From the NCBI GenBank assembly GCA_964638585.1, contig CAZXAN010000002.1, positions 9,291-73,290 on the forward strand: 64,000 bases of DNA, in the 5' to 3' direction. Made by a program: the position numbers and the translations under genes. The DNA comes from an uncultured Candidatus Saccharibacteria bacterium (GTDB lineage Bacteria; Patescibacteriota; Minisyncoccia; Phycocordibacterales; Phycocordibacteraceae). Under the pieces are notes generated by a model. The model saw only the letters and a list, made by a program, of their open reading frames with translations. It ran no database searches and was not told the origin of the DNA. Positions within the stretch are counted from its first letter, which is position 1; each line of letters opens with the position of its first letter. Below, one piece after another: positions 1-64,000 of the stretch.

Positions 1-198
1 ACGAATATCAATGAGATGATGCGGGACTCCACGCATCTCTTCGGTTGTTATCTTCTCTGTACCTATGTCTAGCCCGCGATAGACCTGTCGTGAATCTACA
101 GAAATTATCTCGCCATTCCGCGCCAGCGCTTCTTCAATCGCGCGAGCAGACTTACCAGAGGCCGTGGGGCCAGCGATACAGACTATTTGTGTTGCCAT
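1..198 (-). CDS. miaA: tRNA dimethylallyltransferase MiaA, N-terminal 66 aa (partial, runs off left edge)
   Basis: Reverse-complement translation from ATG at 198-196: [65 protein letters not shown]; P-loop GPTASGKS plus [13 protein letters not shown] and VPHHLIDI blocks typical of MiaA. Confidence 0.7.
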
Positions 199-216
199 TA
201 GTCGCGATGGTATCAT

Positions 217-253
217 ACTAGAGCCTAGTACCTAAAGCCTAATTACCTAACAT
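217..253. repeat. GCCTA-heptad repeat block (right-arm type) immediately upstream of peroxiredoxin ATG
   Basis: ctaGAGCCTAgtaCCTAaaGCCTAattaCCTAacat; same unit family as 56474-56504 and 58583-58610. Confidence 0.4.
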
Positions 254-913
254 ATGAAAGAAACAAAAAGCAATTATTGTGAAGACTGTGGAGAGTTCCA
301 CGATTCTATCTGTGATCACGTGTCTTTGGTAAAGGTCGGAGAGCCTGTGCCAAGCTTTACGTTTGAGGCATATCACAATGACGAGATAAAAGAGATGAAC
401 CTATCGCAACTGCGCGGTAAGTGGGGAATACTAGTTTTCTATCCAGCCGACTTTACCTTTGTTTGCCCGACAGAGCTTGAGGAGCTGGCGAAGCTGTATC
501 CCAAATTTCAAGAGCTGAATGCCGAGATAATATCCTTCTCTACCGACACAGTGTTTACTCACAAGGCTTGGCACGACACCTCTGCTGGCATAAAAGAAAT
601 TAAGTATCCGATGGGTGCTGATCCTTCTGGCAAGATAGCAGAGGCGTTTGGAGTACTCATTGAGGGGGGTGGTATTGGGCTCACACCAGACGAGGGTCTA
701 GCTCTGCGTGGCACATTTATCGTTGACCCGTCTGGCATATTGCGCTCAATGGAGATAAATGACAACTCTATAGGGCGTAAGGGCGCTGAGACTCTGCGTA
801 AGCTACAAGCCGCGCAGTATGTTGAGACTCATAAAGGCAAAGTTTGTCCAGCTTCGTGGGAGCCAGGCTCTGACACTCTTGAACCAGGCCTTGGCTTGGT
901 GGGGAAGTTATAG
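254..913 (+). CDS. 2-Cys peroxiredoxin (AhpC/Tsa family) with N-terminal Cys/His-rich extension
   Basis: Peroxidatic motif FTFVCPTE, resolving VCP near C-terminus, GTFIVDP block; N-terminal CEDCGEFHDSICDH extension. Confidence 0.85.
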   Translation: MKETKSNYCEDCGEFHDSICDHVSLVKVGEPVPSFTFEAYHNDEIKEMNLSQLRGKWGILVFYPADFTFVCPTELEELAKLYPKFQELNAEIISFSTDTVFTHKAWHDTSAGIKEIKYPMGADPSGKIAEAFGVLIEGGGIGLTPDEGLALRGTFIVDPSGILRSMEINDNSIGRKGAETLRKLQAAQYVETHKGKVCPASWEPGSDTLEPGLGLVGKL

Positions 914-943
914 AAAACAAAATATGTGATAATCTCCAATTAG

Positions 944-1028
944 GCCGGGATGGCGGAATTGGCAGACGCACAGGATTCAAAACCCTGCGCCGCAAGGCAT
1001 GAGAGTTCGATTCTCTCTCCCGGCACCA
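944..1028 (+). tRNA. tRNA-Leu(CAA), long variable arm, CCA encoded
   Basis: Acceptor GCCGGGA/TCCCGGC, D-arm TGGCGGAATTGGCAGACGCA, anticodon loop TTCAAAA, long variable arm, T-arm GAGAG-TTCGATT-CTCTC, 3' ACCA. Confidence 0.85.
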
Positions 1029-1053
1029 TAATTGATGTGCTAAAATATTTTGT

Positions 1054-2034
1054 ATGAAAGATGATGCGGCGTACGTACCGACTAAATATGACTCGGTCTT
1101 TTGGATTGATGTGGACAAGATTGTCCCCAACCCGTACCAACCGAGGAAGGAGTTTAGCGAAGAGGGCTTGAAGTCTCTGGCCGAGAGCATTCGCCAATAT
1201 GGAGTCCTACAGCCACTCGTCGTGAGTCGTGGAGAAAAGGAGAAGCCGGAGGGCGGGCTAGAGAGCGTCTACGAGCTTATCGCGGGCGAGCGACGCCTGC
1301 GCGCGAGCAAGCTGGCTGGGTTAAAGCAAGTGCCTGTTGTGATCCGCTCTGGCGACAGCAATCTCACCAAACTGGAGCTCGCTATAATTGAGAACCTGCA
1401 GAGAGAAGATTTAAACGCAATTGATAGAGCTAAGGCCCTGCAAAAGCTCATTGACGAGTTTGGTATCTCGCACGCAGAGTGTGCGGCCAAGATCGGCAAG
1501 AGCCGAGAGTATGTATCTAATTCACTACGGTTGCTGTCTCTACCAGAACATATGCAAACGGCGATTGTAAGCAAAGAGATTAGCGAGGGGCATGCGCGTC
1601 CACTCATGGCGCTCAACGACCGTCCAGAAGAGCGCGAAACTCTTTTCAAAGAAATTATTTTAAGACGACTTAACGTACGTTCTGCCGAACGTATTGCGCG
1701 TTCAATAGCTCAAGAACGAGCTCATAAACACAATCGCAAATCACAAGATATAGTTGCTCTTGAAAAATCGCTTACAGAGACTCTCGGCACGCGAGTGATA
1801 ATAGAGACAAATGCAGAGGGAGGGTGTCTGCGCATAGACTTTTTCTCTCCAGATGATCTGCAACAGCTTGTTGATACTCTCGCAGTAGAGCGTGATGCTA
1901 AATCAGAGTCTGACAAACAACCGAACATATTCCCAAACACAACTCAATTAACTGACGACCCAGTACCACCTCCTGCGCCAGAAGAGAAGGACGGTGACAA
2001 TGAGTTATATTCTGTAAGCAACTTTAGCGTCTGA
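1054..2034 (+). CDS. parB: ParB/Spo0J-family partition protein with Pro-rich acidic C-terminal tail
   Basis: ParB box LIAGERRLRASKLAGL, HTH region, N-terminal DKIVPNPYQPR; no parA in window. Confidence 0.8.
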   Translation: MKDDAAYVPTKYDSVFWIDVDKIVPNPYQPRKEFSEEGLKSLAESIRQYGVLQPLVVSRGEKEKPEGGLESVYELIAGERRLRASKLAGLKQVPVVIRSGDSNLTKLELAIIENLQREDLNAIDRAKALQKLIDEFGISHAECAAKIGKSREYVSNSLRLLSLPEHMQTAIVSKEISEGHARPLMALNDRPEERETLFKEIILRRLNVRSAERIARSIAQERAHKHNRKSQDIVALEKSLTETLGTRVIIETNAEGGCLRIDFFSPDDLQQLVDTLAVERDAKSESDKQPNIFPNTTQLTDDPVPPPAPEEKDGDNELYSVSNFSV

Positions 2035-2043
2035 TTATTTAAA

Positions 2044-3624
2044 TCACGTTTTCTTAGCTTTATTGGCTGGTTTTGTCTGTTCTGTCATACCGAGTGCAGA
2101 GCGGATGTGTCTACGCGCGAGAGAAGTTTTGGCTATCTCTAGCCACTTGGTTGACGGGTGTGCAGAGTCTCTCCTGATTATCTCTACAACTTCTCCGTTG
2201 CCGAGTGCAGTGTCAAACGAGACGAGCTTGCCATTGACCTTTGCGCCTTGCAGGTGGTCACCAAGGTCACTGTGTATCGCGTATGCAAAGTCTATCGGCG
2301 TAGACGCCGCTGGCAGGTCTATCACATCTCCCTTTGGAGTAAAGACGAATACGCGATGAGAAAAGAAGTCCTCCTTCAATCCCTCTACAAACTCTTGAGA
2401 GCCAGCGATGTCGGTGTGCGCTTCAGCGAGCTCAGCGAGCCACTCTGGCGCCTTGAGCGCTCCCTCTACTCTGTTTCCATTTTCTTTTTTCGTAAATCTC
2501 ATTAGCGATGGGATAAGTGAGCGCACCCAAGTGAAGGAGAGCGATGAAAACCTGCTTTTCTGTTCGCTTTTTTCAAGATTTTCTATACCTTTACCAAGCT
2601 GTTTATACGACATATGCGATGCGATACCGAACTGCGCATCGCGATGCATATCTTCTGTTCGTATCTGTATCTCTACGATGCCTGCGTTTGGTGTCACGAC
2701 TGTTGTGTGTAGAGACTGATAACCGTTTGGCTTGGGGAAGGCGATATAGTCTTTAAATTCTCCAGGTAGTGGTTTGTAAAGCGCGTGTACTATGCCAAGC
2801 GCCGCGTAACAATCTTCAACTCGCGGTACTATAAGGCGTAGTGCGGCGATATCGTGAATTAGCGTTATGTCATCATTTTTTCTCTGCAATTTCTGATGCA
2901 AGCTCCACAGCCCCTTCATACGAATAGAAGTTTTAAATTCTTTGATATCTTTTCGCATCAGCTCGCGCTTTATGTCCTTTTGTATTTGGATCAAACCGTC
3001 TTCGGTCTCTTTTGTCTTCAGTTTGCGCACCTCGGCTGTGTGAACAGCTGCGTCTGGGTCTACATAAGGGAACGCGAGATCCTCTAGCGCACGCTTCATA
3101 CGCCCCATACCAAGACGGTCTGCGATTGGCGCGTATATCTCAAGAGTTTCTAGCGCGATGCGCTTACGCTTGTGTTCTGGCACGTGCTCAAGTGTCTGCA
3201 TATTGTGTTCGCGGTCTGCGAGCTTCACTATTAGCACACGGATGTCGCTCGCTGTCGCAACAAGCAAGCGACGCAAGCTCTCTGCGTGGCGTTCTGCACC
3301 GCGATATTTGTGAGTGCCGAGCTTGGTAACTCCGTCAACGATAAAGAGAAGTTCTTTGCCGAATTCTTTTTCCATTTCTTCACGAGACACGCGACCATCC
3401 TCAACAGCGTCATGGAGTAGACCGGCGGCAATAGTCGTCGCGTCCATGCCGTATTCAGCGAGCGTCTTGGCTGTTGCAGCTGGGTGTATGAAGTACGGTT
3501 CGCCAGAGTAGCGCTTCTGCCCATCGTGAGCCTTTTTAGAAAATTCGTACGCCTTTTCTACTACTGCTACATCTCCCTCAGTCGGGCTAACCATCTCGGC
3601 GACAATATCCTTGACTGGTGTCAT
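2044..3624 (-). CDS. rel: Short bifunctional (p)ppGpp synthetase/hydrolase Rel (HD + synthetase + TGS, no ACT domain)
   Basis: HD hydrolase block HDAVEDG, synthetase block (DIAALRLIV, YQSLHTTV), TGS-like VFVFTPKGDVIDLP; only 526 aa. Confidence 0.85.
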   Translation of the reverse strand: MTPVKDIVAEMVSPTEGDVAVVEKAYEFSKKAHDGQKRYSGEPYFIHPAATAKTLAEYGMDATTIAAGLLHDAVEDGRVSREEMEKEFGKELLFIVDGVTKLGTHKYRGAERHAESLRRLLVATASDIRVLIVKLADREHNMQTLEHVPEHKRKRIALETLEIYAPIADRLGMGRMKRALEDLAFPYVDPDAAVHTAEVRKLKTKETEDGLIQIQKDIKRELMRKDIKEFKTSIRMKGLWSLHQKLQRKNDDITLIHDIAALRLIVPRVEDCYAALGIVHALYKPLPGEFKDYIAFPKPNGYQSLHTTVVTPNAGIVEIQIRTEDMHRDAQFGIASHMSYKQLGKGIENLEKSEQKSRFSSLSFTWVRSLIPSLMRFTKKENGNRVEGALKAPEWLAELAEAHTDIAGSQEFVEGLKEDFFSHRVFVFTPKGDVIDLPAASTPIDFAYAIHSDLGDHLQGAKVNGKLVSFDTALGNGEVVEIIRRDSAHPSTKWLEIAKTSLARRHIRSALGMTEQTKPANKAKKT

Positions 3625-3660
3625 AGGTTAGTACTATACACCACGTTAGGGCTGTGTTAA

Positions 3661-3701
3661 GCAACAAAAAGCGCTCGCCAATGGCGAGCGCTTTTTGTTG
3701 C
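3661..3701 (-). terminator. Perfect hairpin GCAACAAAAAGCGCTCGCC-aat-GGCGAGCGCTTTTTGTTGC downstream of csp
   Basis: 19-bp inverted repeat with T/A runs on both sides; acts as rho-independent terminator for minus-strand csp. Confidence 0.6.
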
Positions 3702-3714
3702 TTAGTTTAATTGC

Positions 3715-3924
3715 TTAAACCTTGCTGACGCCTAGGGCGTTCGGGCCCTTTGGGCTGTCTCCGATAGTGAAAGAAACCTTGTCGCCCTCCTGGAGCTCAT
3801 CGAACGAAATGTTCTGGAGCTCGTTGGAATGGAAGAAAAGATCCTTTGCGCCTTCTGCGGCGCCATCGACTTTAATAAAGCCGAAGCCCTTATCGTTTTT
3901 CTTGATTACTATGCCGTTTTGCAT
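3715..3924 (-). CDS. csp: Cold-shock protein (CspA family)
   Basis: KGFGFI (RNP1) and DLFFH (RNP2-like) motifs, 69 aa. Confidence 0.85.
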   Translation of the reverse strand: MQNGIVIKKNDKGFGFIKVDGAAEGAKDLFFHSNELQNISFDELQEGDKVSFTIGDSPKGPNALGVSKV

Positions 3925-4088
3925 AACTATAGATTTAGATAATTGCGTGTCTAATGTATCAAATCAGTAGCCGAAGTTAGAAGCTCGATCCCACTTCTCT
4001 GGATCCAGCGCTGGTTGATTTGTCTAGAATAGCAGATGGGCTCTTTTTTGTCAAGCCTTTTCTTATGTGCGTCTCGTTCACGTAAAAG

Positions 4089-4790
4089 ATGGTTTGCATG
4101 CTACAATTTTTCAAAATGCACCAAGAAGAAGCTTTCACATTCAGAGATTTGTTCAGACGCGACCGATTGCCCTCGCTTATCACAGCGTTTGCTCTACTCG
4201 GCGTGGCTTACACCTTTGAGCACTATGCAAATGTATACGCTTTTATCTATACAGAACGCTCTACAACTACACACGTAGGCGATTTTATCTTAGACGGTAT
4301 CCCAGCTATTGATCTCAACTTTATAATAATTGAAGTGGCTCTGTTCGCGATTGTAATCGGCACGGCATATGTGATCTCTAAGCCAAGGTACCTTGTGTTT
4401 ACGCTCAAAGCGATTGCACTCTTCATAATTATCCGCGCAATATTTATTTCTCTCACGCACGTTGGCATCCACCCAGAAAATATAGCTCCGGGACGTGGGT
4501 TCTTTGACGCTATTTACTTATATCTCCATTTTCAAACCGGACTATTCTTCTCTGGCCACACTGGGTTACCATTTTTAATTGCACTTATATTCTGGAAGAA
4601 GCCTGTCGTGCGCAATATACTTTTGTTACTATCGCTTGTCTTCGCCGCTGCTGTTCTCTTGGCGCATGTGCACTACTCTATAGATGTATTCGCTGCTCCG
4701 TTTATGGCATACGGCATCTACCGCATCGCACGATACTTTTTCCCCAAGGACCACGAGCTTATTGAAAAAGATACAGTGTTTAAGGAGTAA
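4089..4790 (+). CDS. PAP2-superfamily-like integral membrane protein
   Basis: Multi-TM; motifs resembling PAP2 signature: ISKPRY, FFSGHTG, LAHVHYSIDVF (H..D). Confidence 0.45.
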   Translation: MVCMLQFFKMHQEEAFTFRDLFRRDRLPSLITAFALLGVAYTFEHYANVYAFIYTERSTTTHVGDFILDGIPAIDLNFIIIEVALFAIVIGTAYVISKPRYLVFTLKAIALFIIIRAIFISLTHVGIHPENIAPGRGFFDAIYLYLHFQTGLFFSGHTGLPFLIALIFWKKPVVRNILLLLSLVFAAAVLLAHVHYSIDVFAAPFMAYGIYRIARYFFPKDHELIEKDTVFKE

Positions 4791-4792
4791 TT

Positions 4793-5788
4793 TTATTTGC
4801 CACGGCCGAAGTATTTTTTGAGAAGAGCGACATGCTCTGCATACGTCTGCGAACAGTGGAATCGTCTAGCCGAATCGTGGAAGTAGAAGATGCAAGAAGT
4901 ATTTCTAGGATTAAGGGCTGCTAGCACAGACGCAACTGACGGGTTAGAGATAGGTGTAGGTGGCAGTCCCTTGTTGAGATATGTATTATATGGCGACTTG
5001 CGAGATATATCTCTAGGTGGGACAACCTTTGGCCACCAGCCTGCGCCCTTTACGCTATTCGCTTTGGCGTACTGTAGTGTTGCGTCTATTTGTAAGGGCA
5101 TGTTTATAAAAAGTCTGTTCCAGATGATTCCAGATATGAGGCGTCTATCGTCAGCACCGCCAGCCTCTCTCTCAATCATAGAGGCGATAGAGAGAGCCTG
5201 CTCAAGAGGGACAATTTGCGCAATGGTCTCACTATATCGCGAGAGGATGTCGTTATAGAATCGTTCATTTACAAGAGCCTGTGCCTCTATTGGTGTTGTG
5301 TTGGGCGTGACTAGGTATACGCCTGGAGAGAAAGAGCCTTCTATAAGTGGTAGAGATTCGTCTGGTCTCGCAGTTAGGAATTCTTTTTTCTGTATCGCGC
5401 TCCACGAGAGAACCTTTGCAAATGCGTTTGCCACCTGTTCTTTGCGCATACCAGCAGTGATTTTAACAAAGCGTCCGTCTACTCCCGCGATGCTCTGATA
5501 GAAGGGTATCTCACTAATCGCTATAGCGACCCAGTCAAACACGCTAGAAAATATTTCTGCCATGTTACCAGTGGCAGCTTGGAGTGGCGAATTTTGATTT
5601 TCAAAAAATGTGTTCACGTCAGCATTCTCAACTATCACTCTATTCTTTGGGTCAACAGTGACAGGGAACTGTTCTGAATATGCAGTTATACTGCTGTCAC
5701 TCTGAACATTTGATGCAAGGATTATAGGCAGAGAGAACATTACTACAGTAAACAAAACGACTATTAAAACTATTAGACCAGTCCTCAT
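4793..5788 (-). CDS. mltG: Endolytic murein transglycosylase MltG (YceG family)
   Basis: N-terminal TM, YNTYLNKGLPPTPISNPS motif typical of MltG, overall YceG architecture. Confidence 0.75.
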   Translation of the reverse strand: MRTGLIVLIVVLFTVVMFSLPIILASNVQSDSSITAYSEQFPVTVDPKNRVIVENADVNTFFENQNSPLQAATGNMAEIFSSVFDWVAIAISEIPFYQSIAGVDGRFVKITAGMRKEQVANAFAKVLSWSAIQKKEFLTARPDESLPLIEGSFSPGVYLVTPNTTPIEAQALVNERFYNDILSRYSETIAQIVPLEQALSIASMIEREAGGADDRRLISGIIWNRLFINMPLQIDATLQYAKANSVKGAGWWPKVVPPRDISRKSPYNTYLNKGLPPTPISNPSVASVLAALNPRNTSCIFYFHDSARRFHCSQTYAEHVALLKKYFGRGK

Positions 5789-5816
5789 GTACGACTATTA
5801 TACCTCATTAGGTTGG

Positions 5817-6050
5817 TTATGAGGTTCTTGTTTTTGAGGTTATCCAATCCATGACTTTTTTGCGATGCTGGTCTAGCGACCACAAGCCATCGCTCTTGAA
5901 GAGGCTGGAATGAAACTTTTTAAATTCTCGCAGTAGAGCGAGCGTAGCTCGCGGGAATTGGGAAGGCAGGTCGTCATTATATGACTTCATAAACTCGCCA
6001 AAAGAGAGCGATTTCTCGCTCCGTATCTTATCTAGATCAGGCGCTTTCAT
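5817..6050 (-). CDS. Hypothetical small protein
   Basis: 77-aa ORF in correct context, no recognisable motif. Confidence 0.3.
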   Translation of the reverse strand: MKAPDLDKIRSEKSLSFGEFMKSYNDDLPSQFPRATLALLREFKKFHSSLFKSDGLWSLDQHRKKVMDWITSKTRTS

Positions 6051-6136
6051 TGGCTCTAGTATACCATAAACCTAAGGAAATGAAAAGTCGTCCGCCAACG
6101 ACCTTTCATTGGTAGACGACCTTGTCTGCGTTTTAA

Positions 6137-6517
6137 TCATCTCCTCCTTACCATTGACCACTTACGGAATGAGCAGAGCGAGTAAAAGATTGCCTCGTCT
6201 GCATGTCCATTATCGCTCAGAATCCCGACGAGCTTTTTGGCAAATTCTGCTGTGGCCCGCTGCGCAGACGGAGTTCCTGCGAGATGAGTGCCTAACTCCA
6301 TTTCAGCACAGTACTCGTAGGTAATCGCGATAAGTGCCGGGCTCTCCTCTTTATTGTAGGTAAGTGGCAAAAGGAGCTTTGAGTCAATCAGGCGTGACAA
6401 CTTGATGACGTCGTTCGCGTCCGGCTCCTCGGTTGAGAGTGTCGTACACGCTGAAATAAGTAACGCTGCTGCGATAGTGACTATTCTAACGAACGTTTTC
6501 ATTTGCGTGCTCCCCAT
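6137..6517 (-). CDS. Hypothetical lipoprotein (probable start at internal Met, MKTFVRI...)
   Basis: Signal peptide with lipobox LLISAC. Confidence 0.4.
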   Translation of the reverse strand: MGSTQMKTFVRIVTIAAALLISACTTLSTEEPDANDVIKLSRLIDSKLLLPLTYNKEESPALIAITYEYCAEMELGTHLAGTPSAQRATAEFAKKLVGILSDNGHADEAIFYSLCSFRKWSMVRRR

Positions 6518-6612
6518 GACGTTTAACTGCGGAACTGCTCGGTTATGAATCTATTGTTTGGAATATCATTTTTTAACACAAAAATCAATGACGGATACTG
6601 TATAAAAAACAG

Positions 6613-6656
6613 AGAACCCGTTTGACCGAAGCCTTGCGGGTTTCTGGTCAAACGGG
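6613..6656 (-). terminator. Rho-independent terminator (13-bp stem AACCCGTTTGACC/GGTCAAACGGGTT) followed on the transcribed strand by CTCTGTTTTTTATAC
   Basis: Immediately downstream of stop of 6658-7347 gene; tail sequence shared with terminator at 7443-7490. Confidence 0.5.
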
Positions 6657-6657
6657 T

Positions 6658-7347
6658 TTAGTAACGGGAGCGTATGAGATTTATTTTGTCCCGCAGTTGC
6701 TTGTTTCCTTTGTGCAATACCCGGTCCACTATTCTAACTTGATGGTGAATCTTATCCTGGGTAAATCCTCCAAGCAATATCCCTATCTGCAAGGACGAGA
6801 CTTTCGCATCAATCCTTAGTAAATACATAAGGACTTGCTGCGGCAGGGTAACGTTGATAGCCATTCCGTCCCATTCGAGTAAAGACTCTGGCCGCACCAA
6901 GCACGCATCGCAGACGAGACCAATAACCTTGCTCATCTGCGGTACGCAGCTGGCTTTGACCATGGGTGCCGGGGACAGCTCTACTTTTTCGACAGTCGGT
7001 TGGACCGTTTTGGGCTTAGCTATTGACGGTTGCGGTCTGGCTGTTTTAAGAGTGAACCTAGTCAGTGGCAGGATAAAAACCTTGATGGGTTTAACTACGG
7101 GCACCGAGGGTTTAGCAACTTCTATCGGTGCGGTTTGCAGAACGGTTGTGATCGTTTCCTGCTTCGGCAACACGTGACGTGCTCGTAACAGTTCAAGTGC
7201 TTCTTGTTGCGCCTGAATGCTCCGATGCGATAAACATTTGCCGGTATTGTTATAGCGGTTAAGAGGCGCACCGCACTCGCGACAGCATTTTTGGGGAGGC
7301 CTCGGCGGGCCATCGTCCCCGCTCCAATCAAAGATCTCATATGCCAT
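6658..7347 (-). CDS. Hypothetical protein: N-terminal zinc-ribbon (CCRECG...CLSH), Pro/Lys-rich linker, conserved-looking C-terminal domain
   Basis: 229-aa ORF flanked on both sides by TATAAAAACAGAGAACCCGTTT terminator modules. Confidence 0.4.
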   Translation of the reverse strand: MAYEIFDWSGDDGPPRPPQKCCRECGAPLNRYNNTGKCLSHRSIQAQQEALELLRARHVLPKQETITTVLQTAPIEVAKPSVPVVKPIKVFILPLTRFTLKTARPQPSIAKPKTVQPTVEKVELSPAPMVKASCVPQMSKVIGLVCDACLVRPESLLEWDGMAINVTLPQQVLMYLLRIDAKVSSLQIGILLGGFTQDKIHHQVRIVDRVLHKGNKQLRDKINLIRSRY

Positions 7348-7442
7348 GATTCTGCACTCCCGTGTCTGCTGGTTTGCCCTGCTAAAGATGACCCATGAGG
7401 ATTATTAATCGCGAATCAACAGAAGTCAAGTTAGTTTTTAGT

Positions 7443-7490
7443 ATAAAAACAGAGAACCCGTTTAGAGATTAGTGCTGGTTCTGTTTCCGT
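7443..7490 (-). terminator. Rho-independent terminator sharing the TATAAAAACAGAGAACCCGTTT module with 6597-6620
   Basis: Imperfect hairpin AACAGAACC...GGTTCTCTGTT then T-run on transcribed strand, directly after stop of 7469-7906 gene. Confidence 0.4.
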
Positions 7491-7906
7491 CTCCTTATCT
7501 TTTCGCGTTCGGCTGCGATCTTAGTGCGAACTCTCTGTTTGAGGGCGGCGGCCTTTTGTGAGGCATGCCAACCAAGGACGCTCATAACTATGTTTAGTAT
7601 TAAAACAAAACTCAAGTATAGTATGAAAGACTTTTCTGAAATCGCTGGCGCGAGGATAAAAAATGTCGGCAAGAAGCTAATCATGCCGACTACTACGTCC
7701 ATGAACCTGTTTGTAGGAGCTTCTTCTATATGCACCAACATTTCCCACATCTCGTATGCGATAAGTAAGAGTAGAGTAATGATGACTGATGCAAGCGCTT
7801 CAATCTGTAAAAAGTAAATGCAGAGTCCTATAGATATGCCGGAAAGGAAGTGTACGACACTCCACATGTCTAGCCACTTACCTTCGCGCCAAATGTCGGT
7901 TCTCAT
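7469..7906 (-). CDS. Hypothetical 4-TM membrane protein with basic C-terminal tail
   Basis: Hydrophobic segments; KIRRRKQNQH tail. Confidence 0.4.
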   Translation of the reverse strand: MRTDIWREGKWLDMWSVVHFLSGISIGLCIYFLQIEALASVIITLLLLIAYEMWEMLVHIEEAPTNRFMDVVVGMISFLPTFFILAPAISEKSFILYLSFVLILNIVMSVLGWHASQKAAALKQRVRTKIAAEREKIRRRKQNQH

Positions 7907-7931
7907 AGGTTTGTATTATACTGCAAATCTA

Positions 7932-8741
7932 ATGAAAAGATTCGTGGTATTGGATAAAAAAGTTGGTGAGACGCCACTTATGGCAGTGCAGGAGTGGAAG
8001 AGACAGAACCAAGAGTACATAAGTGTGCCGGCCAGCTACGCTGGCCGGCTAGACCCTATGGCCTCTGGCAAGCTACTTATTCTTCTTGGCGACGAGTGTA
8101 AGCGACAAAAGGCGTATACAAATTTAGATAAAGAATATGAGACTGAAGTATTGCTTGGGGTCGGTAGCGATACAGGAGACGTGCTCGGTATGCCGACGAT
8201 CTCAGACAAGCATGCTGATGTAAGTGAAATAAAGAGAGTATTAGATAATGAGCTCGGCGCGCACTCGCGAAGCTACCCAGCGTTCTCATCAAAGACCGTA
8301 AATGGCAAACCGCTTTTCTTACACACACTAGAAGGTTCGCTTTCGCATATGGAAGTGCCGGAACATGTAGAGAGAATTTTTAAAATAAAGAATGTTGGCA
8401 CATATACAGTTTCAAATTCTGAATTGGAAAGAAGAGTATTAGATCTTTTGGCGCTAGTCCCGCGCACAGACGAACCGTCTAAGAGGCTTGGAGAAGACTT
8501 CCGCGTAGATGCTATCCGCGAACAATGGAGACGGCTATTTCAAACTACATCGGAGAGAAATTTTACCGTGCTCCGTCTGGATGTGGTTTGCGCCTCCGGG
8601 ACCTACATGCGCTCCTTATCTGGTCGTATTGGCGAGTCGCTTGACACCAAGGCGCTCGCGCTTTCCATCAGAAGGACGAAGATAGGGAAGTATGTTCACC
8701 TCTGGTGCGGATTAGGTTGCTGGGTACGCTCATATAAGTAA
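7932..8741 (+). CDS. truB: tRNA pseudouridine(55) synthase TruB
   Basis: AGRLDPMASGKLLILLG catalytic-Asp block, C-terminal ASGTYMRSL; start moved to ATG 7932 (track start 7818 overlaps upstream gene). Confidence 0.8.
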   Translation: MKRFVVLDKKVGETPLMAVQEWKRQNQEYISVPASYAGRLDPMASGKLLILLGDECKRQKAYTNLDKEYETEVLLGVGSDTGDVLGMPTISDKHADVSEIKRVLDNELGAHSRSYPAFSSKTVNGKPLFLHTLEGSLSHMEVPEHVERIFKIKNVGTYTVSNSELERRVLDLLALVPRTDEPSKRLGEDFRVDAIREQWRRLFQTTSERNFTVLRLDVVCASGTYMRSLSGRIGESLDTKALALSIRRTKIGKYVHLWCGLGCWVRSYK

Positions 8742-8746
8742 ACGAG

Positions 8747-8778
8747 TAGTCCACTCCCCGAAAGGAGTGGACTTTTTC
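8747..8778 (+). terminator. Hairpin AGTCCACTCC-ccgaaa-GGAGTGGACT + TTTTTCT after truB
   Basis: 10-bp stem, T-run. Confidence 0.55.
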
Positions 8779-8800
8779 TGAGGTTCCGCCAGGAGTCCCT

Positions 8801-8992
8801 TCAGCGAGCGCGTGGGTACCGGATGCGAATCAGCGCGGTAAGTGGCTTGGGCAGAGGGTGACTATAATTCTCGTATCGCGAACCGGCACTCTGCGTGACG
8901 CCGAATTGTGTCCAGAATTCCGTTTGATTCAGTCCTGTGCGTGCGCGCAGGTTCTGTACCAGAAGGATTCCTCTGAAATCAAAACTTTTCAT
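8801..8992 (-). CDS. Small XRE-like HTH protein (tentative)
   Basis: LRARTGLNQTEFWTQFGVTQSAGSRYE resembles Cro/C1 HTH. Confidence 0.35.
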   Translation of the reverse strand: MKSFDFRGILLVQNLRARTGLNQTEFWTQFGVTQSAGSRYENYSHPLPKPLTALIRIRYPRAR

Positions 8993-9245
8993 TTGTGCAA
9001 TTCCTTAAAATATTGTGAATCGACAATACTTCGCTCATACATCTGTCAGACATGTTATATCCTGCCCGTCAGAGAGTAAAGAAGAAGATGCGGCTAGATG
9101 GGGGTCTTATGTTTAATAAACAAAAACCACTCACGAAGAGGGGTTCTTGTCCCTTTTTGCGAGTGGTTGACCGCCTAGGCGGTTTTGAATGCGTTGTCGA
9201 GTGCGAGTTCAGCTGCGTTTCTGGTCTCGAAATAGGTAGTCGTTG

Positions 9246-10226
9246 CTAGTCAAACAAAGAAATAAGATACGCATCTATGTCGCGCTGGTCCATTGTGTAG
9301 AGATATGAATTAGAGTTGTGCAGTTCTGTTGCTAGCTTCACACCCACAAAGCGCCAGTGCCACGGCTCAAAGACATAATAGCCATTATTCTTAGGATATG
9401 AGAGGACAAAGCCGTATTTATAGGCATTTGCGACGACCCACTCGTAGGCAGGAGTGCGATCAAATCCAGAGAGCTGGCCACCAGTACCTGTAGTGATTAG
9501 GTCAACAGTTGTGCCGAGCTGATGTTCTGAATATCCTTGATCGGCAGAAAAGGAATTAGCGGTGCCGGCACCGTAGACGACGCTGTACTGTCCCTTAAGC
9601 GCCTGTTGGGTGTTAAACGAACGATAAGCGGAACTGACATACAGTGTTACGCCATCTGTCTTGGCCTGACCAATCATCCGTGTCAGGTAGGGAAGAACTT
9701 CGGGGATAATCTGCAACGGCAACTTCTCGTCATATTTATATACGGCGGGAATCTCTACAAGTCTGGCAGGTGCGTAGGTATCGCTTAAGAAAAAGACTTT
9801 TGAATATTTTGCGAGGAGCTCGGGGTCGGTCTTACTCAACTTCTGCAGACTCGTCAACGTCCCACTGAGAGAGCCGACCTGATTTTGGACTCCGCCCAGC
9901 TGTGACTGCACATTTTGTTTTTCTTGGTTTATCGCATTTGCCAAAGAGGTTGTTTTATCAGTAATACTGTTCTGTAGAATAGCGGTTGTTGATGCAAGTC
10001 CAGAGCTTAGTTCCAAAGTAAGTTCATCAACGCGCGCGGACAGCGCAGTAAACTGCACATATCCGTACCAGGATATTGTGAATATCGCAGAAACAACCAA
10101 AGCAAACCCGGCGACCGTGAACCACTGGCCAGTCAAAATAGTCTGAATAAATTTGTGAGCATGCTTTACTTCCATCCAGCCAGTATACGATACATTGCGA
10201 CATATTATTTTTGCGATAGAATGCAA
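9246..10226 (-). CDS. VanY-like D,D-carboxypeptidase (peptidase M15B) with N-terminal TM and coiled coil
   Basis: SEHQLGTTVD and EPWHWRFVG zinc-ligand blocks. Confidence 0.7.
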   Translation of the reverse strand: MHSIAKIICRNVSYTGWMEVKHAHKFIQTILTGQWFTVAGFALVVSAIFTISWYGYVQFTALSARVDELTLELSSGLASTTAILQNSITDKTTSLANAINQEKQNVQSQLGGVQNQVGSLSGTLTSLQKLSKTDPELLAKYSKVFFLSDTYAPARLVEIPAVYKYDEKLPLQIIPEVLPYLTRMIGQAKTDGVTLYVSSAYRSFNTQQALKGQYSVVYGAGTANSFSADQGYSEHQLGTTVDLITTGTGGQLSGFDRTPAYEWVVANAYKYGFVLSYPKNNGYYVFEPWHWRFVGVKLATELHNSNSYLYTMDQRDIDAYLISLFD

Positions 10227-10290
10227 ACACGTCCTCAGAAATGGGGGCTAATAGATTCCGGGATAGCTCAACGGTAGAGCAGCGCCCTGT

Positions 10291-10872
10291 GGTCCATTTC
10301 CTCCCCCCGCCACGGTATATAATGTACCGAATGGCAGACAAGAGGAAATACGCCGACAGGAGAGAAGAACTCATTCGAGCGGTTGCAAAGCGCAGAAGAA
10401 AGATTAAGAGCATGGCGATTGAGTACAAAGGTGGCAAATGCCAAATTTGTGGCTACTCAAAATATCAAGGAGCGTTTGATCTTCACCACATTGATCCGAA
10501 ACAAAAAGACTTTGGTATCGGCGATAAGGGTTACACCCGATCGTGGGAGAGGGTTAAAGCGGAACTCGATAAATGCATCTTGGTTTGTGCGAATTGTCAT
10601 CGCGAGGTTGAGGCCGGCGTTACGCAGCTTCCTAAAGAGATTTAGGTTGAAAAATGAGGTGAATTCGGGGAAACCCTAACAGCGGAAATGCTGTGGGCAA
10701 TCCCGAGCCAAGCCACGACGACAGGCGTTGTGGAAGGTGTAGAGACTATCCCGCAAGGGAGTACCCTTCGAAGCTTTATGCGAAGTAGGGGAAGCGCCTC
10801 ACACCCTCGATCTGCGAAAGCAGGTACGGGTGATGATATAGTCCATCCCTCTAGGTAACTTAAGGAGCGATG
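10291..10872 (+). mobile_element. Group I intron (putative) with internal HNH ORF
   Basis: U at 5' splice site, G at 3' end; GNRA hairpins GGGGAAACCC, CAGCGGAAATGCTG, CCCGCAAGGG; P7-like GACTA/TAGTC in GTAGAGACTAT...GATATAGTCC resembling R/S elements. Confidence 0.55.
10331..10645 (+). CDS. HNH homing-endonuclease-like protein encoded inside the intron
   Basis: CQICGY...LHHIDP...CANCHR HNH/zinc-finger pattern; track ORF 10241 start is an in-frame upstream extension across the tRNA exon. Confidence 0.6.
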   Translation: MADKRKYADRREELIRAVAKRRRKIKSMAIEYKGGKCQICGYSKYQGAFDLHHIDPKQKDFGIGDKGYTRSWERVKAELDKCILVCANCHREVEAGVTQLPKEI

Positions 10873-10910
10873 TAAGGCGTTGGTTGCAAGTTCGAATCTT
10901 GCTCCCGGAG

Positions 10911-10953
10911 CAAATGAAAATGAGAGGCGCCCGTGAGGGCGCTTTTCATTTGC
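10911..10953 (+). terminator. Long hairpin CAAATGAAAA-TGAGAG-GCGCCC-gtga-GGGCGC-TTT-TCATTTG after tRNA-Asn
   Basis: Nested inverted repeats with T-run. Confidence 0.6.
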
Positions 10954-11235
10954 GACGGGAAGGAAGTTCGGGGCACTTTCGTGCAAGATTCGAAGATCTT
11001 GCGAGCATATTTTGCAATTTCCTGAAGCAAAATATCCGCAAGGTGTACTGGTCATGTAATGACCGAAAAATGTACTCATGTTCTTGCCGTGCCCGTCCGT
11101 AGCTTCTGAGCGAAGGAGGGCTCCCGGAGCAAATTTGACGGAATTGAACATGTATGTGAATATTCCTCAAGAAATTTTTTGGCAATAGCACATTGTAAGA
11201 AATAATCCGATCAACATCTTGAGTGAGGAGACACA

Positions 11236-12189
11236 ATGCTTTCCTTTAAACTTGATGTTTCAGCATCAAGCAAACCAGCCTTTCCGATCTGCTTTTTGAC
11301 CACGTATGTCCTGTGTGATTCTCTTTGGAGACGGCGCGGGCATTCTCGGTGGTGTCCGGCTCTGATCGTGAAGTTCTTGAGCAAGGCGCTCCTGGCTTTA
11401 TTCACGCCTCGCGGTTCATTAAGCGTCGCTTTAGCCGTATATGCTTGGTTACGATGCGTCGACGATGTCTTTGATGAAGACTCGGTAGCTCCATGGAGCA
11501 AAGACCGCATTCTGTATCTCAAGCGTAAGGAACAGGTAATGAATGCAGTCCGTTCAGGCAATCGTCTCGTTCTCGATCCAGAAGATCTCCTCCTTGCGTA
11601 TGCACTTTACGCAATGGACTGTCGTGGCATAGACATACGGACCGAGCTCGGCGATATCTGGGACTCTATGGAATGGGTCGAGCGTAGACGCCTAGGTCGT
11701 TGGATAGCGACAAACGAGGAGTTGGTCCACTTTACGAACCTGGACGACGCAGGCGCGGTTGGACTCTGTGTGAAGGTCTTTGGTGGCGACGTGGGATTGT
11801 TCGAAAAAATTGCGCCCGCGATTAAAGGTGTCTTCATGAGAATCGATATGCACACCGATTTTCTGGAGGATATTAGAAGAGGGGTTGTTAACATTCCTAG
11901 TGAATCCCTGTCACTATTCGGTATCGATATAAGGCGGATAGAGGTCTGCCGTTTATGGGCAGAACTTAGAAATGTCCCTGGTTTCCTATCGTGGTACGAC
12001 AGTCAAATAAAAACTCTTCGCAAGGAATTATCGACTGTCTTGACACTGCTAGAGGTCAACAGCAAGACATTGCTACCGAGCCTCTTCATTTGGTTCCTAT
12101 TTAAACTACGTGTACACCACAACTGCAAGCATATGCTCGATCTGGCAGAAGCTCGCGTACAAACAAATCACCCGCCCCAACAGGAATAG
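11236..12189 (+). CDS. Squalene/phytoene synthase family (head-to-head isoprenoid synthase-like) protein
   Basis: AVYAWLRCVDDVFDE (first Asp-rich motif) and GVFMRIDMHTDFLEDIRRGVVNIP (second motif, cf. [21 protein letters not shown]). Confidence 0.5.
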   Translation: MLSFKLDVSASSKPAFPICFLTTYVLCDSLWRRRGHSRWCPALIVKFLSKALLALFTPRGSLSVALAVYAWLRCVDDVFDEDSVAPWSKDRILYLKRKEQVMNAVRSGNRLVLDPEDLLLAYALYAMDCRGIDIRTELGDIWDSMEWVERRRLGRWIATNEELVHFTNLDDAGAVGLCVKVFGGDVGLFEKIAPAIKGVFMRIDMHTDFLEDIRRGVVNIPSESLSLFGIDIRRIEVCRLWAELRNVPGFLSWYDSQIKTLRKELSTVLTLLEVNSKTLLPSLFIWFLFKLRVHHNCKHMLDLAEARVQTNHPPQQE

Positions 12190-12465
12190 GAGACTTTCCA
12201 CTTGTTGCATGGCGGGTTTCCTATTTCCATATCAAGCAGGCTCGAACCCCCAAGGGGACTGCGACTTGTTTCCAATCGATGGCTCTTGGACAAGCCGGTA
12301 GCCCTCAAGAGGACTGCGTTTTTCTAAGTCCGATTACGAACTAACAAAAACGGGAGCATCCTCTATCAAGCGGAGCAAGAACTACACACATTTGCTCTTA
12401 GTTAATGCTGGCTGTCCACATTTATTTCTACAACGAAGCCGCCACGGTGAGACTGTGGCGGCTTT

Positions 12466-13155
12466 TTAGTTTCTTCTTGTCGTGGGGTACCCTCGACGCC
12501 GTAGTAGACGCTCGAGGCGCGGAAGCTCTGCGCACGGCAGAACCGCTCGCAAGGGGAAGGCAAGACGATAGGTCACGTCGCCGATAGTTGTTGAGAGCTT
12601 GATACGGCTCGTGACCGTACTAAATGCTATCGGGTTGACGCCGAGCTGGGTAAGCCCGAAGTGGAGACCATCATTTGCGAAGTCGTAGGCCTCCGAGCAG
12701 CGAACATCAATCGTCTGACTGCCCAGATGACCCATGATGCTCTTACTCGAGACCGACCGCGTCTTCCGCCAGCGTTCAACGATAGATAAGTCAAAGATGA
12801 GACCCCACATCGTCGCGCTCGCGAGATATGCGCGGACCGCCTCTGCGGTCGTGTGCTGCGCGAGCTCTGTCGAACGTTCCCCCCTTTTCCCACGATTATT
12901 GCGATAGGCAAAGAACATATACCATGCTCGATCGAACGGGAACCGACTGATCTTCCCATACCGTTCGATCTGCTCGAGACTCAGGCGAAAGCCGTACGAC
13001 GACTTATATCCCGACGCCTTCACTTCAACTGAAGTGGCCAGGCGCCAGAGACATATGTCACCGTCATCGTTTCGCGAGAGACTCCCACCAAGAATCTGGT
13101 GTCCTACTTGTTCGTAGAAATTACCGACGATAGTATGTTTCAAGCCGATATCCAT
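12466..13155 (-). CDS. Hypothetical protein, possible PD-(D/E)xK nuclease fold
   Basis: DDGDICLWRLATSVEVKAS (D...EVK) motif; GC-rich ORF. Confidence 0.3.
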   Translation of the reverse strand: MDIGLKHTIVGNFYEQVGHQILGGSLSRNDDGDICLWRLATSVEVKASGYKSSYGFRLSLEQIERYGKISRFPFDRAWYMFFAYRNNRGKRGERSTELAQHTTAEAVRAYLASATMWGLIFDLSIVERWRKTRSVSSKSIMGHLGSQTIDVRCSEAYDFANDGLHFGLTQLGVNPIAFSTVTSRIKLSTTIGDVTYRLAFPLRAVLPCAELPRLERLLRRRGYPTTRRN

Positions 13156-13633
13156 GCGACACCTCCTCGCTTCATTATACGCGTACTCTTCTCAAACGCA
13201 CGTTTGATGACTTCGGCTGGACTTTTCGTTTATATAGCATTTCCTTTCGAATTTCTTTCACCCAGCGGAGCAAAATAGAAAACACCTTCCGTCTTGGAAG
13301 GTGTTTTCTATTTATTCTGCAGATTTTTCTTCGTGTGCGATGGCGGCATCCTTATGAGCCTCTCCCGCTACTTGTTCAGCTTCTTTAGCCTGTTCGTCGG
13401 CAGCGTTTGCTATCTCGTCTGCACCTTTTGTGTTTATGTCGTCCATAGTAGAAATATAAATGAATAAAATAGCCCAAACCTAAAGACTACTCTCACTCTG
13501 CATGTGCCGAATAAACGCATGAAATATTACATATAGCTTTTTGTCACTTAGAATAAAGACACCCAGCCACATGCTGTGACTGGGTGCCAGATTAAAAAGA
13601 ACAGAAGTACAAGGCCTAGATTTGTTTTGCGGA

Positions 13634-15163
13634 TTAGTTTGCGTGATGTTCGGCGCGAACTTCTCCTTTATTATCTATCTCTAAGAGATGGACTCCGTAC
13701 CCCCATAACGACGCCAAATGCGTAAGCGTCTTATTAACAGAGGTTTTATCAAGTAGCACTCCGTGGCTAATGGCGTGGTGCAAAGTCAGCGTTCTGTCGC
13801 TGTCAAGGTCCACGTCTTCGATACGGATATCAGGATCATTTTGTGCGACATCGTACTGATTAGCGAGAAACCGCCTAATCTTGCGATAGCCACGCTCATC
13901 GTGAATTGCATTTACGATGATCTCCTTGTTTTCGCTTGCATCGTACAAGCTGAAAAACTTGAAGTCGCGAATGACTTTTGGTGAGAGGAATTGTTGGATA
14001 AAGCTTTCATCCCGAAATTCCTTCCACGCATCCCGCAGTATAGTCCATGGGTCACCCTTTCCAGCAAAATCTCGGAACCAGCGACGATCTTCCTCCGTTG
14101 GCTCCGTTGCTATGCGGAATATATCGCGCATCATCGCGAAGCCTAGAGCATATGGATTGATCCCCATACGATCAAAACCTCGCTGATTAAACCATGGCTG
14201 GTACACAACACTGGTATGCGAATGCAAGAATTCCAACATCGCACCATCAGTGATGAGTCCTTTTTCGTGCAGTCTGTGCATGGTTTGATAATGAACGAAT
14301 GTTGCACACCCCTCGTTCATTACCTGCGTTTGCCGCTGGGGATAAAAGTACTGTGCGATTTTCCGCACAATCCGCACAATTTCCCTTTGCCATGGCTCCA
14401 TCTTTGGTGCATGCTTCTCAACGAAATAGAGCAAATTTTCTTCTGGCAGTCCGAGTCTCCTCCTGCGCTTCTCGCGCTCTTCCTCGGTCGCCGATTTGTG
14501 GCGTTCGGGGAGCGTTTTTTTCCACAGGTCGTTGTAGGTGAGTTCAGCATGCTCCATTCTGGTCTTCTGACGTTTTTTTTCATCCGAGAGACTCAATTTC
14601 ATCGGACGTGGTGCTCGGTTGATACCGAGTGTGTGGAGAGCATGAGCTGAGTCCAGAACCTGCTCTACACGTTTTGCTCCGTGCTCGTCCTCGCATTTCA
14701 TTACGAAGTCGCGCGCGAAGGCGAGGTAGCCAAGGATCCCAGAAGCATCAGTCCACTGCTTAAAGAGATGATTATTCTTAAAGAAGTGGTTGTGACCGAA
14801 TGCCGCATGCGCGATAGTCAGTGCCTGCATCGTCATGGAATTTTCCTCCATGAGATGCACGATGCACGGATTCGTGTTAATGACGATCTCGTATGCCAGG
14901 CCAGTGATTCCTTTTTGATAAAGCCTCTCATGTTGAGCGAAATGCTTTCCGAAGGACCAGTGGCGATACATAAACGGCATGCCGTTTGATGCATATCGGT
15001 CAAGCATTTGCTCCGATGTGATGATGTCAATCTGGTTTGGATAAACATCCAGCCCGTATTCATCGATGGCTATCCTCTCAATCTCGTCGTAGGTTGCACG
15101 AATGATTGACGGTGTCCAGACGGAACTGTCGAAGAGCGGTGTGCCACATGAAGCTTTGTTCAT
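13634..15163 (-). CDS. spoVR: SpoVR/YcgB family protein
   Basis: 509 aa; conserved SpoVR blocks (HAAFGHNHFFKNN, VYQPWFNQRGF); 4-bp overlap with upstream yeaH. Confidence 0.8.
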   Translation of the reverse strand: MNKASCGTPLFDSSVWTPSIIRATYDEIERIAIDEYGLDVYPNQIDIITSEQMLDRYASNGMPFMYRHWSFGKHFAQHERLYQKGITGLAYEIVINTNPCIVHLMEENSMTMQALTIAHAAFGHNHFFKNNHLFKQWTDASGILGYLAFARDFVMKCEDEHGAKRVEQVLDSAHALHTLGINRAPRPMKLSLSDEKKRQKTRMEHAELTYNDLWKKTLPERHKSATEEEREKRRRRLGLPEENLLYFVEKHAPKMEPWQREIVRIVRKIAQYFYPQRQTQVMNEGCATFVHYQTMHRLHEKGLITDGAMLEFLHSHTSVVYQPWFNQRGFDRMGINPYALGFAMMRDIFRIATEPTEEDRRWFRDFAGKGDPWTILRDAWKEFRDESFIQQFLSPKVIRDFKFFSLYDASENKEIIVNAIHDERGYRKIRRFLANQYDVAQNDPDIRIEDVDLDSDRTLTLHHAISHGVLLDKTSVNKTLTHLASLWGYGVHLLEIDNKGEVRAEHHAN

Positions 15164-16443
15164 GATGCGCTTACTCCTTTCATTGTGTTGTCGCGCCCGA
15201 AAAGTCGGTAGAATACTCTGATAATATCTTCGGGATTTTCAACGCGCTGCATCGCGAAGTGCTCTGTCCGTATTTTTTCATAAGCACGCCACAATATTGA
15301 TGGGTGGGATTGTTCTCCAACCTCAATATATGCGTAGTACTGAAGAACTGGCAGGACTTCTGTCAACAGCTTCACGACGTCCGTAGTGTCGGCTCGATCA
15401 TTATCGCCGTCGGACGCTTGTGCAACATACATATTCCATTCGCTTGCATAGCGTACACGGATTATTTTCCTCATTTCCTCAATGGCGGACGAGACTGCCG
15501 TCCCACCGGTTTCCTGAGAAAGAAAGAAGGTTTCTTCATCAACTTCGCTTGCGCGGTCTGTGTGGCGAATGAAGACCACGTCGACTCGCTTATAGCGATT
15601 TTCCAGGAACAAACGAAGAAGAAGAAAGAAACGCTTGGCACAGTTCTTCCGCTCCTCCGTCATAGACCCGGATACATCCATCAGACAAAACATGACTGCC
15701 CTTAAAATCGGCTTCGGTGTCCTTTCAAAACGCCTGAAGCGGACATCATGGTCTGGCTCAATGAATGGAATGCGGAAATATCGAATCTTGAGTCGTGCCA
15801 GTTGCTCTCGCAACTCTCTCAGAAGTTCAGATTCTCCGTGTTTCGCTTCTTCAGTTGTAACCGCTTCTTCAAGCGCATTTAATTCCGCAAGCTTTGGACG
15901 CCCTAGAGCTATTCTTCTTCCGAGGCTCTGCCGCATCGTGCGAACGAGGTCCATCTGAGAAGGTGAGCCACTTTTTGAGAAACCAGAACGCTCACGAATG
16001 AACAAGTCGGTTTCGCCAGCCGTCTGCTTCTTCAGATTTGGCAATTCGCAATCCTCGAAGAAAAGCTCAAGGAATTCCTCGCGAGAGATGACAAACTGAA
16101 ATGAGTCAGTGGCGTCGCCTTTACCGGCAGTATCTCCTGTTCCCATTCCTCCGTCTCCTGACCCTCCGCTCGGACGAGCAATTCGATCTCCCTCGGTGAA
16201 TTTTTCATTGCCGGGGAATACACGATTGCGATCGCCACCGGAGTTTGATTTGCGAATGAACGGTTCGTCAATGCCGTCGATAGGTATCGATACTTGTTTG
16301 CTGTTGCCAGGGTCGGTGATTATACTCTTTCCCTGAAGTGCTTCGTCCACTATACGGCGTACGTTCGCTTTCGCTCTCTTGATAAACCGCACACGATTGG
16401 GGACGCTTGCTCCGCGTGATCCGCGTTTGTCTCTAATCTCCAT
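15160..16443 (-). CDS. yeaH: YeaH/YhbH (DUF444) vWA-like protein
   Basis: 427 aa, Gly-rich segment, acidic blocks; positioned between prkA and spoVR. Confidence 0.75.
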   Translation of the reverse strand: MEIRDKRGSRGASVPNRVRFIKRAKANVRRIVDEALQGKSIITDPGNSKQVSIPIDGIDEPFIRKSNSGGDRNRVFPGNEKFTEGDRIARPSGGSGDGGMGTGDTAGKGDATDSFQFVISREEFLELFFEDCELPNLKKQTAGETDLFIRERSGFSKSGSPSQMDLVRTMRQSLGRRIALGRPKLAELNALEEAVTTEEAKHGESELLRELREQLARLKIRYFRIPFIEPDHDVRFRRFERTPKPILRAVMFCLMDVSGSMTEERKNCAKRFFLLLRLFLENRYKRVDVVFIRHTDRASEVDEETFFLSQETGGTAVSSAIEEMRKIIRVRYASEWNMYVAQASDGDNDRADTTDVVKLLTEVLPVLQYYAYIEVGEQSHPSILWRAYEKIRTEHFAMQRVENPEDIIRVFYRLFGRDNTMKGVSAS

Positions 16444-16524
16444 AGTCGATTCTCCTTGGTGACCATTTTTTGAAAAGAAAAGGGCTGGCAGACGTGATGC
16501 CTGCCAGCCCCCGTTCCGTCCAGC

Positions 16525-18522
16525 CTAGGATTTCTTGACTCGAATGTACCACTCCACTAAACGCCTGATTTGGCGTTCGGTGTTTCCGTTTTTCTTCATC
16601 CGAGCGACAAAATCCAAATGTTTCCTTTCTGTCTCCGAGTCCTTCTTGGTGTCAAAGGTGAGAACAGGCAGAAGGTCCTCCATAGAACCGAATACCTGAC
16701 TCTCTATAACGTGCCGCAGTTTTTCGTATGAATCCCACCGCGGATTCCTGCCGCCGTTATTTGCTCGATAGCGAAGCACATAATTAAGCACCTCGTTGCG
16801 GAAGTCCTTCGGATTTGCGATGCCCGCAGGCTTCTCAATCTTGGAGAGTTCCGCATCGATCGACTCCTTGTTTAGTAGCTGGCCGGTTTGCTGATCCCTG
16901 AAGTCATTGTTGGCCACCCACGCATCCGCCCAATCGATGTAGCGGTCAAACTTGTTCTGGCCATACTCTTCGAATGACTCCAGGTACGCCGATTGAAGTT
17001 CCTTTTCCAGATGCTCAGCATACTTTGGCAGTAGTTCCCCCTTGATGAACGCGAGAAGCTGTTTCGTTCGCTCAGAAGGGAATTCCTCGCGAAGAATCTG
17101 CTGTTCCAGTACGTACATGAGCTGTACGGGATCAGCAGCGACTTCAACAGTGTCATGGTTGAAGGTAGCGGACAGGACCTTATACGCAAGTCGCGTTGAA
17201 AGTCCAATCATGCCCTCGTCCTGACCTGCCGCATCGCGGTATTCCTGCACCGACTTTGCCTTCGGATCAGTATCCTTGATATCGTCGCCGTTGTAGACGC
17301 GCATCTTGGAATAAAGATCAGAGTTTTCATGCTCCTTGAGCCGAGATAGTACGCAGAACTGCGCCAGCATCTCGAGCGTTCCGGGTGCACACGGCGAACC
17401 GACAAGCTCACTTCCAGAGATCAACTTCTTGTAAATTTGTTGCTCTTCCGAATACCGGAGGCAGTACGGTACCTTGACGATACAGATGCGATCCAGAAAG
17501 GCTTGGTTGTTCTTGTTGCTCTTGAACGCCAGCCACTCTGTCTCGTTGCTGTGTGCAAGGATGATGCCCTGGAAGGGCAACATACCGATGTTATCGGTTC
17601 CCGCATAATTGCTTTCCTGCGTCGCGGTCAAGAGCGGATGAAGCATCTTGATCGGTGCCTTGAACATTTCAACGAACTCAAGAAGCCCCTGATTAGCCCG
17701 ATTAAGCCCGCCGGCGTAGCCGTATGCATCTGCGTCGCTTTGAGAAAATTGATCAAGCTTGCGCAGATCAACCTTCCCGATAAGTGCAGAGACATCCTGA
17801 TTGTTCTCATCTCCGGGCTCCACCTTCGCCACGGCAATCTGCCGTAATTGCGAAGGATACAGCTCCAGAACGGAGAACCTCGTGATGTCATTGTCGAAAT
17901 CTCTGTGGAGGCGATTAAGCGCCCACGGAGACGCGACAGAAACAAGCCTACGTCTCGGGATGTTGTAATTTCTTTCCAGCGTCGCACCATCCCGTTCTGC
18001 GTCGAAGAGCCCGAGAGGGCTTTCGAACAGTGGACTGGCTTCGTACTCTTGTCCGTCGATAGCGAAGAGAGGGCCGGTGATCACATCATTTTTTTCACCC
18101 ATCTTGCGCTTGGCGAGAACATAGATGGGTTCCTTTTCCATCAATGTTTTCAACCGTTCTGCAAGCGATGATTTACCGCCACCGACCGGACCGAGGAGAT
18201 ACAGAACCTGTTTTCGTTCCTCGAGTCCTTGTGCTCCATGTCTGAAGAATGCGACCAAAAATTCAATCGCCTCCTCCATGCCATAGAAGCCTTCAAATGC
18301 CGCATACCGCCGAATAGTCCGGCTCATGAAGATCTTTGCCAGACGCGGATCCTTCTCCTTCGGCGTGTCCACGAGAATGGGCTCACCAATCGCCTTGAGC
18401 ATTCGCTCGTGGGCGTTCGCATAAAAAGCGGGAGACTTCCTGCATCCTTCGAGATATTCTTCCAGCGACATCTTCCTTACCTGCCTGTTACGGTGAAGCT
18501 CTTTCAGTTCCGAAATGCTCAT
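16525..18522 (-). CDS. prkA: PrkA-type serine protein kinase (YeaG)
   Basis: Walker A LLGPVGGGKSSLAERLK, 665 aa PrkA architecture. Confidence 0.85.
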   Translation of the reverse strand: MSISELKELHRNRQVRKMSLEEYLEGCRKSPAFYANAHERMLKAIGEPILVDTPKEKDPRLAKIFMSRTIRRYAAFEGFYGMEEAIEFLVAFFRHGAQGLEERKQVLYLLGPVGGGKSSLAERLKTLMEKEPIYVLAKRKMGEKNDVITGPLFAIDGQEYEASPLFESPLGLFDAERDGATLERNYNIPRRRLVSVASPWALNRLHRDFDNDITRFSVLELYPSQLRQIAVAKVEPGDENNQDVSALIGKVDLRKLDQFSQSDADAYGYAGGLNRANQGLLEFVEMFKAPIKMLHPLLTATQESNYAGTDNIGMLPFQGIILAHSNETEWLAFKSNKNNQAFLDRICIVKVPYCLRYSEEQQIYKKLISGSELVGSPCAPGTLEMLAQFCVLSRLKEHENSDLYSKMRVYNGDDIKDTDPKAKSVQEYRDAAGQDEGMIGLSTRLAYKVLSATFNHDTVEVAADPVQLMYVLEQQILREEFPSERTKQLLAFIKGELLPKYAEHLEKELQSAYLESFEEYGQNKFDRYIDWADAWVANNDFRDQQTGQLLNKESIDAELSKIEKPAGIANPKDFRNEVLNYVLRYRANNGGRNPRWDSYEKLRHVIESQVFGSMEDLLPVLTFDTKKDSETERKHLDFVARMKKNGNTERQIRRLVEWYIRVKKS

Positions 18523-18714
18523 CGTCTTCTCCTTGGTTTACGAGCTAGGGTCTTATTGAGGCCTTGTACTGTCAAAGAACAATAACCTCATTACAAGATT
18601 GCCTGCGTAACAATAAGCTTCTGTGTCATTTTGTCAATGCGCTCAACTGACATTTGGATAGTATCGTTAGCTCTCGTTAAAGCTATTACAAAAATTGATA
18701 TAATTTTAAATATT

Positions 18715-18951
18715 ATGTATATAAAAGTATTCGTCACGCCAGATGCGAAGCGGGAGAAGGTTGATGAGGAAGGTGACACCTTACGGATTTCTGTGCGGGA
18801 GCCTGCACTTCAGAACTGCGCGAATACGCGCGTAAGGGAAATCGTTGCGAATCGGCTAGGAGTAGAAGTAGGTAAGGTGCGGATACTGACAGGACATCGC
18901 TCACGGGTTAAGATGATAAGTGTTACTATCAAGCGAACGAGTGAAGAATGA
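18715..18951 (+). CDS. DUF167 (YggU) family small protein
   Basis: MYIKVFVTPDAKREKV...LRISVREPALQNCANT...LTGHRSRVK; start moved to ATG 18715; TATAAT at 18698-18703. Confidence 0.55.
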   Translation: MYIKVFVTPDAKREKVDEEGDTLRISVREPALQNCANTRVREIVANRLGVEVGKVRILTGHRSRVKMISVTIKRTSEE

Positions 18952-19018
18952 GATTCCTATCTTATTCTTCCGAGCGAGCGCAGAGAGGAAGCTTTGCTTA
19001 TTAGATAACATCTCACAC

Positions 19019-19381
19019 ATGAACATCACTATCAAGGCGACCAAGTACCGATTAACTCCAGAGACTGAAGCGATTATTCAAAAAAAACTTTCGGCGCCGC
19101 TCCGATTGCTCGGAGAGGATAGTGAGAGAGCGTTATTAGAAATAGATGTTGAAGAAGCGCCACCAGAGGGCAGATCATCAGAGCCCTGTCGTCTTGTCGC
19201 ACGACTCGCCATAGACGGGAAGATGTATCACGCCAAGGCCGTGAAGCCGACGCCAGAGAGCGCGGCAGACAGGGTCAGAAGCGAGTTAGAAGCAGAAATA
19301 CGAAAGGATCGCGGGCGCGAGAAGACGTTTGTGCGTCGTAGCGGCGCGGCGATTAAGAGGATGCTACGTTTTGGTAGTTAG
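19019..19381 (+). CDS. hpf: Ribosome hibernation promoting factor / RaiA family (short form)
   Basis: MNITIKATKYRLTPETEAIIQKKL N-terminus typical of HPF/YfiA; start at ATG 19019. Confidence 0.6.
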   Translation: MNITIKATKYRLTPETEAIIQKKLSAPLRLLGEDSERALLEIDVEEAPPEGRSSEPCRLVARLAIDGKMYHAKAVKPTPESAADRVRSELEAEIRKDRGREKTFVRRSGAAIKRMLRFGS

Positions 19382-20741
19382 ATTCGCGTTTGCCTTCGGG
19401 GATGACGCGTTCAACGATAAATTTTCCGTTTGAGAACGATGCTTTCGTTATTTTCATTCGCTTGCCAGCATCAAAAAAGAAAGTGCCGATAGAGTCGGCG
19501 TAGGCGCGGTATTTATTCCAATTATCACGGCTGTCGCCTTCTAGGTCCAGAAGGCCGTCTTCTTTTTTCAACTTGCGCGCGCGCGTAGCGCGCGCAGGGT
19601 CTTGAGCGACGGGAGTTATTTTACCCTCTAAATATTCTGGAATCGTGACAGTGAGCAAATTCGCTCCCATTTCTATCAATCTCGGCCGCAATTCTCGAGC
19701 CGTTTCTGTATCACCGATCCGAGTCGACTCTTGTGCGATGATATCGCCGGCATCGAGCTCTTTCACCATCTTTTGGATCGTCACTCCGGTCACGTCGTCT
19801 CCGTTTAGGAGAGCCGTCTCGAGTGGCGTGGCTCCGCGATATTTTGGGAGTAGGGAATAGTGCACATTTAATATGCCTTTTGGAAATGCATTGATAAGAT
19901 CTTCGGGCAGAATCTTCCCATATGCGACGCAGACAGCATACTCACAGTTCAGGTGCGCGATTTCTTCTATTGCCATTGTATCGAGCTCGTTGGGTGTAAT
20001 GACGGGAAGTTCGTTTGCTATCGCGAGGAGCTTTGTCTCTGACGGCGTGAGGGCGAGCCCGCGGCCTTTTGGCGCATCGGGCGATGTTACGACGAGTGAT
20101 GGTATAAAGCCATGCTCGATTAAGGTCGCGAGTGTCTCGGAGGCGACCTTCGGCGTGCCGAAGAATACAAAGGGATGCGCGGGGCCGTGCTTTATTCGGA
20201 TAAGCCGGTCGGCGTGGTCTATAAATAAAATGCCGTTTAAGTGATCAATCTCGTGTTCAAATATCTGTGCCATGAGGCCTCCGGCGCCGCGCATGATGTG
20301 TGAGCCATCGGCGCCGCGCGCTTTAATAGTCACGCGCTCGTGGCGATTGGTTGTCCCATAGACACCGTGGACCGACAAGCATCCCTCATCGGCGAGCGCA
20401 CGCTTTCTTGAAGTCTTCACTATCTCGGGATTCACATACACCTCGATCTGTGGCGGCGAGACACCCAAGTCAGACTTGGGTGTCTCGCCGCCAAGTGAAG
20501 TATCTGGAGATATAGGCAAGGTGCGGTCCTTCCTCACAATAAACATCCGCCAAGAAACGCCCACCTGCGGCGCGGCGAGCGCCACCCCTTCGGGGAATTG
20601 GTCAAGCGCCTCGCTCATATCCTCAATTAATTTGGACAGCTCCGCAGACGCGAACATTTCTTCGGGCACAGCCTTCGCTACCTCACGCAGTATCGTATCC
20701 CCATCTTGCACGATTTCTTTCATTGTTGTCCAGTATACCAA
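19353..20741 (-). CDS. def-fmt: Peptide deformylase - methionyl-tRNA formyltransferase fusion protein
   Basis: N-terminal Def motifs EGCLS and HEIDHLNG; after a 4-aa linker, Fmt N-terminus FFGTPKVASETL, middle HYSLLPKYRGATPLETALLNGD, Fmt C-domain; single uninterrupted 462-aa frame. Confidence 0.8.
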   Translation of the reverse strand: MVYWTTMKEIVQDGDTILREVAKAVPEEMFASAELSKLIEDMSEALDQFPEGVALAAPQVGVSWRMFIVRKDRTLPISPDTSLGGETPKSDLGVSPPQIEVYVNPEIVKTSRKRALADEGCLSVHGVYGTTNRHERVTIKARGADGSHIMRGAGGLMAQIFEHEIDHLNGILFIDHADRLIRIKHGPAHPFVFFGTPKVASETLATLIEHGFIPSLVVTSPDAPKGRGLALTPSETKLLAIANELPVITPNELDTMAIEEIAHLNCEYAVCVAYGKILPEDLINAFPKGILNVHYSLLPKYRGATPLETALLNGDDVTGVTIQKMVKELDAGDIIAQESTRIGDTETARELRPRLIEMGANLLTVTIPEYLEGKITPVAQDPARATRARKLKKEDGLLDLEGDSRDNWNKYRAYADSIGTFFFDAGKRMKITKASFSNGKFIVERVIPEGKRESNYQNVASS

Positions 20742-20743
20742 AA

Positions 20744-21028
20744 TTAGTGTTTTGTAGGGTCAAGCTCCCACCAGAAGGTTTTGCTGAAGCTCTTTGCCTG
20801 ACTGCAGACGCTTTTTAAATAATATAAATCTTTTGTCGGGATTTGTTCCAAGACGGTGCCGAGATGCGCCATTGTGATAGGCGCTAGGCCGTCCTGCTTT
20901 CTTGAATAATTTAAATGCCTCTGGAAGAATCGCATCAGCTCGCCCCTCTCCGTCTGCCGCTTTCTCCCCTTGGGCGCCTCCGCCGCTTTCTTTGTTATGT
21001 TCGGGAGCAACTCACCGATTGATTTCAT
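20744..21028 (-). CDS. Hypothetical basic protein between murA and def-fmt
   Basis: 94-aa ORF abutting both neighbours. Confidence 0.3.
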   Translation of the reverse strand: MKSIGELLPNITKKAAEAPKGRKRQTERGELMRFFQRHLNYSRKQDGLAPITMAHLGTVLEQIPTKDLYYLKSVCSQAKSFSKTFWWELDPTKH

Positions 21029-22332
21029 GTTGCTTCAATTGAGGCACCGAGTTTCTGCAGGCGCGAGACGATGTCTTCGTATCCGCGGTTGATAGAGTAG
21101 ACGTTACGGAGCGTGGAGCGGCCTTTGGCCGCGAGCATCGCGACGAGGATGATGGTCGCGGGGCGGAGCGCGGGTGGGCAGATCACTTCTGCGGCTTTCA
21201 GATCCCTTTTGCCCTCAATTGAAATGCGATGTGGATCGTGAAGGTTTGTTATAGCACCTAGGCGGTCTAGCTCGGTGTAATAAATAGCGCGTTTCTCATA
21301 AACCCAATCGTGAATTAGCGTCGTACCCTCTGCCTGAGTGGAGATAGCTGCAAAGAAAGGCAGGTTGTCCATATTTAGGCCGGGATACGGGCGCGCATGA
21401 ATCTTCTCAGGGAATGCGGTGAGGTGGGGCGAATGCTCTATAACAATATCTTTCAATTTCGTAATGCCGTTTTCAGATAGTCGGCTTTCAGAGAGTGAAA
21501 ATTTTAACCCCATTTTCTCTAGCACGAGAAGCTCCACTTCAAGGAATTCGTAAGGCGCGTTTGCTATCGTGATAGCCGAGCCGGTGACCGCCGCCGCAGA
21601 GATAAAGAACATTGCGTCTGTCGGGTCCTCAGCCACGCTATATGAGACATCTCTCCCGATGTCCGCGACACCGTGCACCGTGAGCGTCGTCGTGCCGATG
21701 CCGTCTACTTCAACGCCGATGGCGCGTAAGAATCCGCACACCTCCTGCACCTGATAATTCGCCGATGCATATTTAATTATAGAAATACCGGGGATGCGCG
21801 CGGCGGCGAAGAGAGCATTTTCAGTCGCCGTGTCGCTAGATTCAAAAAGGACTACTTCAGCAGGGTGGAGAGCGCTGTGTTTAATACTGAAATGATCAGT
21901 CAATGCTTCTATTTCAACACCGAACTTTTCCAGAGCGAAGAGATGAGGGCGCACAGTGCGCAATCCAAGAGTGCAGCCACCGGACTGCGGTAGTTCAAAT
22001 TTTTTAAACATGTGAATCAATGGGCCGATGAACATCAAGATGCTACGCGTCTTGGTCGCCGCGACGGTATCAATCGTTTCCAGATTAATTTTTTCTGGTG
22101 GAGTTATCACCACGTTCGCATCCTCCCATATGACCGATACTCCAATAGACTTAAGCACCTCAATGAGGCGATGTACTTCTTCTATCTTCGGCACGTTAAG
22201 TAATGTTGTCGTGCCGCGATTTAAGAGAGAAGCGGCGAGGAGCGCGACCGCGCCGTTCTTAGATCGGCTCGTCTCTACTCTCCCCGAGAGATGCTTGCCG
22301 CCGTCTACTACGAAATTCATCTCGCCTTGCAT
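21025..22332 (-). CDS. murA: UDP-N-acetylglucosamine 1-carboxyvinyltransferase MurA
   Basis: N-terminus MNFVVDGGKHLSGRVETSRSKNGAVALLAASLL; start trimmed to Met at 22332 (or 22320). Confidence 0.85.
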   Translation of the reverse strand: MQGEMNFVVDGGKHLSGRVETSRSKNGAVALLAASLLNRGTTTLLNVPKIEEVHRLIEVLKSIGVSVIWEDANVVITPPEKINLETIDTVAATKTRSILMFIGPLIHMFKKFELPQSGGCTLGLRTVRPHLFALEKFGVEIEALTDHFSIKHSALHPAEVVLFESSDTATENALFAAARIPGISIIKYASANYQVQEVCGFLRAIGVEVDGIGTTTLTVHGVADIGRDVSYSVAEDPTDAMFFISAAAVTGSAITIANAPYEFLEVELLVLEKMGLKFSLSESRLSENGITKLKDIVIEHSPHLTAFPEKIHARPYPGLNMDNLPFFAAISTQAEGTTLIHDWVYEKRAIYYTELDRLGAITNLHDPHRISIEGKRDLKAAEVICPPALRPATIILVAMLAAKGRSTLRNVYSINRGYEDIVSRLQKLGASIEAT

Positions 22333-22361
22333 AGGGCTATCGTAACACTTATGATGACCAC

Positions 22362-23387
22362 ATGTCATTCTTTTCTCCCAAACTCGGAATAGACTTAGGC
22401 ACCACAAACGTACTTGTCTTCGTGCCAGGGAAGGGGGTGGTGATTAATGAGCCGTCGGTGGTGGCGGTGGGGAAGGCGCGCGGATCTCGAGGTAATAATA
22501 AAATTCTCGCCATCGGTGTAGAGGCTAAGAAGATGGTCGGCCGCACACCTGACGACATTATCGCTTATCGACCTATGAAGGACGGAGTGATAGCCGATTA
22601 CAGAGTTACAGAAGCAATGCTTAGGTATTTTATGAAAAAAGCCCTCGGACGTAACCCCTTCAAGCCTACTGTATTAATTTCTGTCCCCGCTGGCGTGACA
22701 TCTACTGAAAAAAGAGCAGTCATAGAAGCTGCGATAAAAGCTGGCGCCAAGAATGCATATGTGGTGAAGGAGCCGATACTTGCCGCGATTGGCGCGGGCA
22801 TCCCCATTCACGAGCCGATGGGGCGAATGGTCGCAGACATCGGCGGTGGGACGATAGACGTGGCAGTGATATCGCTCGGAGGAATCGTTGCTTCCACGAG
22901 CGTGAAGTGCGCGGGCGATCGCTTGGATCATTCCATCATTGACCACGTGAAGAAGACTCACAATCTCGCGATAGGCGAGAAGACCGCTGAAGAATTAAAG
23001 ATTAAAGTTGGCGCTGCTGTGCCGATGAACGAAGAGATCACGATGGCGATAAAGGGGCGCGACCTGATGAGCGGGCTCCCGCGCACGGTAGAGCTTGGCA
23101 CCAACGAGCTCGTGCAGGCAATGTCAAAAGAGTTGCGTGAGATGACGCAGGCTATCCGCAAGGTGCTCCAAGAGACACCGCCAGAGCTCGCCGCCGACAT
23201 CATAGACAACGGCATAATCCTCACAGGTGGCTCCTCCCAACTTCGCCAGATGCCCGAGCTCGTCTACCGCCGTACCGGCGTGGTCGCCAAGCTCGGTCAA
23301 GACCCGTACTTTTGCGTAGCGCGCGGCACGGGCGTGGCGCTGAAGCATCTCCATACCTACCAAAAAAGCATCCTCGCGAAGCAATGA
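22362..23387 (+). CDS. mreB: Rod shape-determining protein MreB (paralog 1)
   Basis: IDLGTTNVLVFV, DIGGGTIDVAVISLGG actin-fold motifs. Confidence 0.85.
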   Translation: MSFFSPKLGIDLGTTNVLVFVPGKGVVINEPSVVAVGKARGSRGNNKILAIGVEAKKMVGRTPDDIIAYRPMKDGVIADYRVTEAMLRYFMKKALGRNPFKPTVLISVPAGVTSTEKRAVIEAAIKAGAKNAYVVKEPILAAIGAGIPIHEPMGRMVADIGGGTIDVAVISLGGIVASTSVKCAGDRLDHSIIDHVKKTHNLAIGEKTAEELKIKVGAAVPMNEEITMAIKGRDLMSGLPRTVELGTNELVQAMSKELREMTQAIRKVLQETPPELAADIIDNGIILTGGSSQLRQMPELVYRRTGVVAKLGQDPYFCVARGTGVALKHLHTYQKSILAKQ

Positions 23388-24067
23388 ACACAACTAGACA
23401 TCATGCGTTTGTTATTGAGGCGGAGGCAGAGGAGGGGATACAGGTAGCGCAGGCGTGGGTGAAAGATAATATCGGGATGGAGGCAAAGGCGAACCCAGAT
23501 ATGATTGTGTTGAGATATGGACTATTCTCGGTTGAGGATGCGCGGCGAGTTTCTGAACTCGCCGCGAGCGCGCCTTTTGATGGCGAAAGTAAGGTGCTAA
23601 TTATTGCCGCGAGTCGCGCTTATCACGAAGCGCAGAATTCGCTCTTGAAACTTTTTGAAGAACCATCCCCAGGCACATACTTGTTTTTAATATTGCCAAG
23701 TTTGGGCGGGCTGTTACCGACACTGCGTTCCCGCGTCCAGATACTCGGTGGAAAGTGGGGACTTACGAAGTCCCCACTTCCGGGCGCGGCGGAGGAGTTT
23801 ATGAAGGCTAGTAAAGAAAAAAGAAGCGTGATGATAAAGAAGATAGCGGCGCACGCTGATGGCGATGCTGTCTCGGCGAGAGAAGAGGCTCTCGCTATCG
23901 TAAACGGCATTGAGGCGGTCGCATACATGTCGGGACGTACGACGTCCCGACATCGAGAATTGCTTGAAGATATACAAGTGCTACGCGGATACCTAAATGA
24001 TCGCTCGGCACCTGTGCGTATGATTCTGGAGCACGTATCAATGATAATTCCCAAAAATTTGCTATAA
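23384..24067 (+). CDS. holB: DNA polymerase III delta'-like subunit (short, no Walker A)
   Basis: LLKLFEEPSPGTYLFLI and LPTLRSR blocks; ATGA overlap with mreB stop. Confidence 0.65.
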   Translation: MNTTRHHAFVIEAEAEEGIQVAQAWVKDNIGMEAKANPDMIVLRYGLFSVEDARRVSELAASAPFDGESKVLIIAASRAYHEAQNSLLKLFEEPSPGTYLFLILPSLGGLLPTLRSRVQILGGKWGLTKSPLPGAAEEFMKASKEKRSVMIKKIAAHADGDAVSAREEALAIVNGIEAVAYMSGRTTSRHRELLEDIQVLRGYLNDRSAPVRMILEHVSMIIPKNLL

Positions 24068-24115
24068 TTACTGCATTATCCTGCTTACTGCCTTCTGCTA
24101 ACTGCTTACTATTTT

Positions 24116-24676
24116 ATGGCATACGATTTTTCAAAATTAAAAGCGCAAATTAAAGAGACAGAGGAGTGGCTCGCGCGTGAGCTGTCGGGCGTGAGGACTG
24201 GCAGAGCGACGCCGACATTGCTCGACGCTGTGAAGCCCGAAGCATATGGTACTAGAACAGCGCTGAAAGAGCTTGGCTCTGTATCTACTGAAGATGCTAG
24301 GACTTTGCGCATTATCCCCTGGGATAAAACTCTTCTGAAAGCAATAGAGAAGGGAATTACAGACGCTGATCTAGGAGTTGGTGTCTCTACTGACGACCAG
24401 GGCATCCGCGTCTCGTTTCCAGAACTCACAAGCGAGCGTCGTGAGCAGTTAACAAAAATAGCGAGGGACAGAACAGAACAAGCGAAAGTGACGCTACGCC
24501 AGCACCGCACCGACGCGCTTAAAGCGCTTAAAGCGCTTGAAGTCGCAGAAGAGGCAGGTGGTATGGGAGAGGATGAAGTTGCGCGCCTGAAGACAGAAAT
24601 CCAGAAATTGATTGACGCGGGCAACGAATCGCTCGCCAAAGTCCTGGAACGTAAGGAGACTGAGATAAGTCAGTAA
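24116..24676 (+). CDS. frr: Ribosome recycling factor
   Basis: 186 aa, GVRTGRATPTLLD and DQGIRVSFPELTSERREQL blocks. Confidence 0.85.
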   Translation: MAYDFSKLKAQIKETEEWLARELSGVRTGRATPTLLDAVKPEAYGTRTALKELGSVSTEDARTLRIIPWDKTLLKAIEKGITDADLGVGVSTDDQGIRVSFPELTSERREQLTKIARDRTEQAKVTLRQHRTDALKALKALEVAEEAGGMGEDEVARLKTEIQKLIDAGNESLAKVLERKETEISQ

Positions 24677-24703
24677 GCACCAAGCAGGAGCAGGTCGCAG
24701 GAT

Positions 24704-25852
24704 TTGTTATACTCACTGTATGACTGCCTACTGCTCCTGCTAACTGCTATGTCTATTCTCATTTTTATTGTCGTTATAGTGGCGCTCATTATTGTCCACG
24801 AGCTTGGGCATTTTATCGTAGCTAAATGGTCGGGGATGCGCGTGGACGAATTCGGACTCGGATATCCACCGCGTGCGATGATCATCGGTGAGAAAAACGG
24901 CACTCTCTACACTCTTAACTGGTTGCCATTTGGAGGCTTTGTGAAGATATTTGGCGAAAATAGTGAGCAGGAAGCAGTAGCAGACAGCAGATCATTCACA
25001 TCAAGGCCAAGAATCCAGCAGGCGCTGGTGCTTGTCGCTGGGGTTGCGATGAATCTCTTATTTGCGTACGTACTGATCACAGGCGCGCTAATCGCCGGCA
25101 CACCGCGAGCGCTTTCTGAGAGCGAAGTCGCTACTGCAAAAAATGTAGAGCTTGCTGTCGCAAATGTTCTATCTGGCTCGCCAGCCGCGCTCGCAGGGGT
25201 TGTGCCGGGCGACATAATCCTCTCGTCAGAAGACGGACACTATTTATATGATGGGACAGATCCTGCAGAGTTCACAAAGTTTGTCGCAAATGGAGCCGGC
25301 AACACAACTATCGCACTCTCTGTACGGCACGCGAGCGGAGAAGAAGAATTACTTTTTGCACGGCCAGTAGCTGGTGTAATCGCCTCAGACAAGTCGCGCC
25401 CTGCGCTCGGCGTTGAAGTCGCGACAATCGGCGTAGTGCCTATTTCGTTTGGCTCGGCGATTGTTGAAGGCGCACGGCTCACATGGGGTGCGACTGTCTT
25501 GACTGCGCAAGGCCTCTGGCACTTCTTCTACGGCGTCTTCACCTTTTCAGCCGATCTCTCGCAAGTCGCCGGGCCGGTCGGCATCGCTGGTGCTGTCGGT
25601 TCGGCGTCTATGCAAGGCTTTGGTTATCTATTTTCAATAATGGCTATTATTTCTATCAATCTCGCGCTCATTAATTTAATTCCTATTCCTGCGCTTGATG
25701 GTGGCCGTCTTCTTTTTGTAATTATAGAAAGCATCATTCGCAGACCGATTAAAGCGAGTGTCGCGCAGGCGGTCAACGGCGTCGGCTTCGTCTTCTTAAT
25801 TCTTCTAATGCTCGTCGTCACAGCCAACGACATCTTCAAAATCGTCGGCTAG
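24704..25852 (+). CDS. rseP: RseP-type site-2 zinc metalloprotease with PDZ domain
   Basis: HELGHF, PDZ GSPAALAGVVPGDIIL, C-terminal LDGG. Confidence 0.8.
   Translation: MLYSLYDCLLLLLTAMSILIFIVVIVALIIVHELGHFIVAKWSGMRVDEFGLGYPPRAMIIGEKNGTLYTLNWLPFGGFVKIFGENSEQEAVADSRSFTSRPRIQQALVLVAGVAMNLLFAYVLITGALIAGTPRALSESEVATAKNVELAVANVLSGSPAALAGVVPGDIILSSEDGHYLYDGTDPAEFTKFVANGAGNTTIALSVRHASGEEELLFARPVAGVIASDKSRPALGVEVATIGVVPISFGSAIVEGARLTWGATVLTAQGLWHFFYGVFTFSADLSQVAGPVGIAGAVGSASMQGFGYLFSIMAIISINLALINLIPIPALDGGRLLFVIIESIIRRPIKASVAQAVNGVGFVFLILLMLVVTANDIFKIVG
25811..25852 (+). repeat. Copy A of 42-bp direct repeat (3' end of rseP)
   Basis: CTCGTCGTCACAGCCAACGACATCTTCAAAATCGTCGGCTAG versus copy B at 26207-26248; 35/42 identical. 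Confidence 0.6.
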
Positions 25853-26292
25853 TGGGGAAGTGTGATTTTCGTCTCGATTGCGAGAGCTTCTATCTGTCTG
25901 TCGTGTCGAGCGAGATGTATAGAACCCATGCTATTTTCATTTCGTAAATCCTGGATCGCCCCCGAGAGACCGTCAACTGCGTTCTCGATTCGTCCGACCG
26001 CAAGTGCCACAGAGTCTAGTTTATCGCTGACTTCACCAATCTCGACTCGCACACCGACAATCTCCTCCCCAAGTTCTTTCTTTGTAGAAAAAGCTTTAAG
26101 GTCCGCTTTTGTAGCGAAGACACTTTTAAGTTTAGTTATGTCCGTATCGGTAATCATGCGAGGAATTGTATCACAAGTAATGCTAAGGGGTATTCCGTAT
26201 TCACAGCTCGTCGTCACCGCCCACGACATCTTTAAAATTGTTGGGTAAATGCTTTTGCGCTTCGCGCGGGAGGGGCATATACTGTGAAGCAT
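25849..26292 (-). CDS. Hypothetical coiled-coil protein inserted between rseP and proS
   Basis: 147-aa ORF with protein-like composition, bracketed by the duplicated rseP 3' end. Confidence 0.35.
   Translation of the reverse strand: MLHSICPSRAKRKSIYPTILKMSWAVTTSCEYGIPLSITCDTIPRMITDTDITKLKSVFATKADLKAFSTKKELGEEIVGVRVEIGEVSDKLDSVALAVGRIENAVDGLSGAIQDLRNENSMGSIHLARHDRQIEALAIETKITLPH
26207..26248 (+). repeat. Copy B of 42-bp direct repeat (relic rseP 3' end)
   Basis: CTCGTCGTCACCGCCCACGACATCTTTAAAATTGTTGGGTAA; encodes ...LVVTAHDIFKIVG* versus rseP ...LVVTANDIFKIVG*. Confidence 0.6.
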
Positions 26293-27523
26293 GAGGCAGT
26301 CAAAGCTTTTTACTAAGGCGAGGCGCGAAGCGCCGAGCGACGAGGTCGCGAAAAATGCACAGCTCCTCGTGCGCGCGGGCTATATCCATAAAGAAATGGC
26401 GGGAGTGTATTCGTATCTGCCACTCGGTTTGCGTACTTTAAATAAGATAGTGCAGATTATTCGCGAAGAGATGAACGCCATCGGCGGACAGGAATTATTG
26501 CTTTCATCTCTACAAAATCCGGAACTGTGGAAGAAGACTGATCGATGGAATCAGGATGTGTGGTTTAAGACGTCGCTCAACGTCGGTGGCGAGTTAGGCC
26601 TCGGCTGGACACAAGAAGAAGCGATTACGCACATGGCGACACAACACGTTAGCTCGTATCGCGACTTACCTTTCGCCGGTTACCAGATACAAACGAAGTT
26701 TAGAAATGAAGAGCGTGCGAAGTCTGGCATCATGCGCGGGCGCGAATTCTTAATGAAGGACTTGTATTCTTTTCATGTTGATCAAAACGATCTGGATGCG
26801 TTTTACGAGAAAGCTACTGAGGCGTACAAGAATGTATTTAATAGAGCTGGCATCGGCGATAAAACATTTGTGACGTTTGCATCTGGCGGAGCATTTTCTA
26901 AATATAGTCACGAATTCCAGACGCTTAATCCAGCCGGCGAGGACACTATATATGTATCGCGTGAGAAAAATATTGCAATAAATAAAGAAGTTTTGACTGA
27001 TGAGGTGTTAGCTGACCTCGGCGTATCGCGAGAGAGCCTAGAGGAGTCGCAGGCAGTAGAAGTCGGCAATATATTTAAACTCGGCACGCGCTTTTCCGAG
27101 CCACTCGGACTCTCATATGTAGATAAAGATGGCAAAAAGAATCCAGTGGTTATGGGTTGTTATGGCGTTGGTCCTACGCGCTTGATGGGTGTCATTGTTG
27201 AAGCTTTGTCTGACGACAAGGGTCTTGTCTGGCCCGAGGCTGTCGCGCCGTTTAAAGTACATCTCGTTTCGCTCGGCAAAGAAGGCGATGACATAACGAA
27301 ATGCGCAGAAGGCGTTTATGCTGAGCTTGTCGAAGCAGGTGTTGAAGTCTTGTATGACGATCGCGATGCACGCGCCGGCGAGAAGTTCGCAGAAAGTGAC
27401 CTGCTCGGCATACCAAAGAGAATTGTGGTCGGGAAGGACGCGGTCGCCACTGGCGAGTTTGAAGTGGTTGACCGCGCGAGTGGAAAGGTAGAGAAAGTGT
27501 CGCGCGCAAAACTGGTTGGATAA
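26291..27523 (+). CDS. proS: Prolyl-tRNA synthetase (short bacterial type without insertion/editing domain)
   Basis: Class II motifs FRNEERAKSGIMRGREF and GCYGVGPTRLMGV, C-terminal anticodon-binding domain. Confidence 0.85.
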   Translation: MRQSKLFTKARREAPSDEVAKNAQLLVRAGYIHKEMAGVYSYLPLGLRTLNKIVQIIREEMNAIGGQELLLSSLQNPELWKKTDRWNQDVWFKTSLNVGGELGLGWTQEEAITHMATQHVSSYRDLPFAGYQIQTKFRNEERAKSGIMRGREFLMKDLYSFHVDQNDLDAFYEKATEAYKNVFNRAGIGDKTFVTFASGGAFSKYSHEFQTLNPAGEDTIYVSREKNIAINKEVLTDEVLADLGVSRESLEESQAVEVGNIFKLGTRFSEPLGLSYVDKDGKKNPVVMGCYGVGPTRLMGVIVEALSDDKGLVWPEAVAPFKVHLVSLGKEGDDITKCAEGVYAELVEAGVEVLYDDRDARAGEKFAESDLLGIPKRIVVGKDAVATGEFEVVDRASGKVEKVSRAKLVG

Positions 27524-27525
27524 GT

Positions 27526-28578
27526 ATGAAAAAGTTTTCAAAGAATGCGCTCTTCAGCAGTGATATCGCTATTGACCTCGGTACCACCAACACACTTGTT
27601 TATGTGCGAGGCAGGGGAGTCGTGATTAATGAGCCCTCGGCGGTTGCGATAAATGATAAAACGCATCAGGTAGTCGCAGTTGGCAAAGATGCTAAAACGA
27701 TGCTCGGTAAAACGCCAGGGCATATCCGCGTTGTGCGCCCACTCTCGCACGGCGTCATCTCTGACTTTGAAGTTACAGAAGAGTTGCTCACTTACTTAAT
27801 CAACAAAGCGCAAAATGGCAGAGTGAGACTCTTCGGTCCACGCGTCGTTATCGGCGTGCCGACGGGCGTGACGAACGTGCAGAGCCGTGCGGTGCGCGAC
27901 GCGGCCAAGAACGCAGGAGCTCGCGAAGCGATTATCCTTGAAGAGCCTGTGGCTGGTGCTATAGGCGCGAAACTGCCTGTACACGAAGCAGTCGGGACTA
28001 TGGTGCTAGACATAGGCGGTGGTACTACAGATATTGCCGTGATTTCTCTTAAGGGGGTTGTAGCGAGTAAGTCGTCTCACGTAGCTGGTGACCGATTCAA
28101 CGACAATATTATTGACTTTGTTCGTAGCGAGTTCAAGCTCGGTATCGGCGAGCGCACAGCCGAGGACGTGAAGATTGCGATAGGCGCCGTGATGCCTCTT
28201 ACCGAGGCTCTGTCGCGTACTGTGCGTGGCAGAGACTTTGCAACAGGGCTCCCGCGCGAGATAACTCTCACAGACGCTCACGTCCGTGAAGCGATTGCCC
28301 CCTCTCTTGATGCACTTATGGACGCGATGAAGGAAGTCATTGAAGCGACGCCTCCAGAACTGCTTTCAGACGTTTTACAACACGGCGTAACAGTCTTTGG
28401 TGGTGGGGCACTCTTGCGCGGATTACCGCAGATATTGGCGAAAATGCTCGGAGTGCCGGTGAGAGTCGCACCGGATCCGCTCACCGCAGTGGTGCGTGGC
28501 GCGGGTGTCGTGACAGAAGACCCTGCACCGTACGAAGACTTTTTTGTAGATGAAGAAGACATTCTTAACGAAGCGTAA
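27526..28578 (+). CDS. mreB: Rod shape-determining protein MreB (paralog 2)
   Basis: IDLGTTNTLVYV, DIGGGTTDIAVISL; heads the mreC-mreD-pbp2 cluster. Confidence 0.85.
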   Translation: MKKFSKNALFSSDIAIDLGTTNTLVYVRGRGVVINEPSAVAINDKTHQVVAVGKDAKTMLGKTPGHIRVVRPLSHGVISDFEVTEELLTYLINKAQNGRVRLFGPRVVIGVPTGVTNVQSRAVRDAAKNAGAREAIILEEPVAGAIGAKLPVHEAVGTMVLDIGGGTTDIAVISLKGVVASKSSHVAGDRFNDNIIDFVRSEFKLGIGERTAEDVKIAIGAVMPLTEALSRTVRGRDFATGLPREITLTDAHVREAIAPSLDALMDAMKEVIEATPPELLSDVLQHGVTVFGGGALLRGLPQILAKMLGVPVRVAPDPLTAVVRGAGVVTEDPAPYEDFFVDEEDILNEA

Positions 28579-29377
28579 CGCCCTGCTCTCTGGAGAGAGT
28601 GTATCGTGGGGCATTGTTGCTCTCGCATTTGCGATTGTTATGTTGTTGATGAGACTGCTAACGCCAAACTTGTTCTGGTATATCACAGCACCAGCATTTA
28701 GTACTGCAGGCGTGCTCACAGACAAGAGCCATATTTTTTTATCAATCTTTGGTGATAGGTCTGCACTCACAATTGAGAACGAACAACTTAGAAATGAAAA
28801 CGCAGCACTTGTTTCAGAGAATCAAGCACTTGTTAAAAGAGTTGGCGATACAATCACCTCACTTGGGATCGTTGCAAGCATCGCCTCACGACCGCCCGAG
28901 AGCCCGTACGACACTCTTATTATCTCTGCTGGGCGTGAAGATGGTGTTGTAGTAGGGATGGAAGCGTTTGGTATTGTTAATGCGCAAAAAAATATCGGCG
29001 GTATACCTATTGGAGTAGTGTCTAATGTCATGGATCGTTACTCTCGCGTTACTCTCTTTTCTTCTCCTAGATCTACATTGAATGGATGGGTGGGTAAAGA
29101 GAGCGTACCGCTTATCATTCGCGGAGAGGGGGCTGGCGCATTCAGCGCATCTGTAGCGCGCTCTGCCGAGATAAATGTATCTGATATCGTGTACGCACCA
29201 GGCCCGGGGATGTTGCCTATCGGTTCTGTTGCAAGAATTGACGGCGACTTGTCTGCTCCGTCTGTAACGTTGCGGATACAATCTTCAGTTAACATATTTT
29301 CACTCTCGTTGGTTGACTTACGCGATTCTGGCAGGATACCTTTTATCCAAGTGTCTGCCACGACAACATTGCCATGA
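28550..29377 (+). CDS. mreC: Rod shape-determining protein MreC
   Basis: N-terminal TM, coiled-coil NEQLRNENAALVSENQALV, beta-rich C-terminus; position after mreB. Confidence 0.6.
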   Translation: MKKTFLTKRNALLSGESVSWGIVALAFAIVMLLMRLLTPNLFWYITAPAFSTAGVLTDKSHIFLSIFGDRSALTIENEQLRNENAALVSENQALVKRVGDTITSLGIVASIASRPPESPYDTLIISAGREDGVVVGMEAFGIVNAQKNIGGIPIGVVSNVMDRYSRVTLFSSPRSTLNGWVGKESVPLIIRGEGAGAFSASVARSAEINVSDIVYAPGPGMLPIGSVARIDGDLSAPSVTLRIQSSVNIFSLSLVDLRDSGRIPFIQVSATTTLP

Positions 29378-29625
29378 TACGAGGCGTATTAACGATTTTT
29401 ACATTTATATCTGTCATATTATTCCCGTGGCAGTTCTCGGCTCTTCTGGCTATTGCATCTTCTATATACGTACCATTGTTGCCAGTCTCTGCTGGGATAT
29501 TTGCAGATACTCTTTATTACACTTCGCAGACGAGCTTCTTACCGATATACAGCATTTTTGGAGCCATCTTTTCTGGTATAGCAATATTCGTGCGTAACCG
29601 TCTCTCAGCTAGTATCATCAAGTAA
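29374..29625 (+). CDS. Small membrane protein, possible short MreD
   Basis: 83 aa, 2-3 TM, located between mreC and pbp2. Confidence 0.3.
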   Translation: MIRGVLTIFTFISVILFPWQFSALLAIASSIYVPLLPVSAGIFADTLYYTSQTSFLPIYSIFGAIFSGIAIFVRNRLSASIIK

Positions 29626-31334
29626 TGTTGTGGAAGAGCAAAAGGCGTAAGGATCCAGAAATCGCTCCTGACGAGATATTTCTTGATGCATCAAACACAC
29701 CCGAATTTGACAGAGACCGTTTTGAGGGCCGGCTAGAGGAGCCTCTCTCTATAGGCACCTTTGTGTCGCTAGCAATTACTTTGTCCATAATTTTTCTCAT
29801 CTTAGTAACGCGCGCATGGAATCTAGAAATCACGAATGGCTCCGAGTTTGCGATACAGAGCGCGCATAACAGTCTTGAATCCACTATTATTTTTGCTCGC
29901 AGAGGAGTCATTACAGACGTTAATGGCATAGTTCTTGCAGAAAACGTGCAAAAAGATGAAGGGCTGTCCGGTCAAGATATTACAGAACGCAGGTACTCTC
30001 TGCCAGCTCTCGGTCAGATCATTGGCTATGTGTCGCTTCCTAAGAAAGATGCAAAAGGCATTTATTACGATACTAAACAAACTGGGCTAGCCGGTCTTGA
30101 AGTAGAATACGATAATGTTCTTGCGGGTAAAAACGGAGAGATCCTTACTGAAAAAGACGTGTCAGGCCGTGTCCGCTCAGAGGGTAATATTGTGATGCCA
30201 GAAGACGGTAAGCCACTGCGTCTATCAATAGACGCAAATCTTGAGAAGGCATTTGCGCGAGCGATAAGCGACGCGGTAGAGAGCCAAAACTTTATTGCCG
30301 GTGCCGGAGTCATAATGTCTGTAGATAGTGGTGCCGTGCGTGCGATAGTCTCTTACCCCTCTTACGACCCAAATGTGATGAGTAGTGGAGGACCGTCTGA
30401 GACAATAGCCAAATATTCTACGGACAAGGGCCACCCATTTCTTGACCACACTGTACAGGGGGTGTACGCGCCAGGCTCTATTGTGAAGCCGTTTATAGCG
30501 TCAGGCGCTCTGACAGACGGCATTATCACGCCTAACACAGTCATTAATGACCCAGGTTTTATATCAATCCCAGATCCATATCGCCCAGGTGAAAAGTTCG
30601 TCTACACAGGATGGAAGGTGCTTGGCCCTGTGGACGTGAGGAAGGCGATTGCGTGGTCGTCTGACATTTTCTTCTACACAGTTGGCGGTGGCTTCGGGAA
30701 TCAAAAAGGTTTAGGAATAGATAGGCTTGGATATTGGTATAAACAATTTGGATTAGGTAGCAAGACTGGCATTGACTTGCCAAACGAAGTCTCTGGGCTA
30801 GTGCCAAGCCCATCTTGGAAGAAGGCTACATTTAAAGAGTCATGGTATACGGGCGACACCTACTTCACTGCGATAGGACAGTATGGGACGCAGGTGACTC
30901 CGATACAGATGGTGCGTGCGACCTCGGCGATTGCCAACGGCGGTAAACTATTTACCCCGAACATGATTGAGGGGTTTACGCCAATCTACACAACAGTTCC
31001 TGTGAGTTCAGACGCATTAAAAGTTGCGCGAGAGGGGATGCGACAAGCAGTGACAGATGGAACTGCTGGAGCCATTAATCTTTCGTATATAAAAGTTGCA
31101 GCGAAGACTGGCACAGCGCAGACAGGCACGCGCAATCAATATAACAACTCGTTGATTGAAGGATTCTTCCCATATGAGAATCCCAAATATGCTTTCGTTG
31201 TTGTTCTTGAGAGAGGCCCAGCCAGCGCCGGCGGGCAAGCGACAAACGTAATGCGCCAATTTTTTGACTCTCTATATGCCCAAAATTCTCCGTATGTTGG
31301 TGGCAATGCTACTACAACGCAAGCCCAGTACTAA
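29625..31334 (+). CDS. mrdA: Penicillin-binding protein 2 (elongation transpeptidase)
   Basis: SIVKPF (SxxK), SSD, KTGTAQ motifs; N-terminal TM. Confidence 0.8.
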   Translation: MLWKSKRRKDPEIAPDEIFLDASNTPEFDRDRFEGRLEEPLSIGTFVSLAITLSIIFLILVTRAWNLEITNGSEFAIQSAHNSLESTIIFARRGVITDVNGIVLAENVQKDEGLSGQDITERRYSLPALGQIIGYVSLPKKDAKGIYYDTKQTGLAGLEVEYDNVLAGKNGEILTEKDVSGRVRSEGNIVMPEDGKPLRLSIDANLEKAFARAISDAVESQNFIAGAGVIMSVDSGAVRAIVSYPSYDPNVMSSGGPSETIAKYSTDKGHPFLDHTVQGVYAPGSIVKPFIASGALTDGIITPNTVINDPGFISIPDPYRPGEKFVYTGWKVLGPVDVRKAIAWSSDIFFYTVGGGFGNQKGLGIDRLGYWYKQFGLGSKTGIDLPNEVSGLVPSPSWKKATFKESWYTGDTYFTAIGQYGTQVTPIQMVRATSAIANGGKLFTPNMIEGFTPIYTTVPVSSDALKVAREGMRQAVTDGTAGAINLSYIKVAAKTGTAQTGTRNQYNNSLIEGFFPYENPKYAFVVVLERGPASAGGQATNVMRQFFDSLYAQNSPYVGGNATTTQAQY

Positions 31335-31390
31335 AAATTTTAGTGCTGGGCTTGCGCAATAACTGTGTTCGCGTACAATGCCTGCACTAC

Positions 31391-31864
31391 ATGACTGATA
31401 TACCTGAGAGCGTTGTCTCGCAAGAAAAATTTGACGAGATGGTTAAAGAGCTGGAGCACCTTAAGACGGTGCGACGTACTGAGATTGCCAAGAATCTGGA
31501 ATACGCTCGCTCGCTCGGTGACTTGTCAGAGAATGCTGAATATCAAGAGGCGCGCGACTTGCAGTCTGCTACAGAAGAGCGAATCAAGAAGCTTGAAGAG
31601 CTGGTCAAGAACACTAAGATTATTACTGACAACAAGAAGAAGAGCGAAGTCGGTTTTAATTCAGTAGTTTCTATAAAAAAAGATGACAGTGACACTCTGC
31701 ACGAATACACGATCGTGGGCTCTGAAGAGGCAGATATGAGAGTTAAAAAGCTCTCGCACATGTCGCCACTCGGCTCGGCACTTATGGGCAAGAAGAAGGG
31801 TGACGTATTCACATTTGAGACACCGGCCGGCAAGCAGACGTACACTATTGAGAAGGTTAGTTAA
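31391..31864 (+). CDS. greA: Transcription elongation factor GreA
   Basis: KFDEMVKELEHLKTVRRTEIAKNLEYARSLGDLSENAEYQEARD; start at ATG 31391. Confidence 0.85.
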   Translation: MTDIPESVVSQEKFDEMVKELEHLKTVRRTEIAKNLEYARSLGDLSENAEYQEARDLQSATEERIKKLEELVKNTKIITDNKKKSEVGFNSVVSIKKDDSDTLHEYTIVGSEEADMRVKKLSHMSPLGSALMGKKKGDVFTFETPAGKQTYTIEKVS

Positions 31865-31882
31865 AAAAGTGGTGGTATAGTA

Positions 31883-33352
31883 GTGGGTATGGCATTGATA
31901 GAAACCGTGAGAGCAGAGAGGCTGGCGAAGATTGAGAAGCTGAAAGAAGCGGGGATGGAGGCGTATCCAGCCAAGTCTCTGCGCACATACACGATTGACC
32001 AATTCTTAGAGAATCACGAGACTTTGTTAAAAAATAGCGAAGAAGTTATTCTCGCCGGCAGAGTGATGTCTATCCGCGAGCATGGCGGTTCGCTCTTTGT
32101 AGATATCTTTGACGGCACTGTTAAGGCGCAGGCATATTTCCAGAAAGAGAATCTCGCCGAAAATGTATTTGATAATTTTTTATCTCTTGTTGACACGGGC
32201 GACATTATTGAGGTGGGTGGTGTGGCGTTTGTTACAAAACGTGGGATGCCATCGCTCCTAGGCAATAGCTGGCGCATGCTCGCCAAGTCGCTCGCACCTG
32301 TGCCAGACCAATGGTTCGGGATTAAAGACGAGGACGAGAGATTTCGTAAACGTTATTTAGATATTCTGCTTACAAAAGACTTGGCAGACAGAATCAGGCG
32401 TCGTTCTATTTTTTGGAACAGTATCCGACAGTTTTTGTTAGAGAGGAACTTTGTTGAAGTAGAGACTCCAGTGTTAGAGACTACTACTGGAGGCGCCGAT
32501 GCGCGGCCATTTGTTACGCACCACAATGCTTTAGATATAGACGTGTATTTGCGCATCTCGGCAGGCGAGCTGTGGCAGAAGCGCCTTATGGTCGCCGGAT
32601 TACCAAAAGTTTTTGAGATCGGTAGGATATTTAGGAACGAGGGGATGTCTGCCGAACACGCACAAGACTACACGCAAGTAGAGTTCTATGAAGCGTTTAA
32701 GGATTATGAAGCGGGGATGGAGATGGTAACTGATTTATATAGAACAGTTGCTGACAAGGTATACGGCACGCGCGTTTTCAAGATAAAAGATTTTAATATT
32801 GACCTAGATGCAGAGTGGCAGAGATACGACTTCTGCGAGCTTATTAAAAAAGAATTCAACATTGATCCACTTACTACAACAGCAGAAGAAGTGCGAGTTG
32901 TCCTTGATGATAAAAAAATAAAATATGAAGAAAAAGGGCTTAATCTAGAGCGAGGTGTAGACACGATGTGGAAGCAGATTAGGAGGACTCTTGGTGGCCC
33001 AGGGTTCTTAATCGGCGTGCCAGTCTACTTAGAGACTCTTGCTAAGAAGAGCAGTAGTGACCCAAGAGTTGTAGAGAGATTCCAAGTTATTCTGGGCGGG
33101 TCAGAGATAGGCAAGGGCTTTAGCGAGCTCAACGACCCTGTTGACCAAGCAGATAGATTCAAGCATCAACAGGCTCTGCGTGAGGCTGGCGACGAAGAGG
33201 CGCAGATGAATGACGCCTCGTATGTAGAGGCGCTTGAATACGGCATGCCACCCGCACTCGGCTTTGGCGTCTCTGAACGCCTCTTCTCATTTCTTGAAGG
33301 TGTCTCTATTCGCGAGGCGCAAATCTTCCCACTCCTCCGCCCCCGCGATTAA
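31883..33352 (+). CDS. lysS: Lysyl-tRNA synthetase, class II
   Basis: OB-fold N-domain, class II motifs (FRNEGMSAEHAQDYTQVEFY, GGSEIGKGFSELNDP). Confidence 0.85.
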   Translation: MGMALIETVRAERLAKIEKLKEAGMEAYPAKSLRTYTIDQFLENHETLLKNSEEVILAGRVMSIREHGGSLFVDIFDGTVKAQAYFQKENLAENVFDNFLSLVDTGDIIEVGGVAFVTKRGMPSLLGNSWRMLAKSLAPVPDQWFGIKDEDERFRKRYLDILLTKDLADRIRRRSIFWNSIRQFLLERNFVEVETPVLETTTGGADARPFVTHHNALDIDVYLRISAGELWQKRLMVAGLPKVFEIGRIFRNEGMSAEHAQDYTQVEFYEAFKDYEAGMEMVTDLYRTVADKVYGTRVFKIKDFNIDLDAEWQRYDFCELIKKEFNIDPLTTTAEEVRVVLDDKKIKYEEKGLNLERGVDTMWKQIRRTLGGPGFLIGVPVYLETLAKKSSSDPRVVERFQVILGGSEIGKGFSELNDPVDQADRFKHQQALREAGDEEAQMNDASYVEALEYGMPPALGFGVSERLFSFLEGVSIREAQIFPLLRPRD

Positions 33353-33403
33353 CTGATTACTCACTTGGCGGCGAGACACCCAAGTGGGTGTGCATAACGT
33401 GAG

Positions 33404-36400
33404 TTGTGGTGGGCGAGGAGCAGTATATTGAGAATAATGCGTGTTAGATACGTTGCGTTATTTTTTGTAAGTATCGTACTTGTGTGGAGTGCACTACCAC
33501 CTCTGACCCAAGCCTCGTCGCTATTTAACATAAGTAGAACGAAATTCATATCTCTTCCGTTTATCCCAAACACATATGGTGTTCCGTATCAGACCGCACT
33601 TCGCGCAGGTGACAGTCCTATGCTACAAGTTGGTGTACGCAGTGCATATATTGCAGAATATAGTGTTTCGGTTGACCTGTCACAACTTGGCATATCAGAT
33701 TCTAGTGTCTTACCAGTTTGGCGTAGTAGCCCAGACGCCGACTCCACTTATTTTTATCATATAGGGCCGTTCACTATAGGTCCGGACATTTCGGACGGAA
33801 TAAAAACAGTTTTTGCAACTGCGATAGACACAGACGGCCGTATCGCCACGTCTACTGCACACATCACAGTTGATAATGTGAAGCCGATCATCTCACTTTC
33901 TAGCGTCACATTCGCTACTACGTCGCTGCAAGGTGGAGATTATGTGTTTGTCTCGGGCATAGTAGACGGGACAGGTAGCGCAGTTGCTCCAGCTAGAGCA
34001 TCGGTGACTCTTCTTAATGCTAATTATCAACAAATAGATGTATTCGGATCAACGCAATACATACTAGATCTTGCCGCGGCATTCGCCTCTTCAACCGATG
34101 GACATTTTTCAAATGCACCTCTACTCCTTTTTAAAATTGGCACTCCAGACGAGGTAACGACTGCCACTTACTTAAAAATTGATACGTCGGTCTATGACGA
34201 GGCTGGCAACGTCGCCACATCAAGTTTGACAGTAGCTCTCCCGAAACCAGTTCCGCCCGATCCATGCGTCGCGCTCGGTAACTGCGCCTCAAATGTTTTA
34301 TTTTTGCCCGGCATAGAATCTAGTCGGCTGTATAGGCCCGATTACAACCTCGGTACCGACCAGCTCTGGGAGCCAAATATAGACGGTGATGTACAGGACT
34401 TATATATGAACCCAGACGGCACAAGCGTGCGTAATGATGTGTATACCAAGAAGAGAGACGTGATAGACGAGTTACCAAGCGGGGCGAACATTTATAAATC
34501 GTTTATTGCGAAAATGGATGATTTAAAAACAAGTGGCACCATCAGAGATTGGGAGCCGATTGCGTATGACTGGCGTCTATCGCTAGACGATATCCTTAAC
34601 TACGGCAACGACGTGCAAGGCAGGATTTATTATTCGGGCGACTTGCGCGCCACGAGTACTCCGTATGTTATTCAAGAATTGAGACGCCTAGCTGGCGCAT
34701 CAAAGACAGGTAAGGTGACTATCGTCGCGCACAGTAACGGCGGGCTCCTCGCTAAGAGGTTAACAGAGCTACTTGGCCCTACAGAGTCTGCACGACTTAT
34801 TGATAAAATGATTTTTGTCGCTGTACCGCAGGCTGGAACGCCGATGGCTATACCGGCCGGCCTGCACGGATATAAGCAAGACCATGTCTTGGGCATTGTC
34901 ACTTCTAAATCAACTGCGCGCACATTTGCCAAGAACTCGCCGATGGAGTATCAGCTTTTACCATCAGCGAGTTACTTCACTTATGTAGACGATCCTGTCG
35001 TTACGTTTGACGCATCGCTCACAGATTGGATATCGCGTTATGGAGCGACGATTCACTCGCAGAGCAGTCTACGCACGTTCCTCACCGACACGTACGGCAG
35101 AGTAGATGCACAGACTGGTGACATTAATCAGCCGATACAATTTAGCAGTTCGCTTCTCACAGGTGCAGAAACGCTTCACGCTAGCCTAGACAACTGGACT
35201 GCACCTGCTGGTGTTGATGTAATACAAATCGCCGGTTGGGGAGTGCCGAAGACTGTCGGGGGGATTACGTATAAGAAAAAGGGTACGTGGGTAACTCCAG
35301 AGGCCAACTTCACAATTGACGGCGACGGCACCGTCGTCGTCCCGAGCGCGCTCTGGACTAGCACAACTACTGGCGCGACGAATTATTGGGTGGATTTAAA
35401 GTCTTACAATACATTGGCAAACAGAATTTTAGGATTACGTTTGAAAACCGGTCACGCTTCTATTTTGGAAGTTCCAGAGCTTTTGACTTTTATTGCTGAT
35501 GATCTTCTATCACACAGTATTGACTCTCTCCCTCAGTATATTTCAACATCAATTCCTCCATCCGATCCGCATGATATTCGCCTCCGATACGCACTACATT
35601 CGCCACTCACTCTAAATCTATATGACAACGAAGGCCGTCATACCGGAGTCTCCACGACTACAGGACAGATAGAAGAGCAGATACCTGGTACCTACTACGC
35701 CGAGTTTGGCGATGTTAAATACATATTCTCTGATGCTGACACTTCTGCGAGTGTAATAATGAATGGCTACGATACGGGCACGTTCACCTTTAATGTTGAC
35801 CAATACTCTGGAGACACAGTTACCGCGAGTACAACATTTAAAGACATCCCTACAACTGCTAGCACTGCAGTATCTCTAGACGTGCAGTCTGACATCTCTA
35901 CGCTCTCGCCAATGCAGATAGACGAGGACGGCGATGGCATTATAGACGTAACTTTATCGCCAAGGTTAAACGACATCGTCACTCTAGATACCACTCCGCC
36001 CGAGCTCCAGCTCACATTTAGCACGTCTACTAGGTCAATTGCATTTATCGGTACAGACGATAGCGGAACTGTCGTAATCACATCAACAACTACATATCCT
36101 GTTCTAAAAAAGAATCAAAAAGAAAAAGAAGAGAGGGAGCGTAAGGGTATCGCGACTACTACTGTGACCGTTACAGACGAGGCTGGCAACACAACGGCTC
36201 TAGTCTATACAGAACAGCTACCATCGCCAGAGAAGCGCGATACGATTACTCTACGAGCGCTTTCATATGGTTCGACAGGCTCACCACAGGTAACATCGCT
36301 ACTACAGGCAGTAGTTTCGTATAAATGGCGAATTAATAAAAACGGCTCGTTCAATATATTTGCATCAAATTTGCGCAACGCTTCTACCACGCTTGAATCA

Positions 36401-36568
36401 CACTATCGACCGAAGAAGAATAAGACGCTCATTATGACCAAACCGCAAGAGCTTGATGACCGTGAAGAAGATGATGACGCAGATATGCGACCAACTAGGC
36501 AGACACTGCCAGGGATGGTGATACCATATATAGTGACAAAAGATAGAAACTTAATTATTAATTATTAA
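33404..36568 (+). CDS. Large secreted/surface protein with alpha/beta-hydrolase (PGAP1/LCAT-like lipase) domain and beta-rich repeats
   Basis: Signal/TM at Met 33437; GxSxG-type nucleophile motif VAHSNGGLLAKRL in a lipase-like context; 1054 aa, Thr/Ser-rich. Confidence 0.5.
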   Translation: MWWARSSILRIMRVRYVALFFVSIVLVWSALPPLTQASSLFNISRTKFISLPFIPNTYGVPYQTALRAGDSPMLQVGVRSAYIAEYSVSVDLSQLGISDSSVLPVWRSSPDADSTYFYHIGPFTIGPDISDGIKTVFATAIDTDGRIATSTAHITVDNVKPIISLSSVTFATTSLQGGDYVFVSGIVDGTGSAVAPARASVTLLNANYQQIDVFGSTQYILDLAAAFASSTDGHFSNAPLLLFKIGTPDEVTTATYLKIDTSVYDEAGNVATSSLTVALPKPVPPDPCVALGNCASNVLFLPGIESSRLYRPDYNLGTDQLWEPNIDGDVQDLYMNPDGTSVRNDVYTKKRDVIDELPSGANIYKSFIAKMDDLKTSGTIRDWEPIAYDWRLSLDDILNYGNDVQGRIYYSGDLRATSTPYVIQELRRLAGASKTGKVTIVAHSNGGLLAKRLTELLGPTESARLIDKMIFVAVPQAGTPMAIPAGLHGYKQDHVLGIVTSKSTARTFAKNSPMEYQLLPSASYFTYVDDPVVTFDASLTDWISRYGATIHSQSSLRTFLTDTYGRVDAQTGDINQPIQFSSSLLTGAETLHASLDNWTAPAGVDVIQIAGWGVPKTVGGITYKKKGTWVTPEANFTIDGDGTVVVPSALWTSTTTGATNYWVDLKSYNTLANRILGLRLKTGHASILEVPELLTFIADDLLSHSIDSLPQYISTSIPPSDPHDIRLRYALHSPLTLNLYDNEGRHTGVSTTTGQIEEQIPGTYYAEFGDVKYIFSDADTSASVIMNGYDTGTFTFNVDQYSGDTVTASTTFKDIPTTASTAVSLDVQSDISTLSPMQIDEDGDGIIDVTLSPRLNDIVTLDTTPPELQLTFSTSTRSIAFIGTDDSGTVVITSTTTYPVLKKNQKEKEERERKGIATTTVTVTDEAGNTTALVYTEQLPSPEKRDTITLRALSYGSTGSPQVTSLLQAVVSYKWRINKNGSFNIFASNLRNASTTLESHYRPKKNKTLIMTKPQELDDREEDDDADMRPTRQTLPGMVIPYIVTKDRNLIINY

Positions 36569-36574
36569 ATTTTT

Positions 36575-37006
36575 ATGTGTAACAAAAAAAATACACTAAT
36601 CGTTTCGTTGGTTGGAGTTTTACTTTTTGTTCTGTTTCTTTTTGCTAAAAATCTTGGACTCTGTGCTTTTATTAACTCTTCCTGTACAGAAACATTTGAC
36701 CCAATCGCCGAAAATATTTCCGTCTTCATTCCGCTATTTATCCTATCCATCGTCACCTACAAAATGCGTGACGAGGTGTACCACGCGTGGCTAAGGTTCG
36801 CACAGTGGTGGATACCCCTCTCTATTCTCGCCATATTTCTCGCGCCCGAATATAGCTCCGACTGGATGTTTCCAGTTGAGAAGGGTACGGTAGCATTTTT
36901 CTCATCGCTCCTCTTCGTCATCATCTCTCTCCTCATCATCGCGTGGAAGTACCTCTCGCCACGCGCCAAATACAAAGACGACTTCAAAGAGGGCAGTCGC
37001 ACCTAG
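36575..37006 (+). CDS. Hypothetical 4-TM membrane protein
   Basis: Hydrophobic helices, no motif. Confidence 0.35.
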   Translation: MCNKKNTLIVSLVGVLLFVLFLFAKNLGLCAFINSSCTETFDPIAENISVFIPLFILSIVTYKMRDEVYHAWLRFAQWWIPLSILAIFLAPEYSSDWMFPVEKGTVAFFSSLLFVIISLLIIAWKYLSPRAKYKDDFKEGSRT

Positions 37007-37007
37007 C

Positions 37008-37403
37008 ATGGATACCTATACTTCATACGCAACGTTGATCAAGCCGTGGTGGAGCCCGCCGGCATGGGTCTTTGGCCCCGTGTGGACTATTCTCTACGCG
37101 ATTATCGCGGTCACCTACGGAACAGTATTTTATAAAGCGTTTACAGGAGAGCTACCGTGGAAGGTCGCTCTGCCGTTCGCGCTTAACCTCGTCTTTAACT
37201 TCGCCTTTACCTATTTCCAGTTTGGTCTAAAAAATAATTACCTCGCCGCCGCCGACATCCTTCTAGTGCTCGCTACCCTCATCTGGGCGCTCTTTGTCAT
37301 CTACCCATACATAAAATGGGTCGCCCTCGCCAACCTCCCGTACCTCCTCTGGGTCTCATTCGCCACCGCGGTTCAATTAACTATCACCTATCTAAATAGG
37401 TGA
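37008..37403 (+). CDS. tspO: TspO/MBR (translocator protein) family membrane protein
   Basis: PWWSPPAWVFGPVWTILYAIIA N-terminal signature, Trp-rich 5-TM. Confidence 0.6.
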   Translation: MDTYTSYATLIKPWWSPPAWVFGPVWTILYAIIAVTYGTVFYKAFTGELPWKVALPFALNLVFNFAFTYFQFGLKNNYLAAADILLVLATLIWALFVIYPYIKWVALANLPYLLWVSFATAVQLTITYLNR

Positions 37404-37669
37404 CGATAGGTCTAATTATAATTTTTATGGAACCAGAAATAAAAAAAGAAAATTGTGGGAGTTGTGAAGGGAAGTGCTGTGGGAAGCATAAGTGGCACAA
37501 ACACGGTCATCAGTCATCCGGCGCGCTCTACTGTCTAGGTGTCATCGGCGCGGCTGTTTATTATATTCAGCTCGCACCGACCTTCTGGGCCGGATTCATC
37601 GGCGTCCTTAAGGCTCTCGTCTGGCCCGCCTTCCTCGTGTACAACCTGCTCGGCTATCTGGGGATGTAG
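37400..37669 (+). CDS. Small membrane protein with Cys/His-rich N-terminus
   Basis: CGSCEGKCCGKHKWHKHGH followed by two TM helices. Confidence 0.3.
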   Translation: MTIGLIIIFMEPEIKKENCGSCEGKCCGKHKWHKHGHQSSGALYCLGVIGAAVYYIQLAPTFWAGFIGVLKALVWPAFLVYNLLGYLGM

Positions 37670-37698
37670 CACCGCTCGAAATAGCCAAATAATCCCAG

Positions 37699-37733
37699 CC
37701 CGCGGAGAGCTCGCTCTCCGCGGGTTCTTTGTT
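37699..37733 (+). terminator. Hairpin CCCGCGGAGAG-ctcg-CTCTCCGCGGG + TTCTTTGTT
   Basis: 11-bp perfect stem plus T-rich tail; near-identical module at 38233-38275. Confidence 0.6.
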
Positions 37734-37744
37734 AATGAATGAGA

Positions 37745-37772
37745 TTGACAATACTGTTGGAGTGTGTATAAT
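37745..37772 (+). promoter_or_regulatory. Consensus sigma70-type promoter TTGACA-16nt-TGTG-TATAAT, followed by AGGAG RBS at 37804
   Basis: Exact -35 and -10 hexamers with extended -10 TG; drives 37815-38087. Confidence 0.6.
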
Positions 37773-37814
37773 AGAGAGGCTCGTCAATTGGCGAGTTAAC
37801 AGAAGGAGTTTGTC

Positions 37815-38087
37815 ATGAAAATGACGAAGGAAAGGATGGGCGAAATCGCCCTTGCATTGCTCATGGCCAAGTGGGACGCCGATGGTGGACTGAAAATTGG
37901 GACTCAATGGCCACGCACGCGTGGTCAACTGTCAAAAGACACAGGCATCTCCAACGATGAGCTTGATGTATTTTCAAAGGCGGTGCTCGTTCGCATGATC
38001 GGCAAGGCCTATGGGATGCAACACGTCGGTTTGACGATGGACGGTCCCATCAAGCCGCAGCCCGACGTGGAAGTCATCCAACTGTAG
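37815..38087 (+). CDS. Hypothetical small protein at left edge of defense island
   Basis: 90 aa, strong promoter and RBS, flanked by terminators. Confidence 0.45.
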   Translation: MKMTKERMGEIALALLMAKWDADGGLKIGTQWPRTRGQLSKDTGISNDELDVFSKAVLVRMIGKAYGMQHVGLTMDGPIKPQPDVEVIQL

Positions 38088-38195
38088 TACTTTCAAATAC
38101 CGATCCTGGTGGAGCTTTGGCTCCTTAAACGGGTAATTGCTCCTCTCTCCTCGTGAGACATTGGGCAGAACAAGAACCGTTCCCTCATCGGTACG

Positions 38196-38231
38196 CCGGC
38201 GGACTAACACTCCGCCGGTTTTCTTTTTTCC
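38196..38231 (+). terminator. Hairpin CCGGCGGA-ctaacac-TCCGCCGG + TTTTCTTTTTT
   Basis: 8-bp stem plus T-run. Confidence 0.5.
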
Positions 38232-38232
38232 A

Positions 38233-38275
38233 GCTCGCGAAGAGTTCTGCTCTTCGCGGGCTCTTTGTTTCTTTC
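38233..38275 (+). terminator. Hairpin CGCGAAGAG-ttctg-CTCTTCGCG + GGCTCTTTGTTTCTTT, paralog of 37699 module
   Basis: 9-bp stem; tail GGCTCTTTGTT matches GGGTTCTTTGTT of 37699 copy. Confidence 0.5.
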
Positions 38276-38357
38276 CTATCATAGCAAACGACTCAGACTG
38301 TCTGAGCCATTCGACTCCCTCACTCTGAGGCATTCGTCCGTTTGGTATAGTTAAATC

Positions 38358-38603
38358 ATGAAGGGAATCGCATCTGGCACTGTGCACAAGATGCCCGCAG
38401 ACCTGCGCAGGGCTCTCACTGCTTCTCCACCGGCGCGAGCGGTGTGGGGAGATATCACACCGCTCGCGCGTAACGAATGGATCTGTTGGGTGACGTCCGG
38501 TAAGAGAGAAGAGACGCGGAATATCCGTATAGAGAAGGCACTTTCTAAGCTCTCGGGCGGGATGCGCCGGCCCTGCTGTTGGGCAGGCTGTCCCCATCGC
38601 TGA
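38358..38603 (+). CDS. Hypothetical small protein with C-terminal CCWAGCPHR motif
   Basis: 81 aa, basic, Cys pair at C-terminus. Confidence 0.35.
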   Translation: MKGIASGTVHKMPADLRRALTASPPARAVWGDITPLARNEWICWVTSGKREETRNIRIEKALSKLSGGMRRPCCWAGCPHR

Positions 38604-38775
38604 CGCATCATCACCTTCACGGCATTCACCTTACGTATGGGCATGTTCGTTATCTCCCACGACCGTCGGACTTAACGAACATCACGTGGCGTGTACCAGA
38701 ACGTATTCGAACAAATAGAGCGCAAGCCACAGGTGGTTTTTGGGGTATTTAGGAGTAGTATAAAGGAACAAATTT

Positions 38776-39828
38776 ATGGAAAAGAAATCTTCAAATTCAA
38801 GTCTTCATCGGGCAGCCAAGGTGAAAAATGATGAGTTTTACACGCAACTCGCGGACATTGAAAGGGAGCTGAAACACTATAAAAATCAGTTTCTGGGGAA
38901 GGTCATTTATTGCAATTGCGATGACCCATTTGAGAGCAATTTTTTTAAATATTTTGCTGCCAACTTTAACGCATTAGGACTGAAAAGACTTATTACCACA
39001 AGTTACATAAAGTCGCCAATTGCTGGCGGGCAGTTGCCACTATTTGAAGTAGAAGGACTAAAGCCATTAGGTAAAGAGCCGTTTAAGATTGAAATTAATG
39101 AAGTACCAGATTCTGATGAAGATGGTGCAATAAATCTTGATGACGTTAAGTTTTTACTAAGGCACAACAAGAACACCGCTACACCGCTACGCGGCACCGG
39201 CGATTTCCGAAGCGAAGAATGTGTAGAACTTCTCAAGGAAGCAGATATAGTTTGCACCAATCCTCCATTTTCTCTTTTTCGTGAGTATGTAGCTCAACTC
39301 GTTGAATATGGGAAGAAATTTTTGATTATAGGAAACGACAATGCGAGAAAGTATCAAGATATTTTTAAACTAGTTCAAAAAAATAAACTCTGGCCTGGCT
39401 ATGGGAGAGTAAAAGAATTTATGCAACCAGATAAAACTATCAAGAAATTTGGTAATGTCGGATGGTTTACGAATCTTGATGTGGCAAAAAGAGATGAGTC
39501 TTTGACTCTGTATAAAAAATACAACTCAAAAGAGTTTCTCAAATATGATAATTACGATGCAATAGAAGTATCAAAGGTCTCAGAGATTCCGATGGACTAT
39601 AAGGGCGTAATGGGCGTTCCAATAACTTTTCTTGATAAATATAATCCAAATCAATTTGAAATTTTGGGAATGTCAGACAATAGAGATCCCAATTACAAGT
39701 TTCGAACCAAGTTGTATACTCAAAAGGATTCACCAGAGTATAACGACTTAAATAGGGGCACAGTGATAAAAATCAAGGGAGAACTTAAATCCACGTTTAC
39801 TCGTTTGTTAATCAAAGCTAAAAAATAA
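38776..39828 (+). CDS. N6-adenine DNA methyltransferase (EcoRI-methylase-like family)
   Basis: N-terminal KNDEFYTQ and catalytic NPPF motif. Confidence 0.65.
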   Translation: MEKKSSNSSLHRAAKVKNDEFYTQLADIERELKHYKNQFLGKVIYCNCDDPFESNFFKYFAANFNALGLKRLITTSYIKSPIAGGQLPLFEVEGLKPLGKEPFKIEINEVPDSDEDGAINLDDVKFLLRHNKNTATPLRGTGDFRSEECVELLKEADIVCTNPPFSLFREYVAQLVEYGKKFLIIGNDNARKYQDIFKLVQKNKLWPGYGRVKEFMQPDKTIKKFGNVGWFTNLDVAKRDESLTLYKKYNSKEFLKYDNYDAIEVSKVSEIPMDYKGVMGVPITFLDKYNPNQFEILGMSDNRDPNYKFRTKLYTQKDSPEYNDLNRGTVIKIKGELKSTFTRLLIKAKK

Positions 39829-39829
39829 T

Positions 39830-40936
39830 ATGAAAATTGAATTGCAAAAAATTTCGATTCGCGATGTGATGACCGGCTATAAAGACAGTCACGAAGAAGG
39901 AGTGGTCGCTTACGACGGCAAACTCGATGTCCGTCCGAAATACCAACGTGAGTTTGTCTACAAAGACAAACAACGCGATGCAGTTCTTGATACCGTCAAG
40001 AAGGGATTCCCGCTCAACGTGATGTACTGGATGGTGCGCGATGATGGCGGCTACGAGGTACTCGATGGTCAGCAACGTACCATCAGCCTTGGCCAGTATG
40101 TCAGCGGCGACTTCTCGCTCAATGATCGCTTTTTCCATAATCTAACCAAGGAAGAGCAAGAGCAGATACTGGCTTATGAATTGATGATTTATTTCTGCGA
40201 GGGTACGGACAAGGAGCGACTGGACTGGTTTAAGACCATCAATATCGCGGGTGAAAAACTAACGGATCAAGAATTGCGAAATGCCGTTTATACCGGCCCG
40301 TGGCTTTCTGATGCGAAACTCAAATTCAGCAAATCAAATTGCGCCGCATATCTTCTTGCAAACGATGGAGGGCAGTTGGTAAGCGGTTCGCTCATTCGAC
40401 AGGAATATTTGGAAACTGCACTTTCGTGGATAAACAACGATGAGATTGCTGACTACATGGCGAAGCATCAGCACGACAAAGATGCTAACGCATTGTGGGA
40501 GTATTTTCAAAATGTCATTGCATGGGTGCGTAAGGTATTTCCGAGCTACCGCAAAGAAATGGCGAGTGTAAATTGGGGCGAGTTGTACAATCAGTTCAAA
40601 GATAAGGAACTGGACGCCACGAAACTAGAGGTCGAAGTTGCAAAGTTGATGCAGGACGAAGACGTGACGAAAAAGTCCGGTATTTATCCATATCTCTTAA
40701 CAGGAGAAGAAAAACATCTTTCTATCCGTGCGTTTAACGATAAGATGAAACGCGAGGCATATGAGAGACAGAAAGGTATTTGCACTCACTGCAAAGGTGA
40801 AGACAAGAAAAAGAAATGGGAAATAGAAGAAATGGAAGCCGATCATATAAAGCCTTGGCATGAGGGTGGAAAAACTACCGCTGGGAATTGCCAGATGTTG
40901 TGCAAACAGGATAATCGCACTAAGTCTGGGAAATAA
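39830..40936 (+). CDS. DUF262 (ParB-like, DGQQR) + C-terminal HNH/DUF1524 nuclease (GmrSD-like)
   Basis: DGQQRTISL motif; C-terminal CTHCKG...ADHIKPWHEGGKTTAGNCQMLCKQDN HNH; starts 2 nt after MTase stop. Confidence 0.65.
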   Translation: MKIELQKISIRDVMTGYKDSHEEGVVAYDGKLDVRPKYQREFVYKDKQRDAVLDTVKKGFPLNVMYWMVRDDGGYEVLDGQQRTISLGQYVSGDFSLNDRFFHNLTKEEQEQILAYELMIYFCEGTDKERLDWFKTINIAGEKLTDQELRNAVYTGPWLSDAKLKFSKSNCAAYLLANDGGQLVSGSLIRQEYLETALSWINNDEIADYMAKHQHDKDANALWEYFQNVIAWVRKVFPSYRKEMASVNWGELYNQFKDKELDATKLEVEVAKLMQDEDVTKKSGIYPYLLTGEEKHLSIRAFNDKMKREAYERQKGICTHCKGEDKKKKWEIEEMEADHIKPWHEGGKTTAGNCQMLCKQDNRTKSGK

Positions 40937-40988
40937 AACAGTGAAAGGCTGACTACGATCCAGCATCGATCCATATGGATAAATCGAA

Positions 40989-41456
40989 ATGAAAAACCTA
41001 GCATATCAAGACATAATTAAGGAAAATATCACCATTATCTTAACGTTTGTATTTTCTCGCGAGAGGCTGCAGGAGATATCAAACGATAGGACCTTGGGAG
41101 AGTGGAAATTTCTAGGGGACGCAGTTAGCGAGGCCACTTTGGCCAGAGCAGAACGTGCCGCACTGGAGTTGGGGATTTTATTTCGCCTACTGGACGACAA
41201 GTATAAAATACCGAACTACTTTAAAGATAAAAAGACAATTGTTTTTGGTTTAATCTCTGGAGGATCGGAGTCAGGTCAACATCTGTCTGCTAGAGAAATG
41301 TCCAACAAAATCGTGCATGCACAAGATTTGAAATGGGATACGAGATCATCGAAAGAACCTAAGCTAATTTGCATATCCAACCAACCAGACAGATGGCAAT
41401 CAGCAGAAATCGATGTTTTAAAGCTTGCTCTCCTTTGTAGTCAGCTCATGCGTTGA
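40989..41456 (+). CDS. Hypothetical protein (no recognisable domain)
   Basis: 155 aa between GmrSD-like gene and mrr. Confidence 0.35.
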   Translation: MKNLAYQDIIKENITIILTFVFSRERLQEISNDRTLGEWKFLGDAVSEATLARAERAALELGILFRLLDDKYKIPNYFKDKKTIVFGLISGGSESGQHLSAREMSNKIVHAQDLKWDTRSSKEPKLICISNQPDRWQSAEIDVLKLALLCSQLMR

Positions 41457-41602
41457 AATTGTATGGTGGGAAATGGGTACAGAAACTATTGTTTTGCGTT
41501 TGCGTGATCTGATAATTCAGCAAAGTGGGTGCTGATGGACGAGTACACTCAATCATTATTTCAATCATTGCATTGAGGACCTAAAGATGATCTAATCATC
41601 GA

Positions 41603-42493
41603 ATGGAGAAGCAGATACCTAAATTTCAAGAGACATTTTTGCCAATTTTAAAAGTCCTTGATAAGGAAGGAACTATTCGAACGAGTGAGTTGAAGAAAAA
41701 AGTTCGAGATGGATTTTATGGAGATCTTCCGAAAGAGTTACTTGAGGAGACCACAAAGAATGGAGACATCTTAATACTTAATCGTATCGCCTGGGGTAAG
41801 GCATATCTGAAGCAGGGAGGAATGATTGAGCAGCCAGAACGAGCACTCGTTCGGATCACTGCTAAAGGGCAAAAGATATTAAAACAAGGTGGACTCTCAC
41901 TAAAAGAATTGTTGCATGACGAGGACTTTCTGGCACGCAGACTAGAAGGCAAAAAAACAAGAGAGGAAGAAGACACTATTGATGCGAGCGCTTCGCCCCA
42001 GGATCTAATTGACGCTGGCTTCAAAGCAGTCGAGACTTCAGCAAAAACTGATTTATTATCTAGATTGAAAGGCATTGATCCCTTCTATTTTCAGAAGGTT
42101 ATTTTACTGCTATTGGAAAAAATGGGTTACGGGGATTTCATCGAGACGCCAAAGTCAGGGGACGGAGGGATTGACGGCGTGATTAGTCAGGATAAACTCG
42201 GGCTTGAGAAAATATATATCCAGGCGAAAAGATATACTGAAAATAAGGTAAGAGAGGGCGAGATTCGTAATTTTATTGGAGCGATGAGTCGCGATGCGAA
42301 TAAGGGGATTTTTGTTACTACCTCTACGTTTGATGAAAAGGCTGTTCAGAAGGCGCGCGATGCTGGGCAGAAAATAGTTCTAGTCGATGGCTCTATGTTG
42401 GTTGATCTAATGTATAAATATGGAATCGGGGTGCAGGTACGAAGTACCTATGAGATTAAACAAGTTGATGATGATTTTTTTGAAGAAGAATAA
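41603..42493 (+). CDS. mrr: Mrr-family restriction endonuclease (Mrr_N winged helix + Mrr_cat)
   Basis: GDGGIDGV...YIQAKRY catalytic block, N-terminal wHTH. Confidence 0.7.
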   Translation: MEKQIPKFQETFLPILKVLDKEGTIRTSELKKKVRDGFYGDLPKELLEETTKNGDILILNRIAWGKAYLKQGGMIEQPERALVRITAKGQKILKQGGLSLKELLHDEDFLARRLEGKKTREEEDTIDASASPQDLIDAGFKAVETSAKTDLLSRLKGIDPFYFQKVILLLLEKMGYGDFIETPKSGDGGIDGVISQDKLGLEKIYIQAKRYTENKVREGEIRNFIGAMSRDANKGIFVTTSTFDEKAVQKARDAGQKIVLVDGSMLVDLMYKYGIGVQVRSTYEIKQVDDDFFEEE

Positions 42494-42557
42494 CAACTTC
42501 AGGTTTTAGCAACGGGAACCCTTGCTCACTCGCGAATGCTAGAGGCATTGTAGTTGT

Positions 42558-42637
42558 GCGGTATAATGGGGGTGTTACCAGTTAATGCGAAAGCTATGCA
42601 TAATCCACACAAGGGAGGGCTCTTTTTCGGGGCGGTT
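42558..42637 (+). repeat. Copy 1 of ~80-bp direct repeat (promoter-like TATAAT + ATG CAT AAT CCA... gene start), upstream of fic
   Basis: GCGGTATAATGGGGGTGTTACCAGTTAATGCGAAAGCTATGCATAATCCACACAAGGGAGGGCTCTTTTTCGGGGCGGT; encodes truncated MHNPHKGGLFFGAV... (21 aa then stop). Confidence 0.6.
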
Positions 42638-42739
42638 ATACACAGGTGGCTTACAAGTTAGTTGACAGGAGTGCTTCTAGGATATACTATATCGATAGTT
42701 AGTTTATCTACTAAGCATCACCATAAACTAACTCGAAAT

Positions 42740-43861
42740 ATGAATATAGAGATAGGCAAAACAGTGAAGCAACGAGAAGGCTTTTCAGCCTTTGTTCCGA
42801 ACCCTTTTCCACCAGAGGGTCTCTTTGACCTACCACAGGACATTCTCATCAAGGCGGCCGAAGCCGATCGTTTAGTCGGCAAACTAGATGGCATTACACA
42901 CACGCTCCCAGACGTAGATTTTTTCCTGCATATGTTCGTTGCAAAGGATGCAGAGTCCTCAGCCCAAATCGAGGGTACGCGGGCGACTATGATGGATGCT
43001 CTAAAGAAGGGTGCCGGTCTCGTACCAACTGCGACTGACGCCGACGATATTCTCTACTATATACAAGCGTTGAATTACGGAACAAAACGACTCAAGACTT
43101 TGCCACTATCCTCCAGACTCATACGGGAAGTACACGCTAAGCTTATGGTGGGGGCTCGAGCCACGCATTTCGCAAATCCTGGCGAATTCAGGACGTCGCC
43201 AAACTGGATTGGCGGCACGGCGCCAAACAACGCGCTCTATGTACCGCCGCCCGCGCCTGAGATGCATCGCGCACTCAATGATTTTGAAAAATTTCTTCAT
43301 GACGAGAAAAGTGTGCTGCCTCTGATTCATATCGCGCTTGCGCATGCCCAATTTGAGACGATCCATCCGTTTTTGGACGGTAATGGCCGCACAGGCCGTC
43401 TCATCGTTACGATGCTTCTTTGTCATCGCGGCTTACTTGAGCGGCCGGTATTATTTCTTTCATCCTATTTTAGACGACATCAGAAGGTCTACTACACTCG
43501 GCTGAATGGTTATCATGACGGTGATGTTCACGCGTGGCTGGATTTCTTTCTGGATGGCGTTATTGATACGGCAAACGAATCTATTGAGATATCAAAAAAG
43601 ATACGCAAGATTCGTGATACTGACATGGCAAAAATTCAGGCTCTCGCAAAAAGGGAGTCGGAGAGTGGCGTGGTTGTACTACCGCGTCTTTTCCGTGAAC
43701 CTGTCGTAACAGCCACGACGGTGATGAAGTGGACAAGGTTTTCACGAGCAGGGGCTCTCAAATTACTCGATCGCTTTGTCGCGCTTGGGATTCTTGAATC
43801 CGTTCAGTCGCAAGGGCAGGGGCGAAGTTTTGTATATCGACGTTATATTGATGTGTTTTAG
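42740..43861 (+). CDS. fic: Fic/Doc family protein
   Basis: Fic motif HPFLDGNGRTGRL; start at ATG 42740. Confidence 0.8.
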   Translation: MNIEIGKTVKQREGFSAFVPNPFPPEGLFDLPQDILIKAAEADRLVGKLDGITHTLPDVDFFLHMFVAKDAESSAQIEGTRATMMDALKKGAGLVPTATDADDILYYIQALNYGTKRLKTLPLSSRLIREVHAKLMVGARATHFANPGEFRTSPNWIGGTAPNNALYVPPPAPEMHRALNDFEKFLHDEKSVLPLIHIALAHAQFETIHPFLDGNGRTGRLIVTMLLCHRGLLERPVLFLSSYFRRHQKVYYTRLNGYHDGDVHAWLDFFLDGVIDTANESIEISKKIRKIRDTDMAKIQALAKRESESGVVVLPRLFREPVVTATTVMKWTRFSRAGALKLLDRFVALGILESVQSQGQGRSFVYRRYIDVF

Positions 43862-43904
43862 GACTACCATGGCTCACTTGCGAAGTCTAAAGATTGGTAG
43901 TCGC

Positions 43905-43983
43905 GCGGTATAATAGGGGTGTTACCAAATAACGATAAAGCTATGCATAATCCACACAAGGGAGGGCTCTTTTTCGGGGCGGT
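43905..43983 (+). repeat. Copy 2 of ~80-bp direct repeat; here it is the functional promoter and 5' end of gene 43919-44200
   Basis: GCGGTATAATAGGGGTGTTACCAAATAACGATAAAGCTATGCATAATCCACACAAGGGAGGGCTCTTTTTCGGGGCGGT; about 90 percent identical to copy 1. Confidence 0.6.
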
Positions 43984-44200
43984 GCTGGGCGGGGTGCACG
44001 TCGTCTGGGCTCTACTCATCGCGCTCGGATGGGCACAGTCGCTCATTAACTTCAGCTTCTGGGCGCACATGATCCACTTGAATGTCGTTATTGGGCCCTT
44101 TGACGCGACGGCCGCACTGACGGTCATCGTCGTGGCCGCTATCATCGGTTACGTGGTCGGCTATCTCGCCACGCTCATCTGGAACAGGGTCAATCGTTAA
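43919..44200 (+). CDS. Small 2-3 TM membrane protein
   Basis: 93 aa hydrophobic; 5' end lies in repeat copy 2. Confidence 0.35.
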   Translation: MLPNNDKAMHNPHKGGLFFGAVLGGVHVVWALLIALGWAQSLINFSFWAHMIHLNVVIGPFDATAALTVIVVAAIIGYVVGYLATLIWNRVNR

Positions 44201-44271
44201 TTAGCCCGTAAGGTGACACCTCGTTGCGAGGAGTCAACTTACGAATCTTATAAACTCATTTATAATTATTT

Positions 44272-44688
44272 ATGAATATTATTGCGATTTTGGTTGCGGC
44301 GGCGGCGATGTTCGTGATCGGATTTCTCTGGCATGGGCCATTATTCGGGAAGACTTGGATGCGGCTCGCCGGCGTGACTCCGACAGGGCAGGAGAAGCTC
44401 TCGGACATGATCCCGCAGATGGTGTGGAACTATGTGGCCAACGTTGTGGTCGCAGGCGTCTTCGCGGCGATGTTCGGCTATATCGGCTCACTTGTTCTCA
44501 GTCCCGATTTCTTTACATGGTCTCGTGGTGCGATATTCGCTGGCTGGATCTGGTTTGGATTCTTGGTGCCGATCTCGGCATACAACGTGATCTGGATGAA
44601 GGAGTCTAAGAAACTCTGGCTCTTTGAGCTCTCGTCACAGCTCGCCTCATTCGTCGCGATGGGCGCGATCATCGGCGCGTGGCGATAG
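44272..44688 (+). CDS. DUF1761-family membrane protein
   Basis: FLWHGPLFGKTW N-terminal motif, 4 TM; flanked by GTAAGGTGACACCT motifs at 44205-44221 and 44703-44720. Confidence 0.5.
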   Translation: MNIIAILVAAAAMFVIGFLWHGPLFGKTWMRLAGVTPTGQEKLSDMIPQMVWNYVANVVVAGVFAAMFGYIGSLVLSPDFFTWSRGAIFAGWIWFGFLVPISAYNVIWMKESKKLWLFELSSQLASFVAMGAIIGAWR

Positions 44689-44749
44689 GGCAGGTCGTAA
44701 GGTGACACCTTACTGAGTCCTTTGCTCTTTTTGAATCGTTCTGAACAGC

Positions 44750-45484
44750 TTGAATTTGCGTTATAATCAGATGCAAATGAGTGAGAAACATATACCAGCG
44801 TTTAGAGAGCCAATTGCCGTGAGTAACTTTGATAATATCTTTCATCCAGAACCTAAGCTTCACGAATTCGAGAACGACAAGCGGTTTGTTGTACGAAAGG
44901 CGGACGAAGACATGTTTGCGCCAGACCAATACACGACGCCCGAAGAAATGGGAGAGGTTCTTAAGGGATTATTTAAAGAGTTGAGAGATACATATGGTAT
45001 CGAGACCCCTGTGCATTTTGTCGTTGCCAATGATGAAAACAGCGTCCCCAGTTTATTTATCCTGACCGAGCGAATTGCGCGAGTTGATTTCGCCGGGCTT
45101 GATGATGCGAAGAAGCACGAATCTGCTGAAGGCATCCGACACATTTTCAGCTCACTCGTAGATTATTATGAAAAAAAGTATGCATCTGGTGCACGATATT
45201 TGAGTGACCTGCCGTATCTCGGACAATTCACGTATGGAGTCAAAGAAGAGGGGCAGAGTCCTCGGTGGTTCTTGACTGACACAGACCCTTACTTCGATGA
45301 TGACAAAGAGTCCTTATTTGAGGTAATGGACGCGTTCGATATCGAGATACCAACTATTCAAGAGAAATATGCTATCGATCTAGAAGGTGAGCATGCTCGA
45401 GTAAAGGTTCTCAAAGAGAAGCTTGGAAGAGATTTGGAGTACGAGTATAGGTCAGACGCCAACTCACTTGGCGACGAATCGTGA
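44750..45484 (+). CDS. Hypothetical acidic cytoplasmic protein
   Basis: 244 aa, no motif; TATAAT at 44752-44757 suggests true start at a downstream Met. Confidence 0.35.
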   Translation: MNLRYNQMQMSEKHIPAFREPIAVSNFDNIFHPEPKLHEFENDKRFVVRKADEDMFAPDQYTTPEEMGEVLKGLFKELRDTYGIETPVHFVVANDENSVPSLFILTERIARVDFAGLDDAKKHESAEGIRHIFSSLVDYYEKKYASGARYLSDLPYLGQFTYGVKEEGQSPRWFLTDTDPYFDDDKESLFEVMDAFDIEIPTIQEKYAIDLEGEHARVKVLKEKLGRDLEYEYRSDANSLGDES

Positions 45485-45522
45485 ACGCTAGAAATATTTG
45501 CTGGTGGTGGTAGAGTATTTGT

Positions 45523-46260
45523 ATGAACCAGAAATTTATTGATCGGCCGTTTGTAGTACCAGCTTTAATCATAGGGGCTTTCTTTGTCGTGGCGATGGGG
45601 CTCTTGGGGTCTAATATCGCGAATCGTGGTAGCGACAGCACAATCGTCGTTACGGGTTCTGTTATCTCGGACGTGCGCTCAGATAAGGTGACATGGCAGA
45701 TAGGAGTGCAGAGGACAGCATATGTCGGTGGGACATCATTTGCCTATGAGGCAGTGTCGCGCGACGCTAATATCGTTAAGGCATATTTTGAAGACCAGAA
45801 GTTAGCCTCGTCTAGCATCACAGCGTCTGTTATCTCTACTGACGAGAATTATAAGCAGAACCAGAACGACCCTACAACCTTTATTGTTAGAGAGACGCTG
45901 ACGATACAGACAACAGATGTTGATAAGATAGACCAGCTCTCGCGTGGTCTCGGAGTAGTCACAGCTAAGATATCTCCAGACACGCGCCTAGTGCCGTATC
46001 AGCCAGAATATTACATATCGGCACTACCGGGGCTACGCGTCTCTCTCCTTAGTCAGGCGATTAAAGATGCACGGGCGCGTGCAGTCTCTATAGCCTCAAG
46101 CGGGAGCACTAAGGTTGGCGCGCTTAAGAGCGCATCATCGGGCGTGGTGCAGGTCTTGGCGCCCAACTCTACCAACGTTGAGGACTACGGCTCCTATGAC
46201 ACTTCTACAATCCAGAAGCAGGTGATGGTCTCTATCCGCGCGACCTTTTACGTCAAATAG
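45523..46260 (+). CDS. SIMPL-domain (DUF541) protein with N-terminal TM
   Basis: 245 aa, beta-rich; architecture of periplasmic SIMPL-domain proteins. Confidence 0.5.
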   Translation: MNQKFIDRPFVVPALIIGAFFVVAMGLLGSNIANRGSDSTIVVTGSVISDVRSDKVTWQIGVQRTAYVGGTSFAYEAVSRDANIVKAYFEDQKLASSSITASVISTDENYKQNQNDPTTFIVRETLTIQTTDVDKIDQLSRGLGVVTAKISPDTRLVPYQPEYYISALPGLRVSLLSQAIKDARARAVSIASSGSTKVGALKSASSGVVQVLAPNSTNVEDYGSYDTSTIQKQVMVSIRATFYVK

Positions 46261-46324
46261 AGATTCCACAAGGTCGGGCCTTTAAGTTTTATGCATGAGC
46301 AAGGGTAGCCCTTGCTCCAAACAA

Positions 46325-46357
46325 AAACCCCGTCACCGGACGGGGTTTGCCTTTTTG
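46325..46357. terminator. Bidirectional terminator AAACCCCGTC-accg-GACGGGGTTT + GCCTTTTTG between convergent genes
   Basis: 10-bp stem, T-run on plus and A-run on minus. Confidence 0.6.
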
Positions 46358-46365
46358 ACATCTTC

Positions 46366-46785
46366 TCATACTCCTTTGCCGTTGGCGAGACAGGGCAACC
46401 CTGCCAAGTAATCTTCAGGACTCATGATGAGGGTAACCCATGTTCTGCGAACGATCGCCACAGGAGTCAGTGCTCTTCTGTCTATTGAGATGATAAGTCT
46501 TTCTATCGGACCAAGCGCGAACACCGTTTCCGATTTAGGAATAGCCTTTTTCTCAAAGGTGAAGTGTATGATTTTCCCATCCGTTGTTTCGCCTGCGGCG
46601 AAATAATCTCCGCAGGCTTTCCAGCTACCTCCCGTTTTTATTTCCTCCATAACGCTCGTTCTAAGCGCGATAATAGGATATATATCCTCGGCACTTCGTG
46701 CCGAGCCTGACATAGTTAACGTAAACCAAAGTAGTAAACCGACAATGACGTACCTCATAGCATCTCCCTCTGGTTGATGATTCAA
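46366..46785 (-). CDS. Hypothetical secreted protein (signal peptide)
   Basis: MRYVIVGLLLWFTLTMSGSA signal-like N-terminus. Confidence 0.35.
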   Translation of the reverse strand: MNHQPEGDAMRYVIVGLLLWFTLTMSGSARSAEDIYPIIALRTSVMEEIKTGGSWKACGDYFAAGETTDGKIIHFTFEKKAIPKSETVFALGPIERLIISIDRRALTPVAIVRRTWVTLIMSPEDYLAGLPCLANGKGV

Positions 46786-46977
46786 GCCTTCTATTTCTAC
46801 TCCTCAAGTACTCTATTACTTGCATCACCAAAGTCAAATGAACCAACTAGGACTGAGCGGAGTGGTGTGGATAACTATTATTAGGCTGGTGGGGTAGGGT
46901 GGGATATAATGCAAGAATGGTTAGTGAAGTGGGATACGGGGTCATGGCCGTGTCCCACCCTCCAGCCAACAAGCACT

Positions 46978-47406
46978 ATGTTCCTCGGAGAATATCTACA
47001 CACATTTGATACAAAAAACAGGATTTCTGTCCCGTCAAAATTCCGTAAGGGTCTGGGCCGTGTTGTCGTAGTGACACGCGGCCTTGATCATTGTCTATAT
47101 GTCTACTCTAAGCGGGCGTGGGAGAGAGAAGCGGTCAAATACGCTACCGAGATCAACGGCAGTTCAGCAAGGCGAGGCCTCGCTAGGTTATTTCTCGCCG
47201 GCTCGTTTGAAGCAGAGGTAGACAGCGGTGGCAGAGTACTAGTGCCAGAAAACTTGAAGTCGTTTGCATCAATTTCTGATAAAGCAGTTATAGCTGGCGT
47301 TGCAGACAGAGTTGAGATATGGGAGGAGAATGCGTGGAAGAACTACACAAGCGAGATAGAGCGTAATGCAGACTCCTTTGCCGAGAAGGTCGGCGATACG
47401 AAATAA
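46978..47406 (+). CDS. mraZ: Transcriptional regulator MraZ
   Basis: MFLGEYLHTFDTKNRISVPSKFR and second DSGGRVLVPENL SpoVT/AbrB-like repeat; start at ATG 46978. Confidence 0.8.
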   Translation: MFLGEYLHTFDTKNRISVPSKFRKGLGRVVVVTRGLDHCLYVYSKRAWEREAVKYATEINGSSARRGLARLFLAGSFEAEVDSGGRVLVPENLKSFASISDKAVIAGVADRVEIWEENAWKNYTSEIERNADSFAEKVGDTK

Positions 47407-47407
47407 T

Positions 47408-48358
47408 ATGGAGAAGAAACACGATTCAGTACTGACAAAAGAATGTCTAAAAGCGCTCGCGGTGCAACCTGCCGACACTGTCGTTGACGCGACACTCGGC
47501 GGGGCAGGGCATTTTGCTAAGCTTCTCTCTGCTCTCACAGAGGGTGGAGTGATTATAGGGATTGACGCTGACCCAGAGGCAGTAGATCGCGGGCGCGAGG
47601 CGTATGCACAAGACCGCAGATCAGATAGACCCGTAGCACATTTGGTAAATGACAACTTCCGCAATCTATCGCGCATCTTAGAGCGTTTAAACATAGGCAA
47701 GGCAGACGCAATACTCTTTGATCTTGGATGGAGCGGATACCAGATCGCTTCTCCTAGAGGCTTCTCATTTCTAAACGAAGAACCGCTTCTTATGAATTAT
47801 GGCGAGACAGGCGAGACAGCCGCCGACATAATCAACAGCTCTTCAGAAAAAGATCTGGCAGATATAATCCACACTTATGGCGAAGAGAGGTTTGCGCGCA
47901 GTATCGCGCACGCGATTGTAGAAGAGCGCGCGAGGGGGCGAATACTCACCACCTGTGCACTAGTCAAAGTTGTTAAAGCCGGCACGCCAGCGTGGTATCA
48001 CGCTGGCAAGACACATCCGGCGACAAAGACCTTTCAAGCTCTGCGTATCGCAGTAAACGACGAGATAGGCGCTCTGCGCGAGGGCCTTGCGTCAGCCCTC
48101 TCTTCTCTCGCACCTCTCGGCAGGCTCGCTGTTATCTCATTTCATAGTATTGAGGACAGGATAGTTAAGAACGCATTCCGCGACGCGGCGCTTACAGGTC
48201 TCGGCGATGTTGCGACCAAGAAGCCTATAGTGCCAACGTGTGCCGAGATAGTAGCGAACCGCCGTGCGCGGAGCGCGAAGCTCCGCGTCTTTGTGCGGTC
48301 TATAGCTACTGCAGGACAGCCTGTAGACTCGCCAGTCGCCATACATTCATATGCATAA
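47408..48358 (+). CDS. rsmH: 16S rRNA (cytosine1402-N4)-methyltransferase RsmH (MraW)
   Basis: HDSVLTKECL, DATLGGAGH, FDLGWSGYQI, HSIEDRIVK blocks. Confidence 0.85.
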   Translation: MEKKHDSVLTKECLKALAVQPADTVVDATLGGAGHFAKLLSALTEGGVIIGIDADPEAVDRGREAYAQDRRSDRPVAHLVNDNFRNLSRILERLNIGKADAILFDLGWSGYQIASPRGFSFLNEEPLLMNYGETGETAADIINSSSEKDLADIIHTYGEERFARSIAHAIVEERARGRILTTCALVKVVKAGTPAWYHAGKTHPATKTFQALRIAVNDEIGALREGLASALSSLAPLGRLAVISFHSIEDRIVKNAFRDAALTGLGDVATKKPIVPTCAEIVANRRARSAKLRVFVRSIATAGQPVDSPVAIHSYA

Positions 48359-48644
48359 TTACGTCTCACGCCTGCCATTTTCTGCCGTATTCCTCTCATC
48401 TGGGATTGTGGCAATTTTAGCTGTGGCTTATGTAGGCCTTATTGCCGTAGTTATGAGCTACGCGACTATCACAGTTGAGTTCTCGCAATCGGTCAAGAAC
48501 AACGAGACAGCGGTCGCAGCTCTTGAATCAAAATATCTGGATAATGTAACCAGAATTCACAGTACCGACTACGTCGCAGAGGGATACGCTATGCCATCAA
48601 GCAAAATATTTGTGCCAGTAAAGAGCGTTACAGCTCTAAGGTGA
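48351..48644 (+). CDS. ftsL: FtsL-like cell division protein (single TM)
   Basis: 97 aa, one TM, positioned between rsmH and ftsI. Confidence 0.45.
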   Translation: MHNYVSRLPFSAVFLSSGIVAILAVAYVGLIAVVMSYATITVEFSQSVKNNETAVAALESKYLDNVTRIHSTDYVAEGYAMPSSKIFVPVKSVTALR

Positions 48645-48645
48645 T

Positions 48646-50376
48646 ATGCGCGCACAGTTCCGCTTTCGTATACGCATTGTATTAATATTTATTGTTCTCA
48701 CGGCACTTCTGATACTCACTCGTTTATATTTTTTACAAATCGTACAAGGCGATGAATATGCTCTAAAGGCGGACAGACAGTTTGCCTCTGGCGGTAATCA
48801 ACTCTTTGACCGAGGGACAATCTACTTCACTCGCAAAGATGGCACTCTTATCTCTGGCGCGGCACTCTCTTCGGGATTTCTTATTGCGATAAATCCGCAA
48901 ACACTTAAAGACCCAGAGAAGGCCTTTTTTGAAATCACATCATTCGCCTCTTCTACAATCAGCCATGACTCTTTTATCACAGCGTCTGGCAAGAAGTCTC
49001 AAGTTTATATTGAAGTCGCACACCGCGTGTCAGAGCAAGCAGGCAAAGCTCTCTCGGCTAAAAAGATTCCTGGCGTGCAAGTTCTTAGAGAACGTTGGCG
49101 ATACTACCCTGGGGGCACTCTTGCCTCGCAATCTATCGGCATAGTCTCTTATGGCTCTAGCTCTGTGCTAGCTGGCCGGACCGGACTAGAGGCAAAATAT
49201 GAGACCACTCTGTCTAGATCTGGCGACTCTCTATATAAAAACTTTTTTGCAGAACTTTTTTCAAATGTCGGTAACATATTTGTAAATGCTAAAGACGCTC
49301 GCGAGGGAGACATAATAACGACGATAGAGCCAGAGGTGCAGACACGCCTCACAGACAACATTGCAAAAGTGAATCGGCGTTATTCAAGCAGTGAGTCGGG
49401 CGGTATTATCATGGACCCGTCTACTGGAGCAATCATTGCTCTAGCAACATACCCTTCGTATGACGGTAATAACTTGCAGAGCATTGATCCAACACTCCTT
49501 GGCAACTCTCTTGTAGAACACGTGTACGAGTTTGGCTCTATCATTAAGCCGATCACTATTACCTCTGCGCTTGATGCCGGAGCAATTACGACAAAGTCTA
49601 CTTACGACGACACGGGCTGTATGAAGGTAGATAAATTTGAGATCTGCAATTGGGACGGCAAGGCGCGCGGTAAGAATACTCCAGTAAAACAAATCATAGT
49701 CCAATCGCTCAACCTCGGTGCCTCTTGGGCTGCGAGAGAGCTGGGTCAGGAGAAGTTCCGTAACTACTTCACCAAACTCTTTGGGCAGGAGACAGGTATT
49801 GACTTACCAAATGAAAATGGTGCACTTATAGGCAACCTGTCAAAGCCACAGCAAGTGGGATATGATACGGCAGCCTTTGGGCAGGGGATAGCGGTGACTC
49901 CTCTACAGATGATCCGCGCCCTGGGGGCTATAGCAAACAGCGGTGTTATGGTAGAACCGCATTTGGCTAGTGGAGTGCGCCTTAACTCTGGCATAGTGCG
50001 CGATATAGAATGGGAGGAGAAGACGCCTGTATTCTCTCCAGAATCAACTAGAGCTACGACAGAGATGATGGACGCGTTTACAGAGACTCTTGTTGGCGGT
50101 AAGGAGGTGTCTCGTACAATGTCTGTAGCATCAAAGACCGGTACCTCTCAACTCACGCATCCAGACGGCGGATATTATACTGACCGTTTCTTCCACTCAT
50201 TTGTAGGGTTCTTTCCGTCTTATAATCCGCGTTTCATCATCTTGCTTTATACAAACGACCCAAAGAATGTCTCGTTTGCCTCTGAGACTTTGAGTCCTAC
50301 ATTTTTTGATATAGTTCGATTCTTGATAAATTATTATGAAGTGCCTCCAGATCGCGGTCTATCATCAACACAATGA
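48646..50376 (+). CDS. ftsI: Penicillin-binding protein, FtsI-like transpeptidase
   Basis: SIIKPI (SxxK), KTGTSQ, N-terminal TM; dcw-cluster position. Confidence 0.8.
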   Translation: MRAQFRFRIRIVLIFIVLTALLILTRLYFLQIVQGDEYALKADRQFASGGNQLFDRGTIYFTRKDGTLISGAALSSGFLIAINPQTLKDPEKAFFEITSFASSTISHDSFITASGKKSQVYIEVAHRVSEQAGKALSAKKIPGVQVLRERWRYYPGGTLASQSIGIVSYGSSSVLAGRTGLEAKYETTLSRSGDSLYKNFFAELFSNVGNIFVNAKDAREGDIITTIEPEVQTRLTDNIAKVNRRYSSSESGGIIMDPSTGAIIALATYPSYDGNNLQSIDPTLLGNSLVEHVYEFGSIIKPITITSALDAGAITTKSTYDDTGCMKVDKFEICNWDGKARGKNTPVKQIIVQSLNLGASWAARELGQEKFRNYFTKLFGQETGIDLPNENGALIGNLSKPQQVGYDTAAFGQGIAVTPLQMIRALGAIANSGVMVEPHLASGVRLNSGIVRDIEWEEKTPVFSPESTRATTEMMDAFTETLVGGKEVSRTMSVASKTGTSQLTHPDGGYYTDRFFHSFVGFFPSYNPRFIILLYTNDPKNVSFASETLSPTFFDIVRFLINYYEVPPDRGLSSTQ

Positions 50377-51647
50377 AAAAAATAATAAAATCTGTTGTCA
50401 TACGTATGCTCGCAGTCTTTGCGCGAGCGGTTGTGCGCAGGTACTCTCCAAAAATAGTTATGGTAACCGGCTCGGTCGGCAAGACGTCTACTAAAGATGC
50501 TGTCGCCTCTGCCTTAGCGTCGCGCTTTTTTGTACGCAAGAGCGATAAGAGCTTTAATAGTGAATTCGGTGTCCCATTTACTGTACTTGGTGTAAAAAAT
50601 CCAGAGAGAAATGTGTTTGCGTGGCTATCTGTAATTAAGAACGCGATATCCCTCTTGGTCTTGCCTAACCATTATCCAAATATGCTCGTGCTAGAAGTTG
50701 GGTCTGGCAAGCCCGGCGACTTGGAACAGATATTGAAGATTGCTACGCCTGAAATGGTTATTGTAACTAGATTGCCAGAGATATCTGTGCACGTAGAGGC
50801 ATATTCCTCGCCAGAGGCAGTGAGAGAAGAAGAGTTCTCTCCGGCATATGCGCTACCAGCCTCGTCGCCACTTATCATACCTGCAGATGACTCATACGCG
50901 CGAGATATGTCTATAGGCACGCCTGCGAGAGTGAGTTCTTATGGCATGAGTGAGGGTGCGACAGTGCGCGTGAGTGATGTCGGATTTTATGAGAACGAGG
51001 GCAAGGTTGCAGGTATGCAGGCAAACATCACTGTAGGCGGAGAAAATGCGATGGTTGTAGTGAAAGGTTCAGTAGGTGTGACGCAGATCTTACCTGTCGC
51101 GGCCGCTGTGGCGGCCGCGACGGCCTTTGATATATCTCTCTCTGATGCGCTCAAGGCGCTTGATAGCTACGAGCCACCGCCAGGTCGTGGACGCCTCTTG
51201 GTCGGCAAGAACGGCTCTGTGATTATTGATGATTCTTACAACTCATCTCCTGTGGCGGTAGAAGAAGCTCTTGCAACACTTAAGAATTTTCCTCATGCAA
51301 AAAGACGTATAGCCGTACTTGGCGATATGCTTGAGCTAGGACGCTACTCTGTAACAGAGCATGGACGCGTCGGGAGTATAGCGTGCAAGTCTGCTGATGT
51401 GATTGCCACGGTAGGTATCCGCGCACGTGCGTTTATTACAGCAGACTGTAAGGTAGAAGTTATAAATTTTGACAGTGCAAAGTCTGCGGCAAAAGCGCTC
51501 CCAGACATTGTTCGCGAAGGGGATGTGATCTTGGTAAAAGGCTCGCAGTCTATGCGCACCGAACGCGTAGCAAAAGCTCTCCTATTCAATCCTGCCGACT
51601 CCTCTCTACTAGCTCGTCAAGACCGCGCGTGGCTCGGGCGTCTGTAG
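50373..51647 (+). CDS. murF: Mur ligase, most likely UDP-MurNAc-tripeptide--D-Ala-D-Ala ligase MurF
   Basis: VMVTGSVGKTSTKD P-loop, IIDDSYNSSP, C-terminal ILVKGSQSMRTERV. Confidence 0.6.
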   Translation: MKKIIKSVVIRMLAVFARAVVRRYSPKIVMVTGSVGKTSTKDAVASALASRFFVRKSDKSFNSEFGVPFTVLGVKNPERNVFAWLSVIKNAISLLVLPNHYPNMLVLEVGSGKPGDLEQILKIATPEMVIVTRLPEISVHVEAYSSPEAVREEEFSPAYALPASSPLIIPADDSYARDMSIGTPARVSSYGMSEGATVRVSDVGFYENEGKVAGMQANITVGGENAMVVVKGSVGVTQILPVAAAVAAATAFDISLSDALKALDSYEPPPGRGRLLVGKNGSVIIDDSYNSSPVAVEEALATLKNFPHAKRRIAVLGDMLELGRYSVTEHGRVGSIACKSADVIATVGIRARAFITADCKVEVINFDSAKSAAKALPDIVREGDVILVKGSQSMRTERVAKALLFNPADSSLLARQDRAWLGRL

Positions 51648-51681
51648 CGTATCGCGCATAAATCTGGTATAAAAAATCAAC

Positions 51682-51753
51682 GGCTCCATCGTCTAGCGGC
51701 TAGGACACATCCTTCTCAAGGATGGAACCGGGGTCCGATTCCCCGTGGAGTCA
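51682..51753 (+). tRNA. tRNA-Glu(CUC)
   Basis: GGCTCCA acceptor, D-arm TCGTCTAGCGGCTAGGAC, anticodon loop TTCTCAA, T-arm CGGGG-TCCGATT-CCCCG, discriminator A. Confidence 0.8.
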
Positions 51754-51835
51754 CAAATTATATGACAGGTAACAGTGTATAAAAAAAAGACCGGCTATAC
51801 CCGCCGATCCATGGGTTGGGTCGTCCTAGACGACC

Positions 51836-52108
51836 TCACTCGTAATCATTTCCGAGAATCTTGCGGTGACGAAATTCGTTTGCGAACGCATCACGAGGGA
51901 TTACTTTCTTTTTACTCGTTCGTCGTAAGTGTTCCTCGGTAGTAGACGGAACAACCGTGGCCTCAGTTTTTTCGTCATTCGCGGGAATTAATCCCGCGGC
52001 TTCAAGTTCCGTTCTACGTGCCTCACGCGTGGCCTGCGTATGTTTTAAAGCGTCTAGAACGAACTGTTTTTTTGCGTCCATGCTGGATTTCTCCATATTG
52101 AAGGACAT
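51836..52108 (-). CDS. Hypothetical protein
   Basis: 90-aa ORF. Confidence 0.3.
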   Translation of the reverse strand: MSFNMEKSSMDAKKQFVLDALKHTQATREARRTELEAAGLIPANDEKTEATVVPSTTEEHLRRTSKKKVIPRDAFANEFRHRKILGNDYE

Positions 52109-52207
52109 GCCTACAGTATGGCAAAAATAACGTCAGTGTCAATAGCGCACTGTGTATAAAAGTAAATCGGCACCACTAGGATGCCGATTTTTGGGCGGAA
52201 GAGACCG

Positions 52208-52546
52208 TCAGACTGTAAGCGCGAGTCGAACCTCTTTATAACTCGCCAACGGCTCCACTTTTGTCAGTTTGGCGCCTGTTATTGCAGACACCGCTTTTGC
52301 CAGGGCCAATGAGCGCTTGTAAATGGCGCGACGGCTGGTCATGCGATTCAGGAACATCACTGACGTACCGGTCCTGCCGGTGCGAACGCCGATGCGCCCA
52401 GACCAGCAATTCTCGTTGAGGCGCATGAGTTCTGCGTGCTGTTGCGACGAAATTGGCTTCATAACCAAAATCCCAACCATTGTTGCAGTATCGATTTCGA
52501 AGCTCTTTGGACGCACTATAAATCCATCAAAGTTACACTCGTTCAT
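52208..52546 (-). CDS. Hypothetical protein
   Basis: 112-aa ORF. Confidence 0.3.
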   Translation of the reverse strand: MNECNFDGFIVRPKSFEIDTATMVGILVMKPISSQQHAELMRLNENCWSGRIGVRTGRTGTSVMFLNRMTSRRAIYKRSLALAKAVSAITGAKLTKVEPLASYKEVRLALTV

Positions 52547-52666
52547 GTGCTACTCCTTTTGATTGACTAATTGTAAGTAGGATTTAGCCTGTAGGTACGT
52601 AAAGAACTATACGCACACAAGAACACAGCCGGATAGACTATACCATACAAATTATGAAAAGGGAAG

Positions 52667-53122
52667 CTAGGCAAGGAGGTTATCCACAACTGCCTTAACG
52701 TCACCACCGTCGGCCCTACCCTTAAGCTCTTTCATCAGAGCACCAGTAAATTTACCCGCATCGGCTTTTGTAGAGACGCCCAACTCTGTCATCTTGGCTT
52801 TTGCTATTACGAGAATCTCGTCACGGCTCATCATGGTGGGTAAGTATGTTTCTAGAATTGCTAGTTCAGCTTTCTCTGGCTCAACAAGGTCGTTGCGTGA
52901 TGCCTTTTCAAATTGTTCTATAGAATCCTTGTGCTGATTAACCGAGCGCTTGATAACAGCCAATGCCTCATCATCAGCGAGGTATTCGTCGGGCTTGCGT
53001 TTCTTCGCCACAACCTCGTTCGTCATTGCTGTAACCAGCGAGCGTAGGGTTCGAAGTTTTACTTCGTCATGGGCGCGTAGCGCATCTGGGATAGATTTCT
53101 TAATTGTTTCGTGAATAGCCAT
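52667..53122 (-). CDS. yqeY: GatB/YqeY-domain protein
   Basis: 151 aa, helical, LRTLRSLVTAMTNEVV and C-terminal GKFTGALMKELKG pattern. Confidence 0.65.
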   Translation of the reverse strand: MAIHETIKKSIPDALRAHDEVKLRTLRSLVTAMTNEVVAKKRKPDEYLADDEALAVIKRSVNQHKDSIEQFEKASRNDLVEPEKAELAILETYLPTMMSRDEILVIAKAKMTELGVSTKADAGKFTGALMKELKGRADGGDVKAVVDNLLA

Positions 53123-53143
53123 ATCGGGTAGTATACTACACGC

Positions 53144-54202
53144 ATGGATATCTTCACTGTCGCACTAATTGTTCTAGGATTGATTCTAGTGCAGGGCATT
53201 GGTCTATACTTTATATTCCGGCGCCGCGAAGCGACGCCGGCAGAAGATGGGGCAGGGATGGTTCTCCTCCAGCAACAACTACAGAATCTGGAAAAAACTC
53301 TTGATGCAAGAGTTTCAGAGTCTTCAAAAGCGATGCAGGAAAATTCGCACAGGCAGTTTTCAGAGTCTGCGCGTCTAATAAAAGAGATTACGCAAGAAGT
53401 AACGAGTGTGAAAGAGATTGGTCGACAGACCCAGGGCTTCGCCGAACAGTTACAGTCTCTACAAGATTTGCTTAAGAACCCTAAGCAGAGAGGTATTCTC
53501 GGCGAATATTATTTAGAGACTGTCTTGAAAAATGTAATGTCGCCCGAAGATTATCAGATCCAGTATCCATTTAAGAATGGTGAGATAGTAGACGCAGTTA
53601 TTTTCATAAATAAAAAGATAGTGCCCGTAGATTCTAAATTCTCACTCGATAATTACAACAGGTTTGTGAGCACGCAGATAGGGAGCGCAGAGAGGGCTGT
53701 GGCAGAGAAGGCGTTTGTGAATGATCTTAAAATGCGTATCCAAGAAACCGCGAAATATATCCGGCCTGAAGAGAACACGATGGACTTTGCTTTTATGTTT
53801 ATCCCTTCAGAAGGCATTTATTATGATCTTCTTACCAATCAGGTTGGCGCTGGAGAAGATGAAAATCTTATACAAAGAGCAGCAGGGAAGTGGAAGGTGA
53901 TAATAGTATCGCCGACATCTTTTCTCGCATATCTACAAACAGTCATGCAGGGGCTTAAAGCTTTGAAAATAGAAGAAAAAGCAGTAGAGATACAGCAGAG
54001 GGTAGGGGAGCTGGGGAAGCATGTACAGGCCTATGAGACTTTCTACAAGAAGCTGGGCGTCTCGCTCGGCACTTCTATCTCGCACTACAACGCGGGCTAT
54101 AAAGAATTGGGTAAAATAGACAAAGACGTGTATAGAATCTCCGAGTCTAAAATAGGTATTGAGCCCGAATTATTGGACAAGCCGCTAGCATCTGAAGCAT
54201 GA
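53144..54202 (+). CDS. rmuC: DNA recombination protein RmuC family
   Basis: N-terminal TM, long coiled coil, C-terminal FAFMFIPSEGIYYDL block. Confidence 0.6.
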   Translation: MDIFTVALIVLGLILVQGIGLYFIFRRREATPAEDGAGMVLLQQQLQNLEKTLDARVSESSKAMQENSHRQFSESARLIKEITQEVTSVKEIGRQTQGFAEQLQSLQDLLKNPKQRGILGEYYLETVLKNVMSPEDYQIQYPFKNGEIVDAVIFINKKIVPVDSKFSLDNYNRFVSTQIGSAERAVAEKAFVNDLKMRIQETAKYIRPEENTMDFAFMFIPSEGIYYDLLTNQVGAGEDENLIQRAAGKWKVIIVSPTSFLAYLQTVMQGLKALKIEEKAVEIQQRVGELGKHVQAYETFYKKLGVSLGTSISHYNAGYKELGKIDKDVYRISESKIGIEPELLDKPLASEA

Positions 54203-54217
54203 TGCTAGAATATATAT

Positions 54218-54997
54218 ATGCCAGAAGCAACTAATCAAAATCGCTGGAGTAAACTTAGTACCTTCCTTACCATAATTAGCTTGATTTTGGGTATTTTTGG
54301 AATTTCGTATACTGCTTTAATACTTGCCACGTGGGGTATATCTGTTTTTGGGCTTGAGGTCAATACCTATTTTTATGATTGGCCAGTTGTATACGCTCAT
54401 CAATTTTCTCTTACAATAGGTCCGCTTCTGTATCTGTACATAATCTTTGGATTTAAAAAAATCAAAAGAAATCTATGGTTTTCATTCACGATCTTGTTGT
54501 TAGCAATCATTTTTATTGCAGTTGGTCCATTTGAGCTCGCAGACAGATATCGTGAAAATATTCCGCACTATCAAGTTCCCCCGACATTACAAACATTTGA
54601 AACAGAGCTAAAAAATGGTGTCTACAGTAATGAAACAAATGCTACAGCCAGATGCTTGGATATATTACAATCTATATCTTCGGAAGTGAATTCAGCAAGT
54701 GTTCGATTTACTAATTCTTGCATCTACTTGATTGCGATCCACTTTGACGATCCGATGATGTGCCGCGAGAATATTTACCCTCACTTTATAAATACCGAAC
54801 CCTATGTTTTTGATGAGTTATGCCTAGAGGCTTACGGTATTACTAGAAAATCTGAAGCCAAATGTCTAACAATTCCAGATTATAAAGTTCAGTCCAGTAA
54901 AGATAGCTATGTGTATGGAACACATGGGCAATACCCCAGAGACTACTGCATTCAAATGTCCCATAGCAACCAATCGTCAAGGTTTGATAACATATAA
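54218..54997 (+). CDS. Hypothetical membrane protein (4 TM + Cys-rich C-terminal domain), AT-rich cassette 1
   Basis: 259 aa; lower GC than neighbours; bounded by rmuC 3'-end repeat copies. Confidence 0.35.
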   Translation: MPEATNQNRWSKLSTFLTIISLILGIFGISYTALILATWGISVFGLEVNTYFYDWPVVYAHQFSLTIGPLLYLYIIFGFKKIKRNLWFSFTILLLAIIFIAVGPFELADRYRENIPHYQVPPTLQTFETELKNGVYSNETNATARCLDILQSISSEVNSASVRFTNSCIYLIAIHFDDPMMCRENIYPHFINTEPYVFDELCLEAYGITRKSEAKCLTIPDYKVQSSKDSYVYGTHGQYPRDYCIQMSHSNQSSRFDNI

Positions 54998-55006
54998 GAA
55001 CGGCGT

Positions 55007-55027
55007 GAGCAAGGGCTACCCTTGCTA
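55007..55027. repeat. Hairpin GAGCAAGGG-cta-CCCTTGCTA, inverse copy of 46297-46317
   Basis: 9-bp stem; sits at the cassette boundary just before rmuC-repeat copy 2. Confidence 0.45.
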
Positions 55028-55035
55028 CAAACTCT

Positions 55036-55156
55036 GGCTACAAAGAGCTCGGCAAGATAGATAAAGACGTATATAGAATCTCCGAGTCCAAAATCGGTTC
55101 CGCCAGCTGGCGGAGAACCGGAGTTGCTTGATAAGCCCACAACAGAACTTGAATAG
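55036..55156 (+). repeat. Copy 2 of rmuC 3'-terminal segment (degenerate), containing a 16-bp perfect palindrome TCCGCCAGCTGGCGGA at 55099-55114
   Basis: GGCTACAAAGAGCTCGGCAAGATAGATAAAGACGTATATAGAATCTCCGAGTCCAAAATCGG... about 85 percent identical to 54093-54160 of rmuC. Confidence 0.6.
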
Positions 55157-55206
55157 GTATCCACAGAAGCAGTTGCAATCTGTACACGTACGTGTACAAT
55201 GGAAGC

Positions 55207-55476
55207 ATGAATACCATATTTACCAAAGTGCCCAAGACGCTCGGAGTGAGCGGCTTTCGAGCTGATCTCGCTCGTAATCTTGCGAGGGCTAAAAAGAGTC
55301 CGCTCATCATATCTGACAGGAAGGGCGGCGAGAGCTACGTCGTTCTCGGCGCAGACGCCTATAACGAGCTTATGGAACTCTGGGAGGACGAACAGGCGGG
55401 ACGTACACTCGCTCGACTCATAAAAGAAAATAAAGGTAAGAAGCTTATACCTTGGGAAAAGGTGCGAGGATATTAA
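55207..55476 (+). CDS. Phd/YefM-family antitoxin
   Basis: MNTIFTKVPKTLGVSGFRADLARNLARAKKSPLIISDRKGGESYVVLGADAYNELME pattern. Confidence 0.6.
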   Translation: MNTIFTKVPKTLGVSGFRADLARNLARAKKSPLIISDRKGGESYVVLGADAYNELMELWEDEQAGRTLARLIKENKGKKLIPWEKVRGY

Positions 55477-55488
55477 TTCATCTCAAAA

Positions 55489-55746
55489 ATGGCTCGCATC
55501 GTACTCACGCCGCCTGCCGAACGAGAGTACAAGCGCTTGCCGAGAGACGTGCAACAAATGGTTCAGGAGTTGTTTGATGGTCACTTTCGAATCGATCCAC
55601 TTGCTATTCAATTTAGAGCTAGGAAAGTGCAGGTACCTTTCACTGGGTATCGCCTGCGACTGAGAGACTACCGTGTACTTTTTGAATTCGAAGGAGAAGT
55701 TATTCTCGTGTATCGAATCAGACATCGCAAAGATTCATATAAATAG
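55489..55746 (+). CDS. RelE/ParE-family toxin
   Basis: 85 aa; ...YRLRLRDYRVLFEFEGEVILVYRIRHRKDSYK typical RelE/ParE C-terminus; 12-bp gap after antitoxin. Confidence 0.65.
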   Translation: MARIVLTPPAEREYKRLPRDVQQMVQELFDGHFRIDPLAIQFRARKVQVPFTGYRLRLRDYRVLFEFEGEVILVYRIRHRKDSYK

Positions 55747-55826
55747 ACAAAGACGTGTATAGAATTTCCGGCTCCAAAATCGACATCGAACCAGAATTGT
55801 TGGACAAACCAGCGACAGGGGAGTAA
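55741..55826 (+). repeat. Copy 3 of rmuC 3'-terminal segment
   Basis: AAATAGACAAAGACGTGTATAGAATTTCCGGCTCCAAAATCGACATCGAACCAGAATTGTTGGACAAACCAGCGACAGGGGAGTAA; encodes IDKDVYRISGSKIDIEPELLDKP... like RmuC C-terminus. Confidence 0.6.
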
Positions 55827-56097
55827 TGTTGCATTCGGCTCGGGCAACATGCTGTGGACGGAACGGGCCGACAGGCACGTTTGTGGGGTTCGATACCCTG
55901 CTCATGGGTGGATAGTGGTCTTTGTGGTGCATAGAATAGCTGGGAGACTGTGAAGTCTCGTTCCTGGACGGGATTGAGTCGCCGTTGAAATACCAGTCCC
56001 GCAGATGTATCAGTTGAAACTGCCCGAGCCGGCCCGTCATTTCGTAAGATTTGGCGGGCTTTCCTTTTTTATAGAACCGTGCTAGATTGTGGGGACT

Positions 56098-56415
56098 ATG
56101 GAAGTGGCCGTAATCAAGACCGGTGGGAAGCAGTATGTCGTCTCTAAGGGCGACACTATCGCTATAGAGAAGCTCCCAGGGGACTTGAAGAAGGGTGACA
56201 CGGTTGTATTTAACGAGGTGCTCCTCGTAGACAACGGCTCGGACACGACCATCGGCGCACCTATCATTAAGGGTGCAGAGGTCAAGGGCACTGTTGTTCT
56301 CGCCGGGCTGGGTAAGAAGGTGGAGGTGGTGAAGTACAAGCCGAAGAGTCGCTACTATAAGCGCAAAGGGCATCGACAACCACTCCTCAAAGTCAAGATA
56401 GATTCTATTAACTAG
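56098..56415 (+). CDS. rplU: 50S ribosomal protein L21
   Basis: MEVAVIKTGGKQYVVSKGDTI...; preceded by ~260-nt structured leader. Confidence 0.85.
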   Translation: MEVAVIKTGGKQYVVSKGDTIAIEKLPGDLKKGDTVVFNEVLLVDNGSDTTIGAPIIKGAEVKGTVVLAGLGKKVEVVKYKPKSRYYKRKGHRQPLLKVKIDSIN

Positions 56416-56504
56416 GCACTCTGACAGGCTTTAGGCGCTAGTTATTAAGTCACACAATTATTCAGTTTGTATCGCTAGTGCCTAGAGCCTAGCGCCTAAT
56501 ATCT
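56416..56504. repeat. MITE-like element with inverted GCCTA/TAGGC heptad arms around an AT-rich core
   Basis: CTAGGCACTCTGACAGGCTTTAGGCGCTAG...AT-rich...GCTAGTGCCTAGAGCCTAGCGCCTAA; same architecture at 58527-58610. Confidence 0.5.
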
Positions 56505-56512
56505 AATTACAT

Positions 56513-57856
56513 ATGCAAGTAGGGCGTTGGAATCATCAAACATCAACAAGTAGTGGCAGGAGCAGTTCGCAGAGTGCAGGTCGCTCTTATTCTTCACGCC
56601 CACCACAGCGTGGCGGTGCTAGCCGTTTTCCATCTCGCGGTGCGTATGGCGCGCGTGGCGGATACAGTGGCAGACCGAGTTTTGGAAGTAGGGGAGGGAG
56701 TCGCGGCGGCGGAGCACGCCGCGGAGGCTTCGGCGTATTCGGCGAGACAGAAGCAGAAATTTCAAAATTTATGAACAAGACGGTCGTTACTACCGAGGAG
56801 CCGGTGTTCATTCCAGAGCACAAGTTCTCAGATTTTGACATAAACGAACATCTCAAAAAAAATATCACTGCAAGAAAATACGAAAACCCAACTCCTATTC
56901 AGGATAAGGCTATTCCGCACGCGCTACTCGGCCAAGACGTCGTCGGCCTCGCCGCCACAGGCACAGGGAAGACGGCGGCATTTCTTATTCCACTTATTGA
57001 TAAGGTCGTGAAGCAGAAAGGCGAACGCATTCTTATTATGGCGCCGACTCGAGAGCTCGCAGTGCAGATAGAAAAAGAACTTGCAGGTTTCGCGCGAGGT
57101 CTCGGTTTTCGCGGTATGGTCGCGGTAGGCGGTGCGAATATCGGCCCACAGATTTCTCAACTGAAGCACAGTCCGGCGTTCGTTATAGGTACTCCAGGCA
57201 GATTAAAGGATTTGATGGAGCGCCGTGCGCTCGACCTATCAGGCTTCGGCACGGTCGTCTTGGACGAGGCAGACCGCATGCTAGACATGGGCTTCATTGA
57301 TGATATGCGTTCTATCTTGAGCAAGATGCGCAAAGAGCGTCACACGCTCTTCTTCTCGGCGACGATGGGTAAGGATATTGAGCGTCTTATCGGAGACTTT
57401 CTTACCAGCCCAGTAACCATCTCTGTTAAGACGCGCGACACGCCAAATAGTGTTGACCAGGACGTTGTGAGGATACCTCGCGGAAAGGATAAATTTGAAG
57501 TTCTGTCGGAGATGTTAAAGGATCGAGAGTTTAGCAAGGTGCTTGTATTCGGCCGGACCAAGTTCGGCGTAGAGAAGCTCGCCAAGGCCCTCTCTCGACT
57601 ACACATCCATTCTGAGAGTATCCACGGCAATAAGACCCAGGGAGCGCGCCAGAGGGCTCTGGAGGCTTTTAAGGCAGGGAAGGTCACTGTCCTCGTGGCG
57701 ACCGATGTTGCCGCACGCGGTATCGACATCCCAGCTGTATCGCACGTTATCAACTATGATCTACCGTCTACCTATGAGGACTACGTCCACCGAATCGGCC
57801 GCACCGGCCGCGCTGCGCTGAAGGGCAAAGCACTCACTTTCGTCCAAGGCCGCTAG
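56513..57856 (+). CDS. DEAD-box ATP-dependent RNA helicase with N-terminal RGG/SR-rich low-complexity extension
   Basis: Q-motif, AATGTGKT, DEAD (VVLDEADRMLDMGF), SAT, HRIGRTGRA; residues ~10-75 Arg/Gly/Ser-rich. Confidence 0.85.
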   Translation: MQVGRWNHQTSTSSGRSSSQSAGRSYSSRPPQRGGASRFPSRGAYGARGGYSGRPSFGSRGGSRGGGARRGGFGVFGETEAEISKFMNKTVVTTEEPVFIPEHKFSDFDINEHLKKNITARKYENPTPIQDKAIPHALLGQDVVGLAATGTGKTAAFLIPLIDKVVKQKGERILIMAPTRELAVQIEKELAGFARGLGFRGMVAVGGANIGPQISQLKHSPAFVIGTPGRLKDLMERRALDLSGFGTVVLDEADRMLDMGFIDDMRSILSKMRKERHTLFFSATMGKDIERLIGDFLTSPVTISVKTRDTPNSVDQDVVRIPRGKDKFEVLSEMLKDREFSKVLVFGRTKFGVEKLAKALSRLHIHSESIHGNKTQGARQRALEAFKAGKVTVLVATDVAARGIDIPAVSHVINYDLPSTYEDYVHRIGRTGRAALKGKALTFVQGR

Positions 57857-57860
57857 TTTT

Positions 57861-57897
57861 CGTAAGGTGTCACCTTGCTACAAGGTGACACCTTACG
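57861..57897. terminator. 16-bp perfect inverted repeat CGTAAGGTGTCACCTT-gctac-AAGGTGACACCTTACG between convergent helicase and recR
   Basis: Each arm is itself the AAGGTG-N-CACCTT palindrome seen at 44205 and 44703. Confidence 0.55.
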
Positions 57898-57900
57898 GAA

Positions 57901-58521
57901 TTAGGTTTCTTTGCGGTTGGTTAGGGCGGCGCGGAGGGTCTCGGCGTCGGAGTATTCGAGCTCACTGCCGGTGGCGAGGCCGCGGCCGAGCTCAGATATC
58001 TTCAGGTGATCGCGATGTGGCGCGAGGAGCTCGCGCACACGGTCGGTCGTGTGCTCGCCTTCGCTTGTTGCAGAGAGAGCTAGCACTACTTCTTTGAGGG
58101 ACGTTAGACGTCCCTCACGGGGGATGAGGCGACGTTCAATCGTTTTTAGTAATTCTTTTTCGCGTATAGCGCCCTTGCCCGAGAGAGTTAGCACGCCGCC
58201 GAGAACAAAATAGCGGCCGCGGTAGGTACCAGCGCGTTCGACTGCAGATAAGTCTTGATCCTTTTCTACTATCATCAGGAGAGAGTCATCGCGCTTAGTG
58301 TCAGAACAGTAATTACAAATGATTGCCGTACCTCCATTATAGAAGCGCAAGCACTCGGGACATTGGCGAACGTCTTTGCCCAACGTTGCAATGAGTTCTG
58401 TGAGCCTCTTGCGCTCGTCAACGGGAGCGGAGAGTAGATAATAAACAAAGCGCTTGCCCTGCCTCGGGCCGATACCGGGGAAGCGGGCGAGCGCACGTGC
58501 GAGTTCTTCAATGTGATCCAT
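57901..58521 (-). CDS. recR: Recombination protein RecR
   Basis: HhH GIGPRQGKRF, C4 zinc finger CPECLRF...CNYC, Toprim. Confidence 0.85.
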   Translation of the reverse strand: MDHIEELARALARFPGIGPRQGKRFVYYLLSAPVDERKRLTELIATLGKDVRQCPECLRFYNGGTAIICNYCSDTKRDDSLLMIVEKDQDLSAVERAGTYRGRYFVLGGVLTLSGKGAIREKELLKTIERRLIPREGRLTSLKEVVLALSATSEGEHTTDRVRELLAPHRDHLKISELGRGLATGSELEYSDAETLRAALTNRKET

Positions 58522-58526
58522 GTTGG

Positions 58527-58610
58527 TAGGCGTTAGGCTTTAGGCTATAGGCTTTAGCTAAAAAATACAACTCCTGAAAACTAATGCCTAGAGCCTAGTG
58601 CCTAAAATTC
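58527..58610. repeat. MITE-like GCCTA/TAGGC heptad element (second full copy)
   Basis: TAGGCGTTAGGCTTTAGGCTATAGGCTTTAGCTA-aaaaatacaactcctgaaaacta-ATGCCTAGAGCCTAGTGCCTAAAATTC. Confidence 0.5.
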
Positions 58611-59978
58611 TTGTGCCAACTCACCGTAACCTGCTTTATCCATCGGCTGGAAGGTCGTGCGTTTGTCGTCAAAGTAGAGTTCTACTTTTCCTATTGGACC
58701 GTTGCGGTGTTTTTCTATCAAAATTTCAGCGACACCAGGGCGCTCGCTCTCTTTATTCGTTTTGTCATCGCGATGTATAAACATAACGACGTCAGCATCT
58801 TGTTCAATAGAACCGGAGTCGCGCAGGTCCGAGAGGCGCGGTCTGCCACCGCGCTGTTCTACCGCGCGAGAAAGCTGTGAGAGCGCGATGACGGGCACCT
58901 CTAGCTCGCGCGCGAGCCCCTTCAAGGAGCGCGAAATTTCAGTAATCTGCTGGACCATAGAGTCAGAGGCTTTTGTCGTCGTTGGCGCCATGAGCTGGAG
59001 ATAATCAACTACGATAAGGCCAATACCTCTCTCTCGCTTCAACCTGCGGGCGACGGCGCGCATCGCGAGGATATTGTTGCCTGGCTTGTCATCAATAAAG
59101 ATTGGCGCTTTTGAGAGTATCTCTAATGCATCGCGAATGCGACTAAAATCTTCCTCTTCTTTGACTTGTCCAGTTCGCAATTTCCACGAGTTCACAAAAG
59201 ACTCTGCAGATAGCATGCGGTCAATAATCTGTTCGGAGCTCATTTCAAGAGAGAAGATGCCTACAGGCACGTTGTGACGAACAGCAGCGTTGCGAGCGAT
59301 ATCAAGAGCTAGAGACGTTTTACCGACAGATGGTCGGGCAGCTATGATTACAAGATCAGATGGGTGGAATCCTGATAAGAGATTATCAAGATCAGGAAAG
59401 CCAGACGGCACTCCACGAATGCCGTCTTCTCTCTTAGACAGCGCTTCTATGCGGTCCCAAGCCTCGTGCACCTTATCGCCGATGGCAGTGAATTTGTGTG
59501 CGGCAGATGCGTTACCAATCGCGTAGATACTTTTTTCTGCCTCATCAAGCACCTCCATTGTCTCGCGTGCTTCATCAAATGCCGATTCTGTAATACCGTA
59601 TGCGGCGTCAATAAGGGAACGCATGAGCGACTTGCGCGAAACTAAATCGGCATAGTGTGAGAAGTTGCCCGGCGCTGGTGCAGAGCCGGCAAGTTCGGCG
59701 AGATAACTCCTGCCACCACCGCGCTCTAGTAGTCCTTGATCAAGGAGTCTCTGCGACAGAGATAGAAGATCTATCGGCTCGCCACGATCTGCAAGCTCAC
59801 GCATAGCGGTGTAAATAAGCCTGTGCTTCTCTGCATAAAAAGAATCGCTGTGAATGAGATCCGACACATCGTGAATCGCGTCCGGCTTCAAGAGAAGCGC
59901 ACCGAGAAGCGCGCGTTCAGATTCGAGTGATTGTGGTGGTACGCGATCAACAGAAGCCATTATCCCTGATTGTATCAA
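58602..59978 (-). CDS. dnaB: Replicative DNA helicase DnaB
   Basis: N-terminal domain, Walker A GARPSVGKTS, RecA-like C-domain. Confidence 0.85.
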   Translation of the reverse strand: MIQSGIMASVDRVPPQSLESERALLGALLLKPDAIHDVSDLIHSDSFYAEKHRLIYTAMRELADRGEPIDLLSLSQRLLDQGLLERGGGRSYLAELAGSAPAPGNFSHYADLVSRKSLMRSLIDAAYGITESAFDEARETMEVLDEAEKSIYAIGNASAAHKFTAIGDKVHEAWDRIEALSKREDGIRGVPSGFPDLDNLLSGFHPSDLVIIAARPSVGKTSLALDIARNAAVRHNVPVGIFSLEMSSEQIIDRMLSAESFVNSWKLRTGQVKEEEDFSRIRDALEILSKAPIFIDDKPGNNILAMRAVARRLKRERGIGLIVVDYLQLMAPTTTKASDSMVQQITEISRSLKGLARELEVPVIALSQLSRAVEQRGGRPRLSDLRDSGSIEQDADVVMFIHRDDKTNKESERPGVAEILIEKHRNGPIGKVELYFDDKRTTFQPMDKAGYGELAQEF

Positions 59979-61465
59979 AGAGTCGTCCGAGTCAACACTA
60001 CTCCAGAAGGCCCGTCATCCACATGATATCCACTTTTCTCTATTTCACCGCGTATTCTATCAGCTTCATTAAAGTTCTTTGCAGAACGCGCTAGAGAGCG
60101 GAGTGCTAGCATTTCGCGTATTTGAGAGGGGATATCCGCCTCTTTAATAGCTTCGGTTATAGGAGGGTTTACTAGAGAGAGCCCGAGATGCGCATCTGCA
60201 TCTTCAATGAGCCCCCATTTCTCTTCTGGCGAATAGTCATCGCTCTTAAGAGACTCCCATAAGACTCCAACGGCTTGTGGGGTCGCCAAGTCATCACGAA
60301 TTGCCGCGAGGAAGCGCACGCGAGCTTCAGAATCTTCACTCTCGCGTTTTGATTCTTTAGCAATCTCTGCAGACATCTTCCATAATCTATCAAGCGCACC
60401 AGCGGCGCCGGCAAGTGCGTCCCAAGAAAATGATATTGGAGTGCGATAATGTGCTTGCAAGAAAAAGTAGCGCAACGCTAATGGGTTAAATCCCTGCCTA
60501 CCGGCAGGCAGGCTTTTCGCCGTCACATCAGAGAGATAAAAAACATTCCCGACAGATTTTGAAGCTTTCTCGCCATCTTGCGCATTTAAAAAAGCATTAT
60601 GCATCCAGTAGTGTACAAATGTACGGCCACTGGCCGCTTCTGATTGGGCTATCTCGTTGTTGTGATGCACAGGAGAAAGATCTTCTCCGCCCAAGTGTAT
60701 GTCTATCTCTTGACCCAAGAGTGAGCGTGACATTGCCGAGCACTCAATATGCCAACCGGGGAATCCTTTTCCCCACGGGCTTTCCCACCCAAGCTTGTTA
60801 TCGGGCTTCCATAGTACAAAGTCGGCTGGATTGCGCTTTTCGCGACTCTGTTTTACGCGTATTCCTGATTGTTGAGCGCTTAAATTAATCTCACCAAGCT
60901 TGCCATAGTTTGGGAATTTGGACGTATCAAAGTACACCCCGTCTTTTGTACGATATGTATAACCCTTTTGCTCAAGTGTATTGATTAAGGCTATTTGTTC
61001 GTGGATATAGTCGCTCGCACGCGGGAATATTATCTGTTCTACATCTACCCCAACACTAGCGAGATCCTCAATAAATATAGCGGCATACTTCTCAGACATC
61101 GCGCGCATATTCTCCATCGTGAGCTCTAGCCCCTCGCGTCTAAGGCCTTTTGTCATTTTATCTTCGCCATCGTCGCCGTCGGTGACTAAGTGCCCGAAGT
61201 CAGTGATATTGATCACACGACGTACGCGGTATCCGGCATATTCAAGAGTGCGTGCAACAGTGTCAGAAAAGACATATGCGCGTAGGTTACCAATGTGTGC
61301 CGTGCTGTATGAGGTTGGTCCGCACGTATACATTGAAACTACTTTTGGCTTGACCGGTATAAAAAGTTCTTTACTGCCAGAGATCTCGTTGGTGAAAAAT
61401 ATTCTAGGCGCTTGATTCTGATCAGAATTTTTGCGTTTTTTAAATATGTTATTGAACCATGACAT
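59975..61465 (-). CDS. cysS: Cysteinyl-tRNA synthetase
   Basis: CGPTSYSTAHIGN (HIGH-type) and KASKSVGN (KMSKS-type) motifs, zinc-binding Cys; ATGA overlap with dnaB. Confidence 0.85.
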   Translation of the reverse strand: MSWFNNIFKKRKNSDQNQAPRIFFTNEISGSKELFIPVKPKVVSMYTCGPTSYSTAHIGNLRAYVFSDTVARTLEYAGYRVRRVINITDFGHLVTDGDDGEDKMTKGLRREGLELTMENMRAMSEKYAAIFIEDLASVGVDVEQIIFPRASDYIHEQIALINTLEQKGYTYRTKDGVYFDTSKFPNYGKLGEINLSAQQSGIRVKQSREKRNPADFVLWKPDNKLGWESPWGKGFPGWHIECSAMSRSLLGQEIDIHLGGEDLSPVHHNNEIAQSEAASGRTFVHYWMHNAFLNAQDGEKASKSVGNVFYLSDVTAKSLPAGRQGFNPLALRYFFLQAHYRTPISFSWDALAGAAGALDRLWKMSAEIAKESKRESEDSEARVRFLAAIRDDLATPQAVGVLWESLKSDDYSPEEKWGLIEDADAHLGLSLVNPPITEAIKEADIPSQIREMLALRSLARSAKNFNEADRIRGEIEKSGYHVDDGPSGVVLTRTTL

Positions 61466-61468
61466 AAA

Positions 61469-62389
61469 TTAAGAGATCCAGCGTTTATGTACGAAGAAGA
61501 TTGTGAGCGCAATCGCCACTGCCAGCATGATGCCTAGAACTATCCAAAATCCGTTTGGAGATCCGATAATAGGCATACCCTCTGTGCGCATGGCGAATAT
61601 CCACGCTATGAGGCCAAGTGGCAAGAAGATGAAATTGACTATTGTCAGAGTCTTCATAATTTCATTTTGGCGCGTCTCTAACAAAGCCATGTTCGTCTCT
61701 CGCAGTTCTGCAGTGATTGCGCGGTGCGTCTTGATAAGCTGTGCAATCTGTGTGCGCTCGGCGATCATTCGCTCGGCACGTTCTACAAATGTGTTGCCGA
61801 AGAAGTCCGTCTGCTCAAGCAGTTTTAAGAATCTCATTAATGGGCCTTCTTGATTAGCAAGTGTTGACTCCATATGCAAGAATTCTCTGCTGACACTTGA
61901 TATGAGGCGAACAGTAGTTCGTTCTCGCCCAGAGAACATATCATTTTCAATTGTCTCAAGATGATTTGCCGTGTGGTTGGTGTGGTCGCGCACAGAGGTG
62001 TAGAGGTGTGCGAAGAGTATTTCTAACAAAATGTCTGTAGTTATTGATGCTCGGCCAGTTACAAGCTCTTGTGCCTCAAGAAGCTTCTTCAGGTGGTGCA
62101 GTGGCACAACGACTTCGTAGCGTACAGTTATGATAAAATTATTCCCGACAATAAAATCCATTTCTTGATTTTTTGTATCACCGTCTTCTTCTCCGTGAGA
62201 AGGGAAGTGGAGTACAAGAAGTGCTATGTTGCCATCGCGAGCAGTGAGAGGCGCCGGGGTTGGAGCGAGCACTTCTGTCACGATTCGTTGACCGATTGAA
62301 AATTCTTCGGCAATCTGTCTGACCTCCTTCTCGCTTGGTTGTTCTAGGTCAACCCATACTCCGCCATGGTACTCGTGTCTAAATATCAT
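61469..62389 (-). CDS. corA: CorA-like divalent cation transporter with variant GMP instead of GMN signature
   Basis: Cytoplasmic domain + two C-terminal TM helices with loop MRTEGMPIIGSP. Confidence 0.6.
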   Translation of the reverse strand: MIFRHEYHGGVWVDLEQPSEKEVRQIAEEFSIGQRIVTEVLAPTPAPLTARDGNIALLVLHFPSHGEEDGDTKNQEMDFIVGNNFIITVRYEVVVPLHHLKKLLEAQELVTGRASITTDILLEILFAHLYTSVRDHTNHTANHLETIENDMFSGRERTTVRLISSVSREFLHMESTLANQEGPLMRFLKLLEQTDFFGNTFVERAERMIAERTQIAQLIKTHRAITAELRETNMALLETRQNEIMKTLTIVNFIFLPLGLIAWIFAMRTEGMPIIGSPNGFWIVLGIMLAVAIALTIFFVHKRWIS

Positions 62390-62408
62390 AATTCTAGAAT
62401 ATCACGAC

Positions 62409-62984
62409 TCATGCGAGATTTCTCGCCACGAGTGCAATTGCCAATATGCCAAGCGAATTGAATATGAGTGATACTGGAATAAGAGTTGACATCTTTGCTT
62501 TGGAAAGGCCCATCATCGCGAGTCCAAGCTCATCTGGCAATGGCGACGAGATGACAAGCGCGCCAAGAAAAAACGTTATCCAGCGGAAAACCTTCATTCG
62601 GATTATATGGCGCAGTTTGCCGTTGCCAGAATAGTTTATGAGTCCGACGATGTCTCTGTCGAATCTGTCACGCATGAAGCGAAATATGATTAGGTCGCCG
62701 AATAGTGCTCCGAACCCCCCGAATAGTACTACCGGAACAAGAGAATCTGAAGTTTGCGCTATTTGACCGAGTGTAGCTATTGCAGGGGCAGTAGTGAAAA
62801 TCGAGGTAAAAAATAAACCTGCTATGAAGCTGTCGAGAAACAACAGATGTTCTGTCGACTTAAGAAACTCGTTTATTACTCCAGTTTGAACCAGAAGTAT
62901 CGCGACGATAACGCTGAGAAATATTATCCCTATGTCAACTTTGAAATTATTCTTGACTCGATTTTTTAAATACGCATTCTTCAT
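62409..62984 (-). CDS. Hypothetical 5-6 TM membrane protein
   Basis: 191 aa hydrophobic; no confident family assignment. Confidence 0.35.
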   Translation of the reverse strand: MKNAYLKNRVKNNFKVDIGIIFLSVIVAILLVQTGVINEFLKSTEHLLFLDSFIAGLFFTSIFTTAPAIATLGQIAQTSDSLVPVVLFGGFGALFGDLIIFRFMRDRFDRDIVGLINYSGNGKLRHIIRMKVFRWITFFLGALVISSPLPDELGLAMMGLSKAKMSTLIPVSLIFNSLGILAIALVARNLA

Positions 62985-63074
62985 ATGTTCTTTTGAACGT
63001 TCAGAATAAATAATAACTCATTATTAGAAGTTATACGCTATGCAAGGAGCATAGAACTGGGTATACTGATAAAA

Positions 63075-64000
63075 ATGGAATCAGAGGATATCGTCAAAGC
63101 CGTTGGACAAAACGTAATCAAGCGCGGTGTCTCTCTAGCTCTAGTTGCAGCTATAGCGTTTGGAGCCGGTGTATTTGTCGGAGGAGGTTCTTCTGCATCG
63201 GTCGTGAATCGTATCCCGATCATTGGAGATGGACTTGATGCGACTCCAGCTTCTGGAGTAGATCTAACTGACTTTTGGAAGGCGTGGAATGCACTTGAAG
63301 CGCATTACGTTATAACGCACGCCTCATCAACTATCCCGACTGCAAAAGAGCGTATTTATGGTGCGATGGAGGGGCTAGCATCTTCGTATGGTGATCCTTA
63401 CACAGTATTTATGCCACCTAAGGAGGCGAAACAGTTCGCGGAGAGTATATCTGGTAGCTTTGCAGGAGTTGGAATGGAGATTGATGTTAAAGAGGGTGTA
63501 TTGACTGTGGTTGCTCCTCTTAAAGGCACTCCAGCAGAAAGAGCTGGCATTAAAGCTGGCGATCAGATCATTACGATTGATAGCAAATCAACCGACGGAC
63601 TGTCTGTTGAGAAGGCTGTGAGCCAGATCCGCGGGCCCATAGGCACAACTGTAGAATTCACGATTATACGTGGAGGTAAGGCGTTAAATATAAAAGTAGT
63701 TAGAGATACTATCCAAGTGCCTGAGACAGAAGATGGTTTGGATGCTGGTAGTGGTGTGTATCACATCGCTCTCTATGAGTTCACCTCTAATTCGGCAGAC
63801 TTGTTCAGTCAAGCTTTTGCACGATTTAAAAACTCTGGTTCAAATAAGCTTGTAGTTGATCTGCGAGGCAACCCAGGCGGGTATCTAGATTCAGCAGTAA
63901 ATATAGCAAGTCACTTCTTGCCTAAAGGAGCTGTGATTGTAACAGAAGACTTTGACGGCAAAGAGGGAGAAGAAAATCAGGTGCACACAAGTCTCGGGTA
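63075..64000 (+). CDS. ctpA: C-terminal processing (tail-specific) peptidase, family S41, partial (runs off right edge)
   Basis: N-terminal TM, PDZ (GVGMEIDVKEGVLTVVAPLKGTPAERAGIKAGDQIITID), catalytic region LVVDLRGNPGGYL; not in ORF track because no stop codon inside the window. Confidence 0.7.
   Translation, partial: MESEDIVKAVGQNVIKRGVSLALVAAIAFGAGVFVGGGSSASVVNRIPIIGDGLDATPASGVDLTDFWKAWNALEAHYVITHASSTIPTAKERIYGAMEGLASSYGDPYTVFMPPKEAKQFAESISGSFAGVGMEIDVKEGVLTVVAPLKGTPAERAGIKAGDQIITIDSKSTDGLSVEKAVSQIRGPIGTTVEFTIIRGGKALNIKVVRDTIQVPETEDGLDAGSGVYHIALYEFTSNSADLFSQAFARFKNSGSNKLVVDLRGNPGGYLDSAVNIASHFLPKGAVIVTEDFDGKEGEENQVHTSLG

Follow-up and report, generated by a model that had tools for sequence, protein, structure and literature searches.

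The 64,000-nt stretch of DNA analysed here (the window) very probably (about 0.9) contains the tRNA-Asn(GUU) gene of a Patescibacterium of the Parcubacteria/Paceibacteria type, split between U35 and U36 by a mobile-type, predicted self-splicing group I intron of subgroup IA. The elements of the split gene are listed in Table 1. The named relatives of the CysRS encoded in the window belong to Minisyncoccota, Parcubacteria, Paceibacterota or Kaiserbacteria, one being labelled only "bacterium", and the loci related to the HNH gene of the intron lie almost all in Patescibacteria MAGs. By these sequence affinities the host is a member of the Patescibacteria, as in the class of tRNA-Asn 35/36 introns.

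Table 1. Features of the split tRNA-Asn gene, its intron and its flanks (positions in the window)
Feature	Position	Strand	Evidence
Candidate sigma-70-type promoter for pre-tRNA (TTGCGA, 16-nt spacer, TAGAAT)	10195..10222	+	Consensus scan; tentative
tRNA-Asn(GUU) 5' exon: acceptor arm, D arm, anticodon stem 5' strand, C32 U33 G34 U35	10257..10290	+	ARAGORN
582-nt group I intron, IA-like, interrupting the anticodon after position 35	10291..10872	+	RF00028, covariation, homology to published tRNA-Asn introns
Stable hairpin at 5' end of P1 loop: AUUUCCUC 10296-10303 / GAGGAAAU 10342-10349 plus inner stem	10296..10349	+	
TATAAT (-10) box inside intron, 7 nt before HNH ATG	10318..10323	+	Putative promoter of leaderless HNH mRNA
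HNH endonuclease gene, 104 aa, CQICGY, LHHID, CANCH	10331..10645	+	PF01844, PHROG HNH
Internal guide CGCAG, P1 3' strand	10623..10627	+	GCAG and four exon pairs invariant in 51/51
P2 hairpin CCUAAA-GAGA-UUUAGG, GNRA loop	10631..10646	+	Each position paired in 49-51/51, up to 6 pair types
Catalytic core	10655..10843	+	RNAalifold consensus; compensatory changes in all helices but invariant P7
P3	10655-59 / 10797-801	+	Compensatory changes
P4	10665-70 / 10701-06	+	Covariation
P5	10674-76 / 10695-97	+	Covariation
P6	10713-19 / 10727-33	+	Compensatory changes
P7, GACUA/UAGUC	10744-48 / 10839-43	+	Essentially invariant in 51 relatives
P7.1	10749-52 / 10757-60	+	Covariation
P7.2	10764-71 / 10783-90	+	Covariation
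P8	10802-05 / 10829-32	+	Compensatory changes
Intron 3' end: P9.0 10845-46 / 10870-71; P9 10851-54 / 10859-62; omega-G G10872	10844..10872	+	P9.0 covariation
tRNA-Asn 3' exon: U36 A37 A38, anticodon stem 3' strand, variable loop, T arm, acceptor strand, discriminator G	10873..10910	+	ARAGORN
Terminator-like hairpin right after tRNA: AAAUGAAAA, GC-rich stem with GUGA loop, UUUUCAUUU	10912..10951	.	

The two exons join to 72 nt that ARAGORN identifies as tRNA-Asn(gtt), and in its intron-aware mode the same program reports, on the raw DNA, a tRNA-Asn with a 582-nt intron at position 35. Both runs bear out the earlier note on this DNA, which had assembled tRNA-Asn(GUU) from two separated halves and proposed an intron-aware search. 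In both, the spliced product is a canonical cloverleaf with the GUU anticodon in a 7-nt loop (CUGUUAA); a discriminator G and a first pair U1-A72 can be read directly from the sequence. The 5' splice site lies directly after U10290, and among shifts of the split from -4 to +4 only shift 0 gives both a U at position -1 and a G as the last intron base, the uniqueness that had been claimed for this split. The anticodon stem (10282-86 / 10876-80) is paired in 51/51 relatives, with up to five pair types. An intact alternative tRNA, the possibility that had been raised against a split gene, is found at the locus by neither ARAGORN nor Rfam, and the 64-kb window holds no further tRNA-Asn gene. The gene is missed by ARAGORN without intron mode and by the Rfam tRNA model, and in the public gene calls the tRNA exon and the ribozyme are covered by spurious "hypothetical proteins".

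Within the intron, the Rfam model RF00028, whose use had also been proposed, matches positions 10600-10865 over its full length (model positions 1-253) with 62 bits (gathering score 50, E 2.5e-13), far beyond chance. To resolve the helices, 51 homologous mini-introns were aligned, and an RNAalifold consensus was combined with counts for each pair. Covariation backs P2, P3, P4, P5, P6, P7.1, P7.2, P8, P9 and P9.0, whereas no variation is seen in the exon-guide pairs of P1 or, essentially, in P7. The group I identity read from the letters alone is thereby confirmed, as is its P7 pairing, GACTA/TAGTC; the P7 of the window agrees with the invariant consensus, and both U(-1) and omega-G are in place. 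All pairs of P1, P2, P3, P4, P5, P6, P7, P7.1, P8 and P9.0 are standard in the window, and mismatches are restricted to peripheral helices, three of them internal to P7.2 and two in P9. Two segments of the earlier note are to be corrected: CCCGCAAGGG corresponds to P7.1, and GGGGAAACCC forms no hairpin and comprises the P4 5' strand, J4/5 and the P5 5' strand, 10665-70 covarying with 10701-06 and 10674-76 doing so with 10695-97.

The subgroup is specified by P7.1 and P7.2, which are both present between the P7 5' strand and the P3 3' strand, exactly where the Rfam alignment places a 44-nt insertion. An Azoarcus-like IC3 core was considered and dropped, as P7.1 and P7.2 are present and covary, in agreement with the published IA assignment. 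At the 3' end, the two P9.0 pairs are formed in 51/51 introns, the one as AU (24) or GC (27), the other as UA (32), CG (16) or UG (3). This covariation anchors the 3' splice site at omega-G 10872 independently of the tRNA model.

The internal guide pairs with exon nucleotides C10287-U-G-U10290 and with intron nucleotide G10291. The U.G wobble at the splice site, between U10290 and G10624, is kept together with its three neighbouring pairs in 51/51 introns, and where intron position +1 meets the guide there is GC in 31 introns, AU in 8, another standard pair in 3 and a mismatch in 9. In the relatives the guide has the form C, U or A followed by GCAG, and is succeeded by the covarying P2; in relatives lacking an ORF this guide directly follows a loop of 4-6 nt, and the order of guide and P2 is common to introns with and without an ORF. 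A guide near 10332 (GGCAGAC, at the ATG) had been suggested, but this segment is not conserved, reading GCCAG, GUCAG, GAAGG or GGCUG in relatives; the candidate GGCAG at 10333-37 was dropped because it varies and would cross the stable 5' L1 hairpin. With the guide at 10623-10627, the HNH gene fills the P1 loop of 332 nt. With four exon pairs and one intron pair P1 is short, and 332 nt separate its guide from the splice site; assistance may thus be required for folding in vivo. A conserved P10 was likewise rejected: the window allows no more than a 3-bp UAA/UUA pairing, which relatives with ...ACA-GCAG do not keep.

The product of the gene in the P1 loop matches Pfam PF01844 (HNH) with 23.1 bits, above the gathering threshold of 21.4, and the PHROG HNH families with an E value of 3.9e-32, in line with the ORF and HNH zinc-finger motifs picked out earlier, for which the PF01844 search had been put forward. 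CQIC, HH and CANCH are seen in the translation, with His-His...Asn...His and both CxxC zinc pairs intact. Guide and P2 share sequence with the last eight codons, and the TAG stop (10643-45) falls within the P2 3' arm. Among solved structures, the HNH domains of group II intron maturase/reverse transcriptases are nearest in sequence to this protein. At least 3354 homologues were found, and 425 relatives were counted in species-representative genomes. Of the 80 best loci with an HNH relative in such genomes, about 67 have the gene inside a split tRNA called by ARAGORN, labelled either Asn 35/36 or with the known mis-call "Thr 33/34". A strict exon-pairing parser resolved 55 of the 80 loci, the remainder being mostly truncated contigs or loci with one stem mismatch, and these 55 share the CUGU|UAA split. 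A few free-standing HNH copies were seen beside tRNA-Asn genes.

The HNH gene is under strong purifying selection, with a median pN/pS of 0.18 against 45 relatives. Its product is up to 94% identical to those of relatives, and CysRS is at most 75% identical. Recent horizontal transfer was considered on account of the high HNH identity and dropped, because synonymous sites are near saturation (pS 0.64-0.86, and 0.64-0.74 even between proteins 93% identical); the high identity reflects constraint. Intron-less, ORF-less and ORF-bearing alleles are all found at the same tRNA-Asn site.

Another reading of the locus is a split tRNA-Thr(UGU) gene, whose intron would sit two bases further upstream (33/34). 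This is the label "Thr(tgt) i(33,...)" that ARAGORN gives to about half of the related loci and that tFind gives to many, a tool behaviour also reported by Nakagawa et al. (PMC13011429). Nevertheless, the window itself is called Asn by ARAGORN, a shift of -2 leaves A rather than G as the last intron base, P9.0 covariation fixes omega-G at 10872, the P1 wobble falls at U10290 in 51/51, and the sequenced in vitro spliced product of a homologue had been excised at 35/36 (PMC13011429), so that we give tRNA-Thr almost no credence. It is slightly less improbable, though still very much so, that the intron has decayed, lost its ability to splice and left the tRNA-Asn gene a pseudogene. The RF00028 score of the window is below those of 10 of the 11 relatives reaching threshold (69-89 bits), which would suit decay; however, every core helix is present, the mismatches are confined to P7.2 and P9, the exons form a canonical cloverleaf, the window offers no other tRNA-Asn gene, and the interrupted copy is usually the sole one (PMC13011429).

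The HNH protein, for its part, might be no longer, or not only, a homing endonuclease, and be retained for a role in the host or the intron, such as maturase-like help in folding or another nuclease function. Strong purifying selection despite near-saturated synonymous sites, the spread over 425 relatives in species-representative genomes, unlike the gain-decay-loss cycle of a purely selfish endonuclease, and the affinity to maturase HNH domains speak for such a role. Against it, the protein keeps intact every motif that an active HNH nuclease needs for catalysis and zinc binding, the coexistence of three allele types at one site is as for an element that is gained and lost, and repeated homing can itself keep selection up. 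Moreover, introns of this family that lack the ORF splice in vitro by themselves (PMC13011429), so the protein is not needed. Altogether, we regard a retained non-homing role as unlikely. A homing function would find indirect support in the three allele types and in purifying selection.

The signals around the start of the HNH gene suggest that its mRNA may be leaderless and made from the -10 box within the intron. A -10-like hexamer lies 6-10 nt (in two cases 15 nt) before the ATG in 65 of 77 relatives, compared to 17% of shuffled controls; 52 of these hexamers are perfect TATAAT and 42 have TG in front, an extension that the box of the window lacks. A Shine-Dalgarno-like motif precedes the HNH ATG in 1 of the 77 relatives, and it is the conserved box together with this lack of Shine-Dalgarno motifs that suggests leaderless expression. 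The consensus promoter scan does not flag the internal box because it has no -35 partner. The hairpin in the 5' part of the P1 loop encloses both the -10 box and the HNH start codon; the predicted fold of 10291-10355 has -25.8 kcal/mol (z = -5.6). In 33 of 53 relatives, versus about 20% of shuffles, the 5' L1 segment can pair with early codons of the ORF through a stem of 7 bp or more.

For the window we infer splicing of the intron, promoter use, leaderless translation, and the target and activity of the endonuclease, and we propose the following scheme. Transcription would yield a precursor of about 650 nt, in which the C-U-G-U loop bases and intron G1 pair with the guide CGCAG 332 nt downstream to form P1 with its U.G wobble, and P2-P9 fold into the catalytic core. 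Free guanosine would attack after U10290; omega-G10872, placed by P9.0, would then enter the G-binding site in P7, and ligation of the exons, held by the anticodon stem of the tRNA, would give tRNA-Asn with the loop CUGUUAA. A leaderless HNH mRNA would most likely be made from the gene's own -10 box in the intron. As is the case for other intron-encoded HNH enzymes, the product of the gene may cut or nick intron-less tRNA-Asn genes, whose repair would copy the intron in (homing).

The overlap of the ORF end with the guide and P2 means that the same RNA could not be translated there and form P1 and P2 simultaneously. A leaderless HNH mRNA would lack the 5' exon, and P1 could not form on it; as the last ORF codons double as guide and P2, translation and splicing would be partitioned between two transcripts. 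A joint reading, which we offer tentatively and hold at somewhat below even odds, is that the HNH gene is more than a passive passenger: it would have a conserved extended -10 promoter in the intron and a leaderless mRNA, its start codon would be buried in the precursor, translation and splicing would proceed on two transcripts, and it would have been kept by long-term purifying selection in hundreds of Patescibacteria species, occasionally as a free-standing gene. If true, it would call for a revision of the published picture, in which tRNA introns with an endonuclease are rare and their horizontal spread is limited.

Group I introns at tRNA-Asn 35/36 in Patescibacteria were described as class "Asn.4Ug" by Williams 2020 (bioRxiv 10.1101/2020.01.27.920355) and assigned to subgroup IA by Nakagawa et al. 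(mSystems 2026, PMC13011429), who reported four HNH-bearing examples. The earlier note, which expected an Asn-tRNA host carrying an HNH ORF to be unusual, is therefore out of date on this point: HNH-bearing introns at this site are already known (published 2025-26), and, judged by its sequence, that of the window is an ordinary member. It shares with the class the tRNA, the insertion point, the phylum and P7.1/P7.2, as well as the order of guide (GCAG), CUU and GNRA-capped P2, and in the published HNH-bearing tRNA-Asn intron the ORF also ends within the guide/P2. Its HNH is 64% identical to that of the GCA_023898525.1 tRNA-Asn intron (E 5e-50), and its ribozyme is 64% identical to that of GCA_026016225.1 and 55% identical to that of GCA_016700035.1, both ORF-less. 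Self-splicing in vitro was demonstrated for the latter tRNA-Asn intron and for the tRNA-Asp intron of GCA_001029755.1 (PMC13011429). Compared to the published class, we found divergence in sequence only and no structural or organisational difference. The metagenomic contig of the window lies outside the 95 complete genomes of that set (PMC13011429).

Other tRNA introns resemble that of the window less closely. [quoted passage not shown] However, they are inserted at 34/35 or 36/37 and have neither P7.1/P7.2 nor an ORF, whereas in the window P7.1/P7.2 make up an insert of 44 nt and the P1 loop of 332 nt holds a gene. The segment GGUGUAGAGACUA also matches the Azoarcus intron. Homing endonuclease genes are likewise carried by two other kinds of bacterial tRNA group I introns, the cyanobacterial tRNA-fMet intron with a PD-(D/E)XK enzyme of the I-Ssp6803I type and the tRNA-Arg(CCU) introns with LAGLIDADG enzymes (PMC13011429). 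These differ from the window in endonuclease family, host tRNA, insertion position and phylum. Phage group I introns encode the HNH (beta-beta-alpha-metal) enzymes I-HmuI (SPO1) and I-TevIII (RB3), which serve as models for the presumed nick- or break-induced homing. Both are larger than the 104-aa HNH of the window, have extra DNA-binding domains and reside within protein-coding genes.

As a discovery the window adds little, the class having been published, in vitro splicing included. Its value lies in annotation: default tRNA finders overlook the split tRNA-Asn gene, so the genome would seem to lack tRNA-Asn and its completeness would be scored too low. Modest additions to the published description are the P1-loop HNH gene overlapping guide and P2, the conserved internal -10 box without a ribosome-binding site, the purifying selection on the ORF and its 425 relatives.

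The flanks of the gene carry two further candidate signals. The putative pre-tRNA promoter sits 35 nt upstream of the tRNA start, and was the one site found by the consensus scan versus 0.9 expected in shuffles, which alone is no better than chance. Downstream, the hairpin directly behind the tRNA has a stem core of GCGCCC (10927-32) and GGGCGC (10937-42), and the predicted fold of 10905-10960 has -32.7 kcal/mol (z = -7.0). On the minus strand, 10927-10942 is flagged by the consensus scan, and the hairpin is probably bidirectional.

Joining the two proposed exons (10257-10290 and 10873-10910) yielded a 72-nt molecule that ARAGORN called as tRNA-Asn(gtt), and an intron-aware ARAGORN run on the raw DNA returned the same tRNA-Asn, interrupted at position 35 by a 582-nt intron, in agreement with the split gene proposed earlier. 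The splice register, claimed to be unique, is indeed so: of nine alternative registers, only the proposed one places a U immediately 5' of the first splice site and ends the intron in G. Neither ARAGORN at default settings nor the Rfam tRNA model found a tRNA at the locus, thus there is no alternative intact tRNA here. The tRNA-Asn gene itself is overlooked by default tools. Moreover, the anticodon stem (10282-86 with 10876-80) covaries in a 51-sequence alignment, bridging both exons. The promoter-like site found 35 nt before the tRNA start does not exceed chance expectation, and a strong predicted hairpin with U- and A-runs lies directly 3' of the tRNA. Two public gene calls at the locus look like artefacts: a 134-aa "protein" (10241-10645, +) whose frame opens before the 5' exon and continues across it, and a 169-aa ORF (10642-11151, -) lying over the ribozyme as well as the 3' exon and terminator.

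Search with the group I intron model RF00028, as the earlier note had suggested, gave a match at 10600-10865 over the full model length, with 62 bits (threshold 50) and an E-value of 2.5e-13. We compiled 51 sequences, comprising 48 loci (window included) and three published introns, swapped the P1 loop for a short linker, aligned them, and derived an RNAalifold consensus with per-pair counts. Covariation of P9.0 fixes the terminal omega-G at 10872 without reliance on the tRNA model. P7.1 and P7.2 are placed between the P7 5' strand and the P3 3' strand, a hallmark of subgroup IA that agrees with the published classification. Two elements were reassigned, as "GGGGAAACCC", previously read as a hairpin, is actually P4/J4-5/P5, and "CCCGCAAGGG" is P7.1. 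Among the best 80 loci with HNH relatives, eight related introns (L014, L022, L039, L056, L061, L063, L064 and L073) fall short of the RF00028 gathering score despite clear P1, P2 and P7 motifs, consistent with the published remark that the Rfam model misses part of bacterial tRNA introns.

Near the 3' end of the ORF, every ORF-containing relative has a motif [C/U/A]GCAGC, after which come CUU and a GNRA-capped hairpin of 6-7 bp. The ORF-less relatives L063, L064 and L073, as well as ORF-less introns of the published Table S3, e.g. GCA_026016225.1 (PMC13011429), have the same guide and hairpin directly after a 4-6-nt loop. As ORF-containing and ORF-less relatives keep both elements in this order, CGCAG was assigned as the internal guide sequence, replacing the guide formerly placed at the HNH ATG, where the sequence is not conserved among relatives. 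All of the HNH gene is therefore inside the P1 loop, with its final eight codons overlapping the guide and P2, and its stop codon within the P2 3' arm.

Features of the intron and their conservation (window coordinates)
Feature	Position or pairing	Strand	Remark
TATAAT box	10318-10323	+	7 nt before HNH ATG
P1	C10287-U-G-U10290 and G10291 with CGCAG 10623-10627	+	relatives' conserved guide
P1 core			invariant (51 sequences)
P2, P3, P4, P5, P6, P7.1, P7.2, P8, P9			compensatory changes (51 sequences)
P7	GACUA/UAGUC		invariant (51 sequences)
P9.0	10845-46 with 10870-71		2 bp, covaries: AU/GC and UA/CG

The ORF at 10331-10645 passed the Pfam HNH model and matched phage HNH families with an E-value of 3.9e-32. 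Its CxxC...HH...CxxCH motifs are intact, and among proteins of solved structure it is closest to the HNH domains of group II intron maturases. Compared to 45 relatives in register, the ORF has a median pN/pS of 0.18 with pS near saturation: the gene is maintained by selection, and its high protein identity does not argue for recent transfer. The stop codon position varies among relatives (e.g. L011, L022, L034, L060 and L077), and many of them have longer ORFs (115-144 aa) that extend across P2 and P3 and even reach P7, giving a C-terminal tail encoded by ribozyme core sequence.

In 65 of 77 relatives, against 17% in shuffled sequences, 6-10 nt (15 nt in two cases) separate the end of a -10-like hexamer from the HNH start codon; 52 of these hexamers are perfect TATAAT and 42 have a TG extension. 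An SD-like motif precedes the ATG in only one of the 77. This pattern suggests an intron-internal promoter that would give a leaderless HNH mRNA, and the conserved box is unmentioned in the main text of PMC13011429. In addition, the 5' end of the P1 loop (10296-10349) is predicted to form a stable hairpin around the -10 box and the ATG (-25.8 kcal/mol, z = -5.6), and comparable stems are enriched among relatives (62% vs 20% in shuffles). In this folding model, the hairpin could keep the start codon of the full-length precursor inaccessible.

The reading as an HNH-bearing group I intron in tRNA-Asn is correct in substance, and already known. Williams (bioRxiv 10.1101/2020.01.27.920355) raised the number of group I intron classes in bacterial tRNAs from 4 to 21; according to Nakagawa et al. 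(PMC13011429), "Asn.4Ug" is among them. The latter (preprint July 2025; mSystems January 2026) reported 15 tRNA-Asn introns at 35/36 in 95 complete Patescibacteria genomes, assigned them to subgroup IA, and demonstrated self-splicing in vitro with the product sequenced. The window shows every defining feature of this class testable here. Its HNH protein shares 64% identity with that of GCA_023898525.1, an HNH-bearing intron of Table S3 whose ORF (end ...acgcagcttcctactgaaaagtag; PMC13011429) likewise overlaps the guide and P2; the window's ribozyme and those of published ORF-less members share 55-64% identity. Some points retain mild interest: the ORF occupies the P1 loop and overlaps both guide and P2, a -10 box is conserved within the intron and HNH expression is apparently leaderless, the HNH gene is widespread and under long-term selection, and a few copies stand free beside tRNA-Asn genes.

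HNH homologues number at least 3354 in a large protein collection and 425 among species-representative genomes. In the best 80 of these 425 loci, ARAGORN called an intron-containing tRNA in 73, enclosing the HNH gene in ~67. Some calls read Asn(gtt) at 35/36 and the others "Thr(tgt)" at 33/34, a two-base mis-call documented by Nakagawa et al. (PMC13011429). Under a strict exon-pairing rule, 55 of the 80 loci, and the window in addition, showed the CUGU|...G|UAA split.

The HNH relatives come almost all from Patescibacteria MAGs. The window carries RelA/SpoT, PrkA-DUF444-SpoVR, penicillin-binding proteins, a Mur ligase and CysRS, and is an ordinary bacterial chromosome. Named CysRS relatives belong to Minisyncoccota, Parcubacteria, Paceibacterota or Kaiserbacteria, with one exception labelled only "bacterium"; these and the HNH relatives identify the host as a Patescibacterium (Parcubacteria/Paceibacteria type). 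The PrkA/DUF444/SpoVR trio (13634-18522, -) adjoins the locus without relation to the intron and is unexpected in a reduced Patescibacteria genome. Some HNH/tRNA-Asn intron loci bear non-Patescibacteria labels (L007 and L064, Gammaproteobacteria; L069, Simkania; L002, Peribacteraceae), which could reflect mis-binning, mislabelling or rare occurrence outside the phylum.

Free-standing HNH genes were observed at L063:1501-2167, L064:1501-2143 and L073:1495-2102, and by ARAGORN coordinates only at L018, L074 and L023. In these loci, 24-85 nt separate the end of the HNH gene from a complete tRNA-Asn gene downstream, an arrangement that resembles the free-standing endonucleases of phages that adjoin their target gene. 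The neighboring tRNA-Asn has its own short (190-242 nt), ORF-less 35/36 intron of a different core type, which lacks P7.1 and P7.2 and carries the motif CGGGAUAACGGUG. At L078, an HNH relative (545-847) lies ~335 nt from an intron-less tRNA-Asn(GTT) (138-210, minus) on the opposite strand, a natural candidate for an uninvaded target allele.

Follow-up and report, generated by a model that had tools for sequence, protein, structure and literature searches.

Within the window analysed here (the whole stretch of DNA, 64 kb in length), a single minus-strand reading frame encodes both peptide deformylase (Def) and methionyl-tRNA formyltransferase (Fmt). This raises the question of whether the frame is a genuine gene for a bifunctional protein, how two genes would have become one, and whether the covalent link matters for the cycle of formylation and deformylation.

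Two enzymes in one reading frame

The mechanical ORF listing places the frame at 19353..20741, with 462 aa counted from a TTG at 20741. It is uninterrupted, as stated in the first-pass annotation, but the length given there probably needs correction, the true start likely being the ATG at 20723, which gives 456 aa. All homologues align starting at the Met of this ATG, and a database protein (P0001) is identical to the 456-aa sequence. The features discussed below are collected in Table 1.

Table 1. Position of the def-fmt gene and its features in the window.
Feature	Residues	Position	Strand	Remarks
def-fmt fusion CDS	456 aa + stop	19353..20723	minus	ATG at 20723
Peptide deformylase part	1-180	20184..20723	minus	PF01327, TIGR00079, NF001159, Foldseek
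Def motif 1, GVALAAPQ	46-53	20565-20588	minus	
Perfect 21-bp inverted repeat, 1-nt loop (43-bp palindrome)		20451..20493		Inside Def coding region
Def motif 2, EGCLS	113-117	20373-20387	minus	
Def motif 3, HEIDH	157-161	20241-20255	minus	
Junction, IKHG/PAHP	177-184	20172..20195	minus	Putative former 17-nt def/fmt overlap, one frame now
Fmt N-terminal catalytic (formyltransferase) domain	185-365	19629..20171	minus	PF00551, TIGR00460, Foldseek
Fmt motif NVHYSLLP		19845-19868	minus	
Fmt Asp324 codon	324	19752-19754	minus	
Shortened Fmt C-terminal domain	~384-456	19356..19574	minus	Three strands and one helix (AF2)

The in-frame fusion is real in the sense that both halves pass family models and the catalytic residues are conserved. 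Two of the three Pfam domains expected of such a protein are confirmed (positions in the 462-aa numbering): PF01327 matches residues 7-180 (E=1.3e-40, 138.9 bits against a cutoff of 22.8) and PF00551 residues 194-364 (E=3.7e-37, 128.2 bits). The third, PF02911, aligns at residues 390-440 with profile positions 1-51 of 100, but its 19.3 bits fall below the cutoff of 21.1. Among the NCBIfam models, TIGR00460 (fmt) reaches 213 bits, above its cutoff of 201.5, over profile positions 4-252 of 315, and the Def models TIGR00079 and NF001159 score 113 bits (cutoff 103.95) and 129.5 bits (cutoff 125), respectively; the ArnA, PurN and PurU families remain far below their cutoffs. The best PDB matches for the Fmt half are likewise Fmt, both by sequence and by fold. 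Foldseek aligned the Def part with the deformylase 3g5k (TMt 0.81) and the Fmt part with the formyltransferases 4iqf, 5uai and 2fmt (TMt 0.81-0.83). Homologues of solved structure exist for each half separately, and the PDB search returned no solved chain covering both. The AF2 model of the fusion (pLDDT 90.7) places a short hinge between two domains that are modelled with confidence, and its pTM of 0.62 gives no sign of a fixed Def/Fmt interface. A tblastn search of the 64-kb window for a second copy of def or fmt found none, the sole extra match being the palindrome on the opposite strand.

The weak PF02911 score reflects on the “C-terminal beta-barrel domain” of the first-pass annotation, which is present but shortened, being about 35 residues shorter than in the Exiguobacterium fusion protein P0159. 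For reference, E. coli Fmt carries a full barrel of ~100 residues at its C-terminus. The short form is common to the unfused relatives as well (P0121, 288 aa), and the shortening is thus not linked to the fusion.

The motifs quoted earlier for the two enzymes (EGCLS, HEIDH and NVHYSLLP) were confirmed at the nucleotide level, and all three deformylase motifs, of the types GxGxAAxQ, EGCxS and HExxH, are found in the Def part. Across a set of 61 fused proteins reaching down to 31% identity, Q53, E113, G114, C115, H157, E158 and H161 of Def are invariant, as are N286, H288, D324, L292 and P293 of Fmt. By homology, the Def half would be a metal-dependent peptide deformylase with Cys115, His157 and His161 as metal ligands and with Gln53 and Glu158 in catalytic roles. 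The C-terminal 276 residues are assigned on the same sequence grounds as a putative methionyl-tRNA(fMet) formyltransferase, whose catalytic triad would be Asn286/His288/Asp324. Its SPDAPKGRG loop can be aligned with solved Fmt structures without introducing a gap; in E. coli Fmt, the PDxPxGRG insertion loop contacts the acceptor end of the initiator tRNA. Among the fused genes of related genomes, the catalytic motifs are present in 20 of 20 and the PDxPxGRG motif in 19.

Fused and separate genes among relatives

For comparison, 80 species-representative loci from Kaiserbacteria/Paceibacterota were analysed, and the state of each was called by frame-aware tblastn. A survey of this kind had been proposed with the first-pass annotation, and it recovered the same single-frame fusion in 20 of 79 related species genomes (19 complete, one cut by a contig end). 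The other 59 (58 complete, one partial) have separate def and fmt genes in different frames. The earlier statement that the two are normally adjacent but separate genes therefore holds in this group: the 59 share the neighbourhood of the fused loci, i.e. HolB and MreB, then MurA, a 94-aa ORF, def and fmt, followed by HPF-like and DUF167 genes, and their two genes mostly overlap. In 40 of the 58 complete unfused loci the overlap is 17 nt, the fmt ATG preceding the def stop by 14 nt. Conversely, the description of the fusion as “uncommon” is a relative one. About a quarter of the related species carry it, it is published for Exiguobacterium, and among the top 150 representatives the Def+Fmt architecture, with very different linkers, turns up in no fewer than 41 distinct clusters at 50% identity. 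Fused homologues of the window protein amount to at least 120 protein clusters (65-76% identity, 437-490 aa), all with PF01327 and PF00551. The 19 complete fused genomes come from independent studies, show 64-72% protein identity and differ in the sequence and length of their junctions.

The linker had been put at roughly four residues, which is about right. The AF2 model loses confidence (pLDDT < 50) only at residues 179-181 (HGP), between the Def strand 172-176 and the first Fmt strand 185-188. In peptide and nucleotide alignments, fused junctions follow the Def frame through “..H-G” and the Fmt frame from “..H-x-F” onwards. Neither the window gene nor most of the fused genes have an in-frame ATG, GTG or TTG near the junction; two fused relatives (L008 and L018) keep an in-frame ATG there. 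The peptides spanning the window junction are IKHGPAHPFVFFGTPK and, in tryptic form, HGPAHPFVFFGTPK. A hinge of about 3-8 residues would connect the halves, which are most likely independent enzymes held at 1:1 stoichiometry.

How the two genes were joined is suggested by pairwise nucleotide alignments of the nearest unfused and fused loci. Apart from one gap of 1 nt at the old fmt ATG, the aligned sequences stay in register, which identifies the fusion as a frame merge inside the def/fmt overlap. In the presumed ancestor, def and fmt would have overlapped by 17 nt, fmt starting in the +1 frame at an ATG 14 nt ahead of the def stop. Once the overlap had become shorter by a net one nucleotide, def would be in frame with fmt, and the old def stop, now out of frame, would no longer be read. 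The event would have taken place in a subgroup within the Kaiserbacteria family. The overlap geometry argues against the reverse process, a fission in which the unfused state derives from the fused one. The gene tree is less informative with regard to the number of events. The Def+Fmt neighbour-joining tree is star-like and does not recover a single origin: none of 200 bootstrap replicates made the fused set monophyletic, and 3-10 state changes were needed under Fitch parsimony. Given the star-like tree, the case for a single origin of the main group is made solely by the shared junction signature. This signature sets L018 apart from the remaining fused loci and points to at least one further independent fusion event. 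Taken as a whole, we hold with high confidence that the window gene is a genuine bifunctional def-fmt gene, predicted to yield one 456-aa polypeptide, that arose by a frame merge of overlapping genes.

A register difference of one nucleotide invites the objection that an assembly or sequencing error in the MAG joined two separate overlapping genes, as one wrong base would suffice and most relatives (59/79) do have two genes. Against this stand the in-frame junction common to 19 complete species-level genomes and one at a contig end, all with diverged sequences, the protein clusters with the fusion (at least 120, from several sources), and the junction codons themselves, which have diverged in the fused frame, e.g. 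in the HG(S/P)xH pattern. The window junction, moreover, has no homopolymer run. As the fusion recurs in independent, diverged genomes the artefact is rejected, and its probability is practically negligible. A fused frame could still fail to be used as a bifunctional protein, with one half inactive or with Fmt released separately via internal initiation or proteolysis. Such a scenario draws on the sub-threshold Fmt C-terminal domain, but the unfused relatives share this short domain; it draws on the junction ATG of L008 and L018, but the window gene and most fused genes lack any start codon there; and it draws on the predicted flexible hinge. The invariance of the catalytic residues of both halves in fused proteins as distant as 31% identity speaks against it, as does the Exiguobacterium fusion, which supplies both activities in vivo (PMC12690207). 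We consider this scenario highly improbable and infer, on the basis of residue conservation and of a precedent that is 34% identical, that both activities are retained in the window protein.

Whether the joining was selected for is a separate matter. A tether between Fmt and Def could couple the cycle of formylation and deformylation, either physically or through stoichiometry; Fmt might be brought to the ribosome, for instance, or an imbalance that would be toxic in a reduced genome might be prevented. Repeated origin would fit such an advantage, with at least two events in the window family (L018 versus the rest), further cases in Exiguobacterium and Fermentithermobacillaceae and at least 41 clusters overall, and so would the persistence of the fusion across diverged species. 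Recurrence is, however, expected regardless of benefit for adjacent, co-oriented and overlapping genes, and three quarters of the close relatives manage without the fusion. The stoichiometric gain would be small, as the overlap already provided translational coupling in the ancestor; the substrates, charged initiator tRNA and nascent chains, are apart in place and time, and the pTM of 0.62 offers no evidence for a fixed interdomain interface. Taken together, an adaptive origin appears rather unlikely, and a coupling of formylation and deformylation by the fusion is a possibility. The most economical interpretation is that two genes whose translation was already coupled underwent a near-neutral merging of frames, in which a covalent link would have taken the place of translational coupling. 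E. coli Def has a free C-terminal helix at its end, which docks on the ribosome. An appendage of 276 residues at the Def C-terminus could change this docking.

A palindrome in the deformylase loop

The Def coding region harbours a perfect palindrome. It consists of a 21-23-nt hairpin unit (CTTGGCGGCGAGACACCCAAG), present as a doublet and without stop codons in any of the six frames. The encoded peptide, LGGETPKSDLGVSPP, forms a loop at the protein surface that separates Def motifs 1 and 2 and is disordered (AF2, pLDDT < 50 for aa 74-88). A 25-nt exact repeat is shared between the palindrome and 33361-33385, and the unit also occurs in an intergenic spacer; in total, the 64-kb window holds three hairpin units only. 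A further palindrome in HolB (23541-23566, the first in that gene) was considered as an insertion and rejected, as it sits in conserved sequence. Outside the window, an exact 20-mer of the unit was found at 30 metagenome loci, with identical unit sequence in many unrelated ORFs and spacers, and inverted doublets are present in L101, L102 and L110. Copies of the unit flank an ORF of ~221 aa that matches PF01797 (31.9 bits, cutoff 23). No transposase was found in the 64-kb window or in the loci L001-L080. The exact unit of the window has no copies in the 80 Kaiserbacteria loci, and the Kaiserbacteria relatives have their own variants of the hairpin unit in the Def loop.

The palindrome may be more unusual than the fusion: we see an about even chance that it represents putative mobile hairpins colonising CPR (Kaiserbacteria) coding sequences in frame. 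If the units are mobile, selfish hairpin elements would reside inside essential genes too. They would give rise to the hypervariable, disordered loops observed both in Def and in the delta' subunit of DNA polymerase III, and would constitute a miniature analogue of the Rickettsia palindromic elements (RPEs) in a new phylum. Like REP elements and their RAYT genes, the units are short, multi-copy hairpins that occur as singlets or inverted doublets and flank an IS200-like Y1 transposase gene; like RPEs, they lie in frame within protein-coding genes, at surface loops. They differ from RPEs in size (about 21-23 nt as opposed to 100-150 nt), and from both classes in that the copies around the transposase gene all have the same direction, with two inside the transposase ORF. 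Literature searches on REP/RAYT in Patescibacteria and on in-frame palindromic elements in CPR returned nothing relevant, which is weak evidence in view of their incomplete coverage.

As a side observation, a tRNA-Asn gene in the window (10257-10912) is interrupted by a group I intron. A similarly incomplete literature search on group I introns in tRNA-Asn returned nothing relevant, again as weak evidence.

Relation to known Def-Fmt systems

Current understanding is not overturned by the def-fmt gene, which is a tidy evolutionary example and not a new system. Its value lies in a family that keeps both the ancestral state, with the 17-nt overlap, and the fused state, and so documents an unusually clean case of two genes fused through a frame merge of one nucleotide; it also adds to the evidence that distantly related bacteria have repeatedly fused Def and Fmt in independent events. 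On the practical side, databases label the fused proteins either “methionyl-tRNA formyltransferase” or “peptide deformylase”. With such single-enzyme labels, surveys of gene presence in CPR can mistakenly count def or fmt as absent. The one tested Exiguobacterium case is now joined by natural constructs in which the Fmt C-domain is minimal and a linker is almost lacking, and these could be used to probe whether Def, at the ribosome exit, can cope with a large extension of its C-terminus. A literature search on Def-Fmt in CPR/Kaiserbacteria gave nothing relevant; its coverage was incomplete and this is weak evidence of absence.

Among the closest counterparts are the unfused loci of Kaiserbacteria/Paceibacterota (e.g. 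L023, L053 and L037), which are orthologous, have the same neighbours, show 57-73% identity, and share the Def loop insertion and the short Fmt C-domain. They differ in having two ORFs in different frames, shifted by one nucleotide in register from the fused form. The canonical def-fmt operon, co-transcribed in E. coli and most bacteria (Meinnel & Blanquet 1993; Mazel et al. 1994, as reported in PMC12690207), comprises the same two enzymes in the same gene order, but as separate polypeptides. Exiguobacterium's def-fmt fusion complements an E. coli Δdef-fmt strain, and both of its activities have been shown (PMC12690207, Mol Biol Evol 2025). The protein (P0159, WP_021067074.1; “Multifunctional fusion protein” in UniRef) likewise has Def as its N-terminal and Fmt as its C-terminal part, all catalytic motifs, and a junction with a short linker directly after the C-terminal strand of Def. 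Conversely, it belongs to the phylum Bacillota, is 461 aa long with 34% identity to the window protein, lacks the loop insertion between Def motifs 1 and 2 and has a full-length Fmt C-terminal domain. The window fusion is of the Exiguobacterium type in architecture and not in lineage; as 59 of 79 genomes in its own family still have the genes unfused and overlapping, its origin is independent of that of the Exiguobacterium fusion. The Def-Fmt architecture was thus already known, and the window gene is a further, independently arisen example of it.

Domain composition of the Def–Fmt protein

The in-frame fusion of peptide deformylase (Def) and methionyl-tRNA formyltransferase (Fmt) proposed in the first-pass annotation was confirmed. 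The minus strand carries one uninterrupted ORF at 19353..20741 (462 aa from TTG), in which profile searches identified both PF01327 (Pep_deformylase, residues 7–180, E=1.3e-40) and PF00551 (Formyl_trans_N, residues 194–364, E=3.7e-37; Pfam positions refer to the 462-aa numbering). Among the NCBIfam models, the C-terminal part is assigned to TIGR00460 (fmt) with 213 bits against a cutoff of 201.5 and the N-terminal part exceeds the cutoffs of deformylase models; the protein scores far under the cutoffs of the ArnA, PurN and PurU models. The very short linker between the halves likewise held up. ATG at 20723 is the likely start codon, resulting in 456 aa, as the identical database protein (P0001) has this length and all relatives align from that Met. 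PDB sequence matches comprise Fmt over residues ~190–440 and peptide deformylases over ~5–183, and PDB sequence and structure searches returned no single solved chain spanning both halves.

The C-terminal beta-barrel of Fmt, part of the same initial description, is present yet reduced. PF02911 (Formyl_trans_C) gave a weak partial match at residues 390–440 (profile positions 1–51 of 100, 19.3 bits vs. a cutoff of 21.1), and the domain is ~35 residues shorter than in the Exiguobacterium fusion. Alignment of "...KITKASFSNGKF", directly followed by "IVERVIPEGKRE...", with "...KLFFGSKTTG", ~25 aa and "KVVDLQPSGKKRM..." of Exiguobacterium suggests shortening by internal deletion. As unfused relatives have the same short domain (P0121, a 288-aa Fmt), it is a clade trait and not a consequence of the fusion.

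Invariant columns in the alignment of 61 fused proteins (45 of them close, 15 with 31–42% identity) include Q53, E113, G114, C115, H157, E158 and H161 in Def and N286, H288, L292, P293 and D324 in Fmt, and each of seven motif tests was passed by 20/20 or 19/20 fused genes. AlphaFold2 prediction with this alignment resulted in a mean pLDDT of 90.7 and a pTM of 0.62, with low confidence in two stretches only, a loop insert (74–88) and the hinge HGP (179–181), the latter flanked by a predicted Def strand (172–176) and the first Fmt strand (185–188). Foldseek matched the Fmt half to solved Fmt structures with TMt 0.81–0.83 and the Def half to human mitochondrial PDF with TMt 0.81. Because neither pTM nor hinge indicates a fixed interface between the modelled halves, we infer two enzymes that would act independently on one chain. 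Near the junction, the window gene offers no in-frame start codon (ATG, GTG or TTG), so that Fmt can be made solely within the fusion unless the protein is cleaved. In functional terms, the protein most likely amounts to an ordinary Def joined in a single chain to an ordinary Fmt with a minimised C-terminus.

Distribution and origin of the fusion

Protein searches revealed at least 120 clusters of 437–490 aa with 65–76% identity to the window protein, all with PF01327 and PF00551. They stem from Kaiserbacteria, Paceibacterota or Parcubacteria MAGs and are named either "methionyl-tRNA formyltransferase" or "peptide deformylase" by the source databases. A scan with one genome per species yielded 102 related loci, 80 of which were taken for comparison, and frame-aware tblastn split these cleanly. 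L001–L019 are single-frame fusions of 447–468 aa and L020 is also fused, albeit interrupted by the contig end, whereas in L021–L079, of which L066 is partial, Def and Fmt are encoded in separate frames. The survey of related genomes thus found the fusion in 20 and its absence in 59. The neighbourhood is common to all loci: one strand encodes DNA polymerase III delta' and MreB, the opposite strand MurA, a conserved 94-aa ORF, def and fmt, with a convergent HPF-like gene and DUF167 on the 3' side; the loci are therefore orthologous. The 94-aa ORF (63–90% identity, same position in nearly all 80 loci) is probably co-transcribed with def–fmt. A sequencing artefact as the source of the fusion is ruled out by independent assemblies with diverged junction sequences.

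Among the 58 complete unfused loci, 40 have their fmt ATG 14 nt before the def stop, so that the two genes overlap by 17 nt and fmt is read in the +1 frame; the remainder show overlaps of 4–23 nt or small gaps. Unfused Def ends in "...HLNGILFIDHAEHLIxIxHAxxA" before the stop and unfused Fmt begins with "MxQPHKFxYFGTP". The fused junction reads "...HLNGILFIDHAEHLIRIPHGSxHxFxYFGTP", following the Def frame through His-Gly and the Fmt frame from His-x-Phe. At the nucleotide level, unfused L053 has CAC CAT GCC GCA ACC GCA TAA in the def frame and C ATG CCG CAA CCG CAT AAG TTT in the fmt frame, and fused L001 has CCG CAT GGG CTG GCG CAC TCG TTC. The two junction His codons are spaced by 13 nt in unfused vs. 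12 nt in fused genes, and when the closest unfused and fused genes are aligned in pairs (L027/L011, L027/L009, L053/L002 and L037/window), each alignment has just one gap, of 1 nt, at the former fmt ATG, the remainder staying in register. This 1-nt shift puts the old def TAA out of frame, and the mechanism of origin is directly readable from these sequences.

L018 (2852–4204) is fused in another manner, having lost the def stop and kept the fmt ATG in frame ("GHAMSHTPKHEFAFFGTP"). Its junction bears a 9-bp inverted repeat (GTGGGACATgctATGTCCCAC), and it is placed away from the other fused genes in the Def+Fmt gene tree. By its junction, this fusion is apparently a different, independent event in the same family. 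The tree is too star-like to count fusion events: the fused set was monophyletic in 0/200 bootstraps and Fitch parsimony gave 3–10 fused/unfused state changes. The "HG(S/x)xH" signature common to the junctions points to a main event and at least one more.

Palindromic hairpin units and other features of the window

All Kaiserbacteria Defs contain a hypervariable, Pro-rich insert of 20–45 residues between motifs 1 and 2, which is lacking in outgroup loci L071 and L079. In the window gene the insert corresponds to a perfect palindrome (see the table), a doublet with one ~21-nt hairpin unit (CTTGGCGGCGAGACACCCAAG) per arm, whose peptide is the disordered loop at aa 74–88. Analogous Def-loop doublets with their own unit variants occur in L007 (arm 22), L023 (arm 28), L025 (arm 26, perfect) and L036, the arms of the relatives' near-perfect palindromes ranging from 16 to 28 nt. 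Short palindromic in-frame insertions are also found at the def/fmt junction (L008, L018) and the Fmt N-terminus (L050, L023, L039), and the recurring loop peptides QGSTL..NSQGxTL, SGASGELPAE.EVLAP and HRDESGKLSTP are distributed unlike the gene tree.

An exact 20-mer of the unit, which is stop-free in all six frames, was detected in 30 metagenome loci (L081–L110). Some copies are read in frame within long, unrelated ORFs (LGGETPK, LGVSPPS, other frames); others are single units between genes or form inverted doublets. Copies also flank a ~221-aa ORF, and two more lie inside it. This ORF, which has HUH and Tyr motifs, is an IS200-like Y1 transposase (PF01797, 31.9 bits vs. a cutoff of 23), none of which is found within the 64-kb window. 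Loci singled out for their 20-mer contexts are L082, L088, L089, L092, L094, L103 and L106. The units resemble a family of REP/RAYT-type elements of CPR-like organisms, one that seems to tolerate or prefer in-frame insertion at surface loops.

A census (arm ≥11 nt, loop ≤6) revealed nine perfect palindromes in the window, five of them inside ORFs, vs. about 0.2 expected from shuffles. At the two indel-rich delta' loops, homologues show recurring hairpin-type motifs, e.g. G[LF]TKS and SDVG..TS. A second hairpin family (AAGGTGACACCTT) is seen at 18770, 44699 and 57861–57900. An 87-nt direct repeat (91% identical, 42550–42636 and 43897–43983) lies just 5' of two successive ORFs (42662.., 44272..) and could represent a duplicated promoter, a duplicated leader or a small RNA. 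Another repeat, of 70 nt, is present three times (54114–54183, 55055–55124, 55741–55810).

Coordinates of features in the window
Feature	Position	Strand	Context
tRNA-Asn(GUU) gene split by group I intron	10257–10912	+	
Shortened Fmt C-terminal tRNA-binding barrel	19356–19574		PF02911 under threshold
Perfect 21-bp inverted repeat, 1-nt loop	20451–20493		Def coding region, encodes loop insert
94-aa ORF	20744–21028	-	between murA and def, without Pfam match
Palindrome	23541–23566		delta' ORF 23312..24067, conserved sequence
Palindrome	23753–23779		delta' ORF 23312..24067, hypervariable, indel-rich loop
Palindrome	23927–23953		delta' ORF 23312..24067, hypervariable, indel-rich loop
25-nt exact copy of one arm (of 20451–20493)	33361–33385		spacer just after lysS stop
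Palindrome	51096–51121		inside ORF 50373..51647
Intergenic palindromes	3658–3704, 13273–13313, 37699–37724, 57861–57897		

The intron of the tRNA-Asn gene (582 nt, 10291–10872) is located inside the anticodon (CTGT^TAA), matches Rfam RF00028 (62 bits, 10600–10865) and has an HNH endonuclease ORF in its 5' part (within 10241..10645; PF01844, 22.1 bits). ARAGORN misses this tRNA in the window and calls the in-silico spliced 74-mer as tRNA-Asn(gtt). Two MreB-like paralogues lie 5 kb apart (22362–23387, PF06723 at 3.6e-126, and 27526–28578) with an 83-nt stretch of 76% identity, and a PrkA-type AAA protein kinase is found at 16525–18522; the pair and the kinase are somewhat unexpected in a CPR-type genome.

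Relation to known systems

A def–fmt fusion has been described in four Exiguobacterium reference genomes, and in a 2025 experiment it rescued E. coli Δdef-fmt (PMC12690207), which shows that the architecture is compatible with both activities. The Exiguobacterium protein (P0159, WP_021067074.1; UniRef "Multifunctional fusion protein") shares 34% identity with the window protein, as well as its domain order and junction position, but has no Def loop insert and a full Fmt C-domain, in contrast to the insert and reduced C-domain seen here. Another fusion occurs in Fermentithermobacillaceae (P0230/P0297), and exhaustive HMMER searches of 1.84 billion cluster representatives gave 41 Def–Fmt fusions among the best 150 matches listed (34–44% identity; linkers of zero to about 60 residues). 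This makes the architecture a recurrent one. In Kaiserbacteria it arose independently, given that the unfused ancestor state has persisted within that family. No published mention of a Def–Fmt fusion in CPR bacteria was found in a literature of incomplete coverage. The architecture as such is not new: it is on record, has been validated by experiment elsewhere and is common in databases. The REP-like palindrome embedded in the gene is more surprising, and its hairpin units are rather like miniature versions of Rickettsia palindromic elements.

Follow-up and report, generated by a model that had tools for sequence, protein, structure and literature searches.

Gene cassettes bordered by displaced ends of rseP and rmuC in a genome of Patescibacteria

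The rseP-proS junction

The window analyzed here, a stretch of 64,000 nucleotides (64 kb), contains at 24749..25852 on the plus strand the gene rseP, which encodes a site-2 protease with Peptidase_M50 and PDZ domains (Pfam PF02163, E = 6e-54); translation from the ATG at 24749 yields a protein of 367 aa, the length also given by independent gene calls. The gene order frr-rseP-proS-mreB is kept in 80 relatives (tblastn), and proS (26291..27523, plus strand), assigned by tblastn synteny and carrying tRNA-synt_2b and HGTP_anticodon domains in the gene calls, is the conserved gene that flanks the hot spot described here on the right. The functional rseP terminus (copy 1, 25810..25852, plus strand) is followed by a gene for a protein of 102 aa on the minus strand (25849..26157), the stop codon of which overlaps that of rseP (CTAG). 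The upstream region of this gene, together with the right edge of the insert (26158..26205, minus strand), ends in TATTCACAG beside a second, silent copy of the rseP terminus (copy 2, 26206..26248, plus strand), which in turn is followed by the native rseP-proS spacer containing the proS promoter region (26249..26290, plus strand). As read from the sequence, an extended -10-like box, TGATACAAT, is located on the minus strand 7 nt before the ATG of the small gene. The junction at the right edge of the insert, at which ATCCACAG meets TTCGTCGTCA, is also found in one of the relatives (which are designated here by L numbers), L178. No terminal inverted repeats were detected in 25780-26300.

The first-pass annotation had described the last 42 bp of rseP as being repeated downstream, and the alignment bears this out: positions 25811-25852 (CTCGTCGTCACAGCCAACGACATCTTCAAAATCGTCGGCTAG, encoding LVVTANDIFKIVG and the stop) and 26207-26248 (CTCGTCGTCACCGCCCACGACATCTTTAAAATTGTTGGGTAA, encoding LVVTAHDIFKIVG and the stop) are identical at 35/42 positions, or at 36/43 if the shared G at 25810/26206 is included. 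In a scan in which each gene end was compared with its own 4-kb downstream region, the rseP pair scored 27 versus a background maximum of ~17. With up to 3 mismatches allowed, the 32-nt consensus of the repeat matches only the two rseP sites in 64 kb (shuffled sequences are expected to yield 0), so that a generic terminator motif, the explanation that the first reading had set against its own, can be rejected. The insert measures 396 bp and, besides the small gene, carries a version of the 14 terminal rseP codons.

The protein encoded between the two copies is not the 147-aa product originally proposed but one of 102 aa that starts with MITDTDITKLK: all 61 of its 61 homologues begin with MITD, and independent gene calls give the same length. 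It belongs to a family conserved in Kaiserbacteria-like genomes, in which the C-terminal HLxRHDRQI motif is invariant (n=61), and its AlphaFold model (pLDDT 87) shows a single helix over residues 25-96. Searches of Pfam, PHROG, NCBIfam and PADLOC assigned the protein to no family, a profile search against the PDB retrieved generic coiled coils only, and a search of IMG/VR for relatives of viral origin found none. The gene is located between rseP and proS in L003, L081, L086, L178, L179 and L180, which are Kaiserbacteria-like, and within a tRNA cluster in L083. The earlier concern that relatives might carry the ORF without the repeats applies to L081, L086, L179 and L180 but not to L003 and L178, in which the repeat is present; the occurrence of the gene beside rseP without a pseudo-end in the former four genomes suggests that its distribution may be partly vertical, with the pseudo-ends lost later.

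Empty rseP-proS junctions, as anticipated for an insertion, exist in L004, L005, L006, L007, L012, L016 and L020, with gaps of 24-56 bp, and the alignment with L005 supports the original proposal that the insertion occurred at the 3' end of rseP. The end of rseP, the spacer (42 nt in L005) and the start of proS in L005 are collinear with positions 26206-26305 of the window, and the window sequence to the left of 26206 is unrelated to rseP. Moreover, copy 2 shares 39/42 positions with the functional rseP terminus of L005 and only 35/42 with the functional terminus of its own genome. Given that copy 2 and the next 42 nt are collinear with the empty site of L005, the distal copy is the native terminus, and the functional, proximal terminus appears, from these sequence comparisons, to have come in with the cassette. 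At least the 3' half of copy 1 is probably cassette-borne; its last 26 nt, including the TAG, are identical to the termini on the homologous cassette of L003.

The notion that the insertion had duplicated the terminus of its target did not survive this comparison. Copies 1 and 2 are distinct alleles whose divergence occurred under coding selection, as indicated by a strong third-position bias: 6/7 of the differences between them are at third codon positions, and across ten pairs of functional ends and pseudo-ends, the 88 differences are distributed 15/5/68 over codon positions 1/2/3 (p = 4e-17), with 62 synonymous versus 14 nonsynonymous codon changes. Because the differences are overwhelmingly synonymous, the repeats did not arise by target-site duplication and subsequent in situ decay. 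The rseP pseudo-end of the window is non-coding, yet its frame is intact and its changes from the consensus are synonymous only. A search for the donor of the imported rseP end, by sliding-window identity with 18 relatives, revealed no mosaic segment and no close donor. Among the consensus contigs with identical RseP or RmuC, neither a circular form of a cassette nor a polymorphism between empty and occupied sites was found, the arrangement being the same in every one.

The rmuC array and recurrence in relatives

The same pattern had been noted at rmuC (53144..54202, plus strand; Pfam RmuC, E = 2e-50), and here the locus proved richer than claimed, with three copies of the gene end and two cassettes. 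The first copy, the last ~108 nt of the gene itself (54095-54202, plus strand; repeat family D1, blastn self-hits), is followed by cassette A, which encodes a 259-aa membrane ORFan (54218..54997, plus strand) that belongs to no Pfam family and matched only itself among 5.8 billion proteins; the GC content of this cassette is 0.37, compared to 0.48 in the window. A hairpin (AGCAAGGG-CTA-CCCTTGCT, 55008..55026, plus strand), of a type that also precedes cassette starts in L185, lies just ahead of pseudo-end 2 (55036..55156, plus strand; GYKELGKIDKDVYRISESKIG, encoding EPELLDKPTTELE and a stop), which is interrupted by a perfect 16-nt palindrome, TCCGCCAGCTGGCGGA, at 55099-55114. All of the 18/18 differences between pseudo-end 2 and copy 1 over 28 codons are synonymous. 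Cassette B consists of a toxin-antitoxin (TA) pair, with a Phd/YefM antitoxin (55207-55476, plus strand; Pfam PF02604) and a ParE/RelE toxin (55489-55746, plus strand; Pfam PF05016); the antitoxin has 75 homologues, at most 95% identical, and the pair is always located in the rmuC-rplU gap. Pseudo-end 3 (55741..55826, plus strand; IDKDVYRISGSKIDIEPELLDKPATGE and a stop), the native terminus, begins within the toxin stop codon and runs into TAATGTTGCATTCGGCTCGGG, the spacer found after the functional rmuC ends of L112 and L127. The shift in GC3 was tried as a marker of the rmuC crossover and abandoned, the noise being too high.

Displaced ends of rseP and rmuC were also detected in about ten further genomes of Paceibacterota. 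Pseudo-ends of the genome's own rseP are located downstream of the gene in L001, L003 (two), L057, L049 and L178, and those of its own rmuC in L112 (two), L127, L181, L182 and L185 (two); the reverse-strand and upstream controls were negative. Across the relatives, rseP and proS are separated by 24 to 2943 bp, and the 43 loci that are occupied or lack proS contain diverse ORFs; between rmuC and rplU, the distance is 32 to about 2600 bp. The predicted intermediate in the formation of the array was found in L181/L182, in which the functional rmuC end, ..ELE and the stop, leads directly into the TA promoter; the tail of pseudo-end 2 in the window, likewise ..ELE and the stop, matches this still-functional end on the same TA cassette. 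In L181/L182, the junction between the toxin stop and the pseudo-end, TAG followed by ACAAAGACGT, is also that of the window. In L183, RmuC is 42% identical to that of the window and has a different C-terminus, and the antitoxin and toxin are 92% and 73% identical to those of the window, respectively; this TA pair has a pseudo 5' end of rplU upstream of it and, downstream, a pseudo-end of the YKELGK.DKDVYRI type. By sequence comparison, then, pseudo-ends appear to travel horizontally together with their cassettes.

A mirror-image case is present in the window. The cargo of this third insertion is SoFic, a single-gene defense protein of the Fic/DOC type (42662..43861, plus strand; PADLOC SoFic E = 1e-105; Pfam Fic and Fic_N), located between two copies of a 5' segment. 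The functional copy (43897..43983, plus strand) belongs to the small gene at 43943-44200, and the displaced copy (42550..42636, plus strand), with a sharp right edge and a fading left edge, contains the promoter and first 14 codons of that gene; this repeat, D2, shows 91% identity over 87 nt. The initial suggestion of a mechanism specific to gene 3' ends therefore holds in part: the pattern recurs at rmuC and elsewhere, but 5' ends and promoters are duplicated as well, as in the SoFic cassette, the rplU 5' end of L183 and the proS promoter of L046.

Possible routes of cassette acquisition

We consider it probable that these loci formed by homology-anchored insertion-duplication of the 'C-terminal displacement' type, through general homologous recombination without a dedicated integrase. 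The rseP-proS and rmuC-rplU junctions are hot spots for cassettes, edged by short pieces of housekeeping genes conserved at the nucleotide level. Foreign DNA comprising an rseP 3' end, the small gene and its upstream region would recombine with the resident rseP via the conserved last ~42-50 nt, either through one crossover that integrates a small circle (Campbell-type insertion-duplication) or through end joining after one-ended homologous invasion. As a result, the rseP terminus would be intact but partly imported, with the cargo directly after it, and the resident terminus would be moved 396 bp downstream, silent and still joined to its native spacer and proS. Repeated events would stack cassettes with the native end outermost, yielding the order rmuC, cassette A, pseudo-end 2, TA pair, pseudo-end 3, and the direct repeats could later release a cassette, either as a circle for transfer or by precise deletion. 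A circular intermediate, dependence on RecA and entry of the DNA by natural transformation are presumed components of such a process. The duplicated segments are local maxima of nucleotide conservation (0.80-0.85 for rseP, 0.83 for rmuC).

Several observations speak against this scheme. For recombination of the RecA type, an anchor of 42 nt that includes 7 mismatches is very short, and the junction common to the window and L178 is explained by a single inherited or mobile unit as well as by repeated events. The small gene beside rseP without a pseudo-end in L081, L086, L179 and L180 and the uniform arrangement among contigs with identical RseP or RmuC also count against it.

Rather unlikely, in our judgment, is site-specific integration by a recombinase of the tyrosine, serine or HUH type encoded elsewhere, in which case the cassettes would be integrase-less satellites resembling CIMEs, with an attachment site that imitates the target gene's end and with the hairpin repeats and TATCCACAG as recognition elements. 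The direct repeats that overlap a gene 3' end, with the element restoring the frame, present the classic attL/attR picture; tandem accretion is observed; and the window and L178 have the same junction. Signals at the cassette edges point in the same direction. Hairpin repeats and the TATCCACA(G) motif occur at many of these edges, hinting at a sequence-specific enzyme; TATCCACA is enriched there (7/56 occurrences, p = 0.003, all on the plus strand); and the relatives contain between their cassettes a structured repeat, in which the stem covaries and the CGGTCGT loop is conserved, that is confined to the two hot spots and always lies on the target-gene strand. An Rfam search with this hairpin repeat found no family, and two hairpin-repeat patterns had no exact match in IMG/VR.

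However, no integrase or transposase was identified by Pfam in 30 ORFs of the window, including all cassette genes, and reading by eye of the other ~36 window ORFs and of the inserts of 43 related loci revealed no recombinase; in this genome, the search covered 64 kb. At least five unrelated sequences are duplicated (the 3' ends of rseP and rmuC, the rplU 5' end, the proS promoter and the 5' end of gene 43943), and these show no clear common core; TC[CT]AAAATCG, common to the rseP and rmuC repeats, is weak (p about 0.07, a rough hand estimate). Between events, the pseudo-ends differ by ~25-30 nt in the position of their left edge: at rseP, the starts in the window, L001 and L003 lie no more than about 10 nt apart, and for L057, L049 and the rmuC set the difference reaches 30 nt; later erosion may have shifted these edges. 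Finally, the hairpin repeat (repeat E), which lacks GTTRRRY, is absent from the window, including the rseP cassette, and that cassette has no inverted repeat either. A more elaborate and quite unlikely version is that Paceibacterota possess a dedicated platform for cassette capture, analogous but unrelated to integrons, with a candidate recombinase encoded in trans. Copies of gene termini and the hairpin repeat (CGGTCGT loop, TATCCACA 5' arm) would be its attachment sites, and the TA cassette would stabilize the array, a combination that we likewise regard as quite unlikely.

An old vertical arrangement, in which the small gene is ancestral and the pseudo-end stems from one local duplication kept similar by gene conversion, appears very unlikely, as does its corollary that the empty sites are secondary deletions. 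The position of the small gene between rseP and proS in many Kaiserbacteria-like genomes, a divergence of the small protein (57-68% identity) on a par with that of RseP, the occurrence of one junction in both the window and L178, and the lineage-specific codon common to the L181 pseudo-end and its own functional end are all compatible with such a history. Yet the pseudo-end of the window, with its spacer, is nearer to the functional end of L005 (39/42) than to its own (35/42), and, although non-coding, keeps its frame with synonymous changes only. Neither the small gene in the tRNA cluster of L083 nor the foreign-type pseudo-end on the TA cassette of L183 fits vertical descent, and cassette A encodes an ORFan at a GC content of 0.37.

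The joining in tandem of two strain alleles of the rseP end during metagenome assembly is hardly credible: perfect 55-nt repeats beside an N gap in L001, and in L062, are likely to be assembler-made, but the repeats of the window are imperfect (83-91%) and shorter than assembler k-mers, the same arrangement was assembled independently from several samples by two pipelines, and homologous arrangements come from unrelated studies. A transposon with target-site duplication is ruled out by the third-position bias and the lack of inverted repeats in 25780-26300 and of a transposase among the 30 ORFs run against Pfam. A diversity-generating retroelement (DGR) was also rejected, the differences (A/C, C/T, C/G, G/A) being at synonymous sites and not adenine-specific; there is no reverse transcriptase among the window ORFs tested.

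Known systems and implications

Among polymorphic-toxin loci, those of cdiA and mafB contain orphan arrays similar to those at rhs loci. For rhs loci, the same architecture and the same model, C-terminal displacement, have been published (Jackson et al. 2009, PMC2935791), a precedent for the reading favored here. There, an intact gene is followed by displaced 3' fragments on the same strand, each of which opens with conserved sequence of variable length; the newest tip is attached, older tips are shunted distally, and the incoming DNA can differ in composition (PMC2935791). The rhs model invokes homologous recombination with a small circular intermediate (PMC2935791). In the loci described here, the displaced fragments also begin with conserved gene sequence of variable length, with one pseudo-end at rseP and two at rmuC, and up to two in L003, L112 and L185. 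In contrast to rhs, the targets are single-copy housekeeping genes, rseP and rmuC, rather than toxins. The tips are 14-35 codons long and encode the same peptide, so that the target protein is unchanged, whereas rhs tips are non-homologous domains, usually accompanied by an immunity gene; in place of a toxin domain and its immunity gene, the cassettes carry a gene or gene pair independent of the target protein; and displacement also affects 5' ends and promoters on the opposite flank.

Genomic islands with integrases and CIMEs reside in the 3' ends of tRNA or protein genes, and integrase-less elements of this kind exist. Those elements and the present loci have in common empty sites, tandem accretion and direct repeats (attL/attR), of which one copy completes the target gene; the differences are the lack of an integrase nearby, the small size of the inserts (0.2-1.4 kb only), the several unrelated 'att' sequences per genome and the variable repeat edges. 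The minimal mobile elements of Neisseria are thought to be exchanged via transformation and homologous recombination in the flanks. They resemble the loci studied here in having a fixed site between conserved genes, varying gene content and no mobility genes, but are described as clean replacements, whereas some of the events reported here leave displaced flank copies; these duplicated copies point to integration through a single anchor. The small, mostly single-gene cassettes, the constant TA resident and the hairpin repeat between cassettes in the relatives are reminiscent of integrons; unlike integrons, the loci contain no IntI and no attC with GTTRRRY cores, and the cassettes have their own promoters and occur in either orientation. 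Recombination between attI and attC does not yield copies of 40-110 nt of a neighboring gene.

Patescibacteria (CPR) have tiny, streamlined genomes with few recognizable mobile elements, and their gain of accessory and defense genes is poorly understood; a full-text literature search on cassette hot spots in Patescibacteria retrieved nothing specific. Here, fixed hot spots at housekeeping genes stack single-gene cassettes with no recombinase in sight, the cargo ranging from a toxin-antitoxin pair and the SoFic defense gene to ORFans and a conserved coiled-coil protein, and the displaced gene ends appear to record the order of events. If the recombination scenario that we favor is correct, C-terminal displacement would extend from polymorphic-toxin genes to ordinary genes, and short, ultra-conserved gene termini would serve as universal landing pads between genomes otherwise too diverged for recombination. 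This would amount to a simple rule of gene flow for the phylum and could provide a design principle for engineering its few cultivable members.

Displacement of the native rseP terminus

The terminal repeat of rseP described in the first-pass annotation holds: positions 25811-25852 and 26207-26248 are identical at 35 of 42 nucleotides, or 36 of 43 when the preceding G is counted. The ORF between the two copies, originally given as 147 aa, is in fact 102 aa long (25849-26157, minus strand), because all 61 homologues start with MITD and independent gene calls yield this length; its stop codon overlaps that of rseP in the palindrome CTAG. Each gene end of the window was compared with the 4 kb that follow it; against a background maximum of ~17, three stood out by a wide margin: the gene at 43943-44200 with its 5' end (score 67), and rmuC (40) and rseP (27) with their 3' ends.

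An empty rseP-proS site was identified by alignment in L005, one of the numbered loci from related Paceibacterota genomes. In L005, the end of rseP, the 42 nt of spacer and the beginning of proS are collinear with window positions 26206-26305; the terminus matches the distal copy (copy 2) at 39 of 42 positions, and the two spacers hardly differ (ATGCTTTTGCGCTT..GGAGGGGCATATACT). The window sequence preceding 26206 bears no relation to rseP. The final 26 nt of the functional rseP end, TAG included, are identical to the ends on the homologous cassette in L003. Given this collinearity and terminal identity, the inserted DNA spans 25810-26205 (396 bp) and, judging from these comparisons, apparently consists of the small gene, its upstream region and a terminus of rseP that was imported with them; copy 2 is the resident terminus, shunted downstream. 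The core of the original reading, an insertion at the 3' end of rseP, is right, but the mechanism has to be revised: the target is not duplicated; instead, an allele brought in from elsewhere has pushed the native end downstream.

The family of the 102-aa protein is conserved and confined to these bacteria; its N-terminus and its C-terminal motif, HLxRHDRQI, are invariant. Besides the conserved FATK at the N-terminus, the N-terminal part has up to about five FATKxDLK repeats (family alignment columns ~40-100), or none, depending on the genome; in the small genes of L081 and L086, these appear as tandem DNA repeats. The structural model is a single long helix (pLDDT 87); no family was matched in Pfam, PHROG, NCBIfam or PADLOC, and a profile search against PDB retrieved generic coiled coils only. 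The function of the cargo is not required for the displacement argument.

Cassette hot spots and the rmuC array

The nearest relatives of RseP and RmuC are found in MAGs of Kaiserbacteria-like Paceibacterota (Patescibacteria/CPR). The gene order frr-rseP-proS-mreB is kept in 80 genomes; the rseP-proS gap is 24-56 bp in many of them (including L004, L005, L006, L007, L012, L016 and L020) and 100-2943 bp in others, with many different small ORFs inside and no recognizable recombinase in the occupied gaps (43 related loci, inserts read by eye). The rmuC-rplU gap ranges from 32-55 bp when empty to ~2.6 kb when occupied. Because gap size varies so widely, both sites are considered cassette hot spots. 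In L009 (~7305-7410) and L015 (~7150-7255), the proS start codon is the exact insertion site of a MITE-like element (~100 bp, terminal inverted repeats TCCCGTTAGAAG); ATGAG has been duplicated, with one copy on each side, and the start is thereby regenerated. Perfect 55-nt direct repeats in L001 (7786-7840 and 7941-7995) and L062 (4831-4885 and 4986-5040), one pair of which flanks a run of N, most likely arose during assembly or scaffolding and were left out of the evidence.

The recurrence of the pattern at rmuC was borne out, with three copies of the end and two cassettes. The functional rmuC (ending in ...LLDKPLASEA, stop) is followed by a 259-aa membrane ORFan (GC 0.37), a hairpin, AGCAAGGG-CTA-CCCTTGCT (55008-55026), and, just 3' of it, pseudo-end 2, a silent displaced copy of the terminus (...PTTELE, stop); then come a Phd/ParE toxin-antitoxin (TA) pair, pseudo-end 3, which starts within the toxin stop codon, and the spacer TAATGTTGCATTC.... 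Pseudo-end 2 is interrupted by a 16-nt perfect palindrome, TCCGCCAGCTGGCGGA (55099-55114), directly 3' of CAAAATCGGT, which takes the place of one codon and shifts the frame. Since in L112 and L127 the same spacer adjoins the functional end of rmuC on its 3' side, the native end is the most distal one, and the array can be read as a chronology of insertions with the native end outermost. In L181 and L182, the functional end (...PMSELE, stop) is directly continued by the TA promoter seen in the window, and a pseudo-end adjoins the toxin stop codon at a junction identical to that in the window (TAG/ACAAAGACGT); the predicted intermediate of the array exists. The native rmuC-rplU spacer contains a perfect 11-nt inverted repeat, CGGCTCGGGCA / TGCCCGAGCCG (55836-55846 and 56021-56031, arms 174 nt apart), and in the same place L112 has a complementary pair of different wording, GGCTCGGGAGTGAC / GTCACTCACGAGCC; the paired arms suggest a conserved structured leader 5' of rplU.

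In the third case, the arrangement is mirrored: on both sides of a SoFic defence gene (PADLOC E = 1e-105) lies an 87-130-nt repeat that contains the promoter of the downstream gene and its first 14 codons, with a sharp edge within the coding sequence. This cassette comes at the end of a defence island (38776-43861), after an EcoRI-like adenine methylase, a type II restriction enzyme (GmrSD_N + HNH), a 155-aa unknown and a Mrr-type type IV enzyme. Elsewhere in the window are a PrkA-DUF444-SpoVR operon (13634-18522), in a small-genome bacterium, and a group I intron (10600-10865; Rfam RF00028, 62 bits) directly 3' of an HNH endonuclease ORF (10241-10645); at 10241-10865, neither an rRNA nor a tRNA host gene was detected.

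Recurrence and edge motifs in related genomes

Pseudo-ends of the resident rseP lie downstream of this gene in L001, L003 (two, with a small-gene homologue, 62% identical, enclosed by the first), the distant lineages L057 and L049, and L178, which has the junction of the window and a pseudo-end split by hairpin repeats; rmuC pseudo-ends are present in L112 (two), L127, L181, L182 and L185 (two). Reverse-strand and upstream controls in these searches were at or below background throughout. The small gene is also found in a tRNA cluster (L083). The 75 homologues of the TA antitoxin, at most 95% identical, are without exception in the rmuC-rplU gap, but at differing array positions. The clearest case of a cassette moving together with its pseudo-end is L183: RmuC is only 42% identical to that of the window and has a different C-terminus, and yet the TA pair (antitoxin 92%, toxin 73% identical) is followed by a window-type pseudo-end (YKELGKMDKDVYRIAGTRLDIEPELLDKP). 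On its 5' side, this pair adjoins a pseudo copy of the promoter of rplU with the first 11 codons, and the proS promoter is duplicated in L046; therefore a hot spot can be anchored at either of its flanks.

A structured repeat of ~50-80 nt, denoted E, is located between cassettes in relatives, often immediately 5' of pseudo-ends. It contains two hairpins, the first with a conserved CGGTCGT loop on a covarying stem (5' arm TATCCA/TATCAA...) and the second variable, scores up to 89 bits with its model R1, and among the sequences searched is restricted to the rseP-proS and rmuC-rplU hot spots, with all strong matches (>=52 bits) on the target-gene strand: L001 7211-7288; L003 7591-7665; L061 7371-7404; L100 2964-3041 and 3669-3746; L112 6112-6187 and 6635-6712; L185 2414-2474, 2862-2945 and 3528-3602; L178 ~2767-2943. 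In L100, two copies of E, instead of pseudo-ends, flank the TA pair. E is absent from the window, has no Rfam family, and two consensus patterns gave 0 exact matches in IMG/VR.

The palindrome ACATAGG(N3-5)CCTATGT, of which the window hairpin at 55008-55026 is a related variant, had six regex matches in 1.6 Mb (L001 7267-7283; L003 7480-7496; L108 5177-5193; L112 6166-6182; L127 5919-5935; L150 3053-3069), and a seventh was fetched later (L185 ~3580-3600); nearly all are at cassette or pseudo-end junctions. A DnaA-box-like motif, TATCCACA(G/A), is over-represented in hot-spot gaps, which account for 3.5% of the sequence and hold 7 of 56 occurrences (p = 0.003), invariably on the target-gene strand. 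Both the left edge of the TA cassette and the edge beside the rseP pseudo-end (window form TATTCACAG) are formed by this motif, as is the 5' arm of the E hairpin; it was found at 55156-55165 and 26197-26205 in the window and in L001, L003, L017, L046, L100, L105, L150, L178 and L181-L185.

Mechanism of displacement

On balance, the probable mechanism is homology-anchored insertion-duplication, that is, general homologous recombination via short conserved anchors. Neither the cassettes nor the 30 window ORFs run against Pfam yielded an integrase, transposase or reverse transcriptase, reading by eye showed none in the other ~36 ORFs of the window or in the inserts at 43 related loci, and no terminal inverted repeats of cassettes were found. 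The duplications involve five or more unrelated sequences, the pseudo-ends differ by 25-30 nt in where their left edges fall, and the duplicated segments lie at local peaks of nucleotide conservation. All these observations favor general homologous recombination over one site-specific enzyme. A small circle carrying a gene end and cargo would integrate by a single crossover, pushing the resident end downstream; one-ended invasion followed by end joining would lead to the same product. However, the anchors are very short and mismatched, and neither a circle nor polymorphism was seen among contigs with identical RseP or RmuC.

A recombinase acting in trans seems unlikely: it would fit the occurrence of E between cassettes at two hot spots only and of the TATCCACA(G) motif at several cassette edges, but the rseP cassette of the window contains neither a hairpin repeat nor an inverted repeat. 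Part of the small-gene distribution may be vertical, with the useless pseudo-end lost later, given that several relatives carry the gene without a pseudo-end, whereas L003 and L178 have the repeat. Target-site duplication is ruled out by the pattern of divergence. Third codon positions hold 6 of the 7 differences in the rseP pair, and all 18 differences between rmuC copies 1 and 2, over 28 codons, are synonymous; among ten functional/pseudo-end pairs from six genomes, 88 differences are distributed 15/5/68 over codon positions 1/2/3 (binomial p = 4e-17 against one third), with 62 synonymous versus 14 nonsynonymous codons. The copies are therefore alleles that diverged as working gene ends in different lineages. 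A generic, genome-wide terminator motif can be dismissed since the 32-nt consensus of the rseP repeat (up to 3 mismatches) matches only the two rseP copies in 64 kb, with 0 sites expected.

The insertion-duplication favored here corresponds, in both architecture and model, to the C-terminal displacement put forward for rhs genes by Jackson et al. (PMC2935791), in which a small circle with a variable-length core fragment and a tip integrates by a single crossover and the old tip is shunted to a silent position; the targets here, in contrast, are housekeeping genes. The analysis indicates that C-terminal displacement acts on housekeeping genes at the cassette hot spots of CPR bacteria.
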